Origin: Candidatus Dojkabacteria bacterium
GTDB lineage: Bacteria; Patescibacteriota; Dojkabacteria; GCA-002793355
NCBI GenBank assembly: GCA_030583685.1
Contig: CP129470.1
Span: forward strand, 340,345-404,344
Direction: 5' to 3'
DNA: 64,000 nucleotides
Part shown: one piece after another, positions 1-64,000 of the stretch
Position numbering within the stretch: the first letter of the stretch is position 1
Layout of the letters: every line of letters begins with the position of its first letter
The notes under the pieces: generated by a model
Seen by the model: only the letters and a program-made list of their open reading frames with translations
Database searches by the model: none
Told to the model about the DNA's origin: nothing
Program-made: the position numbers and the translations under genes

Positions 1-2
1 CA

Positions 3-755
3 TGGCTTCCCAATGTTCATACCTGGACTGGACAACCAGCAGTCTTTACCAGTAACGCATTTTGGGGAATCACTGAATATTTCAGAATCTATGGAACGAC
101 ACCTCATCCAAATATTCTCGCGACTATCCTCTGTTTTTTTCTCGTCATTATTTTTTTCCTGGCCATCCCAAAAACATATAAAGTCGCAATTGCCGCTGGC
201 ATAATTTTACTCATCCTTGGAACACTATCACGTGTTGGCATCGCGGCAAGTATCTGTGTTACTGCTTTATATCTAACACGTCACTGGACAGATAAACTAA
301 CTGTTAAGTACCTTAAACTTGCGGTTCCCTTAATCGTCTCGAGTATTTACCTCCTTCCTCTACTCCTTTCGCATATTCCTATTGCTTTTTCTGCACTTCC
401 CTTCCTTGAATCAAGAAGGATTATTGCAACGTTATATAACGAATTACTGACAAACACACCGTTACTTTTTGCCCATGGAACGGGGTTTGTATTGAGTATC
501 CCGACCTTGCTTGCCACCAGTAAAGAGCTGCCCACGAGCATTATTTGGGGAAATCAGATACTCGCGGAACCGCCGCATAATATCGCACAATTGCTGCTCG
601 TTGAATTTGGAATAATCGGCACAGGGCTTATCTCCTTGATTGTTTACGCTTCAGCAGCGCTTGTAGAAATCCGGAAAATTCCAAAATGGATCATACTGTC
701 ACTATTCTTACTGCTCCTTCTCTGGGGGAGTTTTGATCATCTGTTGGTGTATTAA
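3..755 (+). CDS. O-antigen ligase-like (Wzy_C/WaaL-family) polytopic membrane protein, 5'-truncated at window edge
   Basis: Hand translation of frame 0 is open from nt 3 to the stop at 753-755. The product is hydrophobic and multi-helix. The C-terminal block 'LLFAHGTGFVLSIP...AEPPHNIAQLLLVEFGIIGTGLISLIV' resembles the conserved loop/helix of O-antigen ligase family proteins. The ORF track splits this into 13..204 and 492..755 only because of alternative starts. Confidence 0.45.
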   Translation, partial: WLPNVHTWTGQPAVFTSNAFWGITEYFRIYGTTPHPNILATILCFFLVIIFFLAIPKTYKVAIAAGIILLILGTLSRVGIAASICVTALYLTRHWTDKLTVKYLKLAVPLIVSSIYLLPLLLSHIPIAFSALPFLESRRIIATLYNELLTNTPLLFAHGTGFVLSIPTLLATSKELPTSIIWGNQILAEPPHNIAQLLLVEFGIIGTGLISLIVYASAALVEIRKIPKWIILSLFLLLLLWGSFDHLLVY

Positions 756-773
756 CAACATTGTTTTCTTGCG

Positions 774-2951
774 TTAATTCGTTGAACACTTAGTCAAAAT
801 ATTTCCGCTATCAGAACAGAGATAGTACTCCGGGGTACCATAGGGTCCGTCACCACATTCTATCCGAAAGTCATCCATTGGTTTTACATTTAATCTGCTC
901 AGGTAGGAGATAGTCTGTGTTTCTACTTCATTTGAATTATACGAGTTTGGAGTCTCCATATTTCTTCCACGAAAGAGAGAGTCAACTTTAAATGAAATCA
1001 ATGCTGGTCGAATGACATCGCCGGTTACTTCTTTGGATTGATATTCGCCCTGTCGCACAAGGCCTAAAATCGAGCTTTTAATTAAAGAAAATGGAAATGT
1101 ATTGGCAAGCGACCTGAGTAGTCCAAGATTAACTTTATAATTGATCCATGTACGAAAACGTACATTTATTGGCGACACTAAGACTGATTGATAGTTATAG
1201 TCTTTAGTTGCTAACTGCTGTTTGACCCGCTCTTGAGCAATTTCGGATAATCTTTGAGGCTGAGTTGTATACCGATCTGTTGCATACCTTGTACATGCAG
1301 GAGTTCCGCGACCTGACAATAAAACCAACTCGTCAATACTTGCCCGTTCTAATTCTCCTTGCGGAGCTAGGAACTGACCTTGGAAAAAATGTCCCGCTCT
1401 TGTGTATGAACGAGCAACTTTTTCAGTCTGAGGTTTCGCAGATCCCGCAGTTGCCCCTGCATAATAATCTGTATCATTAATCGCAGATAACACAATTTGC
1501 CTCAGGCGAATGCTAACCGACGCTCGAGCTACTCCAGAACACCCACTTGTTGCGCGAATTATCGGACAATTATTAAAGTTCGATTTCTCATTGCATAAAT
1601 ACCTTTTTGGGTCCAAGTCATTAGGATCATACGATAACATACTTATGTTTTCTTGCTCAATCAATTCTTCTGGAATATAAAAAACACCGCCAACCAATGC
1701 TGCGGTAATTGTTGCTTTCTCGAACTCTGTCTGGCGAGCAGAATCAATCACGGAAAGCAAAGTTGAACTATTGGTAACGGCATCTGCCTCCTTAATATTC
1801 TCATTTTGTAAAAGGTCTTCCGTCGTTAACTGTGGCCCTGTTAACATATTTGCTAATAATTTTGAGGAAACTGTTGAGCCAGATAATTTTGTCGGATAGG
1901 TCTCTTCTGTGTTTGGCTGGTAGGCATATGCCCCCAAATAGCCAATGCCTGGATGAATAATGCCGCTAAAACCATCTTTTTTCATTTTTTCCTGGTGACC
2001 TTCCTCGACTCCATCATGAGCCTCGTTATTTTCGACATCGACGACGAATACGGTTGTATCAATTCCTTTATCATCAAGCCAATCTTTGACATACTCCTCT
2101 CTGCTTTCGCCAGGAACACGCATGCTACATTTTGCGAGTAAATAACTGATGGCGTCTGCACCTAGTTGATTTGAAGAAACAATATGACCAAAAATATCAG
2201 CTGAACGCAACTGATCATAGGCAAAATCTCCGGTGACTCCGATTTTACAAAATAACTCTTCAAATTCTTCAGGCTTTACCCGAGAAAACCAATCCCAATC
2301 AATTTTTGCATACACATCGTCTTCTTCTTCGCTGACAGGGCGAATACTCAGCTCATGTCCTTCAAGTGTCTTTGGGAGTAACGGTTGAGATAGACTAATA
2401 ATCGCCAATGACTCAAATTGCCCTCCATCAGAAAGACAATATCCCATTTTTCCCAACGTTGTTTTCGGATCATCTGGATCTTTGACAATGATCTCAGTAC
2501 TGGTTCCCCCCGCAGGAATTTCAAGCCCAGGGGGTTCCTTTTTCAACGCAATTCCTTCAAATGAAAAATGGTCTCCCGCTTCCTCAATCGTTTTGTGGTT
2601 AACAATACGCGTCCCCTGAGATTGTGAATTATCACAAGGCCATGTCCACGTAGACGGACTACCGCATTCCCCTCCTATCCCACGACTGTTTGTTACACTC
2701 AAGACTGACAATGTTCCTATCTTTTCACGTGCTCGTTGCTGAGAAATTGAAATATTCTTTTTCTCTTCTAATACTGCTTCCTGCTCTTTTTGCAAGTATA
2801 CTCGCTCTTGATATGCAATATGGGGAAAAAAAGTTTGCTTAATCGTAGTACCAACATCGAGAAAAACCTGCGCTGCGAAAACTACAATCAGTACCGAAAA
2901 TAAACCAAGAACAGAATTTTGACGCGCCTTGTTACTTCTCCGTGACCTCAT
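774..2951 (-). CDS. hypothetical signal-anchored secreted protein (725 aa), function unknown
   Basis: Long uninterrupted ORF. The N-terminus is 'RRSNKARQNSVLGLFSVLIVVFAAQVF', a basic stretch followed by one hydrophobic helix. I recognise no confident family signature. Confidence 0.5.
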   Translation of the reverse strand: MRSRRSNKARQNSVLGLFSVLIVVFAAQVFLDVGTTIKQTFFPHIAYQERVYLQKEQEAVLEEKKNISISQQRAREKIGTLSVLSVTNSRGIGGECGSPSTWTWPCDNSQSQGTRIVNHKTIEEAGDHFSFEGIALKKEPPGLEIPAGGTSTEIIVKDPDDPKTTLGKMGYCLSDGGQFESLAIISLSQPLLPKTLEGHELSIRPVSEEEDDVYAKIDWDWFSRVKPEEFEELFCKIGVTGDFAYDQLRSADIFGHIVSSNQLGADAISYLLAKCSMRVPGESREEYVKDWLDDKGIDTTVFVVDVENNEAHDGVEEGHQEKMKKDGFSGIIHPGIGYLGAYAYQPNTEETYPTKLSGSTVSSKLLANMLTGPQLTTEDLLQNENIKEADAVTNSSTLLSVIDSARQTEFEKATITAALVGGVFYIPEELIEQENISMLSYDPNDLDPKRYLCNEKSNFNNCPIIRATSGCSGVARASVSIRLRQIVLSAINDTDYYAGATAGSAKPQTEKVARSYTRAGHFFQGQFLAPQGELERASIDELVLLSGRGTPACTRYATDRYTTQPQRLSEIAQERVKQQLATKDYNYQSVLVSPINVRFRTWINYKVNLGLLRSLANTFPFSLIKSSILGLVRQGEYQSKEVTGDVIRPALISFKVDSLFRGRNMETPNSYNSNEVETQTISYLSRLNVKPMDDFRIECGDGPYGTPEYYLCSDSGNILTKCSTN

Positions 2952-2957
2952 ACTCTA

Positions 2958-3218
2958 TTATAGAGCATTGATTTTCTTTTGTACACGCGATTTTTGGCGA
3001 GCAGCCTTGTTTGCTTCAATAACCTTCTCTTTTGCTGCTTTATCCAATAACTTGGTCAACATAACGAAAGTTCTTGTCGCTTCTTCTTTGTTGGCTGCAG
3101 TAATCGCCTCGTTGACTTTTTTCAACCAACGGGTAAGTCGATCTTTCACTTGTCTGTTTTTTATCGTTCGTGCGGTTGCTTTTCGAACGGCCTTTTTAGC
3201 GTTTTTCAAATTTGGCAT
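2958..3218 (-). CDS. rpsT: 30S ribosomal protein S20
   Basis: 'MPNLKNAKKAVRKATARTIKNRQVKDRLTRWLKKV...' is a basic, alanine/lysine-rich 86-aa protein with the S20 N-terminal 'NxKSAKKR'-type motif. The start is taken at the internal Met (MPNLKN) rather than the ORF-track start. Confidence 0.85.
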   Translation of the reverse strand: MPNLKNAKKAVRKATARTIKNRQVKDRLTRWLKKVNEAITAANKEEATRTFVMLTKLLDKAAKEKVIEANKAARQKSRVQKKINAL

Positions 3219-3345
3219 GGTGGAAGTATAGCACACCTTTGGGAAATATTAAAGATGAAAACAAACGATCACTAAAAATTTATTACTCGTTTCCGGTATT
3301 CTCTCCTTTTGCCACGTTTTATCAGAATTCCTGCTATACTTCACT

Positions 3346-4968
3346 ATGGAGATAGCTATTCCTCACTACGTCATTTCTGTTGCTCGCATCCTTGTTAAAG
3401 AAGGCTTTAAGGCATATTTGGTTGCAGGTGCAATTCGAGACACGTTGCTCGGCATCCAACCTCACGATTATGATATTGCAACCGACGCCCTCCCTGATCA
3501 ACTCATTAAACTGTTTCCAAAATCAATTGCCGTTGGTGCACAATTTGGTACAGTTGTTGCGGTCCAGCAAGATCCTTCCGGTGAGAACTTTACCGTCGAA
3601 GTTACGACACTCAGAAACGAGGAGGATTATTTACAAGGGAGATGGCCCTCTAAGGTCACCTTTGTCCGAGAACTTGAGCAGGATTTGCAGCGCAGAGACT
3701 TTACGATAAATGCAATGGCACTTGACCTCGGTGAAAAAGGTATTTCATACTTATTACACGATGGGGTTGATGAAACTATATCGTTGGTTCATGCACATCG
3801 GTATGAATTTACACTTCTGGACTATTTTAATGGGCAAAACGATCTCCAACAAAAAATTATTCGTACGGTCGGAAATCCAATTGCACGCTTTACCGAAGAC
3901 GGATTACGACCATATCGAGCGTGTCGCTTTGCGTCACAACTAGGGTTTACCATTGAACCTGCAACCTTTGCCGCAATTAAAGAATGCCTCAATGTCTCTC
4001 AGCTAGTGTCAACAGAACGTGTTCGAGATGAGTTCATGAAAATACTGATGAATTCACCGAAACCCTCAGTTGGTATCAATTTGTTATACGAATCTGGCTT
4101 GCTTGCACTCTTCCTGCCGGAACTGGTTGCAACACGAGGAGTAACGCAAGATATCGGACATGCGTTTGATGTGTACGAACACACGCTTCGCACAGTAGAT
4201 TTAGCACCAGACCGCGTGAAACTTGCAGCATTGTTTCACGATATTGCAAAGCCACAAACATCGACAAACGACGGACATTTCTATGGTCATGATCAACTTG
4301 GAGCTGAAATGGCCGAGACCATAATGAAACGCCTCAGATTTTCTAATACAGAAATAAAAAATGTCTCCAACTTGGTCCGCTGGCATATGTTCTTCTATCC
4401 GTATACCGCTAAAGAGTTGCAGGAAATTGCACTCAAAGAAGGCAAACCATTGCCAGAAACAGCATCTCCTGCAGAGACCGGACATCATGAAGAAGACATT
4501 AAAGCGGCAAGATTCTGGTCTGATAGTGCAGTTCGTCGATTCATTCAACGAGTTGGATTAGAGAATATCGAGGATTTATTCTCCCTAAGAATCGCCGATG
4601 CAACCAGCGAGCCGGTCAGTATGTGGTCACCCGAAGAAATTGTTGCACTTCAGGCACGCATCTCTAAAGTTCTCGAGGAAGATAATGCCCTCAAAATCAG
4701 CGACCTTGCACTTGATGGAACGGTGTTGATGCAAGAACTAAATATTCCTGCCGGTCCCCTTCTTGGAAAAATTCTCACCTATCTCCTGGAACAAGTTGTC
4801 GAGAATCCGAACCTCAACAATACCGCTACATTATTGCAACTTGCTCAGAACTATTGTTCACAAGAAGGCATGGTTCACCCAACTACTCAGCTTTCTTCCG
4901 AATCAATGCAAGTACCACTCGAACAAGACCAACCAGCACGCCATACAGTACCAGGGCAAACAGAATAA
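3346..4968 (+). CDS. cca: CCA-adding tRNA nucleotidyltransferase / poly(A) polymerase family with HD domain, C-terminally extended (540 aa)
   Basis: Pol-beta-type nucleotidyltransferase head 'YLVAGAIRDTLLGIQPHDYDIATD'. HD motif 'LFHDIAKP' and RNA-binding core 'RDFTINAMA'. The last ~90 aa form a low-conservation tail that overlaps the convergent neighbour. Confidence 0.8.
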   Translation: MEIAIPHYVISVARILVKEGFKAYLVAGAIRDTLLGIQPHDYDIATDALPDQLIKLFPKSIAVGAQFGTVVAVQQDPSGENFTVEVTTLRNEEDYLQGRWPSKVTFVRELEQDLQRRDFTINAMALDLGEKGISYLLHDGVDETISLVHAHRYEFTLLDYFNGQNDLQQKIIRTVGNPIARFTEDGLRPYRACRFASQLGFTIEPATFAAIKECLNVSQLVSTERVRDEFMKILMNSPKPSVGINLLYESGLLALFLPELVATRGVTQDIGHAFDVYEHTLRTVDLAPDRVKLAALFHDIAKPQTSTNDGHFYGHDQLGAEMAETIMKRLRFSNTEIKNVSNLVRWHMFFYPYTAKELQEIALKEGKPLPETASPAETGHHEEDIKAARFWSDSAVRRFIQRVGLENIEDLFSLRIADATSEPVSMWSPEEIVALQARISKVLEEDNALKISDLALDGTVLMQELNIPAGPLLGKILTYLLEQVVENPNLNNTATLLQLAQNYCSQEGMVHPTTQLSSESMQVPLEQDQPARHTVPGQTE

Positions 4969-6712
4969 GAAGCGATTGCGTACTCAGAACAATTCTTCCA
5001 ACCTGGGTATTTGCAAAATTGGTCAGGCCAGAACTTATCCGTTTTGAAAAACCTGCAGTAGCAGCATCTTCTTCTTGCGCCTTCACCTGCTCTTGTAACG
5101 CTTCTTGTGTAAGAAGCCCTGAACTCGGCAGTTCTGAAACTGCTTCAGTATGAATTTGCAATGGCTCTTGGCACGGTGATTGTGAATCCCATGACAAGCA
5201 ATTGAATCCACTTGGTTCATCAACTGACTGCGATGCAACATACCACGTTAAATGGTATGTATCGTGACCAATATACTCATTGCTTCCGTCGCTCCAGGTT
5301 GGATCAAATGGCAGCCATCCATATTCAGGAAACCATACACTATTCCACTGATGTCCCACGCCTGGAATCGTTAATGCTGCACGTATTCCTACCCCATCTC
5401 CATAGACTACTCGTGAAGGAATCCCTGAGGCACGAAGCACAGACAAGGCGAGGTCAGAATACTCCATGCACACACCTTTTCCTTCTTGTAACGCTCTTAC
5501 CGCGCCGAGCCGTGTTAAAGTGCCGGCACTGACGCTTGTATTGTACTCCAATTTTTGTGAAACAACGCTCATTGTTTTACGAATTGCTGCATGCAATGTA
5601 TCGCTTGGAGCAATTGTTTGGCGAGAAAGCGATGTGATTTCCGCAGCATCAATTTGCCAATACTGTTCCTCTCCTCCTAGATAACGCATCAACCGCGCAT
5701 CATCTGTTGGAACCGTTGCTTGCAACAAAGCACTTGGAATTTCTTCTGCTTTTAATACCGCATAACCTTCAATAGTGATGCTTCCTTTATTCGTTGCCGA
5801 TACCGGAAACTTTGCAAGGAGATTCCCATCTTCATCAGTTCGTAATGAAATGGGAAAAGGATCAAGTCGAGAGTAATAAACGGTTTGATTTCTGAATTCA
5901 GTTCCCTCCAACTGATGAGGAAGCGCAATTTCAACATAATTATTCAGGAGTCCTTGCACAAAGGCAGGCGTTGACGAGTTTGTTGCAACCGTATTCCCCG
6001 TAATTCTGAAGGAGATCATTCTTGATGTCCCAAAAGAAAGTCGCACTGAACGACCTCTTACCTGTTCCCCAGAGAAAGTTACACTATTCTTGGATCTTTC
6101 GGCTCTTACCACTCCTTCAGAAGGTGAAACATAGACAGGTGTTCCACGAGAATGAGTGGATAAAAACTTCAGAGAATAGGTTACTTTCTCTTCATAGCCA
6201 CCCTCGGTGTTTTTTCTCTGAAACGGATAATCTGCGGCAAGCCCTGGATATACGACATCTAGTATCCCACCCTCCTCTGTTGTGTATAACGATGTGCGAT
6301 ATGAAACCGTAAAATACAGTGGTGTTCCCGAATCAAGATTTTCATAGTACGGAATCTCAAGCTGGATTGAGCCATTTTCAACGGTCTTTTTAAACAGTAT
6401 CGTTTGTCTTGCAGAACTCCCCCCACGTACTTGGATATCTGTCACCTGAGCGTCGAGAGTACCACTTTGATTTTCGTATGCCGGATAAATATACACATAC
6501 ACGAAGTTTTTTGCTGCAGGAAAAAATGTTGTCGCATTATCCCATGTAATTTTCTGTTTTTGGGTAACTACTGCCTCTGCTGAATCACCAATTTCAACTG
6601 TTGTTTCAATGTTTCGAGTCAGGGTCTTTGCAGACACTGGTTGCGTCGTCACCAACAAAAAACTTACGAGAGAGACACTTAACCATAAAAGACGAAGGGC
6701 AGAATTTTTCAT
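4883..6712 (-). CDS. secreted transglutaminase-like cysteine protease-fold protein with C-terminal TM anchor
   Basis: Signal peptide 'LLWLSVSLVSFLLVTTQPVSA'. Transglutaminase core with intact catalytic triad context 'GKGVCMEYSDLALSVLRASGIPSRVVYG...HQWNSVWF..GWLPFDPT' (Cys/His/Asp). C-terminal hydrophobic helix 'LILFALVLYGVLVGLVRVVLALIRKK'. Confidence 0.7.
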   Translation of the reverse strand: MKNSALRLLWLSVSLVSFLLVTTQPVSAKTLTRNIETTVEIGDSAEAVVTQKQKITWDNATTFFPAAKNFVYVYIYPAYENQSGTLDAQVTDIQVRGGSSARQTILFKKTVENGSIQLEIPYYENLDSGTPLYFTVSYRTSLYTTEEGGILDVVYPGLAADYPFQRKNTEGGYEEKVTYSLKFLSTHSRGTPVYVSPSEGVVRAERSKNSVTFSGEQVRGRSVRLSFGTSRMISFRITGNTVATNSSTPAFVQGLLNNYVEIALPHQLEGTEFRNQTVYYSRLDPFPISLRTDEDGNLLAKFPVSATNKGSITIEGYAVLKAEEIPSALLQATVPTDDARLMRYLGGEEQYWQIDAAEITSLSRQTIAPSDTLHAAIRKTMSVVSQKLEYNTSVSAGTLTRLGAVRALQEGKGVCMEYSDLALSVLRASGIPSRVVYGDGVGIRAALTIPGVGHQWNSVWFPEYGWLPFDPTWSDGSNEYIGHDTYHLTWYVASQSVDEPSGFNCLSWDSQSPCQEPLQIHTEAVSELPSSGLLTQEALQEQVKAQEEDAATAGFSKRISSGLTNFANTQVGRIVLSTQSLLILFALVLYGVLVGLVRVVLALIRKKAE

Positions 6713-6718
6713 GTGTCC

Positions 6719-8104
6719 TTATTTCAATATACTGTTTTTAAGACCCACTATTTGAGTTCTGAGTAGGTGATCATTGGTCATTAACCGATTCACCTTGTCA
6801 ACAGCATGAATAACTGTTGTGTGATCATTTCGTTTTAATGAACGAGCAACTCTTTCTAATGGGTAATTCAGTATATCACGAATCAAATACATTGCGATTT
6901 GTCGTGGCATTGCAATTTCAGCAGTTCGTGAGGTAGATTTCATTTGTCCAACGGTAACTCCGAATGAATCGGCGACTTTCTCTAAAATAGTCTCGACTGA
7001 AACTTTACGACGTGCCGCTTCTTGGTCGACACCAATTATTTTTTCGACTGTTTCACGATCCATTGGGGTATTTGTAATCTTTGCGTATGTGTATACTTTA
7101 TTGTATGCACCAATTAATTGACGTACATTATCTTCTACAAGTGCAGCAATCGCTTCAAGACATTCCAGCGACAACGGTGGGCTATGGTCTTTATTGTAGT
7201 TCGCTAGGATTGCAACACGTGTTTCATAATTTGGTGGAATAATATCAATCATCATTCCCCCTTCAAAGCGAGACTTTAGGCGATCAGCAAGGTTTTGAAT
7301 TTGCCCCGGAGGTCGATCTGAAGCAAGAATAATTTGCTTTCCTGCACCAGAAAGAACATTAAATGTGTGAAATATCTCCTCTTGGGCACCTTCCCATTTC
7401 GAAATGAACTGAATATCATCAATCATAAGAATATCGAGTTTTCTATACTTCTCTCGGAACTCTGCGGTTTTCTTTCCGCGAATTGATTCAACCATTTCAT
7501 TAAGAAACGTTTCGCTTGAGCAATAAAATATTTTCTTTGTCACATCCTTTTCTAACACCTCACGGCCAATTGCCTGCATTAAGTGCGTTTTGCCAACGCC
7601 GACACTTCCATAGACAAACAACGGGTTGTATTCTTGACCTAAATGCTGACATACCGCTTGTGCAGCCGCATGGGCAATTTGATTGTTATTACCGACAACG
7701 AACGTCGCAAAGGTATATTTTTCATTCAAACAGGCGGTTTTCAACGCCTTCTGTAATTGATTTTCTTTTTCCTCTACTTGTGTCAACAGTGAACCAATCT
7801 TTGGCATCGTATCTTTGATTGGTATTTTTGACTCAAAAAGCTCCTGATTGACTACCAGCGATACTTTATATCCCTCCCCTAGCACATCTCTGAAAATGAG
7901 CTGTAATTGCTCACGAGCATTCTTTTCAATCCACTGCAATGCAAAATTATTGCGTATGGCAACCTGCACTTCTTCTTCCGTAACAGACGCTAACTTGGTT
8001 GAATGCTCAATCCATGCCTTATATGACTCAGGTGAAAACTTCTTTGATAACGAGAATTTGACGAGTTCCCATAATTTTTGCATTTCTTGAGTTGAAATCG
8101 TCAT
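6719..8104 (-). CDS. dnaA: chromosomal replication initiator DnaA
   Basis: Walker A 'GSVGVGKTHLMQAIG'. AAA+ sensor motifs. C-terminal DNA-binding domain IV 'TSRTAEIAMPRQIAMYLIRDILNYPLERVARSLKRNDHTTVIHA'. Confidence 0.95.
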   Translation of the reverse strand: MTISTQEMQKLWELVKFSLSKKFSPESYKAWIEHSTKLASVTEEEVQVAIRNNFALQWIEKNAREQLQLIFRDVLGEGYKVSLVVNQELFESKIPIKDTMPKIGSLLTQVEEKENQLQKALKTACLNEKYTFATFVVGNNNQIAHAAAQAVCQHLGQEYNPLFVYGSVGVGKTHLMQAIGREVLEKDVTKKIFYCSSETFLNEMVESIRGKKTAEFREKYRKLDILMIDDIQFISKWEGAQEEIFHTFNVLSGAGKQIILASDRPPGQIQNLADRLKSRFEGGMMIDIIPPNYETRVAILANYNKDHSPPLSLECLEAIAALVEDNVRQLIGAYNKVYTYAKITNTPMDRETVEKIIGVDQEAARRKVSVETILEKVADSFGVTVGQMKSTSRTAEIAMPRQIAMYLIRDILNYPLERVARSLKRNDHTTVIHAVDKVNRLMTNDHLLRTQIVGLKNSILK

Positions 8105-8123
8105 ACCGTACTCTTACCATATC

Positions 8124-8141
8124 GTGGATAACTTGTCCACA
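8124..8141. promoter_or_regulatory. pair of abutting DnaA boxes (GTGGATAAC = complement of GTTATCCAC; TTGTCCACA) in the dnaA-dnaE intergenic/promoter region
   Basis: Direct read of 8121-8141 'atcgTGGATAACTTGTCCACAtc'. Both 9-mers match the TTATCCACA consensus with at most 1 mismatch, they lie in inverted orientation, and they sit about 40 nt upstream of the dnaA start. Confidence 0.5.
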
Positions 8142-8179
8142 TCAGCGCAATACTATTGAAATTTTTGCGATACTATATG

Positions 8180-11100
8180 TTAATTCTCGGTAAGCTCTCC
8201 GAATCTGTTGAGTGTTTTTTTAACCTCAAAATCGTAAGAAATGCCACCTTTATAGGCAACCAGGCGCGTTCCCCCTTTTGCAGGAATTGCAAAGGTTAGT
8301 TTTACTTCTCCAGGATGCGCGGAAATATACGCCTTCATCATATCGAGATCTTCTTTCGAGAGATTTTTGGAAAGTGCTAATGTAATCGAGGATACTGCGT
8401 TTTTCTTCGCCTTATCAAGGGATTTTTGCGTAACAACTTCAAATCCAGAAACAACAAAACTGACCTTATCAAGACGTTTATCAATACGTCCCTTAAAGAG
8501 AAACGCTTCGTTTAATGCCTCTGCGTTTTCAAGGAGCAACTTTGCAAATTGCTGATAGGTTCTTGGGAAAAGTACCGCGCTGACTTGCGTCGTCGTGTCC
8601 TCTAAATCAAGAAAAGCCATCATATCTCCATTCTTGGTATTTAATTTCTTCATTCGAGATACTTGCGCACCAATGTATATTTCTTCTGCGGGTAGCTCTC
8701 GAATTGCTTCTTCAAGTGAATGTGCCCCAATGGACATAAAATACTCTGTGTATTGATGAAGTGGATGTGACGAAAGATATATTCCGAATAATTCTTTTTC
8801 CCATTTTAGTATCTGCATGATGGATACAGGCTCAACCGTTGGGAGTGGCGTTTGTTGAGTAAAATCTTGTTTCGACTGCTGTTCGGTAAGAGAAAACATA
8901 CTCATTTGTTCACTATTTTCCTTTTTCGTTTCAGCTCGATAACGATCATAAAGCACGGGAATGAGGGTAAGCAAGGCGTTTCGTTCACCCCAGTCGTTCA
9001 TTGCGCCAGCTTGAGCTAAAATGAGTAACGTTTTTTTGTCAATTTTCTCTAAATCCCCACGAGTTAGCAAATCATCAAGGTGTTTGTACTCTCCTCCCGT
9101 TGCTCGTTCTTCGACAATGGCTTCAAGTGCTTTTTGGCTTGCTCCTTTAATCCCTCGTAACCCGTAACGAATGGAGCCCAAATAATGATATTCTCCTTTC
9201 GCCTTACGTTGCTCGAGTTCTTCTTTAAACCCATCTTCCAACCATTTTGCTTCTAATTCATCATGATGATACTCAATCGAGAATTCAAGACTGCTCTGAT
9301 TAATGTGAGGTGGTAACACTTGTACATTCATTGATACCGCCTGAGCCAAATCACCTTCTAATTTATCTGGATGCCCCATATCTGCCTGCATTAATCCCAC
9401 CAAAAATTCTACCGGATGATGTGCTTTTAAGTATGCTGTTCGGTATGCAATAACCGCGTAACAGGCGGAGTGTGATTTATTGAATCCGTAGTCAGCAAAC
9501 GGCAACAAGTAAGCAAACACCTGTTCTGCTAACTCTTCCGTGTATCCTTTCTTTTTCATACCTTCAAAGAATTTTGGTTTTTCTTGATCGAGAATTTCTT
9601 TTTTCTTTTTTCCCATGGCTCGTCTCAGCAAATCTGCTTCACCAATTGAATATCCGGCCATATCGACTGCAATTGCCATAACCTGCTCCTGATAAATTGC
9701 ATACCCCATGGTTTCGTGCAACAGATGCTCCATGTCAGGATGCAGGTATTCAATTTTTTTCCGTCCATGCTTTCTCTCGATATAGTCTGGAATATATGCC
9801 ATTGGACCTGGTCTGTATGCAGCACACATGAAACAGATATCAAGTATCGTTTCAGGTACAAGATCAATTAAATACTTCTTCATTCCTTGACTTTCAAACT
9901 GAAAAATTCCGTCGGTCAATGCTTTTTGGAATAAGACATATGATTTCTTATCCTCCATTCCCATGGTCTCCCAATCAATAGTTATGTCATGTTGGCGCTT
10001 AATCGCCCCCTCTGTATTATTCAAAACGGTTAACGTTCGAAGACCTAAGAAATCATATTTCATAAGCCCAACATCCTCTAAATGTGCACCTTCGATCTGG
10101 GTAATGACCAACTCTGTATTTTGCGGAGCGCGTCTTTCTGGTACATACTCAACAATCGGTTCTGGTGTAATAACATACCCACATGCATGAACAGAAACGT
10201 TTCTCGCAATTTTTTTGATTCGCTTGACTGCTTCAACCATTTGCATGAGCTTGGAATCCGCTTCAACAAAGTTTCTAAACTCGGGCATTGTTTCCATTGC
10301 TTCGGCGATAGGCATTGGTTTTCCACGCTTCACGGGAATCATTTTTGCGACTTTGTCTGCCTGATCAAGAGGAATTGCCAACGCTCGGGAAACATCTCGA
10401 ATCGCAGCTTTCGTATCCATTCTTCCAATTGCACAAATAGCAGATACATTGTCGTGACCATATTTCTGTTCAATATAGCGAATGACTTCATCTCTCCTAT
10501 CGTCCTGAAAATCAATATCAAAGTCGGGAGGAGACGGTCGATATGGATTTAAGAATCGCTCGAATTGCAAACCCCACCAAAACGGATCGATATCAGTGAT
10601 TCTTGTTGTGTATGCAACGACACTTCCAGCACCAGAGCCACGTCCTGGACCGACGATTATTCCCTGAGAACGAGCCCAACGAATATAGTCAGCAACTATT
10701 AAGAAATAATCGTCATACCCTTTGTCATGAATTACTCCTAATTCGTAATTTAACCGCTCTTCAGTTTCTTTGGTAATTTTTCCATACCTCTCTTGTGCTC
10801 CAGAAAAGGCAAGGTCACGAAGCACTGAGTCTGCCGTCATTCCTTCGGGTATGTCAGGAAACTTTGGTTGCACTCGGTCAAAAAAGATAGAGTATTTTTC
10901 AATCTTTTCAGCAACTTCATTCGTGTTCAGCGGTGCGTGAGGAATGTCAGAAAAAAGGGTATACATTTCTTCTGGACTTTTAAAATAGAGTTGATCGGTC
11001 GTCATCGGTTTATGTTTAGGATCGTAAATTGTCCTCCCTTCATGAATTGCCCAAAAGATATCTTGAATTTTTGCATCTTCGTGCAATAGATAATGCACAT

Positions 11101-11770
11101 CGCCCGTTGCGACTAACTTTCTATTCGCTTTTGTTGCGAGTTCTTGTAACAAAGGATCCATAAACTCTTGACTTGCTGCATCAGAGGTTTGTCGTTGAAT
11201 TTCTATATAAAAATCATCACCAAAGATAGAGCCATATTCCTCTACGAGCCCGAGTGCTTTCTTCATCCCTAACTCCGTATTGTTTCGATTGGACCAAAAA
11301 GCTCCTGGAATCTCCCCACCATAACAACCACTGAGGGCAATCAACCCTTCACTGTGCTTTCTCAACAACTCTTTATCAATGCGGGGTTTGTAGTAATAAC
11401 CGTCTGTATTTGCAATAGAAACCAGTTTTAACAAATTTTTATAGCCGGTAAAGTTCTTTGCAAGAAGTGTTAGATGATAGTACATCTTTTCTTCATCTTC
11501 ATTTCGCCGAAGACTTCCTTCTCGACTTCGATGATCTTTCGTAATGTAGGTTTCAACACCAAAGATTGGTTTTAACTCGTTCTCCTTTGCGACTTTCGCA
11601 AATTCAACAACACCGTGCATGACCCCGTGATCGGTTAACGCTAAGCTCGACATACCAAATTCTTTTGCACGAACACCGAGTTCCTTTAATTTGATAAGAC
11701 CGTCTAACATGGAATACTCGGAGTGCAAATGCAAGTGAACAAAAGGTTTTGTTGAGCTTACTTGATCCAT
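8180..11770 (-). CDS. dnaE: DNA polymerase III alpha subunit
   Basis: N-terminal PHP domain 'HLHLHSEYSMLDGLIKLKELGVRAKEFGMSSLALTDHGVMHG'. Length 1196 aa. Polymerase core motifs 'GLLKYDFLGLRTLTVL' and 'MAAYRPGPM'. C-terminal OB region. Confidence 0.95.
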   Translation of the reverse strand: MDQVSSTKPFVHLHLHSEYSMLDGLIKLKELGVRAKEFGMSSLALTDHGVMHGVVEFAKVAKENELKPIFGVETYITKDHRSREGSLRRNEDEEKMYYHLTLLAKNFTGYKNLLKLVSIANTDGYYYKPRIDKELLRKHSEGLIALSGCYGGEIPGAFWSNRNNTELGMKKALGLVEEYGSIFGDDFYIEIQRQTSDAASQEFMDPLLQELATKANRKLVATGDVHYLLHEDAKIQDIFWAIHEGRTIYDPKHKPMTTDQLYFKSPEEMYTLFSDIPHAPLNTNEVAEKIEKYSIFFDRVQPKFPDIPEGMTADSVLRDLAFSGAQERYGKITKETEERLNYELGVIHDKGYDDYFLIVADYIRWARSQGIIVGPGRGSGAGSVVAYTTRITDIDPFWWGLQFERFLNPYRPSPPDFDIDFQDDRRDEVIRYIEQKYGHDNVSAICAIGRMDTKAAIRDVSRALAIPLDQADKVAKMIPVKRGKPMPIAEAMETMPEFRNFVEADSKLMQMVEAVKRIKKIARNVSVHACGYVITPEPIVEYVPERRAPQNTELVITQIEGAHLEDVGLMKYDFLGLRTLTVLNNTEGAIKRQHDITIDWETMGMEDKKSYVLFQKALTDGIFQFESQGMKKYLIDLVPETILDICFMCAAYRPGPMAYIPDYIERKHGRKKIEYLHPDMEHLLHETMGYAIYQEQVMAIAVDMAGYSIGEADLLRRAMGKKKKEILDQEKPKFFEGMKKKGYTEELAEQVFAYLLPFADYGFNKSHSACYAVIAYRTAYLKAHHPVEFLVGLMQADMGHPDKLEGDLAQAVSMNVQVLPPHINQSSLEFSIEYHHDELEAKWLEDGFKEELEQRKAKGEYHYLGSIRYGLRGIKGASQKALEAIVEERATGGEYKHLDDLLTRGDLEKIDKKTLLILAQAGAMNDWGERNALLTLIPVLYDRYRAETKKENSEQMSMFSLTEQQSKQDFTQQTPLPTVEPVSIMQILKWEKELFGIYLSSHPLHQYTEYFMSIGAHSLEEAIRELPAEEIYIGAQVSRMKKLNTKNGDMMAFLDLEDTTTQVSAVLFPRTYQQFAKLLLENAEALNEAFLFKGRIDKRLDKVSFVVSGFEVVTQKSLDKAKKNAVSSITLALSKNLSKEDLDMMKAYISAHPGEVKLTFAIPAKGGTRLVAYKGGISYDFEVKKTLNRFGELTEN

Positions 11771-11772
11771 AG

Positions 11773-13473
11773 CTATCCTAACATTTCAACATCACCACCC
11801 AAAACAGAGTCAAATGCAGACTCGAGTGAAGCAATTGGATCTGCTTCAACTGATGTTCCGACCACAGAACCCTCTGAAAGCAAGGGAGATTTTGATGAGT
11901 CATGGACGACTTGCTTTTTGAAGACAATCTGTTCTTTGCTGAGTATACAAATAAACTGTACCGGTGAACCATAAATTTTCAATGCTGCTTTTCCTAACAA
12001 CTGCTGGTGTTTTGCGTTTTCTAGTTGCTTCTTATGAAAGTCAAACGGGACTTTAATTTCAATTTTAACAACCTGCAACTGAGAATCGAACTGGACTCCA
12101 CAAGGTACCGCGGGAACGAGAAAGGTGTACAGATGTCTCTGCTCTTTTTGCACTTCTTGAGTAAACTGCGGCCACAAATCCACAACGGTTTCGAAAGGAA
12201 TTGGTTTTGCGTCAATTCGGTGAGAAACCTTTTTTTTCTTCTTGACCGTTGCCTTTTTTGTTTTTCCTTTTTCACCCGTGGGTATTCTCTCCTCCGATGT
12301 CACTGCTTCGGATTTTTTACTCTCCTGTATTCCTGCTTGCATTTCCGTGATTTTGGCTGTTTCGTTCTTCTGTTTTACAGGTTCTGACTTACGTAAGGGG
12401 GTTCCGATTTCTCCCTCAGGAATTAACTGAATTGTTGCAAGCTGCAAGGGCAGTCGCTGATCAAATGAATATTTTTGCGATGTGTATGCTTCTAAGAGTA
12501 CTTTAATAATCTCCGTATATCGTGCAGAGGAAACACTTCGCAATATCGGGCCAATTTCGTCACCTAGCTCTCGCTCCATCATGACATCACGAACAAGTAA
12601 TATGACTGATTTGGTAAACTGAGCAATATTGGTTCCCCGAATAAAGATTTCATGTAATGCTGCCAGGGCTACCTCAAGAGACTTCTCTGCAAGTGCAACG
12701 ACATATGAATTAACCAACTCACTATCAGGTAACCCAAGGGCAATTCGAACCTCGTCAAAACTCAACTCTTTGTCACCTGTCGCAGCGACTATGGTATCAA
12801 GCAGAGAAACGGCATCTCGATAACTTCCGCCCGCGTGAGTTATAAGCAACTCTATACCTTTTTTGTCAACTTGGATGTTTTCGCTCTCCATTATGGAGGA
12901 TAGCGTTTGCTTCAATTCTTTTGTGCCACCAAGGCGGAATTCATATTTCTCACAACGAGATAAAATCGTTGCAGGAATTTTGTGTGGTTCTGTTGTCGCC
13001 AATATGAATGTCACATACGCTGGAGGCTCTTCTAGGGTTTTCAGAAGTGCATTAAAAGCCTCTTTGGTTAACATATGGACTTCATCGATAATGTAGATTT
13101 TTTTGCTACCCATCGTTGGGTTGTATTCTATCTTTTCTTTAATCTCTCTCATTTCGTCTATCCCACGATTCGACGCAGCATCTATTTCAATGAGGTCAAG
13201 GAACTTTCCCTGATCAAACGCAACACACATTGCACATGAACCACAAGGCTCTCCCTCGTGAAGTGCAGTACAGTTCAACGCCTTTGCAAGAATACGCGCA
13301 GTTGTTGTTTTTCCTGTTCCGCGAGGACCTATAAAGAGATATGCATGGCCAGCCAAATTCTTTTTGAGCTCAGCCTTCAGGAGTTTAGTAATATGCGATT
13401 GCCCAACCACCCCGGAAAAATCTTTTGGCCTGTAGCGAGTATACAAGGATGACATGCTGTCAGTGTACGACAA
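11773..13473 (-). CDS. dnaX: DNA polymerase III gamma/tau subunit
   Basis: Clamp-loader AAA+ motifs 'YLFIGPRGTGKTTTARILAKALNC'. Zinc module 'GEPCGSCAMCVAF'. 'IIDEVHMLT' and SRC motif 'ATILSRCEKYEF'. The stop lies 2 nt from the dnaE start. Confidence 0.95.
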   Translation of the reverse strand: MSYTDSMSSLYTRYRPKDFSGVVGQSHITKLLKAELKKNLAGHAYLFIGPRGTGKTTTARILAKALNCTALHEGEPCGSCAMCVAFDQGKFLDLIEIDAASNRGIDEMREIKEKIEYNPTMGSKKIYIIDEVHMLTKEAFNALLKTLEEPPAYVTFILATTEPHKIPATILSRCEKYEFRLGGTKELKQTLSSIMESENIQVDKKGIELLITHAGGSYRDAVSLLDTIVAATGDKELSFDEVRIALGLPDSELVNSYVVALAEKSLEVALAALHEIFIRGTNIAQFTKSVILLVRDVMMERELGDEIGPILRSVSSARYTEIIKVLLEAYTSQKYSFDQRLPLQLATIQLIPEGEIGTPLRKSEPVKQKNETAKITEMQAGIQESKKSEAVTSEERIPTGEKGKTKKATVKKKKKVSHRIDAKPIPFETVVDLWPQFTQEVQKEQRHLYTFLVPAVPCGVQFDSQLQVVKIEIKVPFDFHKKQLENAKHQQLLGKAALKIYGSPVQFICILSKEQIVFKKQVVHDSSKSPLLSEGSVVGTSVEADPIASLESAFDSVLGGDVEMLG

Positions 13474-13720
13474 ACAATCGGTATGTTCAACTGTTTCACA
13501 CGAGGAATCCGTTTAACTCCTGATATCTGCTACTTCTGCGATTTTTTCAAGAACGAGCACATGTTTTGTCGTCACTTTTTTCTCATAACTTCAGAAATCA
13601 GCAACCAACTTCTCCACTGCTAAACTCCTTTTTGCAACCGTGTAAAGGTATATAACAATCTGTTGACGAATAATTCTCAAGAAGCAGTGTACAGAAACAA
13701 ACAAAACTGTTGCACGGTTT

Positions 13721-14020
13721 TTATCTACCGAATTCTTCAAAAATTCGTTCTGTGTCATCACCGTGCTCATTACGGAACTGCTCCGTCATATCAGTTCCAC
13801 ATTCAAAGATATCTCCACCTTCGTGCCGATTCCGAAATTCTGAAACATCATAGTCAGTCCCAAACAACGTCACAAGACACGGTTGTTCTGGAGACGCTTG
13901 TCTATTCGGAGCATTCTGAGGACGACGACCAACTTCAGAACGACCTTGATTCTGTCCGAAAAAAACGAACGCGAGTATAAGCAACACAATACCCATCACT
14001 ATTCCAATCGAATGCTTCAT
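13721..14020 (-). CDS. small membrane-anchored cytochrome b5-like heme-binding-domain protein (tentative)
   Basis: N-terminal TM 'IGIVMGIVLLILAFVFF'. 'YDVSEFRNRHEGGDIFECGTDMTEQFRNEHG' parallels the cytochrome b5 core 'YDVTKFLEEHPGGEEVL..AGGDATE.F..VGHS', including both heme-ligand His positions, but the canonical HPGG is HEGG here. Confidence 0.35.
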   Translation of the reverse strand: MKHSIGIVMGIVLLILAFVFFGQNQGRSEVGRRPQNAPNRQASPEQPCLVTLFGTDYDVSEFRNRHEGGDIFECGTDMTEQFRNEHGDDTERIFEEFGR

Positions 14021-14036
14021 GTCCTATTTTACCATG

Positions 14037-15524
14037 CTAGAAATTTGCCTCGTACAGCATTTTTTCTACCGGTGCATACTCATCTGTGAGTACAATCCCT
14101 TGTTGTGAGGAAGAACTGCTGTCAAAACGGTTCTGCAAGAATGAATTGAAATATTCATCAGTTGAAACCGTTGGAAAAGGTGATTTCGAGGCGACAATCA
14201 TAATGTTCTGATATATTTCTTTTGCTTCGGGTAACACCTTAAATGTCGTCACATACGGAAAGACCTCTTGCAATGTTTTCACCTGCGCGTGTAAATAGCG
14301 TGAGCCACTTCCTTCTTGGGCAGAAATCACGTTCATGATAAAGATGCCTTCTTCTGAAAGTGCAGCATATATTTTTTCCATAGCTTCCTTCGTGGTTAAA
14401 TGAAATGGTACTGCATATCGCGAACCAAATGCATCACCTAAAATCGCATCATACTTCCGCGGAGGATTATTGAGAAAAATCCGCGCGTCTTGATGATAAA
14501 TGGTTAACCGAGGATCATCAACCAAGCGAAAATATTTTCTCGCGAGGGCAGTTACACCTGGATCAATTTCAACAACATCAAGGGAAAGATGAGGATACTT
14601 TTCCAAGGCATGTTTTGGATAGGAATACCCTGCACCACCTAACATCAACACTCGTTGCGCGTTTGGAACCGCAAGGGAAAAGAGATCGTAATATTTTGTG
14701 TACTCATTAACCAATTCATTGCTCTCCAAGTACATTGCAGAATGATTCTCATTATTAATGCCGAGAATTCTCACTTTGTTTCCCTCCGTGTTTGTCACGG
14801 TATAGAGCAAAACTCGGTTATATTGTGTATCTACATCAAGTGGATTTGCCGCATCACGAAAGCTATAGTAGTAAACACTATATGACAGCACAAAAAGAAA
14901 CGTCACTCCTAGAGAACCAATTTGACCACCTGTTTTGGGAAGAAAAAGCCCGACTCCAACAAGAAGTAATAATACTATTAGACCAATTAGTATACTGGTT
15001 GTACCAAACAGCGGAATGAGAATAAGCCCTGCAGCAAACGTTCCAACTATACTCCCAATCGTGGAAATTGCGCTCAAATTACCTACCAGAATACCCAACC
15101 GTTTTTCCTCTTGGCCTTTTAGGGTCATTGCATACGGCGTAATTGCTCCTAGAAAAAAACTTGTCGGCCCAAACAACAGGATAGTTGTTACAAACGCCGC
15201 AACAAGAAACGGAAGCTTCCCTATAAGTATCACAGAAATGATTATGTCACGAAGTAATAGTGTTACCGCGAGTGTCATCCCTGCAAACAGATATAAACGT
15301 GAGAAAAAGGAAACGGTTGCCCCATCGTTCGCTTTTCTTCCTCCCCAAATATACCCGAGGCTAATACTTCCCAACACAATCCCAATAAGCAATGTCCAAA
15401 TCTGAAGTGAGGTACCAAAATAAGGCCCCATAACTCGTGAGCCAACAATTTCAAACACCATAATCGAGAAACTTGCCAGAAAAACTGCAATTTCATAGCG
15501 ATAACGAAGGAGATTCATGTCCAT
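14037..15524 (-). CDS. polyamine aminopropyltransferase (spermidine synthase)-like protein fused to an N-terminal polytopic membrane domain
   Basis: About 7 N-terminal hydrophobic helices. C-terminal Rossmann-type SAM-like fold 'RVLMLGGAGYSYPKHALEKYPHLSLDVVEIDPGVTALARKYF...DAILGDAFG' typical of the SpeE family. Confidence 0.6.
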   Translation of the reverse strand: MDMNLLRYRYEIAVFLASFSIMVFEIVGSRVMGPYFGTSLQIWTLLIGIVLGSISLGYIWGGRKANDGATVSFFSRLYLFAGMTLAVTLLLRDIIISVILIGKLPFLVAAFVTTILLFGPTSFFLGAITPYAMTLKGQEEKRLGILVGNLSAISTIGSIVGTFAAGLILIPLFGTTSILIGLIVLLLLVGVGLFLPKTGGQIGSLGVTFLFVLSYSVYYYSFRDAANPLDVDTQYNRVLLYTVTNTEGNKVRILGINNENHSAMYLESNELVNEYTKYYDLFSLAVPNAQRVLMLGGAGYSYPKHALEKYPHLSLDVVEIDPGVTALARKYFRLVDDPRLTIYHQDARIFLNNPPRKYDAILGDAFGSRYAVPFHLTTKEAMEKIYAALSEEGIFIMNVISAQEGSGSRYLHAQVKTLQEVFPYVTTFKVLPEAKEIYQNIMIVASKSPFPTVSTDEYFNSFLQNRFDSSSSSQQGIVLTDEYAPVEKMLYEANF

Positions 15525-15562
15525 ATTGTAGCGTGTTTTTTTGGGAATTCCATCGCAGTTGC

Positions 15563-15599
15563 AAAAAAAAGAGGGAGCTTTCGCCCCCTCTTCTTTTTT
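15563..15599. terminator. bidirectional intrinsic terminator downstream of rplL
   Basis: 'AAAAAAAAGAGGGAGCtttcGCCCCCTCTTCTTTTTT': a GC-rich imperfect hairpin flanked by an A-run on one side and a T-run on the other, 19 nt below the rplL stop. Confidence 0.45.
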
Positions 15600-15617
15600 G
15601 CGAAAATCGCAACAGGA

Positions 15618-16001
15618 TTACTTAACAGTGACTGTTGCGCCAGCTTCTTTCAGCTTGGCTGCAATTTCTTCTGCCTCTGCCTTTGCAACACCTTCCTTAA
15701 CGGATTTTGGTGCGCTTTCAACAAAGTCTTTTGCTTCTGTTAATCCAAGACCGGTAAGATCTTTCACGACCTTAATTACTCCGATTTTGTTTGACCCTGC
15801 GTTTTCGAGAACAACGTCAAAAGTGGATTTCTCCTCTTCTGGTGCTGCCGCTGCTGCGGGAGCTGCGACTGCAACTGCTGGTGCTGCTGCACTGACGCCA
15901 AATTTCTCTTCCATTGCCTTCACAAGGTCGGCAAGTTCGAGAACGCTCATCTCAGAAACGAGGTCGAGAACTTCCTGTTGTTTTTTGTTGAGTTCTGCCA
16001 T
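15618..16001 (-). CDS. rplL: 50S ribosomal protein L7/L12
   Basis: '[36 protein letters not shown]', an Ala-rich hinge, and C-terminal '[56 protein letters not shown]'. Confidence 0.95.
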
Positions 16002-16039
16002 GTTTCTCTTAGTAATATTATGTTTCTAAAAAAACTGAA

Positions 16040-16609
16040 TTACTCAGCCTTCTTATTCTGTAAATCAGATACTGCGTACACAAATGCGCGAGGAACTCCC
16101 TGCATCACATTGAGTAAGCCAGTTAATGGTGCTGCCATTGTGCCGACAAGTTGGGCAAGAATCGTTTGTTTGTCGGGAAGTTTAGACAGGCGAGCTACAT
16201 CTTGGTCGTTTAATACTGAACCGCTCACATATCCGAATTTGTAACTAAACGGGACATATTTTGCGACAGTGTCATCATCAGCACCGGTTAACGACAATTG
16301 TGCCTTTGCGTCTTTTACTGCATCGTCCAGTTTCTTGACAGCGGTAACAATATCATTTCCGCCTTCGATAACAGCAAGTTGTCCAACAAAGTTCTGTGCT
16401 GCCAGCTGAGAATCTTTTTCTGCTGCTTTTGCAAAAACAGTGTTTTTAATAACAAAAAGCTTTCCGTCAACTTCAGAAAGAAGTTTACGTAATGTTGTAA
16501 TTGATCGTGCAGGAACTTTATTTGTCTCGATGACAATAAAATTCGATTTGGTGACAACATCCTGATATGCGGAGAAAAGCTCTGCTTTCTGTGCTTTATT
16601 CTTTGGCAT
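16040..16609 (-). CDS. rplJ: 50S ribosomal protein L10
   Basis: 'MPKNKAQKAELFSAYQDVVTKSNFIVIETNKVPARSITTLRKLLSE..' matches the L10 family pattern. The start is taken at the internal Met (MPKNK). Confidence 0.9.
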   Translation of the reverse strand: MPKNKAQKAELFSAYQDVVTKSNFIVIETNKVPARSITTLRKLLSEVDGKLFVIKNTVFAKAAEKDSQLAAQNFVGQLAVIEGGNDIVTAVKKLDDAVKDAKAQLSLTGADDDTVAKYVPFSYKFGYVSGSVLNDQDVARLSKLPDKQTILAQLVGTMAAPLTGLLNVMQGVPRAFVYAVSDLQNKKAE

Positions 16610-16798
16610 TATAATCAAAACAAAATTACCTGAGAACAAAGAAAAAGGAAAAACTGAAAGTTTGACCTCGGCAGGGTATTAAAGCTCTTGTGCAAGCTAC
16701 CTGCTGTCTTTGATCTGAGGTATTATAGCACAACCGGAGCAAAGATTAAAGCGTTGAAACGATAGTGCTCATTACCTCAGCCGATTAAAGCTTTAATA

Positions 16799-17599
16799 CT
16801 AATCTTCATTTGGACCTCTTCCTTCACCGCCGCCAAGACGGCCATATCCTTCAACGACTTTCTTAACAATCTTTGATCCTGCATAAATACCCAATGCAAG
16901 AAAAATTACCGACCCGATAGAAGAAGTGATACTTCTTGATGCCTTCCGAGGAGTTGCGTAACGACGTGTTGAGGTACCTACATGCACTTTCAAAAACAAG
17001 TACCGATACCCTTTGGCGACAGCTTGAGCAAAGAATTCTCTATCCTCCCCAACCCCAATATTTTCGTCAAATCCCCCAGAATGGATGAATACTTTATTTT
17101 TTACAAGAATAAATGCACCGCCTTCAATTAACGCCTTGTTTATAACACTTTGCATTCGTCGCACAGAATTCCACCAACCATATACAAGTGTTCCTGCAAT
17201 GTACCCAAATTTTGTTGCATCTTCTTTTTCTGGAGTAAACCCAGCAGACGCAATATCTGCCTCTTGTGTGAGAAATTCCGAAAATGCCTCAATCAATGAA
17301 GATTTGGTTAACAATCTTGTATCCGCATCCAAAAACAACAGGTATTCTTGTGTCGCGACTTTTGCACCATTGTTGCGACCGACGGCAACCTTTCCACCCT
17401 CTACAACGATACAGCCGTATTTTTTTGCAATTTCCCTCGTCTTATCGGGTGATTGTGCGTCGGCAACAATAACTTCGTATGGACCGATAATTTGGTCCTG
17501 AATACTTTTGAGCAACTTAGGTAACGTCTTCTCCTCACAGTAGGTTGGAATGACAATTGAAATTGGAAGTTTGGTAAGAGAAATAGGGTTTTGACTCAT
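16799..17599 (-). CDS. family 2 glycosyltransferase
   Basis: 'ISIVIPTYCEEKTLPKLLKSI' GT-A N-terminus and a 'LFLDADTRL' DxD-type motif. Confidence 0.75.
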   Translation of the reverse strand: MSQNPISLTKLPISIVIPTYCEEKTLPKLLKSIQDQIIGPYEVIVADAQSPDKTREIAKKYGCIVVEGGKVAVGRNNGAKVATQEYLLFLDADTRLLTKSSLIEAFSEFLTQEADIASAGFTPEKEDATKFGYIAGTLVYGWWNSVRRMQSVINKALIEGGAFILVKNKVFIHSGGFDENIGVGEDREFFAQAVAKGYRYLFLKVHVGTSTRRYATPRKASRSITSSIGSVIFLALGIYAGSKIVKKVVEGYGRLGGGEGRGPNED

Positions 17600-17781
17600 C
17601 TTCGGGATCGCTCAAATAAACTGGACCACCATGCCTTAACTGCAATAATAGTGCGATTCCCACCGGCAACACCCAGTGCTCCGAGTAAGACAACAAGTGC
17701 AGCAATAATTGATTTTTTGACGATGGGGAGCATTTCTGAGTTCACGCTTCATTGTATCATGCTACAATATGAGGAACAATT

Positions 17782-18954
17782 ATGAATATCATCCATTTTT
17801 CCGACACCTATTACCCTAACCTTAATGGAGTCGTTGTTGCCGTAGAGCAGTTTGCAAAACGAGCAGCCGCAGCAGGACACAAGGTCATACTCTTTGTTCC
17901 CGCCTGCTCACTCAAAAAAACTGTAGAGCACCACGAGAACCTAACCATTTATCGCATACGCTCTATTCCTTTTCCCATTTATCCAGGAGTTCAAGCTGCC
18001 CTACCAAACCTTGCCCGAATGTTTACGCAAATACGTGAATTCAAGCCCGACATCGTCCATATTCATACACCGGCAGTGCTAGGAGTCTTGGGAATTATTT
18101 TTGCACAAATTCTTTCGGTAAAGATTGTCAATACTTACCACACGCTGTTCTCAATGGGAACTGCCTATCTTTCACCGAAGCGACTGATTCCAGGTGCAAA
18201 AATTCAAGTCGCCTCAAACGAAGAAGGGTTACTTTCGTTGATTGCGTGGAAATTACAAGTTATTTTTTTCAACCTCAGCGATTTAGTCATCGCACCGACA
18301 AAAATAATTGAAAAAACGATAAAAAAACAAGGAGTGAAAGCTCGAATATTCACGCTCCCTTCTGGACTTGATTTATCACAATTCCCACAGAAAAAAATTG
18401 GAACATTACAATACAAAATTATTCATCTCGGCAGGCTTGGCTTTGAAAAAGCTACTGACATCATTATTAAAGCATTTGGACAGATAAAAGAGAAATATCC
18501 TCAAGCAACACTTACGATCGCGGGCGATGGACCTGATAGAAAGAATTTAGAGAAACTCGCAGACTCTCTTGGATTACGGGACTCAGTAACGTTTCTTGGT
18601 ATGGTTCCTCACGAGAAGGTATCTGCACTATATCGAGAACATGACGTTTTTATGACAGCATCACCTTTTGAAACACAAGGGCTCGTACTTAATGAAGCAA
18701 TGCTATCAGGACTCCCCGTCATCGCAGCTGCTGTGTATGCTCCTCGAGAAATTGTGATAGAAGGAAAAAATGGATACCTTTTTGCCGAAGGAAATGTAGA
18801 AGATTGTGTCAAAAAAACGATTTTACTCTTTCGTGATCCAAAAAAGTTTTCTACCCTCGCAAAGAACGCAAGAAAATCAGCAGAGGCATTCGACTCGATA
18901 TTGCTTACCAACAAGTTACTGACAACATACCAAAAACTCGCTCATAAAAAATAA
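17782..18954 (+). CDS. family 4 (GT-B) glycosyltransferase
   Basis: 'FSDTYYPNLNGVVVAVEQFAKRAAAAGHKVILFVP' N-domain. C-domain 'ASPFETQGLVLNEAMLSGLPVIAA' (EX7E-like). Confidence 0.75.
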   Translation: MNIIHFSDTYYPNLNGVVVAVEQFAKRAAAAGHKVILFVPACSLKKTVEHHENLTIYRIRSIPFPIYPGVQAALPNLARMFTQIREFKPDIVHIHTPAVLGVLGIIFAQILSVKIVNTYHTLFSMGTAYLSPKRLIPGAKIQVASNEEGLLSLIAWKLQVIFFNLSDLVIAPTKIIEKTIKKQGVKARIFTLPSGLDLSQFPQKKIGTLQYKIIHLGRLGFEKATDIIIKAFGQIKEKYPQATLTIAGDGPDRKNLEKLADSLGLRDSVTFLGMVPHEKVSALYREHDVFMTASPFETQGLVLNEAMLSGLPVIAAAVYAPREIVIEGKNGYLFAEGNVEDCVKKTILLFRDPKKFSTLAKNARKSAEAFDSILLTNKLLTTYQKLAHKK

Positions 18955-18965
18955 CGTTCTGTGCG

Positions 18966-19985
18966 TTATCCTATTGTCGTTATAGTTTTATCGAGCACAT
19001 CCAGATAATCAAGCGCCATTCCTGTACCACGGGCGACACAATGAATTGGGTCGTCTGCAAGGTACGCAGGCACACCAAGAGCTTTTGAGAATAATCGGTC
19101 TAGATTCTTTAACAACGAAGTACCGCCACTCATCACAATTCCTCTATCTATAATGTCCGCAGAGAGTTCTGGTGGAGTCCGCTCTAATAATTTTTTCAAT
19201 GACGCAAGAATTTCACCGAGCGGGGCTTTTAGTGCTTCAGCAATCTCATTCGTCGTAAATATATCCGCCCGAGGTAAGCCTGTTGCTAAATCTCGACCAC
19301 TCACCTCCATTTCTTCCTGTTTTTCAACCCGAACTGCCGAGCCAATCGTCATTTTAATTTTTTCTGCCATCTGCTCACCAATAATGAGTCCTCTTTCTCT
19401 GCGCGCATATGCTGCAATTGCACTGGTAAATTCATCTCCCGCTATACGCACAGAAGTCGCTATGACAATTCCGTTCAAAGAAATAACGGCAATTTCTGTG
19501 GTTCCTCCTCCCATATTGATAATCATATTTCCCGCAGATGAGTGAATGGGGAGTTTGGCACCGATTGCACCTGCAAGTGGCTCAGGAATTAAATATACTT
19601 TTCCGGCACCTGCACTCACGGCTGCTTTGATAACTGCACGTTTTTCAACAGAATTTATACCGACAGGAACAGATATCATAACTTCAGGACGAAACAAGCG
19701 AATCCGACCTATCGCCTTCGTAATAAAATATTTTAGTAACTCTTGCGTTACCCGCGAACTCGCAATAACACCATTCCGAAGCGGTCTCTTAATCATAATA
19801 CTCTCAGGGGTTTTCCCTAACATGACTTTTGCTTCTTGACCAATCGCAATAATGGACAAATCAGAGGTATCAATTGCGACTATGGTCGGTTCTTCTAAAA
19901 CGACCCCCTTTCCTTGTACAAAAACAACTGAATTTGCCGTACCAAGATCTATTCCTAATCGTTGAGGTCGAAGTAACATCGCCAT
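18966..19985 (-). CDS. mreB: rod-shape-determining actin homologue MreB
   Basis: Actin-fold phosphate motifs 'LGIDLGTANSVVFV' and 'INMGGGTTEIAVISLNGIVIATSVRIAGDEFTSAI'. Length 339 aa. Confidence 0.85.
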   Translation of the reverse strand: MAMLLRPQRLGIDLGTANSVVFVQGKGVVLEEPTIVAIDTSDLSIIAIGQEAKVMLGKTPESIMIKRPLRNGVIASSRVTQELLKYFITKAIGRIRLFRPEVMISVPVGINSVEKRAVIKAAVSAGAGKVYLIPEPLAGAIGAKLPIHSSAGNMIINMGGGTTEIAVISLNGIVIATSVRIAGDEFTSAIAAYARRERGLIIGEQMAEKIKMTIGSAVRVEKQEEMEVSGRDLATGLPRADIFTTNEIAEALKAPLGEILASLKKLLERTPPELSADIIDRGIVMSGGTSLLKNLDRLFSKALGVPAYLADDPIHCVARGTGMALDYLDVLDKTITTIG

Positions 19986-20016
19986 TGCTCATTATACCTT
20001 ATCCTCTAGAGAAAAT

Positions 20017-21669
20017 GTGTTACAATGTCACACCGTGAACATCTTTCGCAACCAAAAATTCCGTAAAATAATTAAAAAGACTTTTTCTATTATTCTTCCC
20101 GTTTTTTCTACTCTCTTTGTGTTAGGAACAACAGCGCTCATTGTCATCATTATTAACGGATACTCAATTGATATTAACAAACGTACGGTCATCAGAACGG
20201 GTGTATTGAACATTGAAACCAATCCAAGTGATGCTGATATCTTCATCAACGATACCCACTATGGCAAGTCAAACCGAGCGATTTCAAATCTTCCCGTTGG
20301 TGAATATCACGTTACCGTTTCAAAAGATGGCTACCACGCATATACCCGAAAAGTAACAATACTTCATGGCTTGGCTACTCCACTTTCTGTTCCCCTCCTG
20401 AAGGTAAACGAGAAAAAAGAAATTGTAAAACTTTCACAAGACGATCTTATTGCAACCACAACGACAGGCTATTACATACTGACAAAACAGCAACAATTAT
20501 TTGCAGGAGAAACCACCGAAACTACGGGAAGCCCGACCCCAACTTCAACACAGGCCACCCAAACAACGATTACTTATACACTTGGCAGAGTACATGTTAC
20601 AAAACCCTTATTTGATACTGCTCGTCCTGCTATTGACGAAAAAATGACCATCACAACGTTTTCTGCAACACCGATAACCAGCATCTCAATTTCTCCAACA
20701 GGAAAGCTTCTTTATGTGGTACTCACCGACAAAGAAGGTGAATCCTCGGTGTCACTAATACCTTTTAAGAAGGAAACCACGGTCAATGCAAATCTTACCG
20801 ATGTTCGCGCACTCACCAACTACAAGAGAGCAAAAAATACAACACTTACCTGGAGCGATAATGGAGACTATTTAATTATTGAAACCCCGACGCAGATAAT
20901 TTCGTATAACGTTAAGTCAGGAAGTAGAGTGATTCTTGCAGAGAAGAGCGAGTTTGCCTCGAGTGGAGAAAAGGTCATCTGGAGCATGACCAACACAGGC
21001 ATCGTGTTAATTAAAAAGGCTCAAGGAACAGCAACCAACACCTACGAGATTGTCGACATTTCATTTAATGGCAACCCTTTGGAGACGCAGCTTCCAACAT
21101 TATCCTTTGATAAAAAGCCGACACATATTTGGAGTTTCTCAGAAACCGACGCACCACGATTTATTGTAGCAACAACAGCAGGCACGTTTGTCGTGGGAAG
21201 AATTTTTGATGCAAAGTCGGCGGATTATGACATTACCTTGAATAGTACTGCGGTCGATGGCGTCGAGATTCAACATTTCACTAATGATTTTTCGAAATTC
21301 CAGATTTCCGACAAAGAAATCACACAAAAACCTCTCGCGATTACAGGGAAACACCTCCTTGCCTTTTTTGAAGATAAAAATCAAACATTGTTTCTCTTTG
21401 CCTATAACAAAAGAACAGCAGATAAAAGTACTGTTCTTGGCAAAAATAAACTTCTCACACAAGAGCAAGGGTTTACTGAATTACAATCTCTTGCCCACGG
21501 AGCATACTTTCTGAGTAAGCACGAGAATGCGCTTATCGCAACAGATCAAACTGGTGAAAACAGCATTACGTTGCAAGAGAATGTCACATCTTTTGCGCTT
21601 GCTCTCAACGATTCGGCAATTCTTTTCACAGATGATACTCGCACGCTCTGGTTCCGTCCTCTTCGGTAA
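20017..21669 (+). CDS. membrane-anchored PEGA-domain protein with threonine-rich linker and beta-rich C-terminal region
   Basis: TM helix 'IILPVFSTLFVLGTTALIVIIING'. PEGA-like 'NPSDADIFINDTHYGKSNRAISNLPVGEYHVTVSKDGYHAYTRKV'. The start codon is uncertain; the ORF-track start is a GTG. Confidence 0.55.
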   Translation: MLQCHTVNIFRNQKFRKIIKKTFSIILPVFSTLFVLGTTALIVIIINGYSIDINKRTVIRTGVLNIETNPSDADIFINDTHYGKSNRAISNLPVGEYHVTVSKDGYHAYTRKVTILHGLATPLSVPLLKVNEKKEIVKLSQDDLIATTTTGYYILTKQQQLFAGETTETTGSPTPTSTQATQTTITYTLGRVHVTKPLFDTARPAIDEKMTITTFSATPITSISISPTGKLLYVVLTDKEGESSVSLIPFKKETTVNANLTDVRALTNYKRAKNTTLTWSDNGDYLIIETPTQIISYNVKSGSRVILAEKSEFASSGEKVIWSMTNTGIVLIKKAQGTATNTYEIVDISFNGNPLETQLPTLSFDKKPTHIWSFSETDAPRFIVATTAGTFVVGRIFDAKSADYDITLNSTAVDGVEIQHFTNDFSKFQISDKEITQKPLAITGKHLLAFFEDKNQTLFLFAYNKRTADKSTVLGKNKLLTQEQGFTELQSLAHGAYFLSKHENALIATDQTGENSITLQENVTSFALALNDSAILFTDDTRTLWFRPLR

Positions 21670-21743
21670 CGTATAGAATCCTCCCTGTGATTCGTGGTAA
21701 AATAGGTAACTCAGGCAGAACAAATAAGTTCACGAGGTATGTT

Positions 21744-22811
21744 ATGTCAAAGTACGATTACTCCCCTATTTCAGAAAAGGAATACGAAAAACTGGTGTCA
21801 AAGTCTTCCTACCTGACGTTCTACAACTCCCCCGAACGACTCTCATTCATTACTAAGAGAAACAGGAAAACAGGGCTCTTTAAAGTTACCCAGAACGAAA
21901 GTGATATTGCCTTGATTACGTATCAAGTCATTCCTGCGCGAAGCGGTTCCTTTGTCTACTTCCAGCACTCCCCTCTCTTTATTGATCCACGCTGCGCAGA
22001 GGACGCTGGTTTTTGGGAAGAATTTAAAAATTTTGCGCTTACGATTGGTCGAAAAGAACAAGCAGTATACGTTCGTTTAACTCCACGCGTTCCGAATAAA
22101 AAAGAAATTGTTGCCGATATCATGAAGGCGGGCTACAAACGTGCACCGGTTCAGGAATTAGATGCCTGTGTCACAAGAGTAATCACCGTTCCACAGTTTA
22201 AGGAGGAGTATCTTCGCACTGATTTATCCACTTCTCTTGATAAATCTCGCAAAAAGAACATAAAAGTAACCTTTTCTTCCAACGCCCTAGCACTCGAAGA
22301 TTTCGTTTCTATTTATCGAACACTTTCAGCGAAGAAACAAATTGACTTTGTCCCCGTAGACTACCTCAAAGACGAGTTGAAAATCTATCAAGAGAAAAAA
22401 CAATTACTCATTGCGTCGGCTCGAGATGACAAAGATACGTTGTATGCTGCAGCGGCTATCGTTATCCAAGGTACTGCTGCATGGTACTACTGGGCAGCAA
22501 TAACTGATCAAGGAAAAGAACTTGGAGCAGACGTCCACCTTCTTACAGAAGTTATTAAAGAGTTAGACCAACGTGGTATTACCCTCCTTGACCTCTGGGG
22601 CGGCTCAGTTTCGCGCGAAATCTCAGAAAAGGGCTTACCTCACCCCTGGAAATTACTAGACGAATTTAAGCAAGGTTTTGGTGCGACACTAGTCGAATAC
22701 CTTCCTGCAATCGATTTGCCCGTTAAAGCACCTCAATATCTTGCCGCAGTTTTCTATCAGCGAGCACTTATGACGAAGCGTGGGTATCCTTATGTTCCGT
22801 TATCTGCATAA
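21744..22811 (+). CDS. FemAB/FemX-family peptidoglycan branch aminoacyltransferase-like protein
   Basis: Two-lobe GNAT-like length of about 355 aa. C-lobe 'LYAAAAIVIQGTAAWYYWAAITDQGKELGADVHLLTEVIKELDQRGITLLDLWGG' resembles the FemAB acceptor lobe. ATG at 21744 is preceded by GAGGT. Confidence 0.55.
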   Translation: MSKYDYSPISEKEYEKLVSKSSYLTFYNSPERLSFITKRNRKTGLFKVTQNESDIALITYQVIPARSGSFVYFQHSPLFIDPRCAEDAGFWEEFKNFALTIGRKEQAVYVRLTPRVPNKKEIVADIMKAGYKRAPVQELDACVTRVITVPQFKEEYLRTDLSTSLDKSRKKNIKVTFSSNALALEDFVSIYRTLSAKKQIDFVPVDYLKDELKIYQEKKQLLIASARDDKDTLYAAAAIVIQGTAAWYYWAAITDQGKELGADVHLLTEVIKELDQRGITLLDLWGGSVSREISEKGLPHPWKLLDEFKQGFGATLVEYLPAIDLPVKAPQYLAAVFYQRALMTKRGYPYVPLSA

Positions 22812-22846
22812 GATTTCATTGCTGAAGACGCTTCTCCCCGTGCCTG

Positions 22847-23416
22847 TTATTTCTTTGTATATACATAAACGGCATTTCTCCATCCCTGAGAATTCATAGA
22901 AATTTTTTCTTCGGTAAACGCCTTCGATTGCATCGGAAAGACATACGAAACCACACGAGTCCCAGATTTCAACTCTTTTTCGAATTTGGGTACTAATACA
23001 CGATCCACGAAAGGTGAAAGCATAAACAAAAAGACAACCTCATATGCCTCAAATGAGAAATTGGCTGCATCACCACGAAACAATTGATATGACGAAGATC
23101 GATGGAATAACCACCCACGTAACTTCGCGAAGAGATGCAAAAAGGGATTAATCTCAATACCCGTTACCTGTAACTTCGGATATCGATCAAGGAGCGCAAA
23201 GAGTATTGTCCCCCAACCTGATCCAATATCTACAACCCTTTCATTCCCCACTATTTTTGACGCACGTGCCATTGCGTCGACGCCAGCAGAATCAATCGGA
23301 ACAAAGGGAACAAATAGTTCTTTACGTGTCATTCGATAAAAAAGTGCAGCACTTAAATAGGTGACACCACCAATCCACAAGAGAATTACGATACCAAGAA
23401 TCACGAATTGAAACAT
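22847..23416 (-). CDS. class I SAM-dependent methyltransferase with N-terminal TM helix
   Basis: Motif I 'VVDIGSGWGTILFALL' and 'VTGIEINP'. Confidence 0.55.
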   Translation of the reverse strand: MFQFVILGIVILLWIGGVTYLSAALFYRMTRKELFVPFVPIDSAGVDAMARASKIVGNERVVDIGSGWGTILFALLDRYPKLQVTGIEINPFLHLFAKLRGWLFHRSSSYQLFRGDAANFSFEAYEVVFLFMLSPFVDRVLVPKFEKELKSGTRVVSYVFPMQSKAFTEEKISMNSQGWRNAVYVYTKK

Positions 23417-23470
23417 GTCAGAGAGTAACTTTTTTTTATCAATCTGTCGAGAATATGCGCTTCAAAAAAA

Positions 23471-23542
23471 TGGACCGTGAGGGATTCGAACCCCCGACCG
23501 AGCGATTAAGAGTCGCCTGCTCTACCACTGAGCTAACGATCC
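23471..23542 (-). tRNA. tRNA-Lys (anticodon CTT)
   Basis: Hand-folded from the reverse complement GGATCGT-TA-GCTC-AGTGGTA-GAGC-A-GGCGA-CTCTTAA-TCGCT-CGGTC-GGGGG-TTCGAAT-CCCTC-ACGGTCC-A. All four stems pair. U33 and A37 are present. No CCA is encoded. Confidence 0.8.
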
Positions 23543-23611
23543 ACAAAAGAATTATACACAATTTGAACCGAAATCACCACTCTTGATGACTCTTGCCCGT
23601 CTTTCGAAATA

Positions 23612-26600
23612 CTATTTCTTGAGTTTCTCAAGCTTCTGAACAGGATATACCGTCAACGATTCAGCAATAATTCTGACACTACTCTTTCGTGTGTCTTTTG
23701 GAATCACAAGCCCCTCGGAAGAAATATGTTTCCCAAGTATTTTATAGCCAGAATCCATTACCTGTAAGGTATAAGACTGATTTGCAACAACAAAGTTATA
23801 TTTTCCATTCTTATTGGTAAAAGTGCGCGCAACAAGATTCTTAAACTCTTTATCGTATAACCCAATTTCTAATCCACTAACAATCTTCCCTTCTAGCGTT
23901 AACACTTGGCCAAAAATCTTTGGTTGAGCAAGATAGACCAAAGCCTTCGCGACAAACGTAACGCCATACAAGCCCACGATAACGAAGTTAAAGGTCACGG
24001 GATACATAACGGTAACAACAACACTATACAAAAATCCTGCAAAAAGCATCACCGGGCTGAGTATTGCAACAAAGCTTTCAATTGCAGCAATTACTTTCTG
24101 ACGTGTTGAAACACTACCAGCTTTTTTGAGAGGATCAAGAGGGATTGAAACCATAATGACATCCTCTTCCGACTTGATTTCAATAACTTCACCGGTATAC
24201 ACCTGTGAATATCCCGTATCTTCTTTGCCTTTAACGAGTTTGGATGGGAAAGAATATCCTGATAATGATACTTTTAGTACATATTTGCCTACTTTTGGTG
24301 TTAATTTGAAGATTCCATTTGCATCTGTTACTACGGTATCTACCAGTGTTCCTTTCTGAGCATCCCATAAACGAACGACAACACGAGATAATAGTTTTTT
24401 GGTAACGGCATCGTAAACGACTCCCCATGGTTTTCTGCGCTTACGCCTATCAATAAACCCTAATAGCGCAAACCACAGATTTCCTTGCGCAGCACCAATT
24501 TGTAAAGCGACCGTTTCGAGAGCAATTAAGCCAATGAGCAAGGCTCCTGCACCCTCCCAGGGATAGGTGTTTACAACTTCAACTCTTCGCACCTGTGTTC
24601 TTTTACACCCATCTTTACTTGCGAATAAGGTAATATCATATGATTCTGTAGGAAGTAATGATGCTGCACCCGCAAGAGGAAGAGACCCGCTGAGTGCATC
24701 AATACTCACCCTGTCCGCATTGGAAACTTTCCACGAAAGGGAAATAGGTTCTCCTCGTTTAATGATCCTATTGCTGATAATAAACGACTCAATTATTGGA
24801 CAAGATAAGTCTACAGTGGTTGGGCGAGGTCGCACAAAACGAGTGACCGAAGGTGTGACAACACCAGAGGGGAAGAAAACTTCAGAAACAGTTGGAGGTG
24901 GTGCAACTTGCGAAGAAACGGTAACGACCACCGAGGCAGTTAACGTCCCTCCCCCTTCTAACTGTCCAGAAATAGTATAGGTTGTTTCGCCAATCGGAGG
25001 AGTGACCTGTCGTAATCCTGCAGTTGCAACACTCCCAATTCCATTATTCAAGACAAGATTATTGAGCTGACCGCTTTGCCAGTAAAGCGTTACCGACTGT
25101 CCAAGCGAGACACTCGTCGAAGATGCGCTTAAGGTAATAAACGGCGTTGTTGGACTGATAATCGTAATATTTTTCGAATCAATTAAGACTGGGTTCACAA
25201 CATCTGCGACAGTAATGCTAAAAGTCCCTGATTCAAAGAACTTCCCTGCTTCTGGAAATGATTTAACTCCGCTATCTTCTGAGGTAAACGTATAATTTTC
25301 TGGAAGAATTGCCAGAGAACTTGAGGAACTAAACGTGACAGTCCCCCGATATGAAGTATCAACCTCACCAAATGTGTTTTTTGCGGTTACCGTCAATGAA
25401 ACGGTGTCTGTTAGCTCCATACTGGTTTTGTCTAACGAAAGTTCTAATGTCGCAACAGTCGTGATGGTAAAATCAGCATCGTTTGCGCCATTCCCTCCAT
25501 AGTCTTGCCATTCGCTGGCAAGCCCAGTATCAACATTCAGTGTTCTCACTCTCCATTTGTACGATGCTCCCATCTCTAAATTACTTGCCGTAACCGATAA
25601 AACAACTGGAGGTCCACCTGTAAAGTTCACCGTATTCGATTCATAAATATTTGTAGTACCCGTAAATGATTGATTCGTCTTTTTTAATTCAACTTGAATT
25701 TTTAATCGTTTTGGCGAAAAAGATCGAGCACCTGCGTCATAGGCATCTGCTTTTAAGGTCACAGTTGTCCCGTTAATGACACCACCGACAGGAATCACAC
25801 TTTCAACAACATTTTGCACATCCCCTTGCGCCATACGCTCAGCAGATGCAAATCGGGGTAACGGCCCACCAGGAATACTGCTCCCAACTTCTCGTAACTC
25901 AAATTGCTCTCGATATAACGATGGCCAAGGAACAGAGTTTGGCTCTGGCGGGAAAGTTCCCACCTGACCGACCTGTGCACCATAATTTAACATATCGGCA
26001 GGAACACCCTCTTGTACCGAAACTGTTCCCGTAACCTCACACGGACCAATATTGTATAAGATTGAAACACGTCCACCACCACCGCTTCCACCGTCAATAT
26101 CACTGTTTCCCCCTGCACCACCCTGTGCAAGAAGATTTCCTGAAATTGTGCAGGTATTTCCGTGAACTAAGATTGAACCACCTGCACCACCACCGCCACC
26201 AGGAGAGCTAACCTTACCTTCAGCACCACTCATATTGATACTTCCAGCAATAACGACATTTCCCTCAACAAACTCATCATCGTCGTTTAAGTAACCTCGC
26301 GCAATTACTCCAAAGGCGCCACCACCTGCGCCACCTTGCGCTCCAGCACCAGAGGTTCCACCACCTGCACCAAGTGTCAATGGTTGTAACTGATCTCCGA
26401 ACTTAAGCCCACCAGCTGCAGGAATGTTTGCTCCATCTGATTGTCCTGCACCACCATCTCCACCGTTTGCACCACCACCTCCACCAGAATATCCTGTGCC
26501 AACACTGCCTTTTCCAGGACCTTGATCTGAACCAAATCCAGCGCCAATCCCCAAGATGAAGGCACCCTCTTCAAGGGTAAAATTACCCTTCAAATCAAAG

Positions 26601-29600
26601 AGTACGCCTCTCCCCTGAACAAGATTACCTGCGTAATCATAATAGGACTCAGAAGGATTAGTTGCCGTCCATACAGTCACATTCTTACCAATATGTACGG
26701 TATTAAGCAGGTACATTCCTGCTGGTATAGTTGCACTTCTCCCCGCTCGATCGTCGTTACGAATATACAAACTACCTTGATTGTGTGGATTCTCAGAAAC
26801 TACTGCAACATAGACTGTTCCTGGACCACCAGAGGTATTGACTGTTCCGCCGTAAGCGTGAGCATTGGTTGCACTTTCCGCGGGGAAATTACCCTCAGTC
26901 ATATAAAGTGCGATACGACCACCGCCACCGCCTCCTCCTTGGTTAATTCCCGATCCATTTCCTCCATTTGCTTCAAAGATACCAGTACCGTTTAAGATAC
27001 TCGTTTCAACATAAATGCTTCCTCCTGAACCACCACCACCATGATCAATTAGTCCGATTTGCACCCCATTCAGACCGTTCGCTTCAACCTTTCCATTGTT
27101 GGTAAATACTTCAGAAACAAGAAGTGACATAGCACCGCCACCGGAATTACTTCCGCCACTGCCCAGATGCTTTGGTTCAAAGAAAGAACCATAGCCGGGA
27201 GCAGGATCTCCGGAACCATATCCAGCTCCATATCCCCCATAAGACCCACCTTTTGCACGAATCGAATAGCCGTGGCCCTGTTCTGTTGCATATCCTGTTC
27301 CTGTTGCGGTAATTACGCCACCATTTTCTATGGTCAAATTCTGAAATTGTGCAGTTGGACCATAATCGTTGTTCCAGTTTCCGTCTCCATTATTGTAGGA
27401 GTTCATCGTTATCGTTCCATTACTTTTTACCGTTACATTGGCAAATTGATATGAAACTGTATCGTCATACCACCACGTCTTGCCATACAGCGTTAAACCA
27501 CCAGCGTTTGTACCACCAATCTCAATATCTGCTAGTCCGATCGCTCGGCCATTTATTCCCAAATCAACACCATCAATATACAGCAGTTCCCCTGCGGTAT
27601 AAGAGAGAACGCCACTCACTTTAAGTACAGGCTTTGTATTGTCTCCGGTCATCCCTGCACCACTGGTAATAGTCAGAACACTATTCTCACCAATTACCTC
27701 AAGATGTCCATAACCTGTTGCGCGAATTTGTTTAAATTGATACTGATCTTGCGGTAAACCTGCAGACATAGAGTTGTTACCTCGATTGTCTACAAGAAGC
27801 ATACCTCCTTGTTCTTCATCTGTGGCTGTGTTTTCGACATACACCGTACCTGGACCACCGACTTGATTGTGTGTTCCCCCATATGCATGAACATTTGAAG
27901 GATTTGTTACGGGAAAGTTTCCACCACCCATATACACTGCAATTCTTCCTCCTGAACCACCTCCACCATGATTAATTCCTGCACCATTCCCACCATTTGC
28001 TTCCATGATACCTGTACCATTCAAGGTGCCTGCGCGAACATAAATACTTCCTCCCGAACCGCCTCCACCCGATTGCGTGAGATTAATTTGTACACCTGCT
28101 AAACCATTTGTTTCAATCTTCCCATTATGAGTAAAGGTCCCAGAAACGATTAAAGTCAATGCACCACCTCCGACATTACTTCCTGGACTACCAAGACTCG
28201 ATGGCTCATACACACTTCCATGAGGAACCGCCGATTTGCCTTCTCCAAATGCATCCGCACCGTATCCACCATATGCACCACCATTATAATTGTAGGAAAA
28301 ACCTGCTCCTTGACCGACAGGATATCCTTGCCCAGTTGCCGTAATTACACCACCGTTCTCGACTTCAAGGTTTTCAAACTGCACTGTTGGACCGAAATCG
28401 TTTGCCCAATTGTTGTCACCATTATTATAGGAATTCATTGTTACAGTACCGTTATTTTTGACGACAACATTTCTCAATTCGTATTGACGCTCTTGGTTGT
28501 ACCACCAGGTTTGCCCGTAGAACGACATTCCTGCAGCATTACTTCCACCAATTTGGATATCTTGAAGTCCTTCAGCTTTTCCATTTAATCCAAGATCAAC
28601 GCCATCTATGTGTAAGACCTCCTCACCAGTATATGCCAAGGTTCCCGATACTTTAATAACCGGTTTTGTGTTATCACCATTTAATCCCGCACCACTGGTA
28701 ATAGTAAGAACACTGTCGTCTCCGAGAAACTCAACATGTCCATATCGCGTTGTTTTAATTTGAGTAAAGGAGTATTCGCCTGTAGGAACGCCTGCAGACA
28801 TAGTGTTATTATTTCGGTTATCAACCAAAAGCATTCCTCCGAGCGCAGCATCTGATGAAGTATTTTCAACATAAATTGTTCCCGGACCACCCGCTTGATT
28901 GTGAGTTCCACCATACGCATGAATATTGGTTGGATTGGTTACGGGATAATTTCCACCACCCATGTACACGGCGATTCTTCCCCCAGAGCCACCTCCACCT
29001 TGATTAATTCCTGCACCGTTTCCACCATTTGCTTCCATAACACCGGTTCCATTTAATGTTCCTGCTCGTACATAGATACTTCCTCCGGCACCACCTCCGC
29101 CTTGTTGAGTAAGATTTATCTGTCCACCGACAAGTCCATTCGCTTCAATTTTTCCGTTATGAGTAAACGTTCCTGAAACAAACAATGACAGTGCTCCTCC
29201 ACCTCGATTGCTTCCAGAACTTCCTAAATGAGTTGGCTCATAGACACTACCGTACGGTAACGCTGCCTTTCCTTCTCCGAATGCATCTGCGCCATATCCT
29301 CCGTAAGAGCCACCATTGTAATTAAAGGAAAAGCCTGCACCCTGTCCAACTTGATATCCAAATCCTGTTGCGGTAATCAATCCACCGCTTTCTACTTCAA
29401 GATTTGTAAATTGTACCTTTGGACCATAATCATTATTCCAATCAGTATCTCCATTATCGTGTGGATTCATCGTCATCGTTCCATTACTCTTGACAATAAC
29501 ATCTCCTAATTCATAGGGAACATTCTGATTATGCCACCATGTTTGACCATAAAATGACATTCCTGCCGCATTTGTTCCTCCGATTTGAACATCCGTCAGA

Positions 29601-32600
29601 CCGAGAGCACGACCATTAATTCCTAAATCAACACCGTCAACCTGTAACGTTGTTCCGCCGGTATAACTCAAAGTTCCCGATACTTTAATCACAGGTTTTG
29701 TATTATCTCCCTGCATTCCTGCGCCGCTTGTAATGGTCAAAATACTTGCATCTCCCAAAAATTCAACATGACCATACGCTGTTGTTTGAATTTCTGCGAA
29801 TGAATAATCTCCTGCAGGAACTCCCGCATACTTTGTATTATTTCCTCGATTATCGACAAAAAGTCTTCCCGCTCTTTCCATATCAGTTGTCGTATTCTCC
29901 ACGTACACTGTACCTGGTCCACCAGCTTGATTGTGTGTTCCTCCGTATGCGTGCATATTCGTTGGATTACCAACCGGGAAGTTCCCGCTACCCATATACA
30001 CCGCGATACGACCTCCTGAACCACCACCACCTTGATTAATACCTGCACCATTGCCACCATTCGCTTCCATGACACCAGAACCGTTCAAGACACCTGCCTG
30101 AACATAAATACTTCCTCCAGCACCACCTCCACCTTGTTGCGTTAGGTTAATTTGTGAACCAACGATTCCGTTTGTTTCAATTTTCCCATTGTGCGTAAAG
30201 GTTCCTGCAACAACAATCTTCATTGCGCCACCACCGTTGCTACTTCCAGAGCTTCCTAAGCTCACTGGTTCATACACACTTCCATTCGGTAACGCTGAAA
30301 GACCTGCTCCAAAGGCATCAGCACCATAGCCTCCATGAGCACCACCGTTATAGGTAAAAGAATGCCCTGCACCAAGTCCGCGCGGATAACCAAACCCGGT
30401 TGCCGTAATTACCCCCCCACTTTCTACTTCAAGATTTTCAAAGTGTACCGACGGACCGTAATCATTTGTCCACACTGTATCTGCATTTTGATAGGAATTC
30501 ATGGTTACTGTCCCATTGTTTTTGACCAAAACATTTCCTAATTCATACGGATTATTCGGATTGTGATACCAGGTCTGCCCATAGAAGGACATTCCCGCAG
30601 CATAGGTGCCACCAATTTGAACATCGCTAATTCCCAGCGCTCTTCCATTAATACCAAGATCAACACCGTCAACTTGTAACGTTCCTCCGCCAGAGTAACT
30701 CAAGGTTCCAGAGACTTTAATAATTGGTTTCGTATTATCTCCTTGTAATCCCTCTGCGCTACTAATGGTGAGTGTACTTCCGTCACCCATAAATTCGACA
30801 TGCCCATGACGAGTGACACGAATTTCTTTCAACTGATAGTTGCCCGCCGTTACCCCTGCAGATTGGACGTTATTATTTCGGTTATCCACCATCAAAACAC
30901 CAGATTGTGTTTGATCTGTGCCTCTGTTTTCAAAATAGACCGTTCCGGCTCCACCATAGACACTCGTTGCGGTCCATCCATTAACGCCTCCAAATGCGCG
31001 AATCTTTTCTGGAGTAAAGGAAAATCCATCGTTAGACTCATAATACACGGCAATTCTTCCACCTGAGGGAGTTGCTAAATCACTTACTGAATTTCCCCCG
31101 TTTGCCTCAATAACTCCAGAACCGCTAATTTGGTTTCCAATATCTAACCAAATGCTGCCTCCTGAGCCACCGCCTTCGCCATTTCCTCCATTTGCTTCAA
31201 TCTTACCATTCACGACCAAATTACCTGTTGTAACAAATTTGACAGCGCCACCACCTGCACCACCTGGGCCATAAATTCTACTTCTACCGCTACTTCCAAA
31301 AGTAATAGGTTCGTACAAATTACCATAAGGAGCTGGACTGCTTCCTCCCCCATAGCCTCCATGAGAACTTCCTGGACCACCACCAACGCCACCTGGGCCA
31401 CGACTTGAGGGCTGAAATCCTTGAGCTGTCGCAGTTATCGTAGCTGTTGACTGAACATTCAAACTATCGCTTAATATCGTGACTCCGTAATCATTTGACC
31501 AGTTTGAATCGCCGTTGTCATATGAGGTTAATGTCCACGTAACATTTGGATCAACCTTCATTGGACCTAGCCCTCGACAATCGAATACCCCTCCGGGAAC
31601 ATCAATTGCTCTCCACGTTTGATTAATATCAATGACAATAGCCGGACATGAACCTGTCGCGGTAACAAAAAGAATAGAATTGGAATAACCAACTCGCCCA
31701 TTCTCATCTGACACTTTAATCTTGATGCTCTCCGTATAGGTATAGGATCCGTTCTGAATTGTCACAACACCACTTTCTGGATCTGCGTAAATCCTGGTTG
31801 TTTCGGTTTGCCCCTCTTCTTCGCCGACTGTTGCAAATTGATTATTCTGCGATTTGTATGTTGCAGCAACCCAAGCAGCAGACCGAGCAACATTTGAGAT
31901 ACGCACCTCGTCTAACTGACCATTAAGGTATGTTTCTCCAAATGTATTGTTTCGGTGTCGACCAATATTAAGTGCCTGTGTCGCAGTATTATTTCTTGTC
32001 CACGTCGTTGTATTTGTTGTATCAAGTACGCCATTTACATACAGTTTGTGACTTGATGCACCTTCATTAACAAAAACAACATGATGCCAATTTCCATCAT
32101 TGATTGTCGCTTGACCAACAAACTCGTCAGCTACAACCGGATTTGTGTTTGAATAGCGATAAAATGCAGGTTTTCCGTTAACCATGTGTAATCGATATTC
32201 CATATGGGTTGTACTCGATGGCCTTGTTTTGGCAATAATTTCTCCATTCTGAGCAGTCGTTTTGACCCATGCCTCCAACGTAAATTGAGCATCCGCGGTT
32301 CCAAATGACAAATTTGCATGATGAGGAATATTGATAAAATCATTCGTCCCATCGAACGTTTGCCCTTCACCAATTTTTCCGGTTGTTGCATTAGGCTCGG
32401 TTGCAGAAACTTTTGTTCCGTTAAATGCATTACTGGTCGAATCCTTTGTCGTTGTTCCACTAGAATCATTCAAATGCTTGACCAGACGGTAATTTGAGTT
32501 CCATGTGCCGGCACTATTTTGTGCACTTTGCGCGGCCTCGTTACCGTAGTACACATACACTGCACCATTCGCAGATTCAGCAGTCACCTGTGGGACCTTA

Positions 32601-34750
32601 ACCCAAAGTTGCGCAGATTGCGCGACCGCATCCCAGCGCTCAATTTCAAAACTTAATTGAGTTACGCCGTCTGCTGCAGTAACTCGGATGTCCTGACCAT
32701 TTTCCCGTGCTTTACTAAAATCGAAGGTTGAGCTCGTCAGAGAAATAAGTACAGGAAAATCATTCATCGTAACTGCATCTACACCCAAATTCTCTACCGT
32801 ATTGGAAAACGTAATTTTCTTTCTATAATCCCACCCAAGGCTTAACCAAGGTGCTGTCGGATGACTTCCAGAGAAAAGAATTTCTTCAGGAGCTAGTGTT
32901 CCTAATCCGGGAGTTTCGATGTCATGAGAAGAGACCGGCACTACTGCTAAATTATGGGTAAACGGAATGATATTTCCATATAAATCTTGTGCAGTTACCG
33001 TATAGGTAAAGGGACTGTTAATGAGTGAAATGCTTGTGCTTGAAAGCACTTTGTATGAGTGAATATCACCAGGTACTGCACTAACAGTAAAAACGACGTT
33101 CATTGCAGGAGAATTACGTTGAACCCGCAACGTGTTATTGTTTACACCTGCAACAGTACCGACCGTCCAATCAGCAGTAACTTCACCCCATTTATCTGCG
33201 GTTAGCTGACCATTAATTACGGAACCACCGCCGGTTAGAACCGTCCACGAGTTCAATCCATAAAAAGGAACACCATAGCCTGCAGCATCAATGACTCTTG
33301 CCTTTGGTTTTGGAGTAACCGGCTGCCCAACAGTCGTTGAAACGTTGTTTCCTTCAACCGCAATAATCGCTGCGGCAGCACCTGCTATAGTAAAATCAGT
33401 GTCTTCTGCACCGTTACCCCCAAAAGGAACCCAAAGAGAGGCGATTCCCGCACTACTCACAACACGCGCCTGCCATTTGTACTCCTTACTTGTACTGAGC
33501 CCTGTGGTTACTTCAACAAATCCACAATATGTGGAAATTATTATATTGTTTTGTGCAGGAATACCTGTACACGTTTTATTCGACAATGCAGTAACCTGCG
33601 CATTTGTTGGGGAGTTGGTAAATTGCTGATTTTTTTCTCTCACTTCGATTTCAAGCTTGAGATTTTCGCCTGCTAAATCTGAAGCAAATGTCAGTGCTGT
33701 TTTTGTTGTAATCTCTCCGACATACATTTCTCGATCAACTCTTCCTGCTGTTGCGTTTCTCTCATAGAATTTGAGCACTGTCGGCTCTGCTGGCTTACAT
33801 CCCGGTCCAACAAGGCTTCCAATCTGACCGTTCTGGGAACCAGTTCCAAACGCAACACTCACGTTGCCACTGGGGAATGTCGTTGAAGTGGTACAAATTA
33901 AGGCAACTCTTCCACCACCACCACCACCACCGAAATAGCTAGCAGTCGTATCTGTGCCACCTCCTTTTGCGGAGACTTGTCCTGAACCTGCGAGTATAGC
34001 TGCTTCAACCCAAATTGAACCACCGGCTCCACCACCACCTGCTGTTTGGCCATCTCCACTTTTTACTCCACTTGCCCCGTCTGCCGATAATTTACCATCG
34101 ATGGTAACTGTTCCTGATGCTTGAATCTTGATTGCACCACCACCTGCTCCGCCAACTCCGCCTGTTCCAGAAGTACCACCAGCACCACCGAGAGTCAGTG
34201 GATAATCTCGAGATCCAAAAGAACTACCCGTTGCGCCGACAGTGTTTCCACCTCCACCAAGGGTGTTCCCGATACCACCTGCACCACCATGACCACCACC
34301 AGAACCACCTGAAAGCCCGGTAGAAACTCCTGCAGATCCACCATCTGTATTTCCAGAAACATACCCTTGTCCGTCTGCAATTACTTCACCGCCTGCGTCA
34401 ATAGTTATGTTGTTAACGAGAAGGACGACACCACCATCATTTGAAAAACTGCTATCTGCCGTGTGAAACTTCTTTAAAATCAGTCTCCCTGTCTCTGTTA
34501 CTGTAATATTTTGACCTGAACAGTCAATAATGTTGTCCTCTGAATCAGGCGTCAATTCAATAGTTGTCGATACTGTTGTCGGAATAGAACACGTTGCCGC
34601 TTGCAGCTGTCGCGGAGAATCTACCTGTCGTGCCAATGTCACAAACATCATAGAAAGGACGACAAAAAATCCTAATGTGATGCCATAAACTGCACCAATT
34701 GCCTGTAGATATTTTTGCCTTTCTTTCCAGGCCTTACGGGTTACTGTCAT
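23612..34750 (-). CDS. giant (3712 aa) signal-anchored surface protein with LamG/ConA-like domain, five ~350-aa Gly/Asn-rich beta-helix-type tandem repeats, Ig-like beta-sandwich region, and C-terminal polytopic anchor with carboxypeptidase-regulatory-like domains
   Basis: Single uninterrupted 11.1-kb ORF. N-terminal anchor 'AIGAVYGITLGFFVVLSMMFV'. LamG-like 'NGQLDEVRISNVARSAAWVAATY'. Repeats each ending '...GGGGSGGRIAVYMGxGNFPVxNPTNxHAYGGTHNQAGGPGTVYVEN'. C-terminus has at least 3 hydrophobic helices interleaved with 'GVVYDAVTKKLLSRVVVRLWD..TDANGIFKL' and 'EGKIVSGLEIGLYD...TNKNGKYNF' carboxypeptidase-regulatory-like beta-sandwiches. Confidence 0.8.
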   Translation of the reverse strand: MTVTRKAWKERQKYLQAIGAVYGITLGFFVVLSMMFVTLARQVDSPRQLQAATCSIPTTVSTTIELTPDSEDNIIDCSGQNITVTETGRLILKKFHTADSSFSNDGGVVLLVNNITIDAGGEVIADGQGYVSGNTDGGSAGVSTGLSGGSGGGHGGAGGIGNTLGGGGNTVGATGSSFGSRDYPLTLGGAGGTSGTGGVGGAGGGAIKIQASGTVTIDGKLSADGASGVKSGDGQTAGGGGAGGSIWVEAAILAGSGQVSAKGGGTDTTASYFGGGGGGGRVALICTTSTTFPSGNVSVAFGTGSQNGQIGSLVGPGCKPAEPTVLKFYERNATAGRVDREMYVGEITTKTALTFASDLAGENLKLEIEVREKNQQFTNSPTNAQVTALSNKTCTGIPAQNNIIISTYCGFVEVTTGLSTSKEYKWQARVVSSAGIASLWVPFGGNGAEDTDFTIAGAAAAIIAVEGNNVSTTVGQPVTPKPKARVIDAAGYGVPFYGLNSWTVLTGGGSVINGQLTADKWGEVTADWTVGTVAGVNNNTLRVQRNSPAMNVVFTVSAVPGDIHSYKVLSSTSISLINSPFTYTVTAQDLYGNIIPFTHNLAVVPVSSHDIETPGLGTLAPEEILFSGSHPTAPWLSLGWDYRKKITFSNTVENLGVDAVTMNDFPVLISLTSSTFDFSKARENGQDIRVTAADGVTQLSFEIERWDAVAQSAQLWVKVPQVTAESANGAVYVYYGNEAAQSAQNSAGTWNSNYRLVKHLNDSSGTTTKDSTSNAFNGTKVSATEPNATTGKIGEGQTFDGTNDFINIPHHANLSFGTADAQFTLEAWVKTTAQNGEIIAKTRPSSTTHMEYRLHMVNGKPAFYRYSNTNPVVADEFVGQATINDGNWHHVVFVNEGASSHKLYVNGVLDTTNTTTWTRNNTATQALNIGRHRNNTFGETYLNGQLDEVRISNVARSAAWVAATYKSQNNQFATVGEEEGQTETTRIYADPESGVVTIQNGSYTYTESIKIKVSDENGRVGYSNSILFVTATGSCPAIVIDINQTWRAIDVPGGVFDCRGLGPMKVDPNVTWTLTSYDNGDSNWSNDYGVTILSDSLNVQSTATITATAQGFQPSSRGPGGVGGGPGSSHGGYGGGSSPAPYGNLYEPITFGSSGRSRIYGPGGAGGGAVKFVTTGNLVVNGKIEANGGNGEGGGSGGSIWLDIGNQISGSGVIEANGGNSVSDLATPSGGRIAVYYESNDGFSFTPEKIRAFGGVNGWTATSVYGGAGTVYFENRGTDQTQSGVLMVDNRNNNVQSAGVTAGNYQLKEIRVTRHGHVEFMGDGSTLTISSAEGLQGDNTKPIIKVSGTLSYSGGGTLQVDGVDLGINGRALGISDVQIGGTYAAGMSFYGQTWYHNPNNPYELGNVLVKNNGTVTMNSYQNADTVWTNDYGPSVHFENLEVESGGVITATGFGYPRGLGAGHSFTYNGGAHGGYGADAFGAGLSALPNGSVYEPVSLGSSGSSNGGGAMKIVVAGTFTHNGKIETNGIVGSQINLTQQGGGGAGGSIYVQAGVLNGSGVMEANGGNGAGINQGGGGSGGRIAVYMGSGNFPVGNPTNMHAYGGTHNQAGGPGTVYVENTTTDMERAGRLFVDNRGNNTKYAGVPAGDYSFAEIQTTAYGHVEFLGDASILTITSGAGMQGDNTKPVIKVSGTLSYTGGTTLQVDGVDLGINGRALGLTDVQIGGTNAAGMSFYGQTWWHNQNVPYELGDVIVKSNGTMTMNPHDNGDTDWNNDYGPKVQFTNLEVESGGLITATGFGYQVGQGAGFSFNYNGGSYGGYGADAFGEGKAALPYGSVYEPTHLGSSGSNRGGGALSLFVSGTFTHNGKIEANGLVGGQINLTQQGGGGAGGSIYVRAGTLNGTGVMEANGGNGAGINQGGGGSGGRIAVYMGGGNYPVTNPTNIHAYGGTHNQAGGPGTIYVENTSSDAALGGMLLVDNRNNNTMSAGVPTGEYSFTQIKTTRYGHVEFLGDDSVLTITSGAGLNGDNTKPVIKVSGTLAYTGEEVLHIDGVDLGLNGKAEGLQDIQIGGSNAAGMSFYGQTWWYNQERQYELRNVVVKNNGTVTMNSYNNGDNNWANDFGPTVQFENLEVENGGVITATGQGYPVGQGAGFSYNYNGGAYGGYGADAFGEGKSAVPHGSVYEPSSLGSPGSNVGGGALTLIVSGTFTHNGKIETNGLAGVQINLTQSGGGGSGGSIYVRAGTLNGTGIMEANGGNGAGINHGGGGSGGRIAVYMGGGNFPVTNPSNVHAYGGTHNQVGGPGTVYVENTATDEEQGGMLLVDNRGNNSMSAGLPQDQYQFKQIRATGYGHLEVIGENSVLTITSGAGMTGDNTKPVLKVSGVLSYTAGELLYIDGVDLGINGRAIGLADIEIGGTNAGGLTLYGKTWWYDDTVSYQFANVTVKSNGTITMNSYNNGDGNWNNDYGPTAQFQNLTIENGGVITATGTGYATEQGHGYSIRAKGGSYGGYGAGYGSGDPAPGYGSFFEPKHLGSGGSNSGGGAMSLLVSEVFTNNGKVEANGLNGVQIGLIDHGGGGSGGSIYVETSILNGTGIFEANGGNGSGINQGGGGGGGRIALYMTEGNFPAESATNAHAYGGTVNTSGGPGTVYVAVVSENPHNQGSLYIRNDDRAGRSATIPAGMYLLNTVHIGKNVTVWTATNPSESYYDYAGNLVQGRGVLFDLKGNFTLEEGAFILGIGAGFGSDQGPGKGSVGTGYSGGGGGANGGDGGAGQSDGANIPAAGGLKFGDQLQPLTLGAGGGTSGAGAQGGAGGGAFGVIARGYLNDDDEFVEGNVVIAGSINMSGAEGKVSSPGGGGGAGGSILVHGNTCTISGNLLAQGGAGGNSDIDGGSGGGGRVSILYNIGPCEVTGTVSVQEGVPADMLNYGAQVGQVGTFPPEPNSVPWPSLYREQFELREVGSSIPGGPLPRFASAERMAQGDVQNVVESVIPVGGVINGTTVTLKADAYDAGARSFSPKRLKIQVELKKTNQSFTGTTNIYESNTVNFTGGPPVVLSVTASNLEMGASYKWRVRTLNVDTGLASEWQDYGGNGANDADFTITTVATLELSLDKTSMELTDTVSLTVTAKNTFGEVDTSYRGTVTFSSSSSLAILPENYTFTSEDSGVKSFPEAGKFFESGTFSITVADVVNPVLIDSKNITIISPTTPFITLSASSTSVSLGQSVTLYWQSGQLNNLVLNNGIGSVATAGLRQVTPPIGETTYTISGQLEGGGTLTASVVVTVSSQVAPPPTVSEVFFPSGVVTPSVTRFVRPRPTTVDLSCPIIESFIISNRIIKRGEPISLSWKVSNADRVSIDALSGSLPLAGAASLLPTESYDITLFASKDGCKRTQVRRVEVVNTYPWEGAGALLIGLIALETVALQIGAAQGNLWFALLGFIDRRKRRKPWGVVYDAVTKKLLSRVVVRLWDAQKGTLVDTVVTDANGIFKLTPKVGKYVLKVSLSGYSFPSKLVKGKEDTGYSQVYTGEVIEIKSEEDVIMVSIPLDPLKKAGSVSTRQKVIAAIESFVAILSPVMLFAGFLYSVVVTVMYPVTFNFVIVGLYGVTFVAKALVYLAQPKIFGQVLTLEGKIVSGLEIGLYDKEFKNLVARTFTNKNGKYNFVVANQSYTLQVMDSGYKILGKHISSEGLVIPKDTRKSSVRIIAESLTVYPVQKLEKLKK
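26700..31100 (-). repeat. about 5 tandem copies of a ~1.04-kb (~347-aa) coding repeat inside the 3712-aa gene (bounds approximate)
   Basis: At DNA level 'cc(a/t)cc..ccttg(a/g)ttaattcc(t/c)g(c/a)(a/t)cc(a/g)tt(t/c)cc(a/t)ccatt(t/c)gcttc' recurs at about 26935, 27965, 29000 and 30040, with a diverged copy near 31160. At protein level five 'GSIYV..G.LNG(S/T)G..EANGGNG.GIN.GGGG.GGRIA.Y' units. Confidence 0.7.
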
Positions 34751-35660
34751 GGGATGGGGGCATCATCTTATTTTTTCTCACCTGTTTAAAACACAGATAC
34801 CCTACCAACACAATTGCTAAAAAGGCAATTGCTTTTATGGCAAGATAAAAGTCTGAAAGATTTCCAAAAGTAAGTGCTAATAATTTTTGAGTGATCACTG
34901 CTAACACAAGGATATATGCCCATCCAACATACAACCCCGAAGAAACTTTACCGGCGAGAGTCAGGTTTTTGGTCACATCTCTTGTCATCAGAGCTAGGAA
35001 CAAACCAACGGTTGCAGCAAACAAAACATGAAGGAGCATCCCAAATAACAACCCGAGCAAAAAGACAAGGGGAATTAGAGCAAGACTCCATACGAGAACC
35101 CTATTTGACTCAGTCATCTGCATAAACTTATCGTAGATTTCACCTTTGGTGACCGTTACTTCATCAGACGAAACAAATTTTGAGTACGGAATTTTCTTCG
35201 TCCATGTACCTTTTTTCACATACACATACTCTTTCATAAAACCAATACCATCAATTTTTTTGACGACGCCTTTTTCTACTCGATCATCCCAAAAGAATTT
35301 ATTCATTGACCCCAAAGAGTCGACAGCGATTAGTTTTTGTTTTGTTGGTTCATTATAAAAAGAAAAATACCAGATAGCAGGTTTAATATCGATTTCCATC
35401 TGCCCCTCTTGTATCTTTACTTCATTAAACAGTGCGTTTGTAATGACCTGAGTACCTGTTTCACGTACCTCTTTGACTCCAGGAATAACAAAAAGCCCGA
35501 CGCACACTACATACAGTATTACTGCCCAAAGTGCTTGCATCAAACCGAACTTGAACACATATTTCTTGTGGAATTTCTGGTCTTTCTCTTGCAGGTACTC
35601 GAGCGCTGAACAGTTCAGTACAGCGGGGGTAAGCAGTGTAATATTTTTCATTGGTTGCAT
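34734..35660 (-). CDS. hypothetical polytopic membrane protein, stop overlaps the giant-protein start by 17 nt
   Basis: 308-aa ORF. N-terminal helix 'LMQALWAVILYVVCVGLFVIPGV', a central soluble segment, then at least 3 C-terminal helices 'LVWSLALIPLVFLLGLLFGMLLHVLFAATVGLFLALM...'. The overlap implies co-transcription and translational coupling with the giant gene. Confidence 0.55.
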   Translation of the reverse strand: MQPMKNITLLTPAVLNCSALEYLQEKDQKFHKKYVFKFGLMQALWAVILYVVCVGLFVIPGVKEVRETGTQVITNALFNEVKIQEGQMEIDIKPAIWYFSFYNEPTKQKLIAVDSLGSMNKFFWDDRVEKGVVKKIDGIGFMKEYVYVKKGTWTKKIPYSKFVSSDEVTVTKGEIYDKFMQMTESNRVLVWSLALIPLVFLLGLLFGMLLHVLFAATVGLFLALMTRDVTKNLTLAGKVSSGLYVGWAYILVLAVITQKLLALTFGNLSDFYLAIKAIAFLAIVLVGYLCFKQVRKNKMMPPSHDSNP

Positions 35661-35762
35661 CTCTCGAAATCAGTATAACAACAAGCAAGGTTTGGCGCAA
35701 GTGTTAGCAATCAGCACTCACCCTGCTAGCATGAAACATCAAAATTTCGGAGTAATTCTCCG

Positions 35763-36392
35763 CTATAAGGAAGATCTTCCTTTGATTGCTTCCTGAAGTG
35801 TGTATGTGTCAACATAGTCAATATCTGTTCCAACCGAAATTCCTACAGCAACACGAGACAAATCTACTTGATTTCCATACTCACGCAACAACTCTTCCTT
35901 CACATACAAGGCCGTTGTCTGCCCCTCCGTTGTCGGGCTTAATGCGAAAATAATTTCGAGTTTGCTTCCGCCACGTTGTTTCTTAATCAATTGGTGAACA
36001 CGCTTTAACATCCCTTCTATTGCCAAGTCTGATGGTCCATGTCCTTTTACTGGCGACAGAAGTCCCCCAAGAACAAAATATCTTCCTTTATATCCAGCTG
36101 TCCTTTCTATTGCGTAAACATCCATATGATCCGCAACAATACACAGTGTCGTGTCTTCTCTCCCTGGATCACCACATAGTTCACAAGGATTTGTATCAGA
36201 AAGCATTTTACAAAAATCACAAGTGGTCACATTTTTTTTCAAACCTTGAAATGCTTCACCAAGAAAATTCAGTCTTTCTTCTGGCAAGGTAAACAAAAAA
36301 TATGCAATTCTTCTCGCAGATTTTGGGCCAATACCCGGTAATCGTTGTAATTCGAGGGTTAATGTTTTTAGTGATTTTGGAATAACACCCAC
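35763..36392 (-). CDS. recR: recombination protein RecR
   Basis: HhH 'LPGIGPKSARRIAYFL'. C4 zinc finger 'CDFCKMLSDTNPCELC'. Toprim 'TLCIVADHMDVYAIERTAGYKGRYFVLGGLLSPVKG'. Confidence 0.9.
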   Translation of the reverse strand: MGVIPKSLKTLTLELQRLPGIGPKSARRIAYFLFTLPEERLNFLGEAFQGLKKNVTTCDFCKMLSDTNPCELCGDPGREDTTLCIVADHMDVYAIERTAGYKGRYFVLGGLLSPVKGHGPSDLAIEGMLKRVHQLIKKQRGGSKLEIIFALSPTTEGQTTALYVKEELLREYGNQVDLSRVAVGISVGTDIDYVDTYTLQEAIKGRSSL

Positions 36393-36492
36393 GAATAAAG
36401 AGGCTAAAGGTTTGGAGATTAAAGATTTACAAGAATAGACAATTCTTTGAACAGCGTAAACCTGTAACCTTTGACCATAAACCTATAATAAT

Positions 36493-36795
36493 TTACATAC
36501 CGAGAAGTTTCTTCATCTCTTCGAGATTCATACCTTTCATCAATTCTTTTTGAAGTTTTTGCTGTGCATCTTTATATGCTTCCATGATACTCGACTTCAA
36601 ATCACGTGCTTTATCGGGCGAAAGTAATGATTCATCGATAGTAATATTGACTAACTCTTGTAACCCATTCAGATGAATCTTGACTAAATGGTTTCTTGAT
36701 TCACCGAATACTTCAATTGCTTTCATTTTGCTCTGTTGAGCCTTGGCTTGCTTAACGGTTTCAGCCATTTTACCGAATTTTCCTAGTCCAAACAT
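36493..36795 (-). CDS. ybaB: nucleoid-associated protein YbaB/EbfC
   Basis: 'MFGLGKFGKMAETVKQAKAQQSKMKAIEVFGESRNHLVKIHLNG..' matches the YbaB family architecture. It lies immediately upstream of recR, the classical pairing. Confidence 0.85.
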   Translation of the reverse strand: MFGLGKFGKMAETVKQAKAQQSKMKAIEVFGESRNHLVKIHLNGLQELVNITIDESLLSPDKARDLKSSIMEAYKDAQQKLQKELMKGMNLEEMKKLLGM

Positions 36796-36831
36796 GCAGT
36801 CATTGTATCAGATTCGTGCTAAAATACAACC

Positions 36832-37161
36832 ATGACAAAGCAAGGTGTACGACAAGAAATGTCACAAAAAATACTGCAAGACCACAAGTCCCTCTCAATT
36901 GGAAAAGTGACACTTCTTTTTCGTCAGTCCACGATTTCACAAAAAAAACCAATCGTCATCATTAGTATTTCAAAAAAAGTTGTACCACTCGCTGTCTCAA
37001 GAAATTATATAAAGCGAGTTCTTCGGCAAATTCTTCGAGAATCGCTGCCTGTAACCACGTACCAAACGCATAATTGGATGTGGATCGTAAAAGAACCAAC
37101 ACTCACACCCGAGTTGCGAAAAAGTATAAACTCAACATTGCAACACGCATTTTCCACATGA
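36832..37161 (+). CDS. rnpA: RNase P protein component
   Basis: Basic ~110-aa protein with the RNR motif region '[17 protein letters not shown]'. Conserved position immediately upstream of yidD-yidC. The exact start is uncertain. Confidence 0.7.
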
Positions 37162-37382
37162 AAAAAGTGTCAACCTGGCTTATCACTCTCTATCAAAAGA
37201 CGCTGTCGCCCGATCATGGACCAAACCACCGAGCAACATGCAGGTTTATTCCAACCTGTTCAGAATATGGCAAAGAAGCAATCGAGAAACACGGTTTTAA
37301 GGGATATTTACTGACCTTTTGGAGAATACTTCGCTGCAACCCATTGGTCACCAAAGCAGGAACGATTGATTCTGTTCCCTAA
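37158..37382 (+). CDS. yidD: membrane protein insertion efficiency factor YidD
   Basis: '[74 protein letters not shown]' carries the YidD signature 'CRF.PTCSEY..EA..KHG' and 'RLLRCHP'-like region. The ATG at 37158 overlaps the rnpA TGA (ATGA). Confidence 0.8.
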
Positions 37383-37480
37383 CGCTTTGGAAAAAAATTC
37401 AGCGGGGCAGTGCCGAATGAGTCATCCTAACATATACAAAATTTCTGTCAAGATTCTTTGACAGTCTACTTCTTCATCGT

Positions 37481-38626
37481 TTGCTAAATATCACAAAAAC
37501 CTTTACAATACGGCTTATGCTTGGAACAATTTGGGAAACACTCTTATACGGGCCAATTCACAACCTTTTGACCTATCTGTATGTGGTCACGGGAAGTATT
37601 GGAATCAGCACCTTTATCTTGATTATCATCATTAGACTTTTTATGTGGCCGATGGTCGCAAAGCAATACCGCGACACCAAGAAAATTCGTTCCATCCAAC
37701 CAAAATTAGACGAGATCAAAGAGAAGTACAAAAATAATCCAACGGAACTTGCGAAAGCGCAACAGGCTGTCTATAAAGATGCGAACTATAATCCCCTTGG
37801 ATGTGTCACCAATTTGCTGATTCAATTCCCAATTCTTATCGCACTCTACCAATCAGTTCTTGCATTTACAAAAGAAGGAGTCACACCCGCAAATATGACA
37901 GGACTTTACCCCTTCGTGCAGGAAAAGCTTCTTGCAACAGGTCAAACGGCATTTGCAACCGATCTCTTTGGAATCACGCTTATTTCTTCGCCGGGAAGTG
38001 CATTGTCAGGAGGTATTTTTACCGTTTCAGCTATTCCCTATCTGATACTTCTCTTACTTCTTGGACTTTCCAACCTTCTCCCAACACTTGTTTCTATGAA
38101 AATCATGAATACACAAGTCCCTAAGTTGAAGAAAAAAGGAGCCGAGAAAACTGATGCCGAAGCAATGCAGGAAGCATTCACTTCCTCGTTAAATACTTCT
38201 ACGCTCTATGTCATGCCAATTATGATTACCTTAACACTTATTCCCTTACCAAGTATTATTGCGGTTTATATGGTCGCACAAAATCTCATCTCGACCACAC
38301 AACAATTATTGGTTAAGTTTGTCCATGACATCGGTTTAAAAAAGAAACTTATTCCTATTCTCATTCAAAAGTACTCCTTCCAACCTCACGTTGCCGAAGA
38401 AACTGCAGCGAAGCTCATCAAGGTATCTCCCGCTATTAACTTCTTGGTTGACGAACTGGGCAATGCGGGAAAAATCGATACCACCTCAGTAAAGATTCAT
38501 GATATTACATTTGAAAAAGTATTACAGAAAGTAAAGAATGATACAGTAAAAGCGCTGTTTATCTTCGACAAAATGGCAAGAAAACCTGCCGAGGCAGAAC
38601 AGATACTCAAAGACTCTGGAAAGTAG
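37481..38626 (+). CDS. yidC: membrane protein insertase YidC/Oxa1 family (short form)
   Basis: Five-TM core with 'GISTFILIIIIRLFMWPMVAKQYRDTKKIRSIQPKLDEIKEKYKNNP' and amphipathic hairpin 'AVYKDANYNPLGCVTNLLIQFPILIALYQSV'. Confidence 0.85.
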   Translation: MLNITKTFTIRLMLGTIWETLLYGPIHNLLTYLYVVTGSIGISTFILIIIIRLFMWPMVAKQYRDTKKIRSIQPKLDEIKEKYKNNPTELAKAQQAVYKDANYNPLGCVTNLLIQFPILIALYQSVLAFTKEGVTPANMTGLYPFVQEKLLATGQTAFATDLFGITLISSPGSALSGGIFTVSAIPYLILLLLLGLSNLLPTLVSMKIMNTQVPKLKKKGAEKTDAEAMQEAFTSSLNTSTLYVMPIMITLTLIPLPSIIAVYMVAQNLISTTQQLLVKFVHDIGLKKKLIPILIQKYSFQPHVAEETAAKLIKVSPAINFLVDELGNAGKIDTTSVKIHDITFEKVLQKVKNDTVKALFIFDKMARKPAEAEQILKDSGK

Positions 38627-38679
38627 TTCCCTCTCTTTTTTCAGCACTGCGAGGAAGAGAACAGGTGGGCAATAAAAAA

Positions 38680-38795
38680 GCTTGGCGACGACCTATTTTC
38701 CCAGGAGAAAAATCCAAGTATCTTCGGCGCTGGGGTGTTTCACTTCCGAGTTCGGAAAGGGATCGGGTGGGTCCACTCCGCTCTTGTCACCAAGC
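38680..38795 (-). rRNA. rrf: 5S ribosomal RNA (116 nt), unlinked from the 16S-23S unit
   Basis: Reverse complement GCTTGGTGACAAGAGCGGAGTGGACCCACCCGATCCCTTTCCGAACTCGGAAGTGAAACACCCCAGCGCCGAAGATACTTGGATTTTTCTCCTGGGAAAATAGGTCGTCGCCAAGC. Terminal helix GCTTGGTGAC/GTCGCCAAGC. Loop-C/helix-III block 'CCGAACTCGGAAGTGAAAC' and loop-E region 'AGCGCCGAAGATA' align with the E. coli 5S positions. Confidence 0.8.
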
Positions 38796-38800
38796 ACAGA

Positions 38801-38829
38801 ATTATAACACGCAGATTGTTACTTGGCAA
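38801..38829 (-). promoter_or_regulatory. sigma70-type promoter for the 5S gene (TTGCCA-17 nt-TATAAT, 6 nt before the 5S 5' end)
   Basis: Minus-strand read 'TTGCCAagtaacaatctgcgtgtTATAATtctgtgGCTTGG...'. The hexamers lie at complement(38824..38829) and complement(38801..38806). Confidence 0.45.
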
Positions 38830-38849
38830 TATCACGGTATAATAAGTAT

Positions 38850-40754
38850 ATGAAGCGACCTAGCAAACGACAGATACTTCTTTTTAGTGTTGGAATAATC
38901 GGTACAATCGCATTATTAATGCTAGTCTTCGTGACGGTACAATTCATTTCAAAGCGCGCTTCTCATAATGGATCGATACAACTCCCTACGCCAACAGACA
39001 TTGTTGAAGAAGCTGAGGAGAAACGGCTTTATCCCTTACGGCCAATCATTCTACCAGTCGGTTATCAATTGAGCACCGAAGAAATAAACCTCCTTAAAAG
39101 CGAAGAAGTTACAGACATTATAATCGAAGACGAAACAGAAGAATACAAGTCCTATATCAGAAACATGCTCTTGACTAATCACCTTACAGGAATCTCACTT
39201 GAGAACTTTGCTTTATGCAAAGATGCTAACCTGGCAGTTTCTGACAACTCTGCTATCAATACCTTTATTATTCAGCAAAGTAGTAACAATAAAGAGTGCT
39301 TACCTGAGCACAAAAGAGGAAATATTTCAATTCTTGCATGCAACAAGGAGTCGCTTTTTTCGTGTTCACAACGGCTCATCGAACTCTCTGGTTCACTGCA
39401 TCCAGAATCCTATATATATTCTCCTCAATATCCGTTTCTTGCGGTTTACCAACAGCCTTCACTCACTGTGAATAACCCTTTTGGTACATATATCATTGAG
39501 TGGGATAAAGTTTCCTATCCATTCACCGTGACTTCATACAGTGTCGAAGTATTGACAACAAATAATGCAAGAGTGTTTGCAACAGGGAGAATCTCTACCC
39601 TTACCCGTGGTGATTATTTTATGCCAACACAAGAAATTGCGGATCAACCACTCATCACTCGGGTACGCTTTTGGGTTTCAGCAGCCGGCAAATCAATTCC
39701 AAACCCAATTGTTGTTGATAAACTATTTACCTTTAGTCAGTCACACCTCACAACGCAACCGCAAAATAATACCTCCACAGCTCCGCTTGAAATGAGTTGG
39801 ATTCCAGACTGGGGAATGACCGCAGGAATTACTTCAGTGCGTAATAATCCAAAAAAATGGCACACAATTTCTCCAACCTGGTTCGTTTTGAACAAGGATG
39901 GATCGCTTGGTAAGCGCCCAACAATAAATAATGCAACACTCACGAAGCTGCTTAAAGACAATCAAATCGTTTTACTCCCTACGATAGCGACTTTTGATCC
40001 TGATATTGTCAGTTCTATGCTCAATTCCCATATGGATAAGCACATCAAGGAAATTGTTGATACCGTTGTGAAAAATAATTACGCGGGCATCGATCTCGAT
40101 TACGAAAGCACTTATCTGAAAGACAAAGAATTACTCATTACTTTTGTCGAAAAACTGGCAGAGGAACTTCATAAAAAAGGGAAAAAGCTCTCATTTACCG
40201 CACTTCCCAAAATTGATGACCGGGAAATCTACAGTTTTCTTCCAGAAACGCATCAGGCGCAAGACTGGCGACGAATTGGTGCAGCGGTCGACGAATTTCG
40301 CATTATGGCCTACGATTTTACGGGGCAAGGAAGTAAACAGCCCGGTCCACTCTCTCCTATCTACTGGAATGAGACACTTATACGCTACGCAATCGCCCAA
40401 ATGCCCGCAGAAAAAGTTGTACTTGCCCTCCCTTTGTATTCACACGGATGGCCAAAACCAAAAAGCTCAAATCTTGCTGGGGCGAACAATGATCAATCGC
40501 TACACTCAGGAGAATTGAAAAACACCATATCTCTGCAACATTCAAATATTGACTACATAAAGCGCAACACCAGAACATATACAGAAGCATACGATAATTG
40601 GAACAAAGAGATGCGTGCAGAGTTCACGTATAACGGAGTTGAACGGGTGATGTATTATTTAGACAAAACAGCAGTAGAAGAACGTCTTGAATTAGCAAAG
40701 AAATACGGCATCAAGGGTGTTTGTTACTGGAGAATTGGCGGAGAAAGGTTGTAA
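38850..40754 (+). CDS. membrane-anchored glycoside hydrolase family 18-like protein (chitinase/lysozyme-like fold) with ~300-aa N-terminal region of unknown function
   Basis: TM 'ILLFSVGIIGTIALLMLVFVTV'. GH18 catalytic-strand motif 'YAGIDLDYES' (DxDxE). Start set to the ATG at 38850 (MKRPSKRQ), because the ORF-track TTG start at 38823 would overlap the 5S promoter. Confidence 0.5.
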   Translation: MKRPSKRQILLFSVGIIGTIALLMLVFVTVQFISKRASHNGSIQLPTPTDIVEEAEEKRLYPLRPIILPVGYQLSTEEINLLKSEEVTDIIIEDETEEYKSYIRNMLLTNHLTGISLENFALCKDANLAVSDNSAINTFIIQQSSNNKECLPEHKRGNISILACNKESLFSCSQRLIELSGSLHPESYIYSPQYPFLAVYQQPSLTVNNPFGTYIIEWDKVSYPFTVTSYSVEVLTTNNARVFATGRISTLTRGDYFMPTQEIADQPLITRVRFWVSAAGKSIPNPIVVDKLFTFSQSHLTTQPQNNTSTAPLEMSWIPDWGMTAGITSVRNNPKKWHTISPTWFVLNKDGSLGKRPTINNATLTKLLKDNQIVLLPTIATFDPDIVSSMLNSHMDKHIKEIVDTVVKNNYAGIDLDYESTYLKDKELLITFVEKLAEELHKKGKKLSFTALPKIDDREIYSFLPETHQAQDWRRIGAAVDEFRIMAYDFTGQGSKQPGPLSPIYWNETLIRYAIAQMPAEKVVLALPLYSHGWPKPKSSNLAGANNDQSLHSGELKNTISLQHSNIDYIKRNTRTYTEAYDNWNKEMRAEFTYNGVERVMYYLDKTAVEERLELAKKYGIKGVCYWRIGGERL

Positions 40755-40805
40755 ATTTTGAGCCAGGAGACTACACTCCTGCGATGTAATTACTTGATGA
40801 TGTCG

Positions 40806-42578
40806 TCAATTATCTATGTGTTTCTGAAATCCGCCACTCTGAATATCCCAAAGCCTTGAGTACAACCCTTTCTTTTTAATCAATTGCTCGTGAGTTCCAC
40901 TTTCAACAACTTTTCCTCCATCTATTACCAAAATATTGTCACTATTGATTATTGTACTCAGTCTATGAGCAATAACAATCGTTGTTGTATCCTTACTCAA
41001 CTCTGCAAACGCTTTTTTAATAGCCTGCTCACTTTCGCTGTCTAACATACTCGTTGCTTCATCAAAGATGACGATCTTAGGCATTTTCAGCAAAACTCTG
41101 GCAATCGCAATGCGCTGTTTCTGTCCTCCACTTAGTTTAATACCTCTTTCGCCAACGACAGTATCGAATTGTTGTGGCAAACTCATGATAAAGTCGTACA
41201 CACACGCTCTTTTACTTGCCTCAATAATTTGGTCTCGATAATCCTCAATCCTTTCAGGATCAGAGCACAGTGCATATCCAATGTTGAACAAGATACTTTT
41301 ATTAAACAAGGATGGTTCTTGCGGAACAATTCCAATAGATTTCTTTAGATACGTCAGTGGGAACTTTCGAATATCAACATCATCAATATAAACACCTCCC
41401 CTCTTGACATCGTAATATCGCATCAGTAACTTGACTGTAGTGCTTTTTCCACCACCTGAAGGTCCAACTAAAGCAATGTTTTGCTTTGGTTTTACTAGAA
41501 AACTTAAGCCTCGAAGAATGTTTCTCCTCTTATCATAGCCAAACATTACATCTTTAAATTCCACCTTTCCCTTCAGATTCTTAATTATAACTGGGGCAGT
41601 AGACTCCACCACTGTATTTTTTTCATTAATAAGGTTAAAAAGGTCCTCAGCAACGGGAAGATTCTTGAGAATATCACGCATAGTGAACACTACTCCGAGA
41701 AGACGTCCCACTAACTGGATAAGGTAGGTCAGCACAACAATAAACGCACCAAGAGATAATTCCCCAAGTTTAAAATAATGATTTGACAATACTGCCACTA
41801 CAACAAACGTAATCACTCCGATTAATCGAGTAACAAAATCAATTAGTCTAAAGGTATTCTCGTATTGGTCCATTGCAAATTTCCATTTGCCAACACTACT
41901 CTCTACATGACTCGATTCATCTGCTTCTCTGCTAAATATTCGGATTGTTTCGTAATTATTAATACCATCAAGTATTAAATCCGTTCGTGCGTACTCAGTA
42001 TCTTTTACTTTTCTTCTACGATGTATGTTCATTCTCAATGTTTTCAAAAGTATCGGCATTGAAAGTAATAGAATTACCATCATCGCAATACCCAGCTCAG
42101 GCTTAATCACATAGACAAGGATAATAGGAATAATATACCCAGCAAGGCTTTCAATAAGCAACCACTCCGCTTGCCATACAAAAAGAAATATTGTCGAATG
42201 CGCAGTTATTATCATCGAAGCAATTTTTCCTGTTTTTTTAGCAGTATGGAACGCATGATCTAGCGTAATAACTCTCTTATAAGCAGCGTTAATGATATCT
42301 CGTGAAATTGAAGAAAATAATCTAGATTTGATAAAAAAAGCGAATGGTTCGATAATCAAAGGTAAGGAAATAGTCAAGGTTATCAATAACAACGCGCTAA
42401 GCACCTGCTGATTTCCAACCGAAATTCTATCTATTAAATCACCAACTACAAAAATAGTAATGTTGTAAGCAATCAACAATGCGAGTACTCCAAGCCATGA
42501 CAGAATGTAAAAGAATCTGTAGGGTTTTGTGTATTTTAAGTACTCTAAATATACTTGGAAAAGACGTTTCATTTGCAA
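40806..42578 (-). CDS. ABC exporter, fused permease/ATPase (MsbA-like half transporter)
   Basis: Six N-terminal TM helices. Walker A 'GPSGGGKST'. Signature 'LSGGQKQRIAIARVLL'. Walker B 'IVIFDEATSMLD'. Confidence 0.85.
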   Translation of the reverse strand: MQMKRLFQVYLEYLKYTKPYRFFYILSWLGVLALLIAYNITIFVVGDLIDRISVGNQQVLSALLLITLTISLPLIIEPFAFFIKSRLFSSISRDIINAAYKRVITLDHAFHTAKKTGKIASMIITAHSTIFLFVWQAEWLLIESLAGYIIPIILVYVIKPELGIAMMVILLLSMPILLKTLRMNIHRRRKVKDTEYARTDLILDGINNYETIRIFSREADESSHVESSVGKWKFAMDQYENTFRLIDFVTRLIGVITFVVVAVLSNHYFKLGELSLGAFIVVLTYLIQLVGRLLGVVFTMRDILKNLPVAEDLFNLINEKNTVVESTAPVIIKNLKGKVEFKDVMFGYDKRRNILRGLSFLVKPKQNIALVGPSGGGKSTTVKLLMRYYDVKRGGVYIDDVDIRKFPLTYLKKSIGIVPQEPSLFNKSILFNIGYALCSDPERIEDYRDQIIEASKRACVYDFIMSLPQQFDTVVGERGIKLSGGQKQRIAIARVLLKMPKIVIFDEATSMLDSESEQAIKKAFAELSKDTTTIVIAHRLSTIINSDNILVIDGGKVVESGTHEQLIKKKGLYSRLWDIQSGGFQKHIDN

Positions 42579-42608
42579 ACCAATAATAAAATGTCTTGGA
42601 TTATAGCA

Positions 42609-43208
42609 CTATTTTTTGAACTCTTTCCCAAAAATACGTTTATAAGACTTCAAAATCGTAATCTTGTGCTCTGGTGGATACTCAGATAAAACTCTATGCA
42701 GCCTTTCTTCAAGTGTTTCAAGCCCCATCTCCTCCCTTCTTTTAGCCAATTCTTCTGGTTTTTCAATCTCGTAAATTTCGTATCCTTCACCACGATCTAA
42801 AAAATATTGTCCGTATATTTGCGGAATTCCTCTTTGCATATTCATCGCATCAATCCAATTTGCCAATCGTTTTCCATCTATATTTGATTTATCTTCATCA
42901 AAAAGTTTTTTAGCCATTTCTAAGAGTTTGACCGAAGTATCGATATCTCGTGAATGTTGTGCAATTAAAATAGCTGCATATGCAGCTTCCTCGCCAACTT
43001 TCGGGATTGTTGGCCATCCAATAGACTCTACAATTGATAGTAATTCAATCAGGTTCTTTTTATCAATTTCTTCTTGAAGCAATCTTATTTCTGGACCACC
43101 GGTAATCCATTCACTTCTATATTGTTGATCGAGTTCTTTCAATTCTAGTAACTTTTTTGCTGCTTGCTTGTTATTCATACATTGAATTATACCACCCGAT
43201 TGCGTCAA
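42609..43208 (-). CDS. hypothetical soluble protein (199 aa)
   Basis: Uninterrupted ORF with ordinary composition, positioned between the ABC exporter and the 23S 3' end. I recognise no family. Confidence 0.5.
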   Translation of the reverse strand: MTQSGGIIQCMNNKQAAKKLLELKELDQQYRSEWITGGPEIRLLQEEIDKKNLIELLSIVESIGWPTIPKVGEEAAYAAILIAQHSRDIDTSVKLLEMAKKLFDEDKSNIDGKRLANWIDAMNMQRGIPQIYGQYFLDRGEGYEIYEIEKPEELAKRREEMGLETLEERLHRVLSEYPPEHKITILKSYKRIFGKEFKK

Positions 43209-43397
43209 AAACCACCGAGCTAGTCGGTAAACGAATTCACAAACGTGAATTTTGGATAACTAAAAAGAATCATTCGCTTTACTATTCGTAAAGTATGAAT
43301 TCCTTAGTATTAATCATTAAGAATGGAAACTTAATGCTCAGCCCAAAAAGACTTTGCACAAGTACATTAATAATTGAATAGGTATGTGACCAAACAA

Positions 43398-46544
<3,147 letters not shown>

Positions 46545-46909
46545 TAATTCAATTGTTAATGAACTATTGACTTTCGTCAGTCAATTCGTAAAAGAATTGA
46601 GGAATTTTCTCAAGAGAAAACTCCAGTATTCCTTCACTCTCTGCGTTTACGAGCAATCGTAAGCAGATTTTATTCGAACCCCTTTAGTGTGTCAACATCA
46701 ATTTAGGTTCGAAAAAATATCTCCTTCTGAGTGCAGAAGTTCACGCGCGAGCGTGGGATGCCTCTGCTTCGAGGTATTTTATCAAATTTCCGAGGTGTGT
46801 GCAATGCTTTTTGGCTCCGTTATATTGGTTGCCCGCATTATTTGTTGAATGTAGCGTCTTGTGCAGTGTAGTCCCCATTCTTTCGATCTCTGAACCCTGT
46901 TACAGATTC

Positions 46910-46982
46910 TGGACCTGAGGGGATTCGAACCCCTGACAACCCGCATGCAAAGCGGGTGCTCTACCAACTGAGCTACAGGCCC
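46910..46982 (-). tRNA. tRNA-Ala (anticodon TGC)
   Basis: GGGCCTG-TA-GCTC-AGTTGGTA-GAGC-A-CCCGC-TTTGCAT-GCGGG-TTGTC-AGGGG-TTCGAAT-CCCCT-CAGGTCC-A. The G3:U70 alanine identity pair is present. No CCA is encoded. Confidence 0.9.
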
Positions 46983-46995
46983 GAGTCCCAAAGAA

Positions 46996-47067
46996 TGGGC
47001 ATGCTTGGGGTCGAACCAAGGACCACTGCATTATCAGTACAGTGCTCTACCACTGAGCTACATGCCC
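46996..47067 (-). tRNA. tRNA-Ile (anticodon GAT)
   Basis: GGGCATG-TA-GCTC-AGTGGTA-GAGC-A-CTGTA-CTGATAA-TGCAG-TGGTC-CTTGG-TTCGACC-CCAAG-CATGCCC-A. Lies in the 16S-23S spacer. Confidence 0.9.
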
Positions 47068-47111
47068 CTTAACAATCCTGGTGTGGCGAGAAAACCGCTC
47101 ATCTTCTCCGA

Positions 47112-48655
<1,544 letters not shown>

Positions 48656-48940
48656 GGAGTCATTGACTCATGATCGAACCTGCGACATAATCGCGTTTTC
48701 GATTTATTGTTTTCTTGGGTTCGCAGAACTGAACAAACTAAGTTTATTCAGGAACGAAGTTCCAAGAAGGCAATTGCATTCATTACTCTTACGAATAACA
48801 AATACAAATTGTTTTCTTCAGTCATAATACTGCCGAAGCAGTACTACAACCTCCGATTTGTAGTATTTCTACTGAATTGGTGCGGTTTCCCGCCACACCT
48901 CGATTGTCAAGGAGCAACCCTAAGAGGGTAAATGTTCGTA

Positions 48941-48969
48941 ATTCTAACACAAACGATTGTAGTGTCAAA
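48941..48969 (-). promoter_or_regulatory. candidate rRNA operon promoter (TTGACA-17 nt-TAGAAT) with AT-rich upstream element
   Basis: Minus-strand read 'TTGACActacaatcgtttgtgtTAGAAT', about 290 nt upstream of the 16S 5' end. Upstream is 'taaatgataaatattcggtaat'. Confidence 0.4.
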
Positions 48970-49149
48970 TTACCGAATATTTATCATTTAGGGGATCAAC
49001 GCTTCTTATTTTTTTCTTAAGAGCAAGGGAATTATACACCGAGAATTAAGGTCAAGTCAAGGGCAGGATGCAAAATAGCAGGAACGTGAAGGAATACTCT
49101 GATAATTGATTGCCCAGACGGGCTTTTCGAGAGTGTCTCGAGAACCTGC

Positions 49150-52100
49150 TTACTCGCTTACATTGACCACATACCACCCAACACTCACACCTTCACTTTG
49201 AGGAGCAGCCAACCGAAGGACAAAACCTCCCTCAAAGGGTTCAACTGCAACTACAACTGCCTTGTTAGGTGTTACTACAACAATAGATTCTTCGGTGACC
49301 AACAGTGACTCAACGGTAAACTCGGTTTCCCCCGCGTCAATGATTACACGTCCAGCTTGCTGGTCAGAGACAATAAGATTATTTACCTTGACCCCCTCAA
49401 CAGAGGCCTCAAGAGCAGTTTCCCCATCAACCGTAATCGCAAAACGATCACTTCCTTCAAGCGTAATCGTTACTGCACCTCCAATACCCTTAATTGTTGG
49501 TGTCGAAATAACAGAAGCAAGTACAGTACCAGACGTTGTCATATTTCCTTCATCATCTACAAAGAAGAGATCATTAACCGCAAGTGTGCGGGTTCGAAGC
49601 ACATTAATTTCTGCGGTTGTCGCTGTTACGTTTGGAACAATAATTCCATGAGTCGATTGTATCGTTGTATCAGTAACCTGATTCCACCCCGCACTTACCG
49701 TTCCAGCAGTTGCAATAGCGGTTTCTGCAGCACCATTCTTAACAAAGATAAGCACCTTCTTCACTTTCTTCCCTCCTACGGTATCAGTTACTGTGGACCA
49801 ATCTATCGCTTCTTGGGCTACAGCAACAACACCAGAACCATCCTTTTGCGCATATCCAGGCAAAGTTGAAGAAATACTCAGTAAGTCACCAACAACAACG
49901 TTGCCACCCGATCCCTCTTCTATCCACGCATATGAAGGACCGAATGTTGCAACAAGATATGGATTCCCTGTTTCATCGTACGGTGTTCTCTGAGCTTCAG
50001 GACCTGTGGCAACACCCAGGAAAGTATTTTTGTTCGCCTGTGCTGCTGCCGTTAAGGCATGAATTACTCTATTCCTTTCATCTACACCTAGTTGCGTTGC
50101 ACCTGAGTATGAGACCAACAGGCCATCTTCAATTTCTGCCTCAGAACCTCCCGCCATATACATCGTCTCAGTGAAACGCACAGGATCATCAAAAATCTCA
50201 ATAATAGGATTCTCCATTTCTTCAAGCACACTTTCAGGTAGTTCGGCGTCTGCTGGTGGGTCATCCTGCCAAATCTCTATTGAGTCTACACGCAACTGTT
50301 TAAGCACTGCTTCATTGGTAACAATTGAGATTTCGAATTCATGGACTACTGATGTTGGAGGCAAATTTGTTGAATGATCAGCAACAAGACGACCATCAAT
50401 AAAGAATCGAGCACTTGTTGCAGTCGTCTCAACTCGCAATATATTCATTGGCAACCCAGTCGCAGGAGTCACTCCCGTATTTGTGGTTGTTGCATTACTG
50501 GCATCAGTTCTTGATACGGCTTGCCATGCGCCACCGTTTGTAGAAAGGAAGTAGGCACCCGATGTTGGAACAGCACCTGTTGAAACGGTACGCTGCATAA
50601 ACCCAACATAGACTACTGAAGTTGCCGCACTCGGCAAGTTTACCTCTGTTTCAAACACTGGGTTATACGCCGTTGAAATTTGATTCACATTGTTGAAATC
50701 AATAAGACAAGCGTTTCCTGATGTTTCCCCCGTTTGCAATTGCACGACACCATTAACAGCTCCGCTGACGAACGATGCCGTACATGCACTATTGATTCCC
50801 AAGCGTAGTCCTTCCCACCAGTTTGCAGTATTTGCAGTAACGTTTGCTCGTGAGCCAATAAAATCTGTAAAGAAATAATGCCATGACTGGTTTATTCTTC
50901 CATCAACAGATAGTGTATCTAGTGGTGGCTTCGCTGCTGATGTTCCAATGCTGACATTTGAAGACTCATTAAAGGTTGTACTTGAATAGCTTCCGGTCAC
51001 CGTAATTCCCGTGTCATCAAAGGTTAAAGGTTGCGTTGCTTCTACATATCCTATGAAGCCGGTTGTGTTTGGTGAGGTTGCTGCTGTTGTTCTGAAAATT
51101 CGATACCCCACTGCTCCTGGAACGGCTGTCCAGGTTATCGTATTGTAGTTTGCTCCTGTAAGAGTTGCAGGAGCACTCGTCCTTGTTCCTTCGGCAGAAA
51201 GAATTGTTTCATTCCCATGTGCATTAACCGCCGAAACTCGATATCTCCAGGTTGCGGCACCTGAACTGGTTCCTCCGACACTCGGTGCTGCCGGTGTCTG
51301 CAAGCCCATAAAAGAAGCCCCACCATAAAAGGCAGAACTTCCTGTTACCGCAAGCGTATTTGTGTACACCTCGACCGCTGTATCATTTCCGTTATCAGAA
51401 AATGCGACGTCAACTGTTAACGAGGTATCAGAAGCAATACTTACGACAGTTCGAATTTCTCCTGAAACAACAATTCTGTCGCCAACACTAACTTCAGCAA
51501 GAAAGCGCGTCCCAACTCCTGTTACTGCAGTCGACGCAATTGGATCAATCGACCCCGTAAGGGTGCGAATGGAAGCACCATATACCTCTAACGTTGCTCT
51601 TGGTTCCGCTATACCCACACCTACGCGACCATTCGAGAGGGTATCACCAGTTCCATCTAGTCCTCTTCCATAAATCATATTTCCAATATTGAGCGTATTC
51701 GACTCCGTCAAGGAAACTGCATTAATGTCTGTTCCAATCACAATATTTCGAGACCCGGTTGTGATATTGTCTCCTGCGCGATATCCGAGCAGGACATTTC
51801 CTGAACCGGTCGACACATCATACCCCGCCGCGAACCCAACTGCGACATTATTGTTACCGTCTAAGTCGTTCGCAGGGTCAAGACTATATAACGCATTCAT
51901 TCCCAATGCAGTATTCTGCAAACCGTAGCGATTACTGAGTAACGATTGAACACCGAGTGCTGTATTGTTATAGCCGGTTTCATTCCCGGATAGAGCACTT
52001 GATCCAACCGCCGTATTGTAAAATCCATCCACATTACCATCCAAGGCAAAACTCCCCAGAGCAGTATTATTATACCCAGTTTCATTTGTATAGAGAGCAG

Positions 52101-55100
52101 AAATACCGACGGCAGTGTTTTCTGAGCCAGTGGTGTTTGCCATTAGTACTTGTGCACCAACTGCTGTATTAAATTCCCCAGTGTTCGCTATCAAGGTATA
52201 ATGACCAACACCTGTATTTAAGGTGCCAGAAACGTTGGATTGTAAGGAATTTGCACCTATGGCAACATTACCACTACCGTCAACATTTTCATATAACGCC
52301 CACCCACCGATTGCAATATTTTCCCAATTATCATTCTTGTACAACGCATTATATCCAAGCGCGATATTATAGTTCCCCCCCCCACTCACTGCCATTGCGC
52401 TGTTTCCGATTGCAATATTATTATCAGCGTCATTTGACTCTGCCAATGCATAATTACCAATTCCAATATTCCCACTGCTCGTCTGTGAATTAGCGAGGAC
52501 ATAGTTTCCAATTGCAATATTTTGCGATGCTTGTATGGCATTGCTTAAATTTTCAATACCAATAACAACATTTCTGTAAACATCAGCACTGCTGTTATTC
52601 GACAATGAACTATACCCAATGAATACATTCTTCGAGAAATCGTCTCCAAGTCCAATCAATGAATCTCCCTTAAGGTCATAGAGAGCGAAGGCAGGCTGTG
52701 CATTCAAAACCTCAACTACAGAAACATCATCTATCGTAAACGTTCCTCCCGTAATGCCATTCCATAATCCAAAGGTCACGGTGTGTGAACCACTGAGTTT
52801 GGCCTTAAAATATTTCACAACCGTTCCATTCCCTGTCACCGGGACTTCAGCACCATCATTCCCACCATTTGACCACCAGTACATGCCATCATTTGCAATA
52901 CCCGAAATAGTAAACTCAATCTTATATATTTTTCCAATCTCAGTCACAATTGAAGTACTTATTTCTGGCCAATCTTCATGCAAACCTTCATCATACGCAA
53001 TGGTTACGGCATTACTACCATAAGTAGCAGAGTCTGCGAGTGTCCATCCGGTAGCACTTCCGGTAAAAGTGCCGTTCGTCACCAATTCTGAGCCATATGC
53101 AGATACTGTACTATCAATGACGAGCTTTGCGTCTCCAGAAGATGCTCCAAAACTTACCCTGCCACTTGTCTTATCAAGAAACAGCAAATCATTCAAAAAC
53201 GAAATGCTTCCATTGCTCGTGCTATCAGTATCAAATCTAAGAACATTATTCTCAGCATCATAGGAAATCATTCCCTGGTCTGAGGAGGAAGCACCGATAT
53301 AAATGGTGTCACCACCAAGATAGAGATCTCGGAAGCGATACGCATCAGAACCAAGGTCATAGGTATTGTTTGCACTTGGCCCAATATGTCCTGCGACTTC
53401 GAGTTTGAAATTACTCGCGGTTGTCCCGATTCCCACATTTCCGCCAGCGGTAATCGACATCTTTTCTGTATTATTGGTTATGAATGACAATCCGTAATTA
53501 TCAGTAGTCCCGAGAACTCCGGTTTCACCAAAGGCATTGCCTCCAAGTTCATAACAATCAGTACATTCTCCCCCTCCTCCGCCACCTACAACGCCAGTGC
53601 CTATCGCATTTAATCGAACATTTTGCGTAATTCCTGAGTAGTTATACAAACGAACATTGTTTGCATCCAACTGTTCGATTCTGAATCCCGATTGCCCAAG
53701 CCAACTAACTCCATATTGCGTCACAAAGGTAGAGGTTTTTGCGTTGGTTCGGGCAAATTCAAAGCGCATCTTCAATTCATTTCCAGAAGCAGAGAAAATA
53801 CACGAATACTCTGTTTCAGGCGGATACACCTCTGCATTTGTTGAAACAACAGTACATGTCGCAAAGGTACTGCCATCGTCAACCGAAGCTTTTACGGTAA
53901 TGGTATTACCAGAATCATCGGCATCGGTTACCCCCTTTACCCAAACGACTGCTGACGCAATATTTTTTGGCAATTCATACATCTTAGATTCATAGACTGC
54001 GCTATTTAATGTTGTTTGATTGTCTGGACCGATAATTTTTGCTCCATCAGTTAATGACGCGACCAACTCAAGATGGTCACCCACCAAAACAGAAGACGTA
54101 TTCTGATTTACCAATACTGGACCACCTGTAGGTACATTTGCAGACGAACCATACGTCTTGATATTAGTGTCCGCATTGAGTTGTATTTTACTGACTCTCC
54201 CATTGCTCGTGTGATTTGTACCAACATACATATATTGACGTTGCTTGTCGATTGCAACATCTCCAATAACATTTGATGTTCCGCCAAGTTGTTGGTTTGT
54301 ATCTGCACCTCCGCCACCAAAGATTGTTCCATGACTTTGCAATGCACGAGATCCTGTTTCATACATTTTGCGAACATCAGCTCCACTAATCTCTGTTGCC
54401 GTCACAAATATTTCATCGAGATACCCATTGAAATACTGGACTGCAGCATTCGCATGGCGACCGATATAAAAACTTTGTGTTACATCCATGATTCCACTCG
54501 AATATGCGACGGAATCTTCTAAAACACCATTAATGTACAGGTTTAGACGAGTTCCTGTATAAACGGTTACTACATGATACCAGGTATCAAGTGCAATCGT
54601 TGTTTTGCTTGTTACAGCGTTACCTGAGGAGTTGTTTAAGGCCTGTGACAAAATTTGATTACTACTATTAAGCGTTGTTATATACCCTCCATTATTCGAA
54701 GCATTAACATTAAAACTTTTCGACATCACCACACGACTGGTTCCCGCTCCCCCTTTCGCCTGAATCCAACCACCCCATGCCCATGCGCCAGAACCGGTAT
54801 AGTCAAGTTTTGAGGTACCACCACAGGAGGCATCAGTACAATAGTAGGCTTGATTGGTTCCGTTGTAACTACCTGCCTCACCTCTGACACCAGATACTGC
54901 CGTTACGGGACCACTTTCATTTGTTAATGTGTTTCCTCTCCCTGATAAATCTCCGTTCATCTGCCACATACCACGAATATCACCAAACATTTCTTCCGAA
55001 ATATTACTTGTTGTATAGTATTTTGCCGATCCAAACTTTTCTGTCCCCCCATCGTTTGCTGTAGCGATTGAATTTCCACTGTTCTCCTGAATAACCGTAA

Positions 55101-58100
55101 GCCCACTTGCTGTTCCAACATAGAGTGTATTTGAACCGGGATCGACTAATGAGCTTCCTTCTTCCACATGAAGAGCATTGATTTGACTTACCCCTGTCGC
55201 ATTGCCGAGTATCGTGGGGCCATTTAAAGACCAACCTGAAGTTGATGCACCAACCCAATAAACTCCAGTTCTATACAAAGCGAGGCTTGACTCAGTCATT
55301 AATCCATGAACATTCCTATAAACCTCGACCCGTGAAATATTGGCCGTTGAGTTACTCATTGCTGAATACAGGGAGTTGTTGTCTGTAAGCTCAACCTTAC
55401 TGTGCCAAATTGTGTCGCCTATGTGCGAGCCAAGGAAAACATGAGCACTTCTTGAATCAGTTTCATTAACTACAGTTACTCCTCCATCAACTCCGCTCGC
55501 TCCTGTGGCTACCGCAATGAATTGTTTTGGAGCAACAACTCCAGTTGCAGTCCACGTATAACAATAAAAGGTAGTCGTACTGAAATTTCCGTCTGCTGCA
55601 TCACTCGCAGATAATCGTTGAGTGAAACTATTATTCGTTATTGATGATGCAATGCTCGTTATTCTTTGGTTCGCTCCCGTACATTCCGCAAGCGTTCTTG
55701 GTGCAGTTGTTGTACGCGAAGCTACCGATACCGTAGAAACTGTAGGAATATTGACAAAAGTATAAGGCAGGAGAACCTGCTCACTTATTGTCGTTGCCGC
55801 AGCACCTTGAATATACCCCCATCCACTTATAGTCACCTCTTTTGTTGGATGATTTGGAATAACTGCGACACTCACATCCATTACCGCATCATGAGCCAAT
55901 GACATTTCAGAGGATAAACTCGAAAAACCAAGTCCTGCGTTTCTTCGGGAAATACTTCCCCCGTATTTTGTATACCCGGCGCTGTGATGATTATAGCCAT
56001 CATCCATTGAAAAACGGATTCTCGCGAAGTACCCTAGTACTTCTGTTGGTTCATTAATACCGACATAGACATTCCCGTTTAATGCTTCAATAGTACGCGC
56101 TTTGAGCAGGGTTGTTACAGGAAGCATGTTAATCGCAGTAGTTGTACCAGATATCCTCATCCATAATTTTTGGGTATCTGCATCAATAATATCGACATGA
56201 TCTCGGGTTGAGATAATATAACTCCGGTCAGGAAACTCCTGTTTTGAACCTCGAATTGAAGAGGTTGGTTCAGTGAACCATGAGGCTATCTGGAACACAT
56301 CTCCCGTCATATACTGTGCCCCTGTGAAAATAACACTCACGCCTGTTGACCCAAGTACCTGCGAGACACCGGGAGTAATGGTAACTCCGGACGCTGAATT
56401 CCCATTGTTATCTGTCCAGTTGAACGTAAAAGGACTCGTAATTGTAATAAGAATTGGTCGTGGGTTACTTGAATATCTCCCGATTGCTTTGATCAGTGAA
56501 CCATTATATGTTGTGCTGAGATTCTTCCCTGCTGAAGACAATAATACAACTCCATTGTTCCAATTCGGATCAATACCCAATTCAACCTGCACCTCAGGGG
56601 AACTATCTTCAGAAAGCTCGTAATAATATGAATCCGTAACCACATTAGTTCCCAAATAATTGTTTCCTGCGGTATCGGTAGTTGAAGAGTTGAGTGTTTG
56701 ATTACCCCATAACCCAATTCTTCCTGTTTGTTCACGATAACCACCAAGTGATTTATGAGGATCGAGCAACTGCATAGAGAATACACTTGTTGTTACGGTA
56801 GAGTCGGTCTTTGTTTTGTCTTCAAAGGTATCGAAAAAGATTCCCTGGTCCAAAAGGTTACTGGTATATGCGCCCGTTTCCGCAATTTGCCGATACATTT
56901 GTGCCGCCTGATAGTAACTTTCTCTCGTAGCATGTCTACCTTCCCACGCAATTGCTGGTGTATATGTTGTATCTAACTGTTTCCAGACTGAATCTGAGAA
57001 AATCCAGCCCATTGCCAATATGTCGTTTGTATCAAAACCATGCTCAATATTGAGGTACGAGCCATTCGCAAGAGATGCATTTGACGCTGTAAGTATTGAA
57101 TTCCCCGTTAAATCCTGCCAACTGAGCGTGCCTGCTGTATTAACCAATACACCATCTGCGGACGCTGTTGGCAAGGTATAGGTAATATTCCCAGACTGGT
57201 CGCCCCCTTGGAATACTGTGTAAAATTCTGGTGAACCTCCCCCTTCAAGAATTCCCAAGGTTCCAGCAACCGAAAGTGTTTGTCCAGGCGTTGCCGTACC
57301 AATACCTACCCGACTTTCTGATTTATCGAGATACAAAACATTAGTAAAGAATGCGATATCTCCATTGCTTGTGCTATCTGTTGAAAAATTGAAAATGTTT
57401 GCAGTCGTATTGTACGAAATAATCCCCTGATCTGTTGCAGAAGTACCGATATAGATACTTTCTCCGCCAAGATAGAGATCTCGGAAACGATATGAATCTG
57501 AGCCAAGGTCATAAGTATCATTTGCACTTGGTAACAGACTTGAGGTCATACTAATGACCCCTGATGTCCCAATTGAAAGCCGTTCAATATTGTTTGTGAT
57601 GAACGAAAGCGCATAATTATCTGTTGTTCCAAGAACTCCTGGTTCGCCAAAGGCATTCCCATCCTGTTCAAAACACGCGGCACAACTCGTTACTGTTTCC
57701 CAACTTAATACCCCTCCTGTATTCGTTAATACTCCATTTACCGAAGTCGTTGGAAGGGTATAGGTGATATTGCCAGACTGATCACCTCCCTGAAAAATGG
57801 TAAAGAACTCAGGTGACGTTCCCCCTTCAAGAATTCCAAAATTCCCCGCTATGGAAAGCGTTTGCTGAGGAGCATACACCCCGATTCCGACATTTCCCCC
57901 AAAATAGTTTGTTCCCCCTTCGGAATACAACGCAAAGGAATCTCCCGATGCTGCATCTTCATAATTGCTAATATATAAACCATACAGGTAATCCACATTC
58001 ATCGTTCCATATGAGCCATGTCCAATCATAATTCCATATACTTCACTGCTGCCAGTCGGTTGTGCACCATAGTAATTTGTTTCTACATTCAAACCAATGA

Positions 58101-61100
58101 AGTTTAAACTTTCTTCTGCATCTTGGAACATTTCAACTACCGTTTCCTGACCAGTTAAATGTGCGACTCCAACATTTCCAGCAGAAACAGAGCTCACAAT
58201 TCCGAACCCGTCCACGTAATCCGCATACCCAAGATACAGGGAGAATACTGCAGCATCACCGCTCAAATAATTCGAATATGCTAAGCCATTTCCATATGCC
58301 TCGACATGAGCACGAATACCATTATAGTATCCCTGATCTTCTATATTTTCACGATAAATGTCGACGATCATACCTTGATATTCCTCTTCTATTTTGTCTA
58401 GGCCATATGAGTCAATTCGCAATCCGGTGCCCCATGAGGTATCAGTATTATGAACAACATGCAATTTCGCCTCTGGTACTGCCGTGCCAATTCCGACATT
58501 TGCATAATCGTAACCACCTCCCGCCGAAAAGATTACTTCCCCACTGCTATCCCGCGCAAGAAACGCTCCCGGGAATGTAATTTCTCTGAATGAAACATCA
58601 TCAAGAGTAAACGTGCTGTTTTCAGTAGATGGATTATTTGTACCAAAGTATACACCACCGTTAGTTCCGTCTTCTCTTGCAAAAAATATAACCTCGTAGG
58701 TGCCGTTCGAATCAAAGGAATTGACAAAACTTGTCGAAACAAGTTCCAGATTAACTAGTTCAATTTGAAGTATAGCGTCAACAGTACTCACGCCAGAAAG
58801 CGTAAATTGTAAGCGGTAATACTTCCCTTGCACAATGGTATATCCTTCCTGCCAAAGTTCACTATTCCCTCCGCCATCTGTAGTTGTGAGTATTACATTA
58901 TTACTTCCATAGGTTGTACCACCATTTGTATCCCATCCGGTCAATCCTCCGGTAAAAGTACCGTTTGTAACTAGTTCAGTGCCGATAACCTCAAATGGCT
59001 TGGCTTGTACATCAAGCGTTGCACGTGGAGAAGAAACACCTATTCCGAGTCTTCCTGTCTCAGACAAAATCATTGCAAGGGTATCGTTTGTGATAAATTC
59101 AAGCGCAAAGTTATCCGTTGTTCCAAGAACCCCTACTGCTCCAAACGCATTCCCGTCTTGTTCAAAACAAGCAACACAACCACCTCCTGCAGTTTCCCAA
59201 CTGAGCACCCCACCCGTATTCGTCAATACCCCATTTGCAGAAGCCGTTGGTAAGGTATAGGTAATGGTTGCAGACTGGTCACCCCCCTGAAAAATGGTAA
59301 AATATTCTGGGGAGCTTCCTCCTTCCAAAATCTTGAGGTTCCCAAAGACGCCCAATCCTGAACCGTCAAGCGAAGCCATATGCTTATTTTCACCATTAAC
59401 AAGCGTCGAAAAGAGTAACTGTCCATCCTCCGAACCCGCTGAAGGATCTATTGCTAGCGCACTCATCGCAGCATAATCCGCATACGACGGTGGCGCACTG
59501 TCATTATAATAGTAAATATTTCCATCACCAGGACCATAGTAGCTTCCTGCAAAAACCACGCCCGTGTCCGTATCGATTCCTAAGCTCACAATTTCGTTTG
59601 CAGACGCGTCATACGACAAGGTCCATTCACCTGAGGAGTCACAACCGGTAGAAACAGAACATACATAAATATAGCCTACGTCTCCCGTAGCAGCATACAT
59701 CCTTCCGTGTACAGGATCATACGCAAGTGCATATATCCAATCTGACATATCTGAATACACTAAGTTCCAATCTCCTCCTGCGTCACAATTCGTAGCCGTG
59801 TCACATCGATAAAGATCATTCTCTGTGGCAGCGTACAGCACATCATTATCTGTATCTACACCGATTGACGTTACGTTTGCATTCGGAAGATCGACGGATA
59901 GTGTCCAATCGGTATCTTGATCACAACCGGTCGACGTTTCACAGCGATACACTCCCGCAGAATATTTTGTTCCTGCATAAAGGACACTGTTTGCGGCATC
60001 AAACGCGAAAGAATCAATCCCACTAATTCCTGAAATATCATAAGGGGCAGTCACCGTAAAATCACCTGAGGCATCACATCCTGTCGCGGCAATATCACAT
60101 CTGTGGACATATTTCAGGGTCGCATTATCTGTTCCAATATAGAGCACCGAGTTATTAGTATCCACGACGAGTCGCTGTCCATCATCATCACCAACCGAAT
60201 AAACTGAGGTCCACTCCCCGGGAATATCACAACCAGTTGTCGTATCACAACGAAATATATTTTGCTCTCCTAACGCAAACAACAGTCCACTTGTTGGATC
60301 AAAAACAATACTTCGTATCGAATTATCAGGGTTTGAGGCTTCATACACCTCTGCCCAATCTCCAGAGGAATCACACCCAGAAGACATTGGACAACGAAGG
60401 ATAACCGGGTCCCATGCAGTTGTCGCATACATTACTCCGTTTACGGAATCATACGCAAAAGCCAAGACATCCTCAAAGGGGGTAGCGTACGACGTCTGCC
60501 AATTTGGCGTCGATACATTTTGTGCGCGAAACACATGTGTCCCAAAAATTGTGTTTGTTCCTGGATTCCCAAGGAGCGTCGTTCCAAAAACGACTGGCCC
60601 AACCGTATCTGCCAGGGTCAGTTGATCAGTTGGCGTAGTCGTTCCAATTCCCACATTTCCACTAGAAGTAATGACCATTCGAGCGATACTGTCAGTTAGG
60701 AATGAAAGCCCATACGCGTCTAACGTTCCTAAAACACCAGGAGCTCCAAACTCATTTCCTCCTTGTTTAAAAAAACTGTTATGAGTGAAGGCGTTACCGG
60801 CACCATCAGTCAATGCTTGTGCTCGCAATGCGACGGGAACTGCAGTAATTGGCTTACGTGTGGAAAAAACCTCCTCATATCGATGGGTTGCAGGAGAACA
60901 ATTTGTATCGCTACTATCACCAGTATTGCCATTTGCATCAAAACAAACCTGTAAGTAAAGATCTGCATTATCAAACACAGTTGAACCAAAAGGCGTCACT
61001 GAACCCAATTCAACACTCAAAATTCCGTCCGTTACTGTCAAAGAACGATCCTCTGACCATACCGCCGTTCCTCCAGTACTGACGGTGTATAACAAAAATC

Positions 61101-61281
61101 TAAAATTGTAAGTATCATTGGGAATATTGGTTCCATCTGTGTTCACCAATTTACTTTGAAACGAAATAGTGTCTGTGGTTGCAGCAAAAACGAATTGAGG
61201 AAAGAAGATAGACACAACAAACAAACAGATGAACAGGGGGAGTATCAGTGCGGCCGGGGCTCGCCGACTTGCTTGCTTCAT
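49150..61281 (-). CDS. giant (4043 aa) secreted/signal-anchored surface protein: Cys-pair beta-propeller-like repeats, repeated phage-tail-fibre-like modules, LamG/ConA-like domain, YadA-head/Hep_Hag-like repeat tract
   Basis: Single uninterrupted 12.1-kb ORF. Signal peptide 'ALILPLFICLFVVSIFFPQFVFAATT'. Six 'xYRCDxxTGCDxxGDWTxxY' units. Three 'ILEGG(S/T)SPEFFTIFQGGDQSGNITYTLPT(A/T)S.NGVLTNTGGVLSW' modules. LamG-like '..WYHVVTVYTGTRLNLYINGVL...QYFNGYLDEIFV'. 'N(T/I)A(V/I/L)G..AL..N..G..' 14-mer repeats. Confidence 0.8.
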   Translation of the reverse strand: MKQASRRAPAALILPLFICLFVVSIFFPQFVFAATTDTISFQSKLVNTDGTNIPNDTYNFRFLLYTVSTGGTAVWSEDRSLTVTDGILSVELGSVTPFGSTVFDNADLYLQVCFDANGNTGDSSDTNCSPATHRYEEVFSTRKPITAVPVALRAQALTDGAGNAFTHNSFFKQGGNEFGAPGVLGTLDAYGLSFLTDSIARMVITSSGNVGIGTTTPTDQLTLADTVGPVVFGTTLLGNPGTNTIFGTHVFRAQNVSTPNWQTSYATPFEDVLAFAYDSVNGVMYATTAWDPVILRCPMSSGCDSSGDWAEVYEASNPDNSIRSIVFDPTSGLLFALGEQNIFRCDTTTGCDIPGEWTSVYSVGDDDGQRLVVDTNNSVLYIGTDNATLKYVHRCDIAATGCDASGDFTVTAPYDISGISGIDSFAFDAANSVLYAGTKYSAGVYRCETSTGCDQDTDWTLSVDLPNANVTSIGVDTDNDVLYAATENDLYRCDTATNCDAGGDWNLVYSDMSDWIYALAYDPVHGRMYAATGDVGYIYVCSVSTGCDSSGEWTLSYDASANEIVSLGIDTDTGVVFAGSYYGPGDGNIYYYNDSAPPSYADYAAMSALAIDPSAGSEDGQLLFSTLVNGENKHMASLDGSGLGVFGNLKILEGGSSPEYFTIFQGGDQSATITYTLPTASANGVLTNTGGVLSWETAGGGCVACFEQDGNAFGAVGVLGTTDNFALEFITNDTLAMILSETGRLGIGVSSPRATLDVQAKPFEVIGTELVTNGTFTGGLTGWDTNGGTTYGSNNVILTTTDGGGNSELWQEGYTIVQGKYYRLQFTLSGVSTVDAILQIELVNLELVSTSFVNSFDSNGTYEVIFFAREDGTNGGVYFGTNNPSTENSTFTLDDVSFREITFPGAFLARDSSGEVIFSAGGGYDYANVGIGTAVPEAKLHVVHNTDTSWGTGLRIDSYGLDKIEEEYQGMIVDIYRENIEDQGYYNGIRAHVEAYGNGLAYSNYLSGDAAVFSLYLGYADYVDGFGIVSSVSAGNVGVAHLTGQETVVEMFQDAEESLNFIGLNVETNYYGAQPTGSSEVYGIMIGHGSYGTMNVDYLYGLYISNYEDAASGDSFALYSEGGTNYFGGNVGIGVYAPQQTLSIAGNFGILEGGTSPEFFTIFQGGDQSGNITYTLPTTSVNGVLTNTGGVLSWETVTSCAACFEQDGNAFGEPGVLGTTDNYALSFITNNIERLSIGTSGVISMTSSLLPSANDTYDLGSDSYRFRDLYLGGESIYIGTSATDQGIISYNTTANIFNFSTDSTSNGDIAFFTNVLYLDKSESRVGIGTATPGQTLSVAGTLGILEGGGSPEFYTVFQGGDQSGNITYTLPTASADGVLVNTAGTLSWQDLTGNSILTASNASLANGSYLNIEHGFDTNDILAMGWIFSDSVWKQLDTTYTPAIAWEGRHATRESYYQAAQMYRQIAETGAYTSNLLDQGIFFDTFEDKTKTDSTVTTSVFSMQLLDPHKSLGGYREQTGRIGLWGNQTLNSSTTDTAGNNYLGTNVVTDSYYYELSEDSSPEVQVELGIDPNWNNGVVLLSSAGKNLSTTYNGSLIKAIGRYSSNPRPILITITSPFTFNWTDNNGNSASGVTITPGVSQVLGSTGVSVIFTGAQYMTGDVFQIASWFTEPTSSIRGSKQEFPDRSYIISTRDHVDIIDADTQKLWMRISGTTTAINMLPVTTLLKARTIEALNGNVYVGINEPTEVLGYFARIRFSMDDGYNHHSAGYTKYGGSISRRNAGLGFSSLSSEMSLAHDAVMDVSVAVIPNHPTKEVTISGWGYIQGAAATTISEQVLLPYTFVNIPTVSTVSVASRTTTAPRTLAECTGANQRITSIASSITNNSFTQRLSASDAADGNFSTTTFYCYTWTATGVVAPKQFIAVATGASGVDGGVTVVNETDSRSAHVFLGSHIGDTIWHSKVELTDNNSLYSAMSNSTANISRVEVYRNVHGLMTESSLALYRTGVYWVGASTSGWSLNGPTILGNATGVSQINALHVEEGSSLVDPGSNTLYVGTASGLTVIQENSGNSIATANDGGTEKFGSAKYYTTSNISEEMFGDIRGMWQMNGDLSGRGNTLTNESGPVTAVSGVRGEAGSYNGTNQAYYCTDASCGGTSKLDYTGSGAWAWGGWIQAKGGAGTSRVVMSKSFNVNASNNGGYITTLNSSNQILSQALNNSSGNAVTSKTTIALDTWYHVVTVYTGTRLNLYINGVLEDSVAYSSGIMDVTQSFYIGRHANAAVQYFNGYLDEIFVTATEISGADVRKMYETGSRALQSHGTIFGGGGADTNQQLGGTSNVIGDVAIDKQRQYMYVGTNHTSNGRVSKIQLNADTNIKTYGSSANVPTGGPVLVNQNTSSVLVGDHLELVASLTDGAKIIGPDNQTTLNSAVYESKMYELPKNIASAVVWVKGVTDADDSGNTITVKASVDDGSTFATCTVVSTNAEVYPPETEYSCIFSASGNELKMRFEFARTNAKTSTFVTQYGVSWLGQSGFRIEQLDANNVRLYNYSGITQNVRLNAIGTGVVGGGGGGECTDCYELGGNAFGETGVLGTTDNYGLSFITNNTEKMSITAGGNVGIGTTASNFKLEVAGHIGPSANNTYDLGSDAYRFRDLYLGGDTIYIGASSSDQGMISYDAENNVLRFDTDSTSNGSISFLNDLLFLDKTSGRVSFGASSGDAKLVIDSTVSAYGSELVTNGTFTGSATGWTLADSATYGSNAVTIAYDEGLHEDWPEISTSIVTEIGKIYKIEFTISGIANDGMYWWSNGGNDGAEVPVTGNGTVVKYFKAKLSGSHTVTFGLWNGITGGTFTIDDVSVVEVLNAQPAFALYDLKGDSLIGLGDDFSKNVFIGYSSLSNNSSADVYRNVVIGIENLSNAIQASQNIAIGNYVLANSQTSSGNIGIGNYALAESNDADNNIAIGNSAMAVSGGGNYNIALGYNALYKNDNWENIAIGGWALYENVDGSGNVAIGANSLQSNVSGTLNTGVGHYTLIANTGEFNTAVGAQVLMANTTGSENTAVGISALYTNETGYNNTALGSFALDGNVDGFYNTAVGSSALSGNETGYNNTALGVQSLLSNRYGLQNTALGMNALYSLDPANDLDGNNNVAVGFAAGYDVSTGSGNVLLGYRAGDNITTGSRNIVIGTDINAVSLTESNTLNIGNMIYGRGLDGTGDTLSNGRVGVGIAEPRATLEVYGASIRTLTGSIDPIASTAVTGVGTRFLAEVSVGDRIVVSGEIRTVVSIASDTSLTVDVAFSDNGNDTAVEVYTNTLAVTGSSAFYGGASFMGLQTPAAPSVGGTSSGAATWRYRVSAVNAHGNETILSAEGTRTSAPATLTGANYNTITWTAVPGAVGYRIFRTTAATSPNTTGFIGYVEATQPLTFDDTGITVTGSYSSTTFNESSNVSIGTSAAKPPLDTLSVDGRINQSWHYFFTDFIGSRANVTANTANWWEGLRLGINSACTASFVSGAVNGVVQLQTGETSGNACLIDFNNVNQISTAYNPVFETEVNLPSAATSVVYVGFMQRTVSTGAVPTSGAYFLSTNGGAWQAVSRTDASNATTTNTGVTPATGLPMNILRVETTATSARFFIDGRLVADHSTNLPPTSVVHEFEISIVTNEAVLKQLRVDSIEIWQDDPPADAELPESVLEEMENPIIEIFDDPVRFTETMYMAGGSEAEIEDGLLVSYSGATQLGVDERNRVIHALTAAAQANKNTFLGVATGPEAQRTPYDETGNPYLVATFGPSYAWIEEGSGGNVVVGDLLSISSTLPGYAQKDGSGVVAVAQEAIDWSTVTDTVGGKKVKKVLIFVKNGAAETAIATAGTVSAGWNQVTDTTIQSTHGIIVPNVTATTAEINVLRTRTLAVNDLFFVDDEGNMTTSGTVLASVISTPTIKGIGGAVTITLEGSDRFAITVDGETALEASVEGVKVNNLIVSDQQAGRVIIDAGETEFTVESLLVTEESIVVVTPNKAVVVAVEPFEGGFVLRLAAPQSEGVSVGWYVVNVSE
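51650..52600 (-). repeat. tract of ~20 short (~14-aa) 'NxAxGxxALxxNxxG' repeats (YadA-head/Hep_Hag-like) within the 4043-aa gene (bounds approximate)
   Basis: 'NIAIGNYVLANSQTSSGNIGIGNYALAESNDADNNIAIGNSAMAVSGGGNYNIALGYNALYKNDNWENIAIGGWALYENVDGSGNVAIGANSLQSNVSGTLNTGVGHYTLIANTGEFNTAVGAQVLMANTTGSENTAVGISALYTNETGYNNTALGSFALDGNVDGFYNTAVGSSALSGNETGYNNTALGVQSLLSNRYGLQNTALGMNALYS'. Confidence 0.5.
59600..60500 (-). repeat. six ~45-aa Cys-pair repeats 'VL(Y/F)xxT...(Y/F)RCDxxTGCDxxGDWTxVY' (beta-propeller-like) within the 4043-aa gene (bounds approximate)
   Basis: 'LRCPMSSGCDSSGDWAEVYE', 'IFRCDTTTGCDIPGEWTSVYS', 'VHRCDIAATGCDASGDFTVTAP', 'VYRCETSTGCDQDTDWTLSVD', 'LYRCDTATNCDAGGDWNLVYS', 'IYVCSVSTGCDSSGEWTLSYD'. 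Each is preceded by 'D..N.VLY(A/I)(G/A)T'. Confidence 0.5.
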
Positions 61282-61478
61282 TAATTAAATATACTAGAGT
61301 TATACACCAAAAACAAGTGGATAAGTGGGTAACTTTTAACACTTTTTGCACTTTCGTGGAACAGTTTCCTGTCGCAGTAAACCCTATGTTTCACGATAAA
61401 CTTGTTCTAGTTGCAGCAATCAATATGCGTAAAATATAGAACATTACCGTTTTTCGGGAAAATATTTAAGAAGAAAAC

Positions 61479-61551
61479 TGCGCCCGGTAGGAATCGAACC
61501 TACAACCAACAGATTAGAAGTCTGCTGCTCTATCCGTTGAGCTACGGGCGC
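61479..61551 (-). tRNA. tRNA-Arg (anticodon TCT)
   Basis: GCGCCCG-TA-GCTC-AACGGATA-GAGC-A-GCAGA-CTTCTAA-TCTGT-TGGTT-GTAGG-TTCGATT-CCTAC-CGGGCGC-A. No CCA is encoded. Confidence 0.85.
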
Positions 61552-61590
61552 ATAGATAATTATATCAAAATTCACGAAGAAATGTCATTA

Positions 61591-62124
61591 CTACGCCAGA
61601 TCAGCGAGAGCATACTGCTTGGTTAAATCACGAAAACTCACGCTAGATAAATCAGATTCTTGGTAACCAAGAAGACTTGCCGTTTCAATCACTTTTTGTG
61701 CAGAGTCTGCTTCTATCTCCAATAGCGGAGGAATGACCGCGTATGCACCAAGATGTTCATCAATTACGAGCGTCGCTCCATTCAGCGCATACGACTCTCT
61801 ATACTTTGAGAAATCATGCGTTACCGCATACCCCAAAGACAGGAAAATTTCATGAGTCGTCGCAAAATCTGAAACAATAACCTCTCTCTCATTTCTTTGC
61901 CGTATTTGAGTATGTGTGCTATCAATGACCTCTTTATACGCAATCCTCGCCTCCTCACCTTCTAATCTCAAACGCAAAGTTCGAAGCTTATTTTCCGCAA
62001 CAGGGAGCTTGAACAAAATGGTTCGATACAGTTTTTTTGAAAGAAATATCCCCCCAGCTCGCAACAACTTCTTTCTTTCAGCAGAAACATCAATATTCAT
62101 GACTTTCGATTCAATTTCTATCAT
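61591..62124 (-). CDS. CYTH-domain protein (triphosphate tunnel metalloenzyme; CyaB-like class IV adenylyl cyclase / inorganic triphosphatase family)
   Basis: N-terminal 'MIEIESK' (the ExExK signature). Internal 'LRLRLEGEEARIAYK'. C-terminal 'RESYALNGATLVIDEHLGAYAVIPPLLEIEADS' matches the family's 'R..Y.l.g..v.lD...gLG.f.EiE' end. Confidence 0.55.
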   Translation of the reverse strand: MIEIESKVMNIDVSAERKKLLRAGGIFLSKKLYRTILFKLPVAENKLRTLRLRLEGEEARIAYKEVIDSTHTQIRQRNEREVIVSDFATTHEIFLSLGYAVTHDFSKYRESYALNGATLVIDEHLGAYAVIPPLLEIEADSAQKVIETASLLGYQESDLSSVSFRDLTKQYALADLA

Positions 62125-62186
62125 ACCGAAGTATAGACATCTGCTTCCAATTTTTCAACCTTTCAATACAGCAAACCGCGACCCAG

Positions 62187-62885
62187 GTGGAAGTATATTA
62201 CTCTTTTTGGTATAATACGAAGTATAAATTTTATCCACCCGATATGGTACTTATTCCAGATGTCCCTTCCCTTATCCTCAATCTCCCGATAATCATATCT
62301 CTCATTGCGATAACTCGCTATATGATCGGTTTTAAAACATGGAAAAATTACCCGGTTGTCGTCCTTACGCTTGCATTTTACTTGCTCCATCTCACTACTG
62401 AATCACTTCTTGCAACAGCATTATTATGGGTATTCTTCCTTATTTCGGTTATTGGTTCGGCCTTTGGTACTCGATATCTGCTCAGGCACTTTAAAATCAA
62501 TTACTATGCACGAATCGCAACAATGTATCTTGCAGCAATGACCTTTACCCTTTTTCTCATTTCGATTCTTGCCTTAAGCACCATGAAAGAATGGGTACTA
62601 GACCACAATTTTGCCCTTGCTGTATTTCTTATGGGCACAACCATCGACGAACTCGCAACTCTTCACTTTAAAAAGGGCTCTCAAGAGCTCTTGCGACGAG
62701 TAATTACTACTCTTGGGCTTTCTGTCATTATGGGATTACTACTGACGTGGACATGGTGGAATCAGTTACTGGCAACTCATCATGAAATTCTTCTTTTTGT
62801 TCTCGTTATTGACCTTATCGTTGCATTCTGGACTGTGGCTCGATTAACCGAAATCGCTCGATTTGGCTCAATTCTCAAAGACTAA
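62187..62885 (+). CDS. polytopic (about 7-helix) membrane protein, candidate 7TM partner of the downstream ATP-grasp ligase
   Basis: Hydrophobic helices 'LILNLPIIISLIAITRYMIGF', 'VVVLTLAFYLLHL', 'LLATALLWVFFLISVIGSAF', 'IATMYLAAMTFTLFLISILALS', 'FALAVFLMGTTI', 'VITTLGLSVIMGLLLTWTWW', 'ILLFVLVIDLIVAFWTVA'. The stop lies 4 nt before the next ATG. The start is uncertain (Met at 62244 is plausible). Confidence 0.45.
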   Translation: MEVYYSFWYNTKYKFYPPDMVLIPDVPSLILNLPIIISLIAITRYMIGFKTWKNYPVVVLTLAFYLLHLTTESLLATALLWVFFLISVIGSAFGTRYLLRHFKINYYARIATMYLAAMTFTLFLISILALSTMKEWVLDHNFALAVFLMGTTIDELATLHFKKGSQELLRRVITTLGLSVIMGLLLTWTWWNQLLATHHEILLFVLVIDLIVAFWTVARLTEIARFGSILKD

Positions 62886-62889
62886 CACT

Positions 62890-64000
62890 ATGATCGACTT
62901 CCCCCTCACCGAATTCTCCAGAAAAATTCTTGGTATTAACAGCCGTAATTTAACATATATTCGAAAACTGAATCCTCCAAAATACAAGTATATCGCGGAC
63001 GACAAACTTCTCACCAAAAAAATTCTCGAAAGGAACAAAATCAGAACACCTGAGTTATTCAAGATTATTCGCACAAAAGAACAACTCGAATATATTAACT
63101 GGGCAGCACTGCCAAAAAGTTTCGTCATCAAACCAAATCGAGGGACACATGGTTCAGGAATTATTGTCTTCTATGGAAAGAAAAAAGGGAAACTTGCATG
63201 GATTACTCCAAATATGGAGGTTATTGATGTCGGCACAATCAAACAACATATCATGGATATTATTGACGGTAAGTTTTCAATCGATGGACGGCGAGATATA
63301 GCCTTCTTTGAGGAAAGAGTCTCAAATCATGCAATTTTGAAACCATATGCCTACCGAGGAATCCCCGATATCCGCGTTATTGTCTACAACTCCTTCCCCA
63401 TTATGGCAATGTTACGTCTTCCCACTCGAGAATCTCGGGGTACTGCAAACTTACACGCAGGTGGTATCGGAGTCGGTATAGACATTGGTTCAGGAGTGAC
63501 GACAACTGCTATTCACCGCAAAGGTTTTGATCTGATCGGAGATCGCTACAATTTAATTGAAGAAACCATTGACGAGCCAAAACTCACCTTTAAAGGACTA
63601 AAGATTCCCTATTGGGATAAAATTTTAGAACTTGCAATCAAAAGCCAACAAATTTCTAAGCTTGGTTTTGTTGGTGTCGATATTGTGATTGATAAAGAAA
63701 AAGGGCCTATGATCCTTGAATTAAATGCTCGTCCAGGACTCGCTATTCAACTTGCAAATCAAGAAGGAATGCTCGAGCGAATTACCCAAGTGAAACGATT
63801 CAAACAGAAGAAAACAACAGAGAAATATATCGCAATTGCAAAGAATTTATTTGGAGGTGAAATCGAAGAACAAGTCGAGAATTTGACTGGTCGAGAAATC
63901 ATCGGTCTCGTCGAAAGAGCCAGTGTCTCTCCGTCTCATGAAGTTTACGAACAGTTAAAAAGGTCAACAAAGAAGAATATTCCCTTGCCAAAGGAATCAG
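62890..64000 (+). CDS. RimK-related ATP-grasp amide-bond ligase (alpha-L-glutamate-ligase-like family), 3'-truncated at window edge
   Basis: Hand translation is open to the window end. 'ALPKSFVIKPNRGTHGSGIIVF' is the ATP-grasp P-loop-like strand. 'ANLHAGGIGVGIDIGSGV' and 'LGFVGVDIVIDKEKGPMILELNARPGLAIQLAN' are hallmarks of RimK-type ligases. A further ~60 aa of non-ATP-grasp sequence continues past nt 64000. Confidence 0.6.
   Translation, partial: MIDFPLTEFSRKILGINSRNLTYIRKLNPPKYKYIADDKLLTKKILERNKIRTPELFKIIRTKEQLEYINWAALPKSFVIKPNRGTHGSGIIVFYGKKKGKLAWITPNMEVIDVGTIKQHIMDIIDGKFSIDGRRDIAFFEERVSNHAILKPYAYRGIPDIRVIVYNSFPIMAMLRLPTRESRGTANLHAGGIGVGIDIGSGVTTTAIHRKGFDLIGDRYNLIEETIDEPKLTFKGLKIPYWDKILELAIKSQQISKLGFVGVDIVIDKEKGPMILELNARPGLAIQLANQEGMLERITQVKRFKQKKTTEKYIAIAKNLFGGEIEEQVENLTGREIIGLVERASVSPSHEVYEQLKRSTKKNIPLPKES

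Follow-up and report, generated by a model that had tools for sequence, protein, structure and literature searches.

A 5S rRNA gene detached from the 16S–23S unit, with an apparent promoter of its own, in Candidatus Dojkabacteria and related lineages

[quoted passage not shown] The question raised by such a locus is how the 5S gene is transcribed, and where its RNA begins and ends. Separation of 5S from the other rRNA genes has been described before. The 5S gene of Mycoplasma flocculare is separate from the 16S–23S operon (PMC4357767). Occasional separation of 23S and 5S was reported for circularised CPR genomes and called very unusual for bacteria: in 32 of 34 such genomes, the two genes are 55–314 bp apart, and in 2 the distance exceeds 2 kb (Lui et al., 2021; PMC8172020). 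In the same CPR genomes, the detached rRNA gene is nearly always 16S, and in the sole Dojkabacteria genome among them all three genes form an operon, 23S and 5S being 131 bp apart (PMC8172020). Unlinked rRNA genes in CPR are also attributed there to Brewer et al. (2020), as cited in PMC8172020. No promoter or terminator analysis is given by Lui et al. (PMC8172020), and published CPR ribosome analyses treat the length of 5S but not its linkage or transcription signals. A stand-alone bacterial 5S gene is, then, an arrangement already known, to which the locus below adds a further example at the level of a clade; the only potentially new element is the 5S design that we infer, leaderless and self-terminating. 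The genes of the locus are as follows.

36832-37161: rnpA homologue (annotated PF00825 in relatives)
37517..38626, plus strand: yidC, 369 aa, convergent with 5S
38665..38853, plus strand: spurious 62-aa ORF, antisense to 5S, no Pfam match
38680..38795, minus strand: 5S rRNA gene (RF00001 match 38680-38794, plus G38795 as the predicted first transcribed base)
38850..40754, plus strand: GH18-domain gene (PF00704, 2e-25), divergent from 5S
40806..42578, minus strand: ABC exporter (ABC_membrane and ABC_tran), a variable occupant of the GH18–23S interval
42609..43178, minus strand: DUF6624 gene (Pfam), likely ATG at 43178 with TATAAT 7 nt upstream
43393..46529, minus strand: 23S rRNA gene (Rfam)
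46910..47067, minus strand: tRNA-Ala(tgc) and tRNA-Ile(gat) in the 16S–23S spacer
47112..48655, minus strand: 16S rRNA gene (Rfam)

The identity of the 5S gene is clear. In a cmscan of the 64-kb window, RF00001 matched with 89.7 bits (gathering score 38, E=6e-18) over model positions 1–120, and this match, 38680-38794 on the minus strand, was the sole 5S in the Rfam scan of the whole window. A permissive scan of 38300-43700 turned up neither another 5S nor a degenerate one after the 23S gene at E<=10. The covariance model thus bears out the gene proposed in the initial annotation, and at full length, with no copy overlooked behind 23S. The same annotation had placed 5S 4.6 kb downstream of 23S on the same strand, beyond two minus-strand genes and an opposite-strand GH18-like gene; the distance, from the 23S end to the 5S 5′ end, was measured as 4,598 nt, and the DUF6624, ABC exporter and PF00704 matches account for the genes between. 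The 16S-Ile-Ala-23S unit that it described is present too, although it ends at 43393 and not near 43398. Lui et al. (2021) counted rRNA genes as unlinked when more than 2,000 bp and one or more opposite-strand genes lay between them (PMC8172020); by that measure the 5S is unlinked, given its distance from 23S and the plus-strand GH18 gene in the interval. Between the plus-strand yidC and GH18 genes, 5S is the only gene on the minus strand. Its predicted fold is the three-way junction with helices I–V, and of the 33 predicted pairs, 7 carry compensatory changes among 12 clade sequences, a pattern by which the RNA is judged to be under structural constraint. The 62-aa ORF over the region, also pointed out in the initial annotation, does exist. 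It was rejected as a gene, being without a family match, antisense to the constrained RNA and uncalled in relatives. The accompanying worry that automated annotation might miss the 5S or call a bogus protein proved unfounded, as the score is far above the Rfam threshold used by standard pipelines and no protein gene is called in the yidC–GH18 gap in the records of any of the relatives.

The loci used for comparison are contigs with YidC homologues of 44–72% identity, together with one further clade contig from a metagenome scan. They comprise 12 independent lineages (the window, L001/L012, L003, L004, L005, L006, L008, L009, L014, L015, L018 and L043), and the YidC homologues carry the labels Patescibacteria, Dojkabacteria (WS6) and Magasanikiibacteriota; the labels that tell most are those of two Dojkabacteria genomes, one a complete 1.09-Mb chromosome (CP129477.1). 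The order yidC, 5S, GH18, with 5S convergent with the first and divergent from the second, was found with a full-length 5S in all 11 lineages with protein-coding flanks, L043 having been compared over 5S and its immediate flanks only. An assembly artefact was considered and rejected, since the same order recurs across 12 independent assemblies. GH18 is the one gene always present between 5S and 23S. Beyond it, the interval differs from lineage to lineage in both gene content and length, with 5S and 23S 2.1 kb apart at the least and more than 9.8 kb apart at the most:

L003: no gene between GH18 and 23S; 5S to 23S 2.1 kb
L005: a 248-aa gene between GH18 and 23S
L004 and the window: the ABC exporter between GH18 and 23S
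L001: four other genes between GH18 and 23S; 9.5 kb
L012: 5S to 23S more than 9.8 kb

No 5S was seen beside yidC in the outgroups L010, L019 and L020, in which YidC identity is about 30%. Because the order is kept across the related lineages and absent in the outgroups, the detachment of 5S is best placed in the ancestor of the clade, the GH18–23S interval having since been a site of gene turnover. The unlinked 5S is thus kept across the clade, which is the comparison to which the initial annotation had looked. The most distant clade members, L006 and L018, show a further peculiarity: their 23S genes (13158-16277 and 13976-17097, respectively) have neither 16S nor spacer tRNAs within 3.7–4.5 kb upstream, and all three rRNA genes may be separate in these two.

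The signals around the 5S gene were considered next to this conserved order. Two elements flank it directly:

38801..38829, minus strand: predicted 5S promoter (-35 TTGCCA at 38829-38824, 17-nt spacer, extended -10 TGtTATAAT at 38809-38801)
38671..38679, minus strand: U-tract TTTTTTATT, immediately following the 5S 3′ end and proposed as termination signal together with helix I

The promoter, described earlier as TTGCCA, 17 nt and TATAAT placed 6 nt before 5S, was found in that form, with a TG in addition. The TATAAT lies at 38806-38801 and the TG at 38809-38808, which makes it an extended -10, and 6 nt separate it from 5S. Against the sigma-70-type consensus, it scores 11/12 plus TG. A score of 11/12 is in itself nothing unusual (4 such sites in the 14 kb scanned), and shuffled sequence gives an about equal number of sites at >=9/12. 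A chance origin of the motif was nonetheless rejected on its conservation in relatives, the elements being conserved above the neighbouring sequence. When the sequences are anchored on the 5S 5′ end, 12/12 lineages have TTGnnn-17-TGnTATAAT followed by 5–6 nt with a G just before 5S; the L009 variant is TATACT, shifted by 1 nt. The top-base frequency over the 12 lineages is 0.96 in the TGn plus -10 and 0.83 in the -35; it falls to 0.54 within the spacer and to 0.47 in the flank upstream, and both the spacer sequence and the outer flanks of 5S vary. The 5S almost certainly has its own promoter, and the earlier proposal of a detached 5S with such a promoter gains from hexamers and a fixed spacing that are present in every one of the 12 lineages.

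Start-site selection in bacteria favours a G six nucleotides after the -10 and preceded by T. Position 38794, at which the Rfam match begins, is a C, a poor initiating nucleotide. In the predicted fold, the preceding G38795 pairs with the 3′-terminal C38680 and extends helix I to 10 bp; 12/12 lineages have this G(-1):C pair, both bases of which are invariant. The invariant G(-1), paired with the 3′ C, and the favourable start-site context lead us to place the start at G38795, and it is probable that 5S transcription begins there, at the mature 5′ end or one nucleotide before it.

At the other end of the gene, helix I (GCUUGGUGAC/GUCGCCAAGC), with its 10 bp, runs in the fold straight into UUUUUU. 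The combination resembles an intrinsic terminator in one respect and departs from it in another. There is a G+C-containing stem followed by a U-tract, in the form of helix I and U6, but instead of a short loop of about 3–8 nt, helix I closes the ~95-nt multibranch body of 5S, and it was passed over by a terminator scan limited to loops of 3–8 nt. Together, the helix and the U-tract would make a non-canonical terminator, and whether they end the 5S transcript is an evenly balanced call. It could be argued that 5S, while having its own promoter, is made with short extensions that are then trimmed by nucleases, that the T-run is just AT-rich sequence, and that termination occurs later or by Rho. 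The non-canonical nature of helix I as a terminator hairpin fits this, and weak terminator-like hairpins do occur about 80–100 nt downstream of 5S (38598-38575, minus strand). The position of the tract is harder to reconcile with trimming: in 12/12 lineages, a T-rich stretch of at least T4 sets in 0–1 nt past the 3′ C, although the sequence beyond it does not align, and T>=5 abuts the 3′ end in 0 of about 84 unrelated 5S genes among the matches listed. Stand-alone 5S genes of the comparison set described below use a separate hairpin. Production with trimmed extensions is, on balance, rather unlikely, although it deserves some weight.

A second alternative concerns the promoter itself. The 5S could be cut by nucleases from a transcript that reads through from the 16S–23S unit, the promoter-like motif serving to regulate the divergent GH18 gene. 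The 5S, DUF6624 and ABC genes do share the strand of 23S, and there is overlap between the 5S promoter and the promoter region of GH18. Such a transcript would, however, meet the following element soon after leaving 23S:

43207..43230, minus strand: intrinsic terminator of the 16S–23S unit (hairpin ACCGACTAGCTCGGTGG, then TTTTT, about 165 nt after 23S)

The same hairpin and T-run follow 23S in L001, L003 and L004 as well, with differences in the loop. Beyond this conserved terminator, the transcript would have to cross 1.9 kb of antisense GH18, and up to more than 9 kb in relatives. The -35 and -10 also point towards 5S, at a fixed 5–6 nt, whereas anything from 23 to 105 nt separates them from the GH18 ATG. 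With the 23S terminator and the antisense GH18 gene in the way, co-transcription of 5S and 23S looks unlikely, and maturation of 5S from a read-through transcript is very improbable. Still less credible is a reading of this 5S as a redundant or decaying gene whose working counterpart lies beside 23S elsewhere in the genome. Only 64 kb of the genome is in view, and some bacteria do have orphan 5S genes; but the gene is full-length and high-scoring, compensatory changes maintain all its helices, the same slot is kept in 12 lineages, and in the window, L003, L005, L006, L014 and L018 no 5S follows the only 23S in view.

The own conserved promoter, the topology of the locus and the separate 23S terminator together argue for 5S as an independent one-gene transcription unit, and we hold it to be very probably that. 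RNA polymerase with the housekeeping sigma factor would bind the near-consensus extended -10 promoter and would most likely initiate at G38795, 0–1 nt before the mature 5′ end; the stop would most likely come from helix I and the U-tract immediately behind it. A primary transcript bounded in this way would differ little, if at all, from the mature 5S RNA and would need no processing. The 16S-tRNAIle-tRNAAla-23S unit would be transcribed separately and stop at its own hairpin terminator. As for the origin of the arrangement, the opposite-strand GH18 gene would have come between 23S and 5S in the clade ancestor, with later gain and loss of further genes between GH18 and 23S.

The 5S and GH18 promoters lie back to back, as compared in the window (38795-38850) and at the equivalent positions of L001, L003, L004 and L008. 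In the window they are interdigitated: the GH18 -35 (38816-38821, plus strand) falls within the spacer of the 5S promoter, whose own -35 in turn lies between the -35 and -10 of GH18. The predicted 5S and GH18 starts are 55 bp apart in the window and 67–71 bp apart in close relatives, and the two promoters might compete for polymerase.

The close spacing of promoter and gene is found elsewhere in this genome. Window-wide, nine long ORFs have TAnAAT 5–8 nt before an ATG, against a background of about 0.4 per gap position, and eight of the nine are real genes (rnpA, yidC, GH18, DUF6624, ybaB and three others). The ATGs concerned are:

36832, 37517 and 38850, plus strand: ATGs with TAnAAT 5–8 nt upstream
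43178, 36795, 19985, 15518 and 2951, minus strand: ATGs with TAnAAT 5–8 nt upstream

For GH18, the TATAAT is at 38838-38843, 6 nt before the ATG, and the mRNA is probably leaderless. For yidC, GH18 and DUF6624, the same placement calls for starts other than those of the ORF list. The yidC start is ATG 37517, with TACAAT 7 nt before it, and not the ORF-list TTG 37481, and the protein P0001, 369 aa in length, is 100% identical; the DUF6624 gene, 199 aa long from the ORF-list TTG 43208, is more likely one of 189 aa from ATG 43178. Given the excess of such placements over background, leaderless transcription, and with it leaderless mRNAs, appears common in this genome. Two solitary tRNA genes show a comparable layout:

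23471-23556, minus strand: solitary tRNA-Lys gene
61479-61564, minus strand: solitary tRNA-Arg gene

In the first, TATAAT is followed by 8 nt and a 5′ G, and T7 comes directly after the discriminator base; in the second, TATAAT is followed by 7 nt and a 5′ G, and the T-rich tail starts 1 nt beyond the discriminator. CCA is encoded by neither solitary tRNA gene of the window. The tRNA-Lys design is the same in L004 (8042-8113) and looser in L006 and L018. The transcripts of these solitary tRNA genes would be near-leaderless and trailerless despite the presence of rnpA. Judged from these placements, the position of the 5S promoter reads as the RNA-gene version of a leaderless habit, not as a special 5S device. 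A more far-reaching proposal is that 5S and the solitary tRNAs are all processing-free primary transcripts, starting at the mature nucleotide and terminating by means of their own helix and U-tract; we put this forward as tentative, and as more doubtful than not. If true, it would make them the RNA-gene counterpart of the widespread leaderless mRNAs of this genome and would set them, as a bacterial case, beside the leaderless tRNAs of Nanoarchaeum and Pol III 5S genes, and a reduced genome could dispense with 5S-maturation nucleases. On such nucleases (RNase M5, RNase E) in CPR, a literature search gave no usable statement.

Eukaryotic Pol III 5S genes and archaeal stand-alone 5S genes start at the mature nucleotide and have an oligo-T 3′ end. 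Leaderless tRNA genes are described in Nanoarchaeum equitans (Randau et al., 2008, as discussed in PMC10100707). The 5S gene of the window resembles N. equitans tRNA genes and Pol III 5S genes in a promoter set for a start at the mature first nucleotide and in the oligo-T at the 3′ end. It differs in that those systems use archaeal or eukaryotic polymerases, which terminate at oligo-T without a hairpin, while here the polymerase is bacterial and the start is a predicted one. The start geometry of the N. equitans type fits, with the -10 placed 5–6 nt before the predicted start at G(-1); the lack of RNase P known from N. equitans does not, as the rnpA homologue listed above lies next to yidC. 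Among bacteria, M. flocculare is alike in having 16S and 23S together, a single 5S elsewhere and a small, reduced genome (PMC4357767). It differs in belonging to an unrelated phylum, and in the present clade 5S stays within 2–10 kb of 23S on the same strand. Compared with the CPR pattern of Lui et al. (2021), in which 16S is detached, the situation here is the reverse: 16S–23S is kept and 5S is detached.

What follows for rRNA supply can be stated with different degrees of firmness. It is a fair inference that independent transcription of 5S would alter how rRNA stoichiometry is controlled, as the initial annotation suggested, and the point applies equally to known organisms with separate 5S genes. 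If the ends proposed for the 5S transcript are right, the supply of 5S would be set by promoter strength alone, with no maturation nuclease needed, which would bear on simplified ribosome biogenesis in reduced genomes. At least 12 lineages have 5S, not 16S, detached, the reverse of the usual candidate-phyla pattern, and through them a promoter has been footprinted phylogenetically in an uncultivated group whose promoters are essentially uncharacterised. Tools that assume an rRNA operon, such as long-read 16S-23S-5S amplicons or operon copy-number logic, miss the 5S in this clade.

The comparison set was obtained by a metagenome scan with the 5S motif CAGCGYCGAAGATACTTRG, the 23S genes being located by blastn. 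The motif is common to many unrelated, mostly high-GC bacteria, and among the matches listed the only clade members are L043 and L055. Where enough flank was available, nearly all 5S genes among these matches lie 37–490 nt after 23S. One high-GC lineage (GC 0.65–0.69; L023, L024, L033, L059, L060, L070, L082, L116, L130, L135 and others), whose 5S starts with CTCGGTCC, shows the order 23S, strong hairpin terminator, promoter, 6 nt, 5S and separate hairpin terminator. The promoter is TTGACC or TTGCCG, 17 or 18 nt, and TACACT or TACAAT, and the 23S–5S distance is mostly 120–490 nt, with 3.2 kb in L070. The terminator and promoter before 5S imply that 5S is separately promoted in the CTCGGTCC lineage even near 23S. 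Lower-GC contigs with apparently stand-alone 5S genes and canonical hairpin terminators were also found. In L100 (5S at 3066-3182, oriented), TGcTATAAT lies 5 nt before the gene and no 23S occurs within 3 kb upstream; in L026 (4746-4860), TTGCAA-TGcTATAAT lies about 45 nt upstream and no 23S occurs within 4.7 kb; in L104, 5S follows a tRNA. From the promoters abutting 5S in the CTCGGTCC lineage and in L100, it follows that this feature is not unique to the present clade. The 3′ ends differ: the CTCGGTCC lineage and the lower-GC contigs have a separate canonical hairpin after 5S, and the clade has the U-tract abutting helix I.

Some features of the 16S–23S unit itself are worth recording. Upstream of 16S, there are consensus matches as follows:

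48941..49060, minus strand: two 16S-upstream promoter-like sites (consensus matches only)

They read TTGACT-18-TATAAT (49060-49031) and TTGACA-16-TGnTAGAAT (48968-48941) and lie 280–400 nt from 16S. A further promoter-like sequence, TTGACA-17-TAAAAT (11/12), is found between tRNA-Ala and 23S (46667-46695, minus strand) and might act as a promoter within the rRNA unit. The 23S gene, 3,137 nt long against a model of 2,925 positions, carries two insertions in domain I, of about 38 and 76 nt, and 16S has one of about 30 nt near its 5′ end; ORF-bearing introns were not seen in either gene of the window in the Rfam scan. Immediately upstream of the 16S promoters lies a giant gene for a surface-type protein of 4,043 aa (49150-61281, minus strand). 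In relatives, proteins of 3,000–4,600 aa with Laminin_G_3/DUF2341 adjoin the recR-ybaB-rnpA-yidC block instead, at positions 1-7300 in L001, L003, L005 and L008.

Follow-up and report, generated by a model that had tools for sequence, protein, structure and literature searches.

The superfamily of mosaic adhesive trimer (MAT) proteins has been defined together with the MAT fibres of Bdellovibrio (Caulton et al. 2024, PMC10769870). These fibres (Bd2133, Bd3182, Bd1334, and Bd2439) are mosaic proteins of ∼600 to 1150 aa that are encoded by the cell, a diderm predator that grips its prey with them, and not by a phage. Their signal peptide is followed by a β-rich N domain of ∼130 aa, a shaft motif (..L.F.T....RM.I...GNVGIGT..P...L.V) forms a trimeric β-helix in the solved MATs, the C terminus is a variable ligand-binding tip, and relatives occur with and without a Peptidase_S74 domain. 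In Patescibacteria, the giant surface proteins of Vampirococcus lugosii (1392 to 4163 aa; PMC8080830) and the very large surface proteins of Absconditicoccaceae (PMC13059738) have been proposed to mediate host attachment, and multiple adhesins are needed for the epibiotic growth of a saccharibacterium (PMC10633639). In the literature that we searched, no paper joined Patescibacteria with MAT, Bdellovibrio, and fibre.

We analyzed a stretch of 64,000 nucleotides (the window) from contig CP129470.1 of Candidatus Dojkabacteria (Patescibacteria/CPR), an uncultivated bacterium with a tiny genome. The ORF at 49150-61281, annotated as "hypothetical protein" WKZ24342.1 of this MAG, starts with ATG and encodes 4043 aa plus a stop codon in a single uninterrupted frame, as a sequence-only reading of the window had stated. 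The gene and all of its features described below lie on the minus strand. The same reading had paired it with another giant gene, which is indeed present (23612-34750, 3712 aa). However, the product of the latter consists of DUF2341 and LamG and has neither a MAT_N-like domain nor the fibre motif. As the two genes belong to different families, we rejected the idea that they form one system.

The N-terminal end of the 4043-aa protein resembles that of the Bdellovibrio MATs. A putative Sec-type signal peptide (aa 1 to 33; 61183-61281), read from the sequence as MKQASRRAPAALILPLFICLFVVSIFFPQFVFA followed by ATT, contains a charged n-region (K2, R6, and R7), a hydrophobic core (aa 10 to 32), and a predicted cleavage site between VFA and AT. 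Homologues have the same layout, with the cleavage site kept where the following domain begins, which agrees with the secretion signal proposed earlier. Directly downstream lies a β-rich domain (aa 34 to 174; 60760-61182) with a conserved Cys113/Cys128 pair. Its sole NCBIfam match was Bdello_MAT_N (E value of 1.1e-3, 18.4 to 18.9 bits), and 13 of 13 aligned homologous N domains matched this model, with a best E value of 1.9e-9 and all scores under 60 bits. Since NF053851 Bdello_MAT_N models the Bdellovibrio subfamily and has a curated cutoff of 60 bits, these scores indicate a distant relative outside that subfamily. The protein thus appears to carry, immediately after its signal peptide, the β-rich ∼130-aa domain homologous to MAT_N that is part of the MAT definition. 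A genome scan with a narrower N-domain alignment returned only four close Patescibacteria loci. The protein has no recognizable cell-wall anchor, so its retention on the cell can only be proposed.

The shaft motif of MATs, here GGNEFG..GVLGT.D..L.F.T....RM.I...GNVGIGT..P...L., occurs four times, at aa 162 to 241 (60559-60798), aa 696 to 776 (58954-59196), aa 1194 to 1264 (57490-57702), and aa 2568 to 2647 (53341-53580). The last three copies are associated with an upstream Cys pair (C702-x2-C705, C1200-x2-C1203, and C2573-x2-C2576, respectively). When a profile of the motif (A9) was compared with the PDB, it matched Bdellovibrio MAT crystal structures only (Bd2133, Bd3182, Bd1334, and Bd2439): 8OND (Bd2133; 1.8e-24), 8OJN (Bd3182; 3.4e-17), 8OML (1.2e-11), 8OL4 (4.6e-7), and 8ON4 (1.8e-5). 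The four shaft segments are homologous to the solved trimeric MAT β-helix fibres. Judged by its sequence, the 4043-aa protein is related, at a distance and in enlarged form, to the Bdellovibrio MAT fibres. It differs from them in its fourfold length, in its Patescibacteria host cell, and in the propeller, LamG, and jelly-roll-like domains and ∼975 unmatched residues that are inserted between its shaft segments.

Three kinds of repeated module accompany the shaft. The first (ILEGG.SPE.FTIFQGGDQS..ITYTLPT...GVLTNTGGVLSW) is found at aa 640 to 703 (59173-59364), aa 1131 to 1198 (57688-57891), and aa 1333 to 1396 (57094-57285), with 64 to 77% mutual identity. We therefore recovered the three ILEGG.SPEFFTIFQGGDQS copies of the sequence-only reading, whereas the GGNAFG..GVLGTTDN..L.F.TN part, which it had placed behind each of them, is present in four copies, not three, and stands behind ILEGG in only two of the three cases. 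The second module (YDLGSD.YRFRDLYLGG) was correctly recognized as a pair (aa 1257 to 1342, 57256-57513; aa 2641 to 2726, 53104-53361). Its copies are 52% identical, and the first is 60% identical to a segment of the relative P0048. The third, a pair of ELVTNGTFTG..GW domains of ∼145 aa each (aa 761 to 910, 58552-59001; aa 2723 to 2866, 52684-53115), had been missed by that reading; the copies are 34 to 40% identical to each other. This domain has no Pfam match, and its sole outside match with a PDB profile was marginal (4mgq, a "Glycosyl hydrolase family 10" chain; E value of 0.0098). It may be a jelly roll that binds carbohydrates. The mature chain has 28 cysteines, all of which fall into 14 local pairs, a signature of extracellular proteins.

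Further domains separate the shaft segments. A β-propeller-like array (aa 255 to 625; 59407-60519) comprises six blades with a C-x5/6-C pair (297/303, 345/351, 395/402, 447/453, 493/499, and 541/547), followed by about one Cys-less blade. The blades are spaced by ∼48 to 52 aa and are 35 to 41% identical to one another, in line with the six-blade Cys-pair array reported earlier. The array gave a weak, subthreshold Reg_prop match in Pfam and shares 46% identity with the corresponding part of P0048. The LamG-like domain of the same report was identified as Laminin_G_3 (PF13385), a concanavalin A-like lectin domain (aa 2164 to 2303; 54373-54792; E value of 1.2e-17, 64.9 bits versus a gathering score of 27.6). 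Two smaller domains had escaped notice. One is FN3-like (aa 3335 to 3440; 50962-51279): its profile (A5) matched PDB 3mpc, an "Fn3-like protein" (E value of 2.5e-6), the single sequence has no Pfam fn3 match, and the domain occurs in 76 proteins in a representative search. The other (aa 3237 to 3305; 51367-51573; TGSIDP.AST.VTGVGT.F...VGDRI.VSGE.RTV..I.SDTSLTVD.AFS) has no sequence relative in the PDB and was found by the same type of search in 67 proteins, with up to 22 copies in one of them. It is shared with phages, being present in 24 IMG/VR viral contigs at 47 to 75% identity. In size, signal peptide or membrane targeting, FN3 and concanavalin A-like domains, and proposed role in host recognition, the protein resembles the giants of Vampirococcus and Absconditicoccaceae; the likeness is by description and not by sequence, as those proteins have been described by generic domain content only.

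Large parts of the interior resemble nothing in the databases. The domain at aa 940 to 1130 (57892-58464) has no Pfam or PDB match, and its sole relative lies in P0052 (30% identity). The central region (aa 1396 to 2140, 745 residues; 54862-57096) is β-rich and absent from all collected relatives, and searches of Pfam, the PDB, phages, and metagenomes yielded no relatives. A metagenome scan with aa 1440 to 2130 found none, and tblastn of aa 1396 to 2560 against phages gave weak LamG matches only. AlphaFold2 modeled aa 1396 to 2140 with a mean pLDDT of 26.7, too low for the model to be of use, from an alignment consisting of three near-identical alleles. The domain at aa 2330 to 2560 (53602-54294) has no Pfam match, and only its last ∼70 residues are common to P0052. 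In total, ∼975 residues (aa 1396 to 2140 and 2330 to 2560) are without a match and could have a different activity. Consequently, the protein does not belong to one known family over its full length; such membership would have contradicted the view of it as a mosaic. A Pfam search of 16 separate segments at an E value of ≤1 revealed, beyond LamG, only subthreshold noise, and a PADLOC scan yielded nothing but noise.

The sequence-only reading had described ∼20 14-mers similar to YadA head/Hep_Hag repeats. We found instead 18 repeats (N[ITV][AG][ILV]G..AL..N..G..; aa 2886 to 3200; 51682-52626) that recur every 17 residues (range, 16 to 22), and the 4043-aa protein has no Pfam match to YadA_head, Hep_Hag, or YadA_anchor even at an E value of ≤1. 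The array matched PHROG 4636, "tail spike protein" (E value of 1.2e-29), and by tblastn 112 phage records, with 33 to 42% identity to tail fibre or tail spike proteins (best, 2e-34), including Roseobacter phages, Pelagibacter phages, and cyanophages. The likeness to YadA trimeric autotransporters is thus limited to the concept of a fibrous adhesin and to superficially similar short N.A.G-type repeats, which in YadA have a period of 14. Unlike YadA, the protein lacks a C-terminal β-barrel anchor, and the demonstrable relatives of its array are phage proteins. The wrong repeat period and the missing Pfam matches led us to reject a YadA-like adhesin. Of the proposed mosaic of phage-tail-fibre-like and trimeric-adhesin-like modules, then, the phage side holds, through the shaft (by way of the MAT fibres), the array, the small phage-shared domain, and the C-terminal module described below, while the trimeric-adhesin side does not.

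The C-terminal part starts with a conserved domain of ∼220 aa ending in W.DDP (aa 3455 to 3675; 50257-50919; 12 homologues), which sits where Peptidase_S74 stands in the relatives P0003, P0004, and P0052. It is followed by a conserved module of 344 aa (aa 3700 to 4043; 49153-50184), also missed before. Neither gave a significant match with PDB sequence profiles, and a profile search of a word-indexed database with the C-terminal alignment returned nothing. In structure models, the module appears to consist of a phage-type β domain (aa 3705 to 3849), a segment that was not modeled as a monomer (aa 3850 to 3973), and a small β-sandwich (aa 3974 to 4040). The shaft-like part of the module had low confidence in a monomer AlphaFold2 model. 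Its start is predicted to have the fold common to the C-terminal fragment of phi29 gp12 (PDB 3GQH), which we take to be the auto-chaperone fragment of that protein, and to phage decoration proteins. Peptidase_S74 (PF13884) has no match in the 4043-aa protein, which would therefore belong to the "non-S74" MAT group, whereas P0003, P0004, P0007, P0012, and P0052 carry this domain with its SD...K motif. The S74 domain and the 17-residue array link this family to phage tail fibres and tailspikes. However, S74 usually ends the protein in phage fibres, whereas the C-terminal module lies downstream of it in the S74-bearing relatives, and the 4043-aa protein differs from phage fibres by its lack of S74, its secretion signal, and its chromosomal context.

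The relatives (1,499 to 3,462 aa) are conserved at both ends and varied or reshuffled in their interior. Three more full-length alleles, 97 to 99% identical, come from independent assemblies, and comparison of the four alleles revealed a strain-variable tract of 900 bp within the central region (aa 1801 to 2100; 54982-55881), which holds 86 of the 154 variable columns. In this tract, dS is ∼1.4, versus 0.04 to 0.06 in the flanks, and dN/dS is 0.14, a pattern that indicates import from a divergent allele. Saturated synonymous divergence and the low dN/dS led us to reject diversifying selection, and the same features together with mixed substitutions led us to reject hypervariation by a diversity-generating retroelement (DGR), whose changes would be nonsynonymous, adenine templated, and limited to a short variable repeat.

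We think it somewhat probable that the protein is a Sec-exported fibre, most likely a homotrimer, of the phage-tail-fibre-derived MAT superfamily that tethers the Dojkabacteria cell to a host or partner. After export, the N-terminal domain would, as has been suggested for MATs, keep the fibre on the envelope of the cell that makes it, and the C-terminal module would start trimer folding from the C-terminal end, in the manner of the chaperone domains found at the C termini of phage fibres. Since the tip binds ligands in Bdellovibrio MATs but is replaced here by a conserved module, binding by the interior domains is something we only infer. The variable ligand-binding parts would be the globular domains between the shaft segments, namely, the disulfide-stapled propeller, the two ELVTNGTF domains, LamG, and the central 745 residues. 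These may recognize glycans or proteins on the surface of another cell and so tether the small cell to it, and exchange of interior segments between alleles, as exemplified by aa 1801 to 2100, may retune specificity. By analogy, attachment to a partner or host cell is plausible, and the idea of an epibiont attachment factor fits the proposals made for other Patescibacteria giants (PMC8080830, PMC13059738).

The protein might instead have a general role in the surface or matrix, for instance as a fibre of a surface layer, as a factor in biofilm formation or aggregation, or as a binder of particles or polysaccharides. It would then coat the cell or make it adhere to abiotic or polymeric substrates, without specific host recognition. 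We consider this unlikely, although it is the best of the alternatives. In its favor, the domains concerned (LamG, FN3-like, and possibly carbohydrate binding) are of generic kinds, and similar sets occur in the large adhesins of free-living bacteria. Dojkabacteria have no known host, and the gene for a GH18 protein lies 8 kb away. On the other hand, the closest characterized relatives, MAT fibres (PMC10769870) and phage tail fibres, serve to recognize cell surfaces, and the combination of conserved ends with a varying interior and an imported allelic segment is typical of specificity determinants.

It seems rather improbable that the protein is a tailspike-like enzyme fibre, in which a depolymerase (glycosidase, lyase, or peptidase) located in the central region or the 17-mer solenoid opens the capsule or wall of a partner and binding is secondary. 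Further structural neighbors of the C-terminal domain do include tailspike depolymerases and the C-terminal domains of K1 lyases, but these similarities are confined to C-terminal noncatalytic domains. Likewise, some of the phage proteins that matched the array bear the name endo-N-acetylneuraminidase, but this is the depositors' label only. The unassigned ∼975 residues leave room for an enzyme, yet no segment matched a catalytic family in Pfam, NCBIfam, PHROGs, or the PDB.

Several modules are common to phage tail fibres and viral contigs, as would be expected if the gene encoded a tail fibre of a phage or prophage, or a component of a phage-derived particle (e.g., a tailocin), and merely lay within the chromosome. 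The genomic context makes this very improbable. The gene is placed between a tRNA and an rRNA operon, its neighbors being a tRNA gene, a CYTH gene, the 16S-23S operon, an ABC transporter, YidC, and RecR, none of which is a structural gene of a phage, an integrase gene, or a terminase gene, and the upstream neighbors are the same in a second strain. In addition, the N domain and the C-terminal module are absent from IMG/VR, the protein has a Sec signal peptide, and its 4043 aa are far above usual fibre sizes. The flanking genes, the context in the second strain, and the absence of both end modules from IMG/VR lead us to conclude that the fibre is cell encoded and not part of a prophage. The tRNA gene (61479-61551) lies directly upstream on the same strand, and the best σ70-like site (61588-61559) is ahead of it, in a promoter scan that overall showed no enrichment over shuffled sequence. 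Speculatively, the two genes might have a common transcription start.

That a giant, repeat-rich protein from a metagenome-assembled genome reflects a gene in decay or an artefact of assembly (a repeat chimera) has a negligible probability, since all four independent assemblies give ORFs of 4042 to 4043 aa, dN/dS (0.185 overall, 0.07 to 0.22 segment by segment) denotes purifying selection along the whole length, contradicting a frameshifted pseudogene, and the DNA copies of the internal repeats are only 63 to 81% identical, which makes them old duplications too divergent for misassembly.

Returning to the tethering fibre, a bolder version of this explanation is doubtful but possible. Ultra-small Patescibacteria and Bdellovibrio would use one phage-derived fibre toolkit for the recognition of other cells, in the patescibacterial giants with an inverted design in which neither end varies (the N terminus being a self-anchor and the C terminus an assembly module able to replace or follow S74) and host-range cassettes along the shaft, such as aa 1801 to 2100, are swapped by recombination. 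The ∼975 unmatched residues would then represent a new receptor-binding class.

Except for a few cultured Saccharibacteria, little is known about the way in which Patescibacteria locate and hold their hosts, and the giant surface proteins of these bacteria have so far lacked a description beyond generic domain content. If the function were only generic adhesion, the protein would be an ordinary, though very large, surface protein. Placing it and its relatives of 1.5 to 4.5 kaa among MAT and phage fibres provides a testable model that assigns anchoring to one end, assembly to the other, and specificity to candidate cassettes. The conserved ends may serve as search handles for such fibres across CPR genomes, and the variable interiors could be compared with co-occurring hosts. 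The MAT placement suggests that predators and epibionts have a common solution for recognizing other cells.

The minus-strand ORF at 49150-61281 encodes what is, judging from its homologies, an exported protein (hereafter the giant protein) with the N-terminal domain and the shaft of the mosaic adhesive trimer (MAT) fibres of Bdellovibrio. Single-sequence searches gave weak leads, namely the NCBIfam model Bdello_MAT_N at aa 24-98 (E 0.0015) and PDB entry 8OJN at aa 185-235 (E 8e-4). Homologues were collected with residues 1-900 as the query, and thirteen of their N domains were aligned; all thirteen matched Bdello_MAT_N and no other NCBIfam model, with a best E value of 1.9e-9 and every score below the curated cutoff of 60 bits. 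A profile of the shaft motif (GGNAFG...GVLGT.DN type), built from 15 sequences comprising four internal copies and homologues, retrieved from the whole PDB only MAT crystal structures: 8OND (Bd2133, E 1.8e-24), 8OJN (Bd3182, E 3.4e-17), 8OML (Bd1334, E 1.2e-11), 8OL4 (Bd2439, E 4.6e-7), and 8ON4 (E 1.8e-5). [quoted passage not shown] S74, the intramolecular chaperone domain of phage fibres, is absent from the giant protein and present in several of its relatives (P0003, P0004, P0007, P0012, and P0052), and some homologues bear the NCBI name [quoted passage not shown]. In contrast to the MAT fibres, the giant protein is of fourfold size and has globular cassettes inserted along its MAT-type shaft.

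We checked the module composition described in a sequence-only reading by fragment-against-self BLAST and motif counts. The signal peptide, the six-blade array with a C-x5/6-C pair in each blade, both YDLGSD modules, and the LamG-like domain (Pfam Laminin_G_3, E 1.2e-17) were found as described. The three ILEGG copies were also present, but the GGNAFG motif, said to follow each of them, occurs four times and follows just two of the three. The supposed 20 or so YadA-head/Hep_Hag-like 14-mers proved to number 18 and to recur every 17 residues (aa 2886-3200), without any Pfam match to YadA_head or Hep_Hag even at E<=1. In PHROGs this 17-mer array hits entry 4636, "tail spike protein" (E 1.2e-29), and tblastn aligns it with 112 phage records at 33-42% identity; Roseobacter phage CRP-7 (2e-34), Pelagibacter phage HTVC111P, and cyanophage P-SSM2 are among them, with proteins of the tail fibre or tail structure. 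A duplicated domain of ~145 aa (aa 761-910 and 2723-2866) had gone unmentioned. In the mature chain, all 28 cysteines fall into 14 local pairs, as expected of an extracellular protein; the one cysteine outside these pairs, C19, belongs to the signal peptide. Three shaft motifs out of four are immediately preceded by one of these pairs, of CxxC type (aa 702/705, 1200/1203, and 2573/2576).

With aa 3230-4043 as the query, exhaustive HMMER searching collected 1595 proteins at E<=1e-3 and resolved four modules. The first, a small domain of 70 aa at aa 3237-3305 (window 51367-51573; TGSIDP.AST.VTGVGT.F...VGDRI.VSGE.RTV..I.SDTSLTVD), has no relative in Pfam or the PDB, reaches 22 copies in one other protein (P0050, from an FCB group bacterium), and occurs in 24 IMG/VR viral contigs (loci L005-L028) at 47-75% identity. 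It is followed by an FN3-like domain (aa 3335-3440; profile against the PDB, 3mpc, E 2.5e-6), by a conserved domain of ~220 aa that ends in W.DDP and has no PDB relative (aa 3455-3675), and by a terminal module of 344 aa (aa 3700-4043). The terminal module always forms the very end of the proteins that carry it, P0003 and P0004 (1499 and 1514 aa), P0054 (2437 aa), P0052 (2546 aa), P0048 (3336 aa), and P0193 (3462 aa), and all six likewise open with the same signal peptide followed by the same N domain (54-63% identity). IMG/VR holds no relative of the terminal module or of the N domain. In P0003, P0004, and P0052, a canonical S74 (motifs YSDARYK and TSDRRLK) is followed by the conserved terminal module of the giant protein (~330 aa), and the W.DDP domain of the giant protein sits where S74 stands in these relatives. 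The chaperone domain of S74 proteins is normally terminal; its position in P0003 (contig L003), P0004, and P0052, where it is not the last domain, is unusual.

AlphaFold2 modelled aa 3690-4043 with a mean pLDDT of 59.7, confidently for aa 3705-3849 (about 85), moderately for aa 3974-4040, and with low confidence for aa 3850-3973. The fold neighbours of this C-terminal module include the C-terminal fragment of phi29 gp12 (PDB 3GQH), the phi29 head-fibre base, and the C-terminal domains of tailspikes, and Foldseek comparisons with PDB entries and with viral models agree with them. The 3GQH fragment is the auto-chaperone part of phi29 gp12, cleaved off once the trimer has assembled.

The giant protein combines a phage-type repeat array and a phage-type C-terminal fold with lectin-type and FN3-type domains, and the ends are conserved and the interior mosaic in its family. 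Taking MATs and phage fibres as models, we propose that the chain would trimerise, that the C-terminal module would start folding, that the N domain would hold the fibre on the producer's own envelope, and that the globular inserts would bind surface structures of another cell. Since the fibre of Bd3182 (922 aa) was modelled at about 55 nm (PMC10769870), the mature chain, some 4,010 aa long, could plausibly reach 100 nm or more, a figure that the globular inserts make a guess. Very large surface proteins were proposed earlier for attachment in Vampirococcus (PMC8080830) and Absconditicoccaceae (PMC13059738), and adhesins are required in a cultured saccharibacterium (PMC10633639); the putative attachment role of the giant protein agrees with this work. 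A generic surface or matrix adhesin is an unlikely alternative, though not a negligible one.

Relatives of this candidate attachment fibre have in common the shaft motifs, the ILEGG and YDLGSD modules, the propeller (46% identical between the giant protein and P0048), and the 17-mer array, in differing orders and numbers. Among relatives gathered with terminal queries, a sampling that makes the absence not exhaustive, aa 1396-2560 is missing throughout, apart from the LamG type of domain and a short segment that P0052 also has. Neither aa 1396-2140 nor aa 2330-2560 has a match in Pfam, NCBIfam, PHROGs, the PDB, phage genomes, or JGI metagenome contigs, and the AlphaFold2 model of aa 1396-2140, at a mean pLDDT of 26.7, is too poor to use. 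We regard a tailspike-like enzyme hidden within this unassigned region as improbable.

The giant gene is chromosomal. A tRNA and a CYTH gene lie upstream, where the neighbours are identical in a second strain; YidC, RecR, ABC transporter, and GH18 protein genes are nearby, and a 16S-tRNA-tRNA-23S operon with the same orientation begins 495 bp downstream. Phage genes were not seen around it, and a prophage or tailocin fibre, for all the phage-type modules, is very improbable. One of the best sigma-70-like sites (11/12 matches) lies at 61559-61588, upstream of the tRNA preceding the giant gene, and two more with 11/12 matches (49031-49060 and 48941-48968) lie in the 495-bp gap between its stop and the 16S gene; the scan overall showed no enrichment versus shuffled sequence, and no convincing terminator was found 3' of the gene. 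The match to 23S rRNA (43393-46529) is 3137 nt long versus a 2925-nt model, which implies an insertion of ~210 nt. The 5S gene (38680-38794) is 4.6 kb apart from the 23S gene, with ABC transporter, DUF6624, and GH18 protein genes between them; the last, on the opposite strand at 38823-40754, encodes 643 aa, with Glyco_hydro_18 confined to the C-terminal 240 residues and some 400 unassigned residues ahead of it.

As had been claimed, the 12.1-kb ORF is single and uninterrupted; it has an ATG start, and its 4043-aa product exactly matches WKZ24342.1, [quoted passage not shown], on a contig of 888,748 bp. Independent assemblies supplied three more alleles, which encode 4043, 4043, and 4042 aa (99, 99, and 97% identical). 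Nei-Gojobori rates against the DNA of L029, the most divergent allele, gave a gene-wide dN/dS of 0.185, with each segment in the range 0.07-0.22. With all four alleles intact, these values establish that the gene is intact and constrained over its full length, and not the pseudogene that the sequence-only reading had allowed for. Repeats inside the gene are only 63-81% identical at the DNA level, so mis-assembly is unlikely. An artefact or pseudogene can thus be set aside almost entirely.

Of the 154 columns that vary among the four alleles, 86 lie within aa 1800-2100. Compared with L029, the tract at aa 1801-2100 (window 54982-55881) has a dS of about 1.4, a dN of 0.20, and a dN/dS of 0.14, whereas dS in the flanks is 0.04-0.06. 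This ~900-bp tract therefore bears the signature of import from a divergent allele. Diversifying selection was rejected on the same dS and dN/dS values, and a diversity-generating retroelement because the dS/dN pattern does not fit.

The other giant ORF (23612-34750; 3712 aa, WKZ24332.1) carries DUF2341 and Laminin_G_3 near aa 684-962, has neither a MAT_N-like domain nor the shaft motif, and shows weak similarity to parts of the giant protein (about 20-33% identity). The two had been presented together as giant surface proteins; lacking the N domain and shaft motif of WKZ24342.1, WKZ24332.1 does not form a matched pair with it.

Giant surface proteins of Patescibacteria and the MAT family are already published, and many patescibacterial relatives are already named "tail fiber domain-containing" in NCBI. 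What appears to be new is the link between the two, for which a full-text literature search returned no paper joining Patescibacteria giants to MAT fibres (not proof of absence), together with an architecture of fourfold size, globular cassettes on a MAT-type shaft, and a conserved C-terminal module following or replacing S74. Recombinational exchange within the unassigned core also appears to be new. About a quarter of the giant protein is without explanation and its function is a proposed one, yet it opens host recognition in an uncultivated lineage to testing.

Follow-up and report, generated by a model that had tools for sequence, protein, structure and literature searches.

What does a gene pair consisting of a small polytopic membrane protein and an ATP-grasp ligase do in an ultra-small Patescibacteria bacterium? 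The two genes lie at the very end of the stretch of DNA that we analysed (the window, 64,000 nucleotides), which cuts the second of them short. With dnaA, dnaE and dnaX, an rRNA operon and genes for ribosomal proteins on it, the window is chromosomal, which ruled out a plasmid or phage origin. An anti-phage defence system was also rejected: no operon protein had a PADLOC match. We think it probable that the pair opens a chromosomal operon homologous to, and more compact than, the proteobacterial rloABC system, in a bacterium that is itself probably one of the Dojkabacteria (WS6). Most likely the pair forms a writer/eraser enzyme that docks at the membrane and acts on acidic (poly-Glu-like) peptide tails. 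The features on which this reading is built are, in window coordinates:

62208..62216, + strand: TGgTATAAT, an extended -10-like element and candidate operon promoter, read from sequence as a consensus match only.
62244..62885, + strand: stand-alone 7TM_transglut protein of 213 aa (PF14402), an RloB-like module without the transglutaminase-like domain; alternative GTG start at 62187.
62886..62889, + strand: 4-nt spacer indicating operon-type coupling, between TAA 62883-62885 and the ligase ATG 62890-62892.
62890..63825, + strand: ATP-grasp ligase domain of the fusion, residues 1-312, RloC/TIGR02291 clade (PF14397, TIGR02291).
63850..63888, + strand: acidic interdomain linker FGGEIEEQVENLT, residues 321-333, recognised by conservation in 34 homologues; pLDDT is low here.
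63889..64000, + strand: first part of the C-terminal RimB/RloA-type retropepsin (residues 334-370 of 501), truncated where the window stops.

The first-pass annotation had described about seven hydrophobic helices in the upstream gene product, and seven transmembrane helices are predicted both by hydropathy and by the AF2 model (pLDDT 85.4, pTM 0.81), which also shows a C-terminal amphipathic helix; the positive-inside rule suggests an N-out/C-in topology. The 7TM-family signal for which the annotation had proposed a check is there: the protein scores 36.2 bits against PF14402 (7TM_transglut; cut-off 25). The protein's match to the RloB model NF052267 is confined to positions 316-508, and in a 508-aa Legionella "inactive transglutaminase family protein" its counterpart is the stretch of residues 313-505. 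Judged by these matches, the first gene encodes the seven-helix part of RloB and lacks the transglutaminase-like domain that RloB carries outside the cytoplasm. The annotation had expected a 7TM partner, often fused to an inactive transglutaminase, together with a small protease; the 7TM protein is present, as is the protease (in fused form, described below), and the transglutaminase is missing from this 213-aa protein. Stand-alone 7TM forms are common among 308 representative clusters, and the conserved polar motifs are GFKTWKNYP, KINYYAR, TIDELATL..FKK..QE..RR, WWN, HHE and RLTE..RF. A Foldseek search of the model against the PDB returned nothing with E<=0.001 (top match E=1.0) and a profile search of PDB sequences returned no match, so that fold comparison does not separate a "scaffold" from an "exporter". 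We also considered the C-terminus of the 7TM protein as the acceptor and rejected it: 45 of 80 sequences end in K, and no acidic terminus is conserved.

The start of this gene, first placed at GTG 62187, is probably wrong, since ATG 62244 (MVLIPDVP..., 213 aa) is used in the gene calls on related contigs and in all homologues. The extended -10-like element, 28 nt upstream of that ATG, would fall inside the GTG-62187 ORF, a point in favour of the downstream start; a two-hexamer promoter scan did not list the element because of its poor -35. An exact-sequence look-up of the 232-aa GTG-start ORF found no record, and the 213-aa form and the ligase were reached via homology. The 4-nt gap first reported between stop and start codon is exact, and in related loci the two genes lie 0-13 nt apart or overlap.

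The three RimK-type motifs quoted for the downstream gene (SFVIKPNRGTHGSGIIVF, ANLHAGGIGVGIDIGSG and ILELNARPGLAIQLAN) are all present, and they sit on residues that are invariant in 34 homologues (K81, G85, G88, G90, N187, H189, G191, E277, N279 and R281). The enzyme is not a genuine RimK, in line with the RimK-related clade to which the first-pass annotation had assigned it, and profile scores set the two possibilities well apart: PF14397 (ATPgrasp_ST) gives 221.8 bits (cut-off 31.4, E=1.3e-65) over residues 19-302 and TIGR02291 ("alpha-L-glutamate ligase-like"), the best NCBIfam match, gives 266 bits over residues 11-311, versus 21.5 bits for the RimK equivalog PRK10446 (cut-off 331) and 61.9 for the RimK family model TIGR00768 (cut-off 143.4). 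The Pfam RimK model covers only residues 245-285, and no RimK match extends over the whole length with its N-terminal pre-ATP-grasp domain. As 266 bits falls below the TIGR02291 trusted cut-off of 314, the ligase belongs to a sister clade, with membership at the clade level rather than as an RloC equivalog. It is 42% identical (E=1e-71) to a Legionella RloC-like "alpha-L-glutamate ligase-like protein", and among solved folds it comes nearest to ArgX/LysX and RimK, enzymes that extend C-terminal Glu residues of proteins.

ATP-grasp homology stops near residue 311 (about nt 63822) and the ORF runs on past 64000 with non-ATP-grasp sequence, as had been noticed; the final 59 codons in the window encode an acidic linker, which is conserved, and then the opening strand of a further domain. 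Within the linker none of the 34 homologues departs from F321, G322 and G323, conservation of E324, E326 and E330 is at least 90%, and the pattern FGG[ED][IV]E..[IV]E recurs across 87 loci and in a ligase-retropepsin-MATCAP fusion. The annotation had suspected that a third component, possibly the small protease, was fused beyond the window edge, and this is borne out by the 501-aa full-length protein (P0001) from contig L001, which has 98.85% DNA identity to the window and encodes a protein 100% identical over the 370 window residues. Its C-terminus (residues about 334-501) matches the RloA-RimB retropepsins: PF05618 gives 38.1 bits (cut-off 27) and the RloA3 model 36 bits, the motif KIDSGA is present, and matches to PDB sequences include 9g58, 9g59 and 2pma. 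The window holds only the first 37 residues of this domain, the catalytic D376-S-G being expected 15-23 nt past its end, and the catalytic part is accordingly known, like the two extra ligases and the GNAT described below, from the near-identical contig only. By domain matches, then, the second gene is an RloC-type ATP-grasp amidoligase with a C-terminal RloA/RimB-type retropepsin. The D[TS]G motif is retained in 83 of 87 loci, the catalytic Asp being lost in the other four, and the protease domain encoded in the canonical three-gene operon of a Legionella plasmid (L092), which also encodes the two Legionella proteins compared above, aligns with KxD(T/S)GA in register. Spacing from the catalytic Asp suggests that K374, R448 and R471 are the counterparts of RloA K46, R114 and R137; all three are kept in the window lineage, in support of an acidic substrate, and R471 is not conserved beyond the window's close relatives. 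The fusion has no transmembrane segment or signal peptide (maximum 19-residue KD hydropathy 1.13), and a protease lacking a signal peptide and fused to an ATP-dependent ligase should be cytoplasmic.

Both the fusion and its linkage to the membrane protein are strictly conserved. Ligase and protease are fused in 87 of 87 related Patescibacterial loci, and a stand-alone 7TM gene lies immediately upstream on the same strand in all 83 that have upstream DNA. The pairing is not a chance one, since it is kept in every related locus with enough DNA and since the ligase differs from that of the 98.85%-identical strain by 7 nucleotide changes and 0 amino-acid changes. The first-pass annotation's operon of two genes is right as to the pair and too small as to the operon: two RimK-family ligases, encoded separately from the fusion, and a GNAT follow on the near-identical contig. 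The module usually sits inside a cassette with 2-3 more ATP-grasp ligases; 35 of 67 loci have a MATCAP gene plus three more ligases, 9 of 67 have the GNAT cassette, and in 10 the pair stands by itself. Fusion to a MATCAP-type carboxypeptidase is seen in other 7TM-linked ATPgrasp_ST ligases. The module occurs in at least 585 species-level genomes, which makes it a common, unstudied feature of Patescibacteria; the best-matching 80 loci were inspected for taxon labels, and all of these were Patescibacteria-type or unreliable automatic labels.

The surroundings of the module are less constant. It follows rplJ-rplL in 25 of 62 related loci, and this adjacency led us to consider L7/L12 as the acceptor; the idea is not supported, as L12 C-termini vary (VELA/VELE/VELQ/VELK) and the window module is 46 kb from rplL. 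The giant proteins next to the pair, suggested earlier as substrates, fare no better: they adjoin it in the window and in L002/L003 and do not in L004, L006 and L007. No poly-Glu runs were found in the window's ORFs, the sole acidic run being EEEDD in ORF 774-2951. The upstream CYTH/CyaB-like gene was dropped as a part of the system, its position being kept in the near-identical strain and not in other loci.

How might a membrane-docked writer/eraser work? We infer that the soluble fusion docks on the 7TM protein, where the conserved positively charged cytoplasmic loops and the C-terminal helix would receive it. Candidates for such a contact are the cytoplasmic motifs GFKTWKNYP, KINYYAR, FKK..QE..RR and RLTE..RF of the 7TM protein and the N-terminal motif LGIN.RN..Y.R..NP of the ligase. 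The ATP-grasp domain, with ATP, would then add alpha-linked amino acids singly to a carboxylate acceptor, producing an acidic tail or a free acidic peptide. Glutamate is the most likely residue, a specificity extrapolated from RimK, RimB and RloA: RimK makes poly-alpha-Glu and, together with RimB, forms free poly-alpha-Glu chains in vitro that reach 28 residues (PMC11957791), and RimB and RloA, assayed on 2E-10E reporters and RpsF-8E, cut runs of at least eight Glu (PMC12239564, PMC11957791). The fused protease, which must dimerise to form a retropepsin active site, would trim the acidic tails; with ligase and trimming protease in one polypeptide, writer and eraser would together set the length and level of the product. 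The 7TM protein may present the acceptor or pass the product through the membrane, and in this lineage the two downstream RimK-family ligases and the GNAT probably extend or cap the same product. A bolder version, which we regard as improbable, makes the 7TM protein, the fusion and the variable set of 2-3 extra ligases a membrane-embedded, ribosome-independent machine for assembling and exporting a defined acidic alpha-peptide polymer or tail, with one ligase per residue type, the fused protease setting chain length before export and the product passing through the 7TM protein to the surface of these wall-bound, host-dependent cells. If true, this would be an unrecognised route of surface polymer synthesis and would name the class of the Rlo product.

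The acceptor need not be a peptide or protein. Amino acids could instead be added to a membrane-bound sugar- or lipid-linked precursor (of peptidoglycan, a teichoic-acid-like polymer or a surface polysaccharide), with the 7TM protein as flippase or scaffold and the protease as editor. Such an envelope role would suit the Pfam family name ("sugar-transfer associated ATP-grasp"), the obligate membrane partner of the ligase, the murB or mreB/WecG genes that adjoin the module in some loci, and the membrane vesicles over-produced by a Shewanella RloB-like mutant; the phenotypes of rlo mutants in P. aeruginosa concern cell shape, beta-lactams and hypo-osmotic conditions, and the authors of that study suspect a role in peptidoglycan homeostasis (PMC12239564). 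We consider it unlikely all the same, given that the 87 loci show no consistent linkage to a glycosyltransferase or Mur-type gene, their conserved neighbours being further ATP-grasp ligases and peptidases, that the fused protease belongs to a family that is poly-Glu-specific in vitro, and that the nearest folds of the ligase are enzymes acting on protein C-termini.

Small-peptide metabolism differs from a protein-tail writer/eraser solely in having a free rather than a protein-bound acceptor, and so overlaps it. Mammalian NAAG and bacterial NAGGN are products of GNAT and RimK-like enzymes, and three RimK-type ligases plus a GNAT in one operon of this lineage could likewise make short N-acetylated acidic peptides, or else free poly-alpha-glutamate, to store glutamate or to serve as an osmolyte; the protease would release monomers or oligomers, and the 7TM protein would be a sensor or an efflux route. 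The free polymer formed by RimK and RimB in vitro fits this, as does the tie between Rlo and osmotic stress; the authors of the P. aeruginosa study also raise glutamate/polyglutamate homeostasis (PMC12239564). With a GNAT cassette in only 9 of the 67 loci, a bare pair in 10, and no transporter-like fold detected for the 7TM protein, we find it quite unlikely. An ordinary RimK/RimB system for S6 glutamylation that happens to lie beside an unrelated membrane protein seems highly unlikely: the RimK-type motifs, the RimK structures among the best fold matches, the position behind rplJ-rplL in 25 of 62 related loci, a protease that like RimB is cytoplasmic and the existence of RimB-RimK hybrids all speak for it, but the ligase falls far short of both RimK models and matches Pfam RimK over a short segment alone, its domain order is opposite to that of RimBK, the 7TM gene is linked in every locus with upstream DNA, and the RimK-family paralogues are encoded separately downstream.

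RimK-RimB and the RimBK hybrids resemble the fusion in that a cytoplasmic ATP-grasp enzyme of the alpha-L-glutamate ligase type has a retropepsin-like protease as its partner or in the same polypeptide. RimB cleaves poly-Glu and regulates the ligase, and the hybrid, found mainly in Flavobacteriales and Rhodobacterales, has proven protease activity (Little et al., 2025, JBC; PMC11957791). In RimBK, however, the protease is N-terminal to a RimK-clade ligase, whereas here it follows a ligase of the RloC clade, RimK systems have no obligate 7TM partner, and the RimK models fail on the ligase of the window. A functional analogy, and only that, can be drawn with the tubulin code, in which eukaryotic TTL/TTLL ATP-grasp ligases extend acidic C-terminal tails and MATCAP/vasohibin peptidases remove residues. 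Related 7TM-linked loci also encode MATCAP-family peptidases, ligase-fused or adjacent, whereas the window lineage uses a retropepsin, and its system is membrane-associated and has no known tubulin-like target. The pairing of writer and eraser recurs in several guises: in the MATCAP-fused ligases, in the MATCAP genes of about half of the loci and in the RimB-RimK hybrid.

The closest system is RloABC, a three-family system that was already known. The 2009 survey by Iyer et al. is said to describe the triad of 7TM/inactive-transglutaminase protein, ATP-grasp and retropepsin. The first-pass annotation treated the peptide-ligase system as a prediction with no identified substrate; the second part stands, and the first has been overtaken by the genetics and protease biochemistry of P. 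aeruginosa rloABC (Lormand et al., 2025, mBio; PMC12239564). On genetic evidence that comes from P. aeruginosa alone, rlo has a part in cell shape and in the tolerance of hypo-osmotic stress and antibiotics, and the loss of A is suppressed by that of B/C, with an RloBC-dependent toxicity in the delta-rloA1-3 background; the protease is secreted and acts outside the cytoplasm (PMC12239564). The same three families (a PF14402 7TM protein, a TIGR02291/PF14397-type ATP-grasp ligase and a PF05618 retropepsin) share one operon here. The differences are several: RloB carries an extracytoplasmic transglutaminase-like domain that our 7TM protein lacks; the protease is separate and secreted in Rlo and forms the C-terminus of a cytoplasmic ligase in the window; the gene order is A-B-C there and B'-(C::A) here; RloB is reported to be 96% proteobacterial, while our host is one of the Patescibacteria; the window module usually comes with 2-3 more ATP-grasp ligases; and its ligase scores below the TIGR02291 trusted cut-off. 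What is new here is this Patescibacteria variant of the rloABC modules, with its ligase-protease fusion and stripped 7TM protein. The Pseudomonas protease acts extracytoplasmically, so a different logic may lie behind the cytoplasmic fusion. The same three modules, found with the protease tied to the ligase in the cytoplasm and with a bare 7TM core, give an independent constraint: they argue that the chemistry of ligating and trimming an acidic peptide can run at the inner membrane face, and that the 7TM core is the partner which the system needs, more than the transglutaminase-like domain. In P. aeruginosa, Rlo bears on the tolerance of antibiotics, on biofilm formation and on survival under osmotic stress. 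Two proteins, a 501-aa writer/eraser and a 213-aa membrane protein, would be far easier to reconstitute than the proteobacterial system.

Two ORFs on the same strand lie in the final 1.8 kb of the window, and the coordinates bear out the spacer of exactly 4 nt that the first-pass annotation had reported between them.

Features of the gene pair in the window
62208-62216: TGgTATAAT element, upstream of ATG 62244
start at ATG 62244 (favoured) or GTG 62187, stop at TAA 62883-62885, + strand: membrane-protein ORF
ATG 62890 to beyond the window end, + strand: ligase ORF, 370 codons inside the window
63850-63888: conserved acidic interdomain linker FGGEIEEQVENLT, residues 321-333 of the ligase

Although the pair is thus confirmed, the membrane-protein gene more likely starts at ATG 62244 than at GTG 62187, as first proposed, because gene calls on related contigs use that ATG, MV(L/F)(I/L)PDVP is the N-terminus of all homologues, and the TGgTATAAT element lies upstream of it. 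Against L001, a contig from a strain 98.85 % identical to the window, the ligase part differs at 7 nucleotides and at no amino acid, and the membrane protein at 7 nucleotides and 2 amino acids; both are therefore real genes under purifying selection. Divergent from the operon lies a CYTH / class IV adenylate cyclase (CyaB)-like gene (61591-62124, - strand; TIGR00318 47 bits, below the cut-off of 58), kept there in the near-identical strain only.

The RimK-type motifs noted at first reading are present in the ligase and fall on positions that do not vary across 34 homologues (K81, G85, G88, G90, E141, R143, D160, R162, N187, H189, G191, D264, E277, N279 and R281). The protein matches PF14397 (ATPgrasp_ST, E=1.3e-65), and its best match, TIGR02291 ('alpha-L-glutamate ligase-like protein'; 266 bits, short of the equivalog cut-off of 314), agrees with the clade originally suggested; its scores against the RimK family model (62 bits, cut-off 143) and the RimK equivalog model (21.5 bits, cut-off 331) do not group it with genuine RimK. 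It is 42 % identical to a Legionella RloC-like protein (E=1e-71), and, among solved structures, the folds nearest to its modelled ATP-grasp part are those of ArgX/LysX and RimK, enzymes that all add residues onto proteins at C-terminal glutamates.

The prediction that a fused third component might lie past position 64000 proved correct. L001 supplies the remainder of the gene, whose 501-aa product, P0001, is 100 % identical across all 370 window residues and carries, after the linker, a C-terminal PF05618 'RimB-like' retropepsin domain (38.1 bits, cut-off 27). This domain also matches the RloA3 model (36 bits) and the PDB sequences 9g58, 9g59 and 2pma, and it bears the signature K-I-D376-S-G-A. 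Judging by spacing from the catalytic Asp, its K374, R448 and R471 are the probable counterparts of the poly-glutamate-binding K46, R114 and R137 of RloA. Strongly conserved and Glu-rich, the linker (FGGE[IV]EE.[IV]E) immediately precedes this protease domain, whose relatives cut acidic sequences, and could serve as a pseudo-substrate or be a site of autoprocessing. No hydrophobic segment occurs in the fusion protein (its 19-residue hydropathy peaks at 1.13), which, with its need for ATP, assigns it to the cytoplasm.

For the upstream gene, said to encode about seven hydrophobic helices, AlphaFold2 predicts seven transmembrane helices plus a C-terminal amphipathic helix (pLDDT 85.4, pTM 0.81), and PF14402 ('7TM_transglut') matches at 36.2 bits, above the Pfam threshold of 25. 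In NCBIfam the protein matches the RloB model ('osmotic stress tolerance membrane protein') only at C-terminal positions 316-508, and it aligns collinearly with residues 313-505 of the 508-aa 'inactive transglutaminase family protein' of the canonical Legionella operon. Lys/Arg clusters in loops 1-2, 3-4 and 5-6 and in the C-terminal helix suggest an N-out/C-in topology, the orientation required were an N-terminal domain extracytoplasmic, as in RloB; the window's protein lacks an N-terminal domain altogether. No solved relative turned up, either by Foldseek against the PDB or in a profile search of its sequences. A 609-aa Transglut_core protein (PF01841, 67 bits; 4883-6712, - strand) adjoins dnaA (6719-8104) and is unlinked to the 7TM gene.

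On L001 the same tight operon continues, with intergenic spacings of 16, 1 and -23 nt.

Downstream operon
L001 2935-5636, just past window position 64000: two RimK-family ligases and a GNAT

Both ligases are full-length and of the alpha-L-glutamate-ligase type (301 and 343 aa; TIGR00768 174 and 149 bits, both over the cut-off), and the PF13302 (RimJ/RimL-type) GNAT has a long uncharacterised C-terminal extension (372-562 aa in relatives). Relatives with ligase identities of 73-81 % have the same five-gene operon.

Scanning one genome per species, we found relatives in at least 585 genomes, the best 80 of which bear the label Dojkabacteria, Moraniibacteriota, Paceibacterota/Parcubacteria or Patescibacteria, or else an unreliable one assigned automatically. 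HMMs built for this analysis found the ligase fused to a retropepsin domain in all 87 related loci scanned and a stand-alone 7TM gene (about 215-260 aa) directly upstream on the same strand in 83, the remaining four being without upstream DNA. D[TS]G is retained in 83/87, and in 4/87 (e.g. L006; proteins P0050, P0064 and P0118) the catalytic Asp is replaced by Asn or Ser (NTG/STG). L006, which encodes P0064, at least, also has a MATCAP-family peptidase gene.

Downstream cassettes in the 67 loci having at least 3.5 kb of downstream DNA
31/67: three further ATP-grasp genes and a MATCAP-family carboxypeptidase
3/67: three further ATP-grasp genes, without a MATCAP match
9/67: two RimK-family ligases and a GNAT (the window's lineage)
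10/67: none of the queried families
14/67: partial or other combinations

When the 7TM alignment was used as a profile against the whole library, 308 representative clusters matched, a mix of stand-alone proteins (about 215-250 aa) and RloB-like proteins (about 500-540 aa). Two inspected clusters gave further architectures (L090 5001-8942, L091 3436-7377, L095 4001-7145): a PKD+7TM protein followed by a 795-aa triple fusion of ATPgrasp_ST, a degenerate retropepsin ('ARIDTSLG', Gly lost) and MATCAP, and an 813-aa ATPgrasp_ST-MATCAP fusion preceded by a stand-alone 7TM protein. Together with the conservation across the 87 loci, these point to a general rule: a 7TM core, an RloC-type ligase and a peptidase, often in one polypeptide.

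In many Dojkabacteria-type loci (L006; L015-L073, 25 of 62 loci; L094; L095) the 7TM-ligase pair shares the strand of rplJ-rplL (L10, L7/L12) and begins 106-499 nt after them, also where the ligase is fused to MATCAP rather than carrying retropepsin alone. The window's own module is 46 kb from rplJ/rplL (15618-16639). Either inherited synteny or a functional link may explain the adjacency.

The original interpretation as a peptide-ligase modification system, fused protease included, is supported, and the best-supported reading is a membrane-docked writer/eraser. It builds on the homologies, fusion, motifs, linkage and cytoplasmic location established above; the residue specificity, docking, acceptor and any export are inferred. 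At the cytoplasmic face of the 7TM protein, the ATP-grasp domain would build acidic tails or peptides of alpha-linked residues, probably Glu, the fused protease domain, needing dimerisation, would trim them, the extra ligases and GNAT would extend or cap the product, and the 7TM core would present the acceptor or conduct the product. Patescibacteria are generally considered to have neither outer membrane nor periplasm, and would therefore not retain a protease that was freely secreted. A plain RimK/RimB S6 system shares the RimK-type motifs and RimB-like domain, but the model scores, domain order and obligate 7TM partner contradict it, making it highly improbable.

Two other readings concern the product. 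Modification of an envelope precursor, with which a membrane partner is compatible, seems unlikely to us; free acidic peptide or osmolyte metabolism, which overlaps the writer/eraser model, is quite unlikely as a separate explanation. As acceptors, neither the 7TM protein's own C-terminus nor L7/L12, whose L12 C-termini vary (VELA/VELE/VELQ/VELK), found support on testing, nor did the neighbouring giant proteins that the first-pass annotation had put forward. The giant ORFs are 49150-61281 (- strand, 4043 aa), with an N-terminal signal-peptide-like segment, internally repeated modules and the end ...VVNVSE, and 23612-34750 (- strand, 3712 aa). The window also holds an rRNA operon (43393-48655, - strand) with tRNA-Ile and tRNA-Ala in its spacer and a 23S gene of 3137 nt vs a 2925-nt model, which suggests insertions; the 5S gene (38680-38794, - strand) is displaced by 4.6 kb, with GH18, ABC-transporter and DUF6624 genes between.

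The module is widespread and unstudied, and it offers a minimal, reconstitutable form of the Rlo system. Lormand et al. (2025; PMC12239564) showed that the retropepsins RloA1-3 of P. aeruginosa are secreted and cut stretches of 8 or more Glu. Mutants in all three do not survive in hypo-osmotic medium and show shape, biofilm and beta-lactam defects; deletion of rloB or rloC suppresses these defects. RloB was reported there to be 96 % proteobacterial. According to Little et al. (2025; PMC11957791), the retropepsin RimB trims poly-Glu off RpsF and stimulates RimK's poly-alpha-Glu synthesis, and a RimB-RimK hybrid is proteolytically active. Patescibacteria and a ligase-then-protease fusion go unmentioned in both papers. 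In the Legionella adelaidensis operon (plasmid NZ_LR134414.1), the RloA-like retropepsin gene (L092 1981-2439), annotated 'RimK/LysX family protein', is probably misannotated in both name and start, since the annotated start omits an in-frame upstream MRLVLFFIFSWTFLCGST that resembles a signal peptide or lipobox.

Whereas the P. aeruginosa protease is secreted, that of the window's lineage is cytoplasmic and fused to the ligase; a simple way to reconcile the two is that in both the protease would restrict how much RloBC product there is, or how long it grows, before export here and after export there. The RimB-RimK hybrid has its protease N-terminal, whereas here the ligase comes first, and RloB has an N-terminal extracytoplasmic domain, whereas the window's 7TM protein is TGase-less. 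The class itself is known; what is new is the TGase-less 7TM, the ligase::retropepsin fusion, the Patescibacterial host and the multi-ligase cassette.
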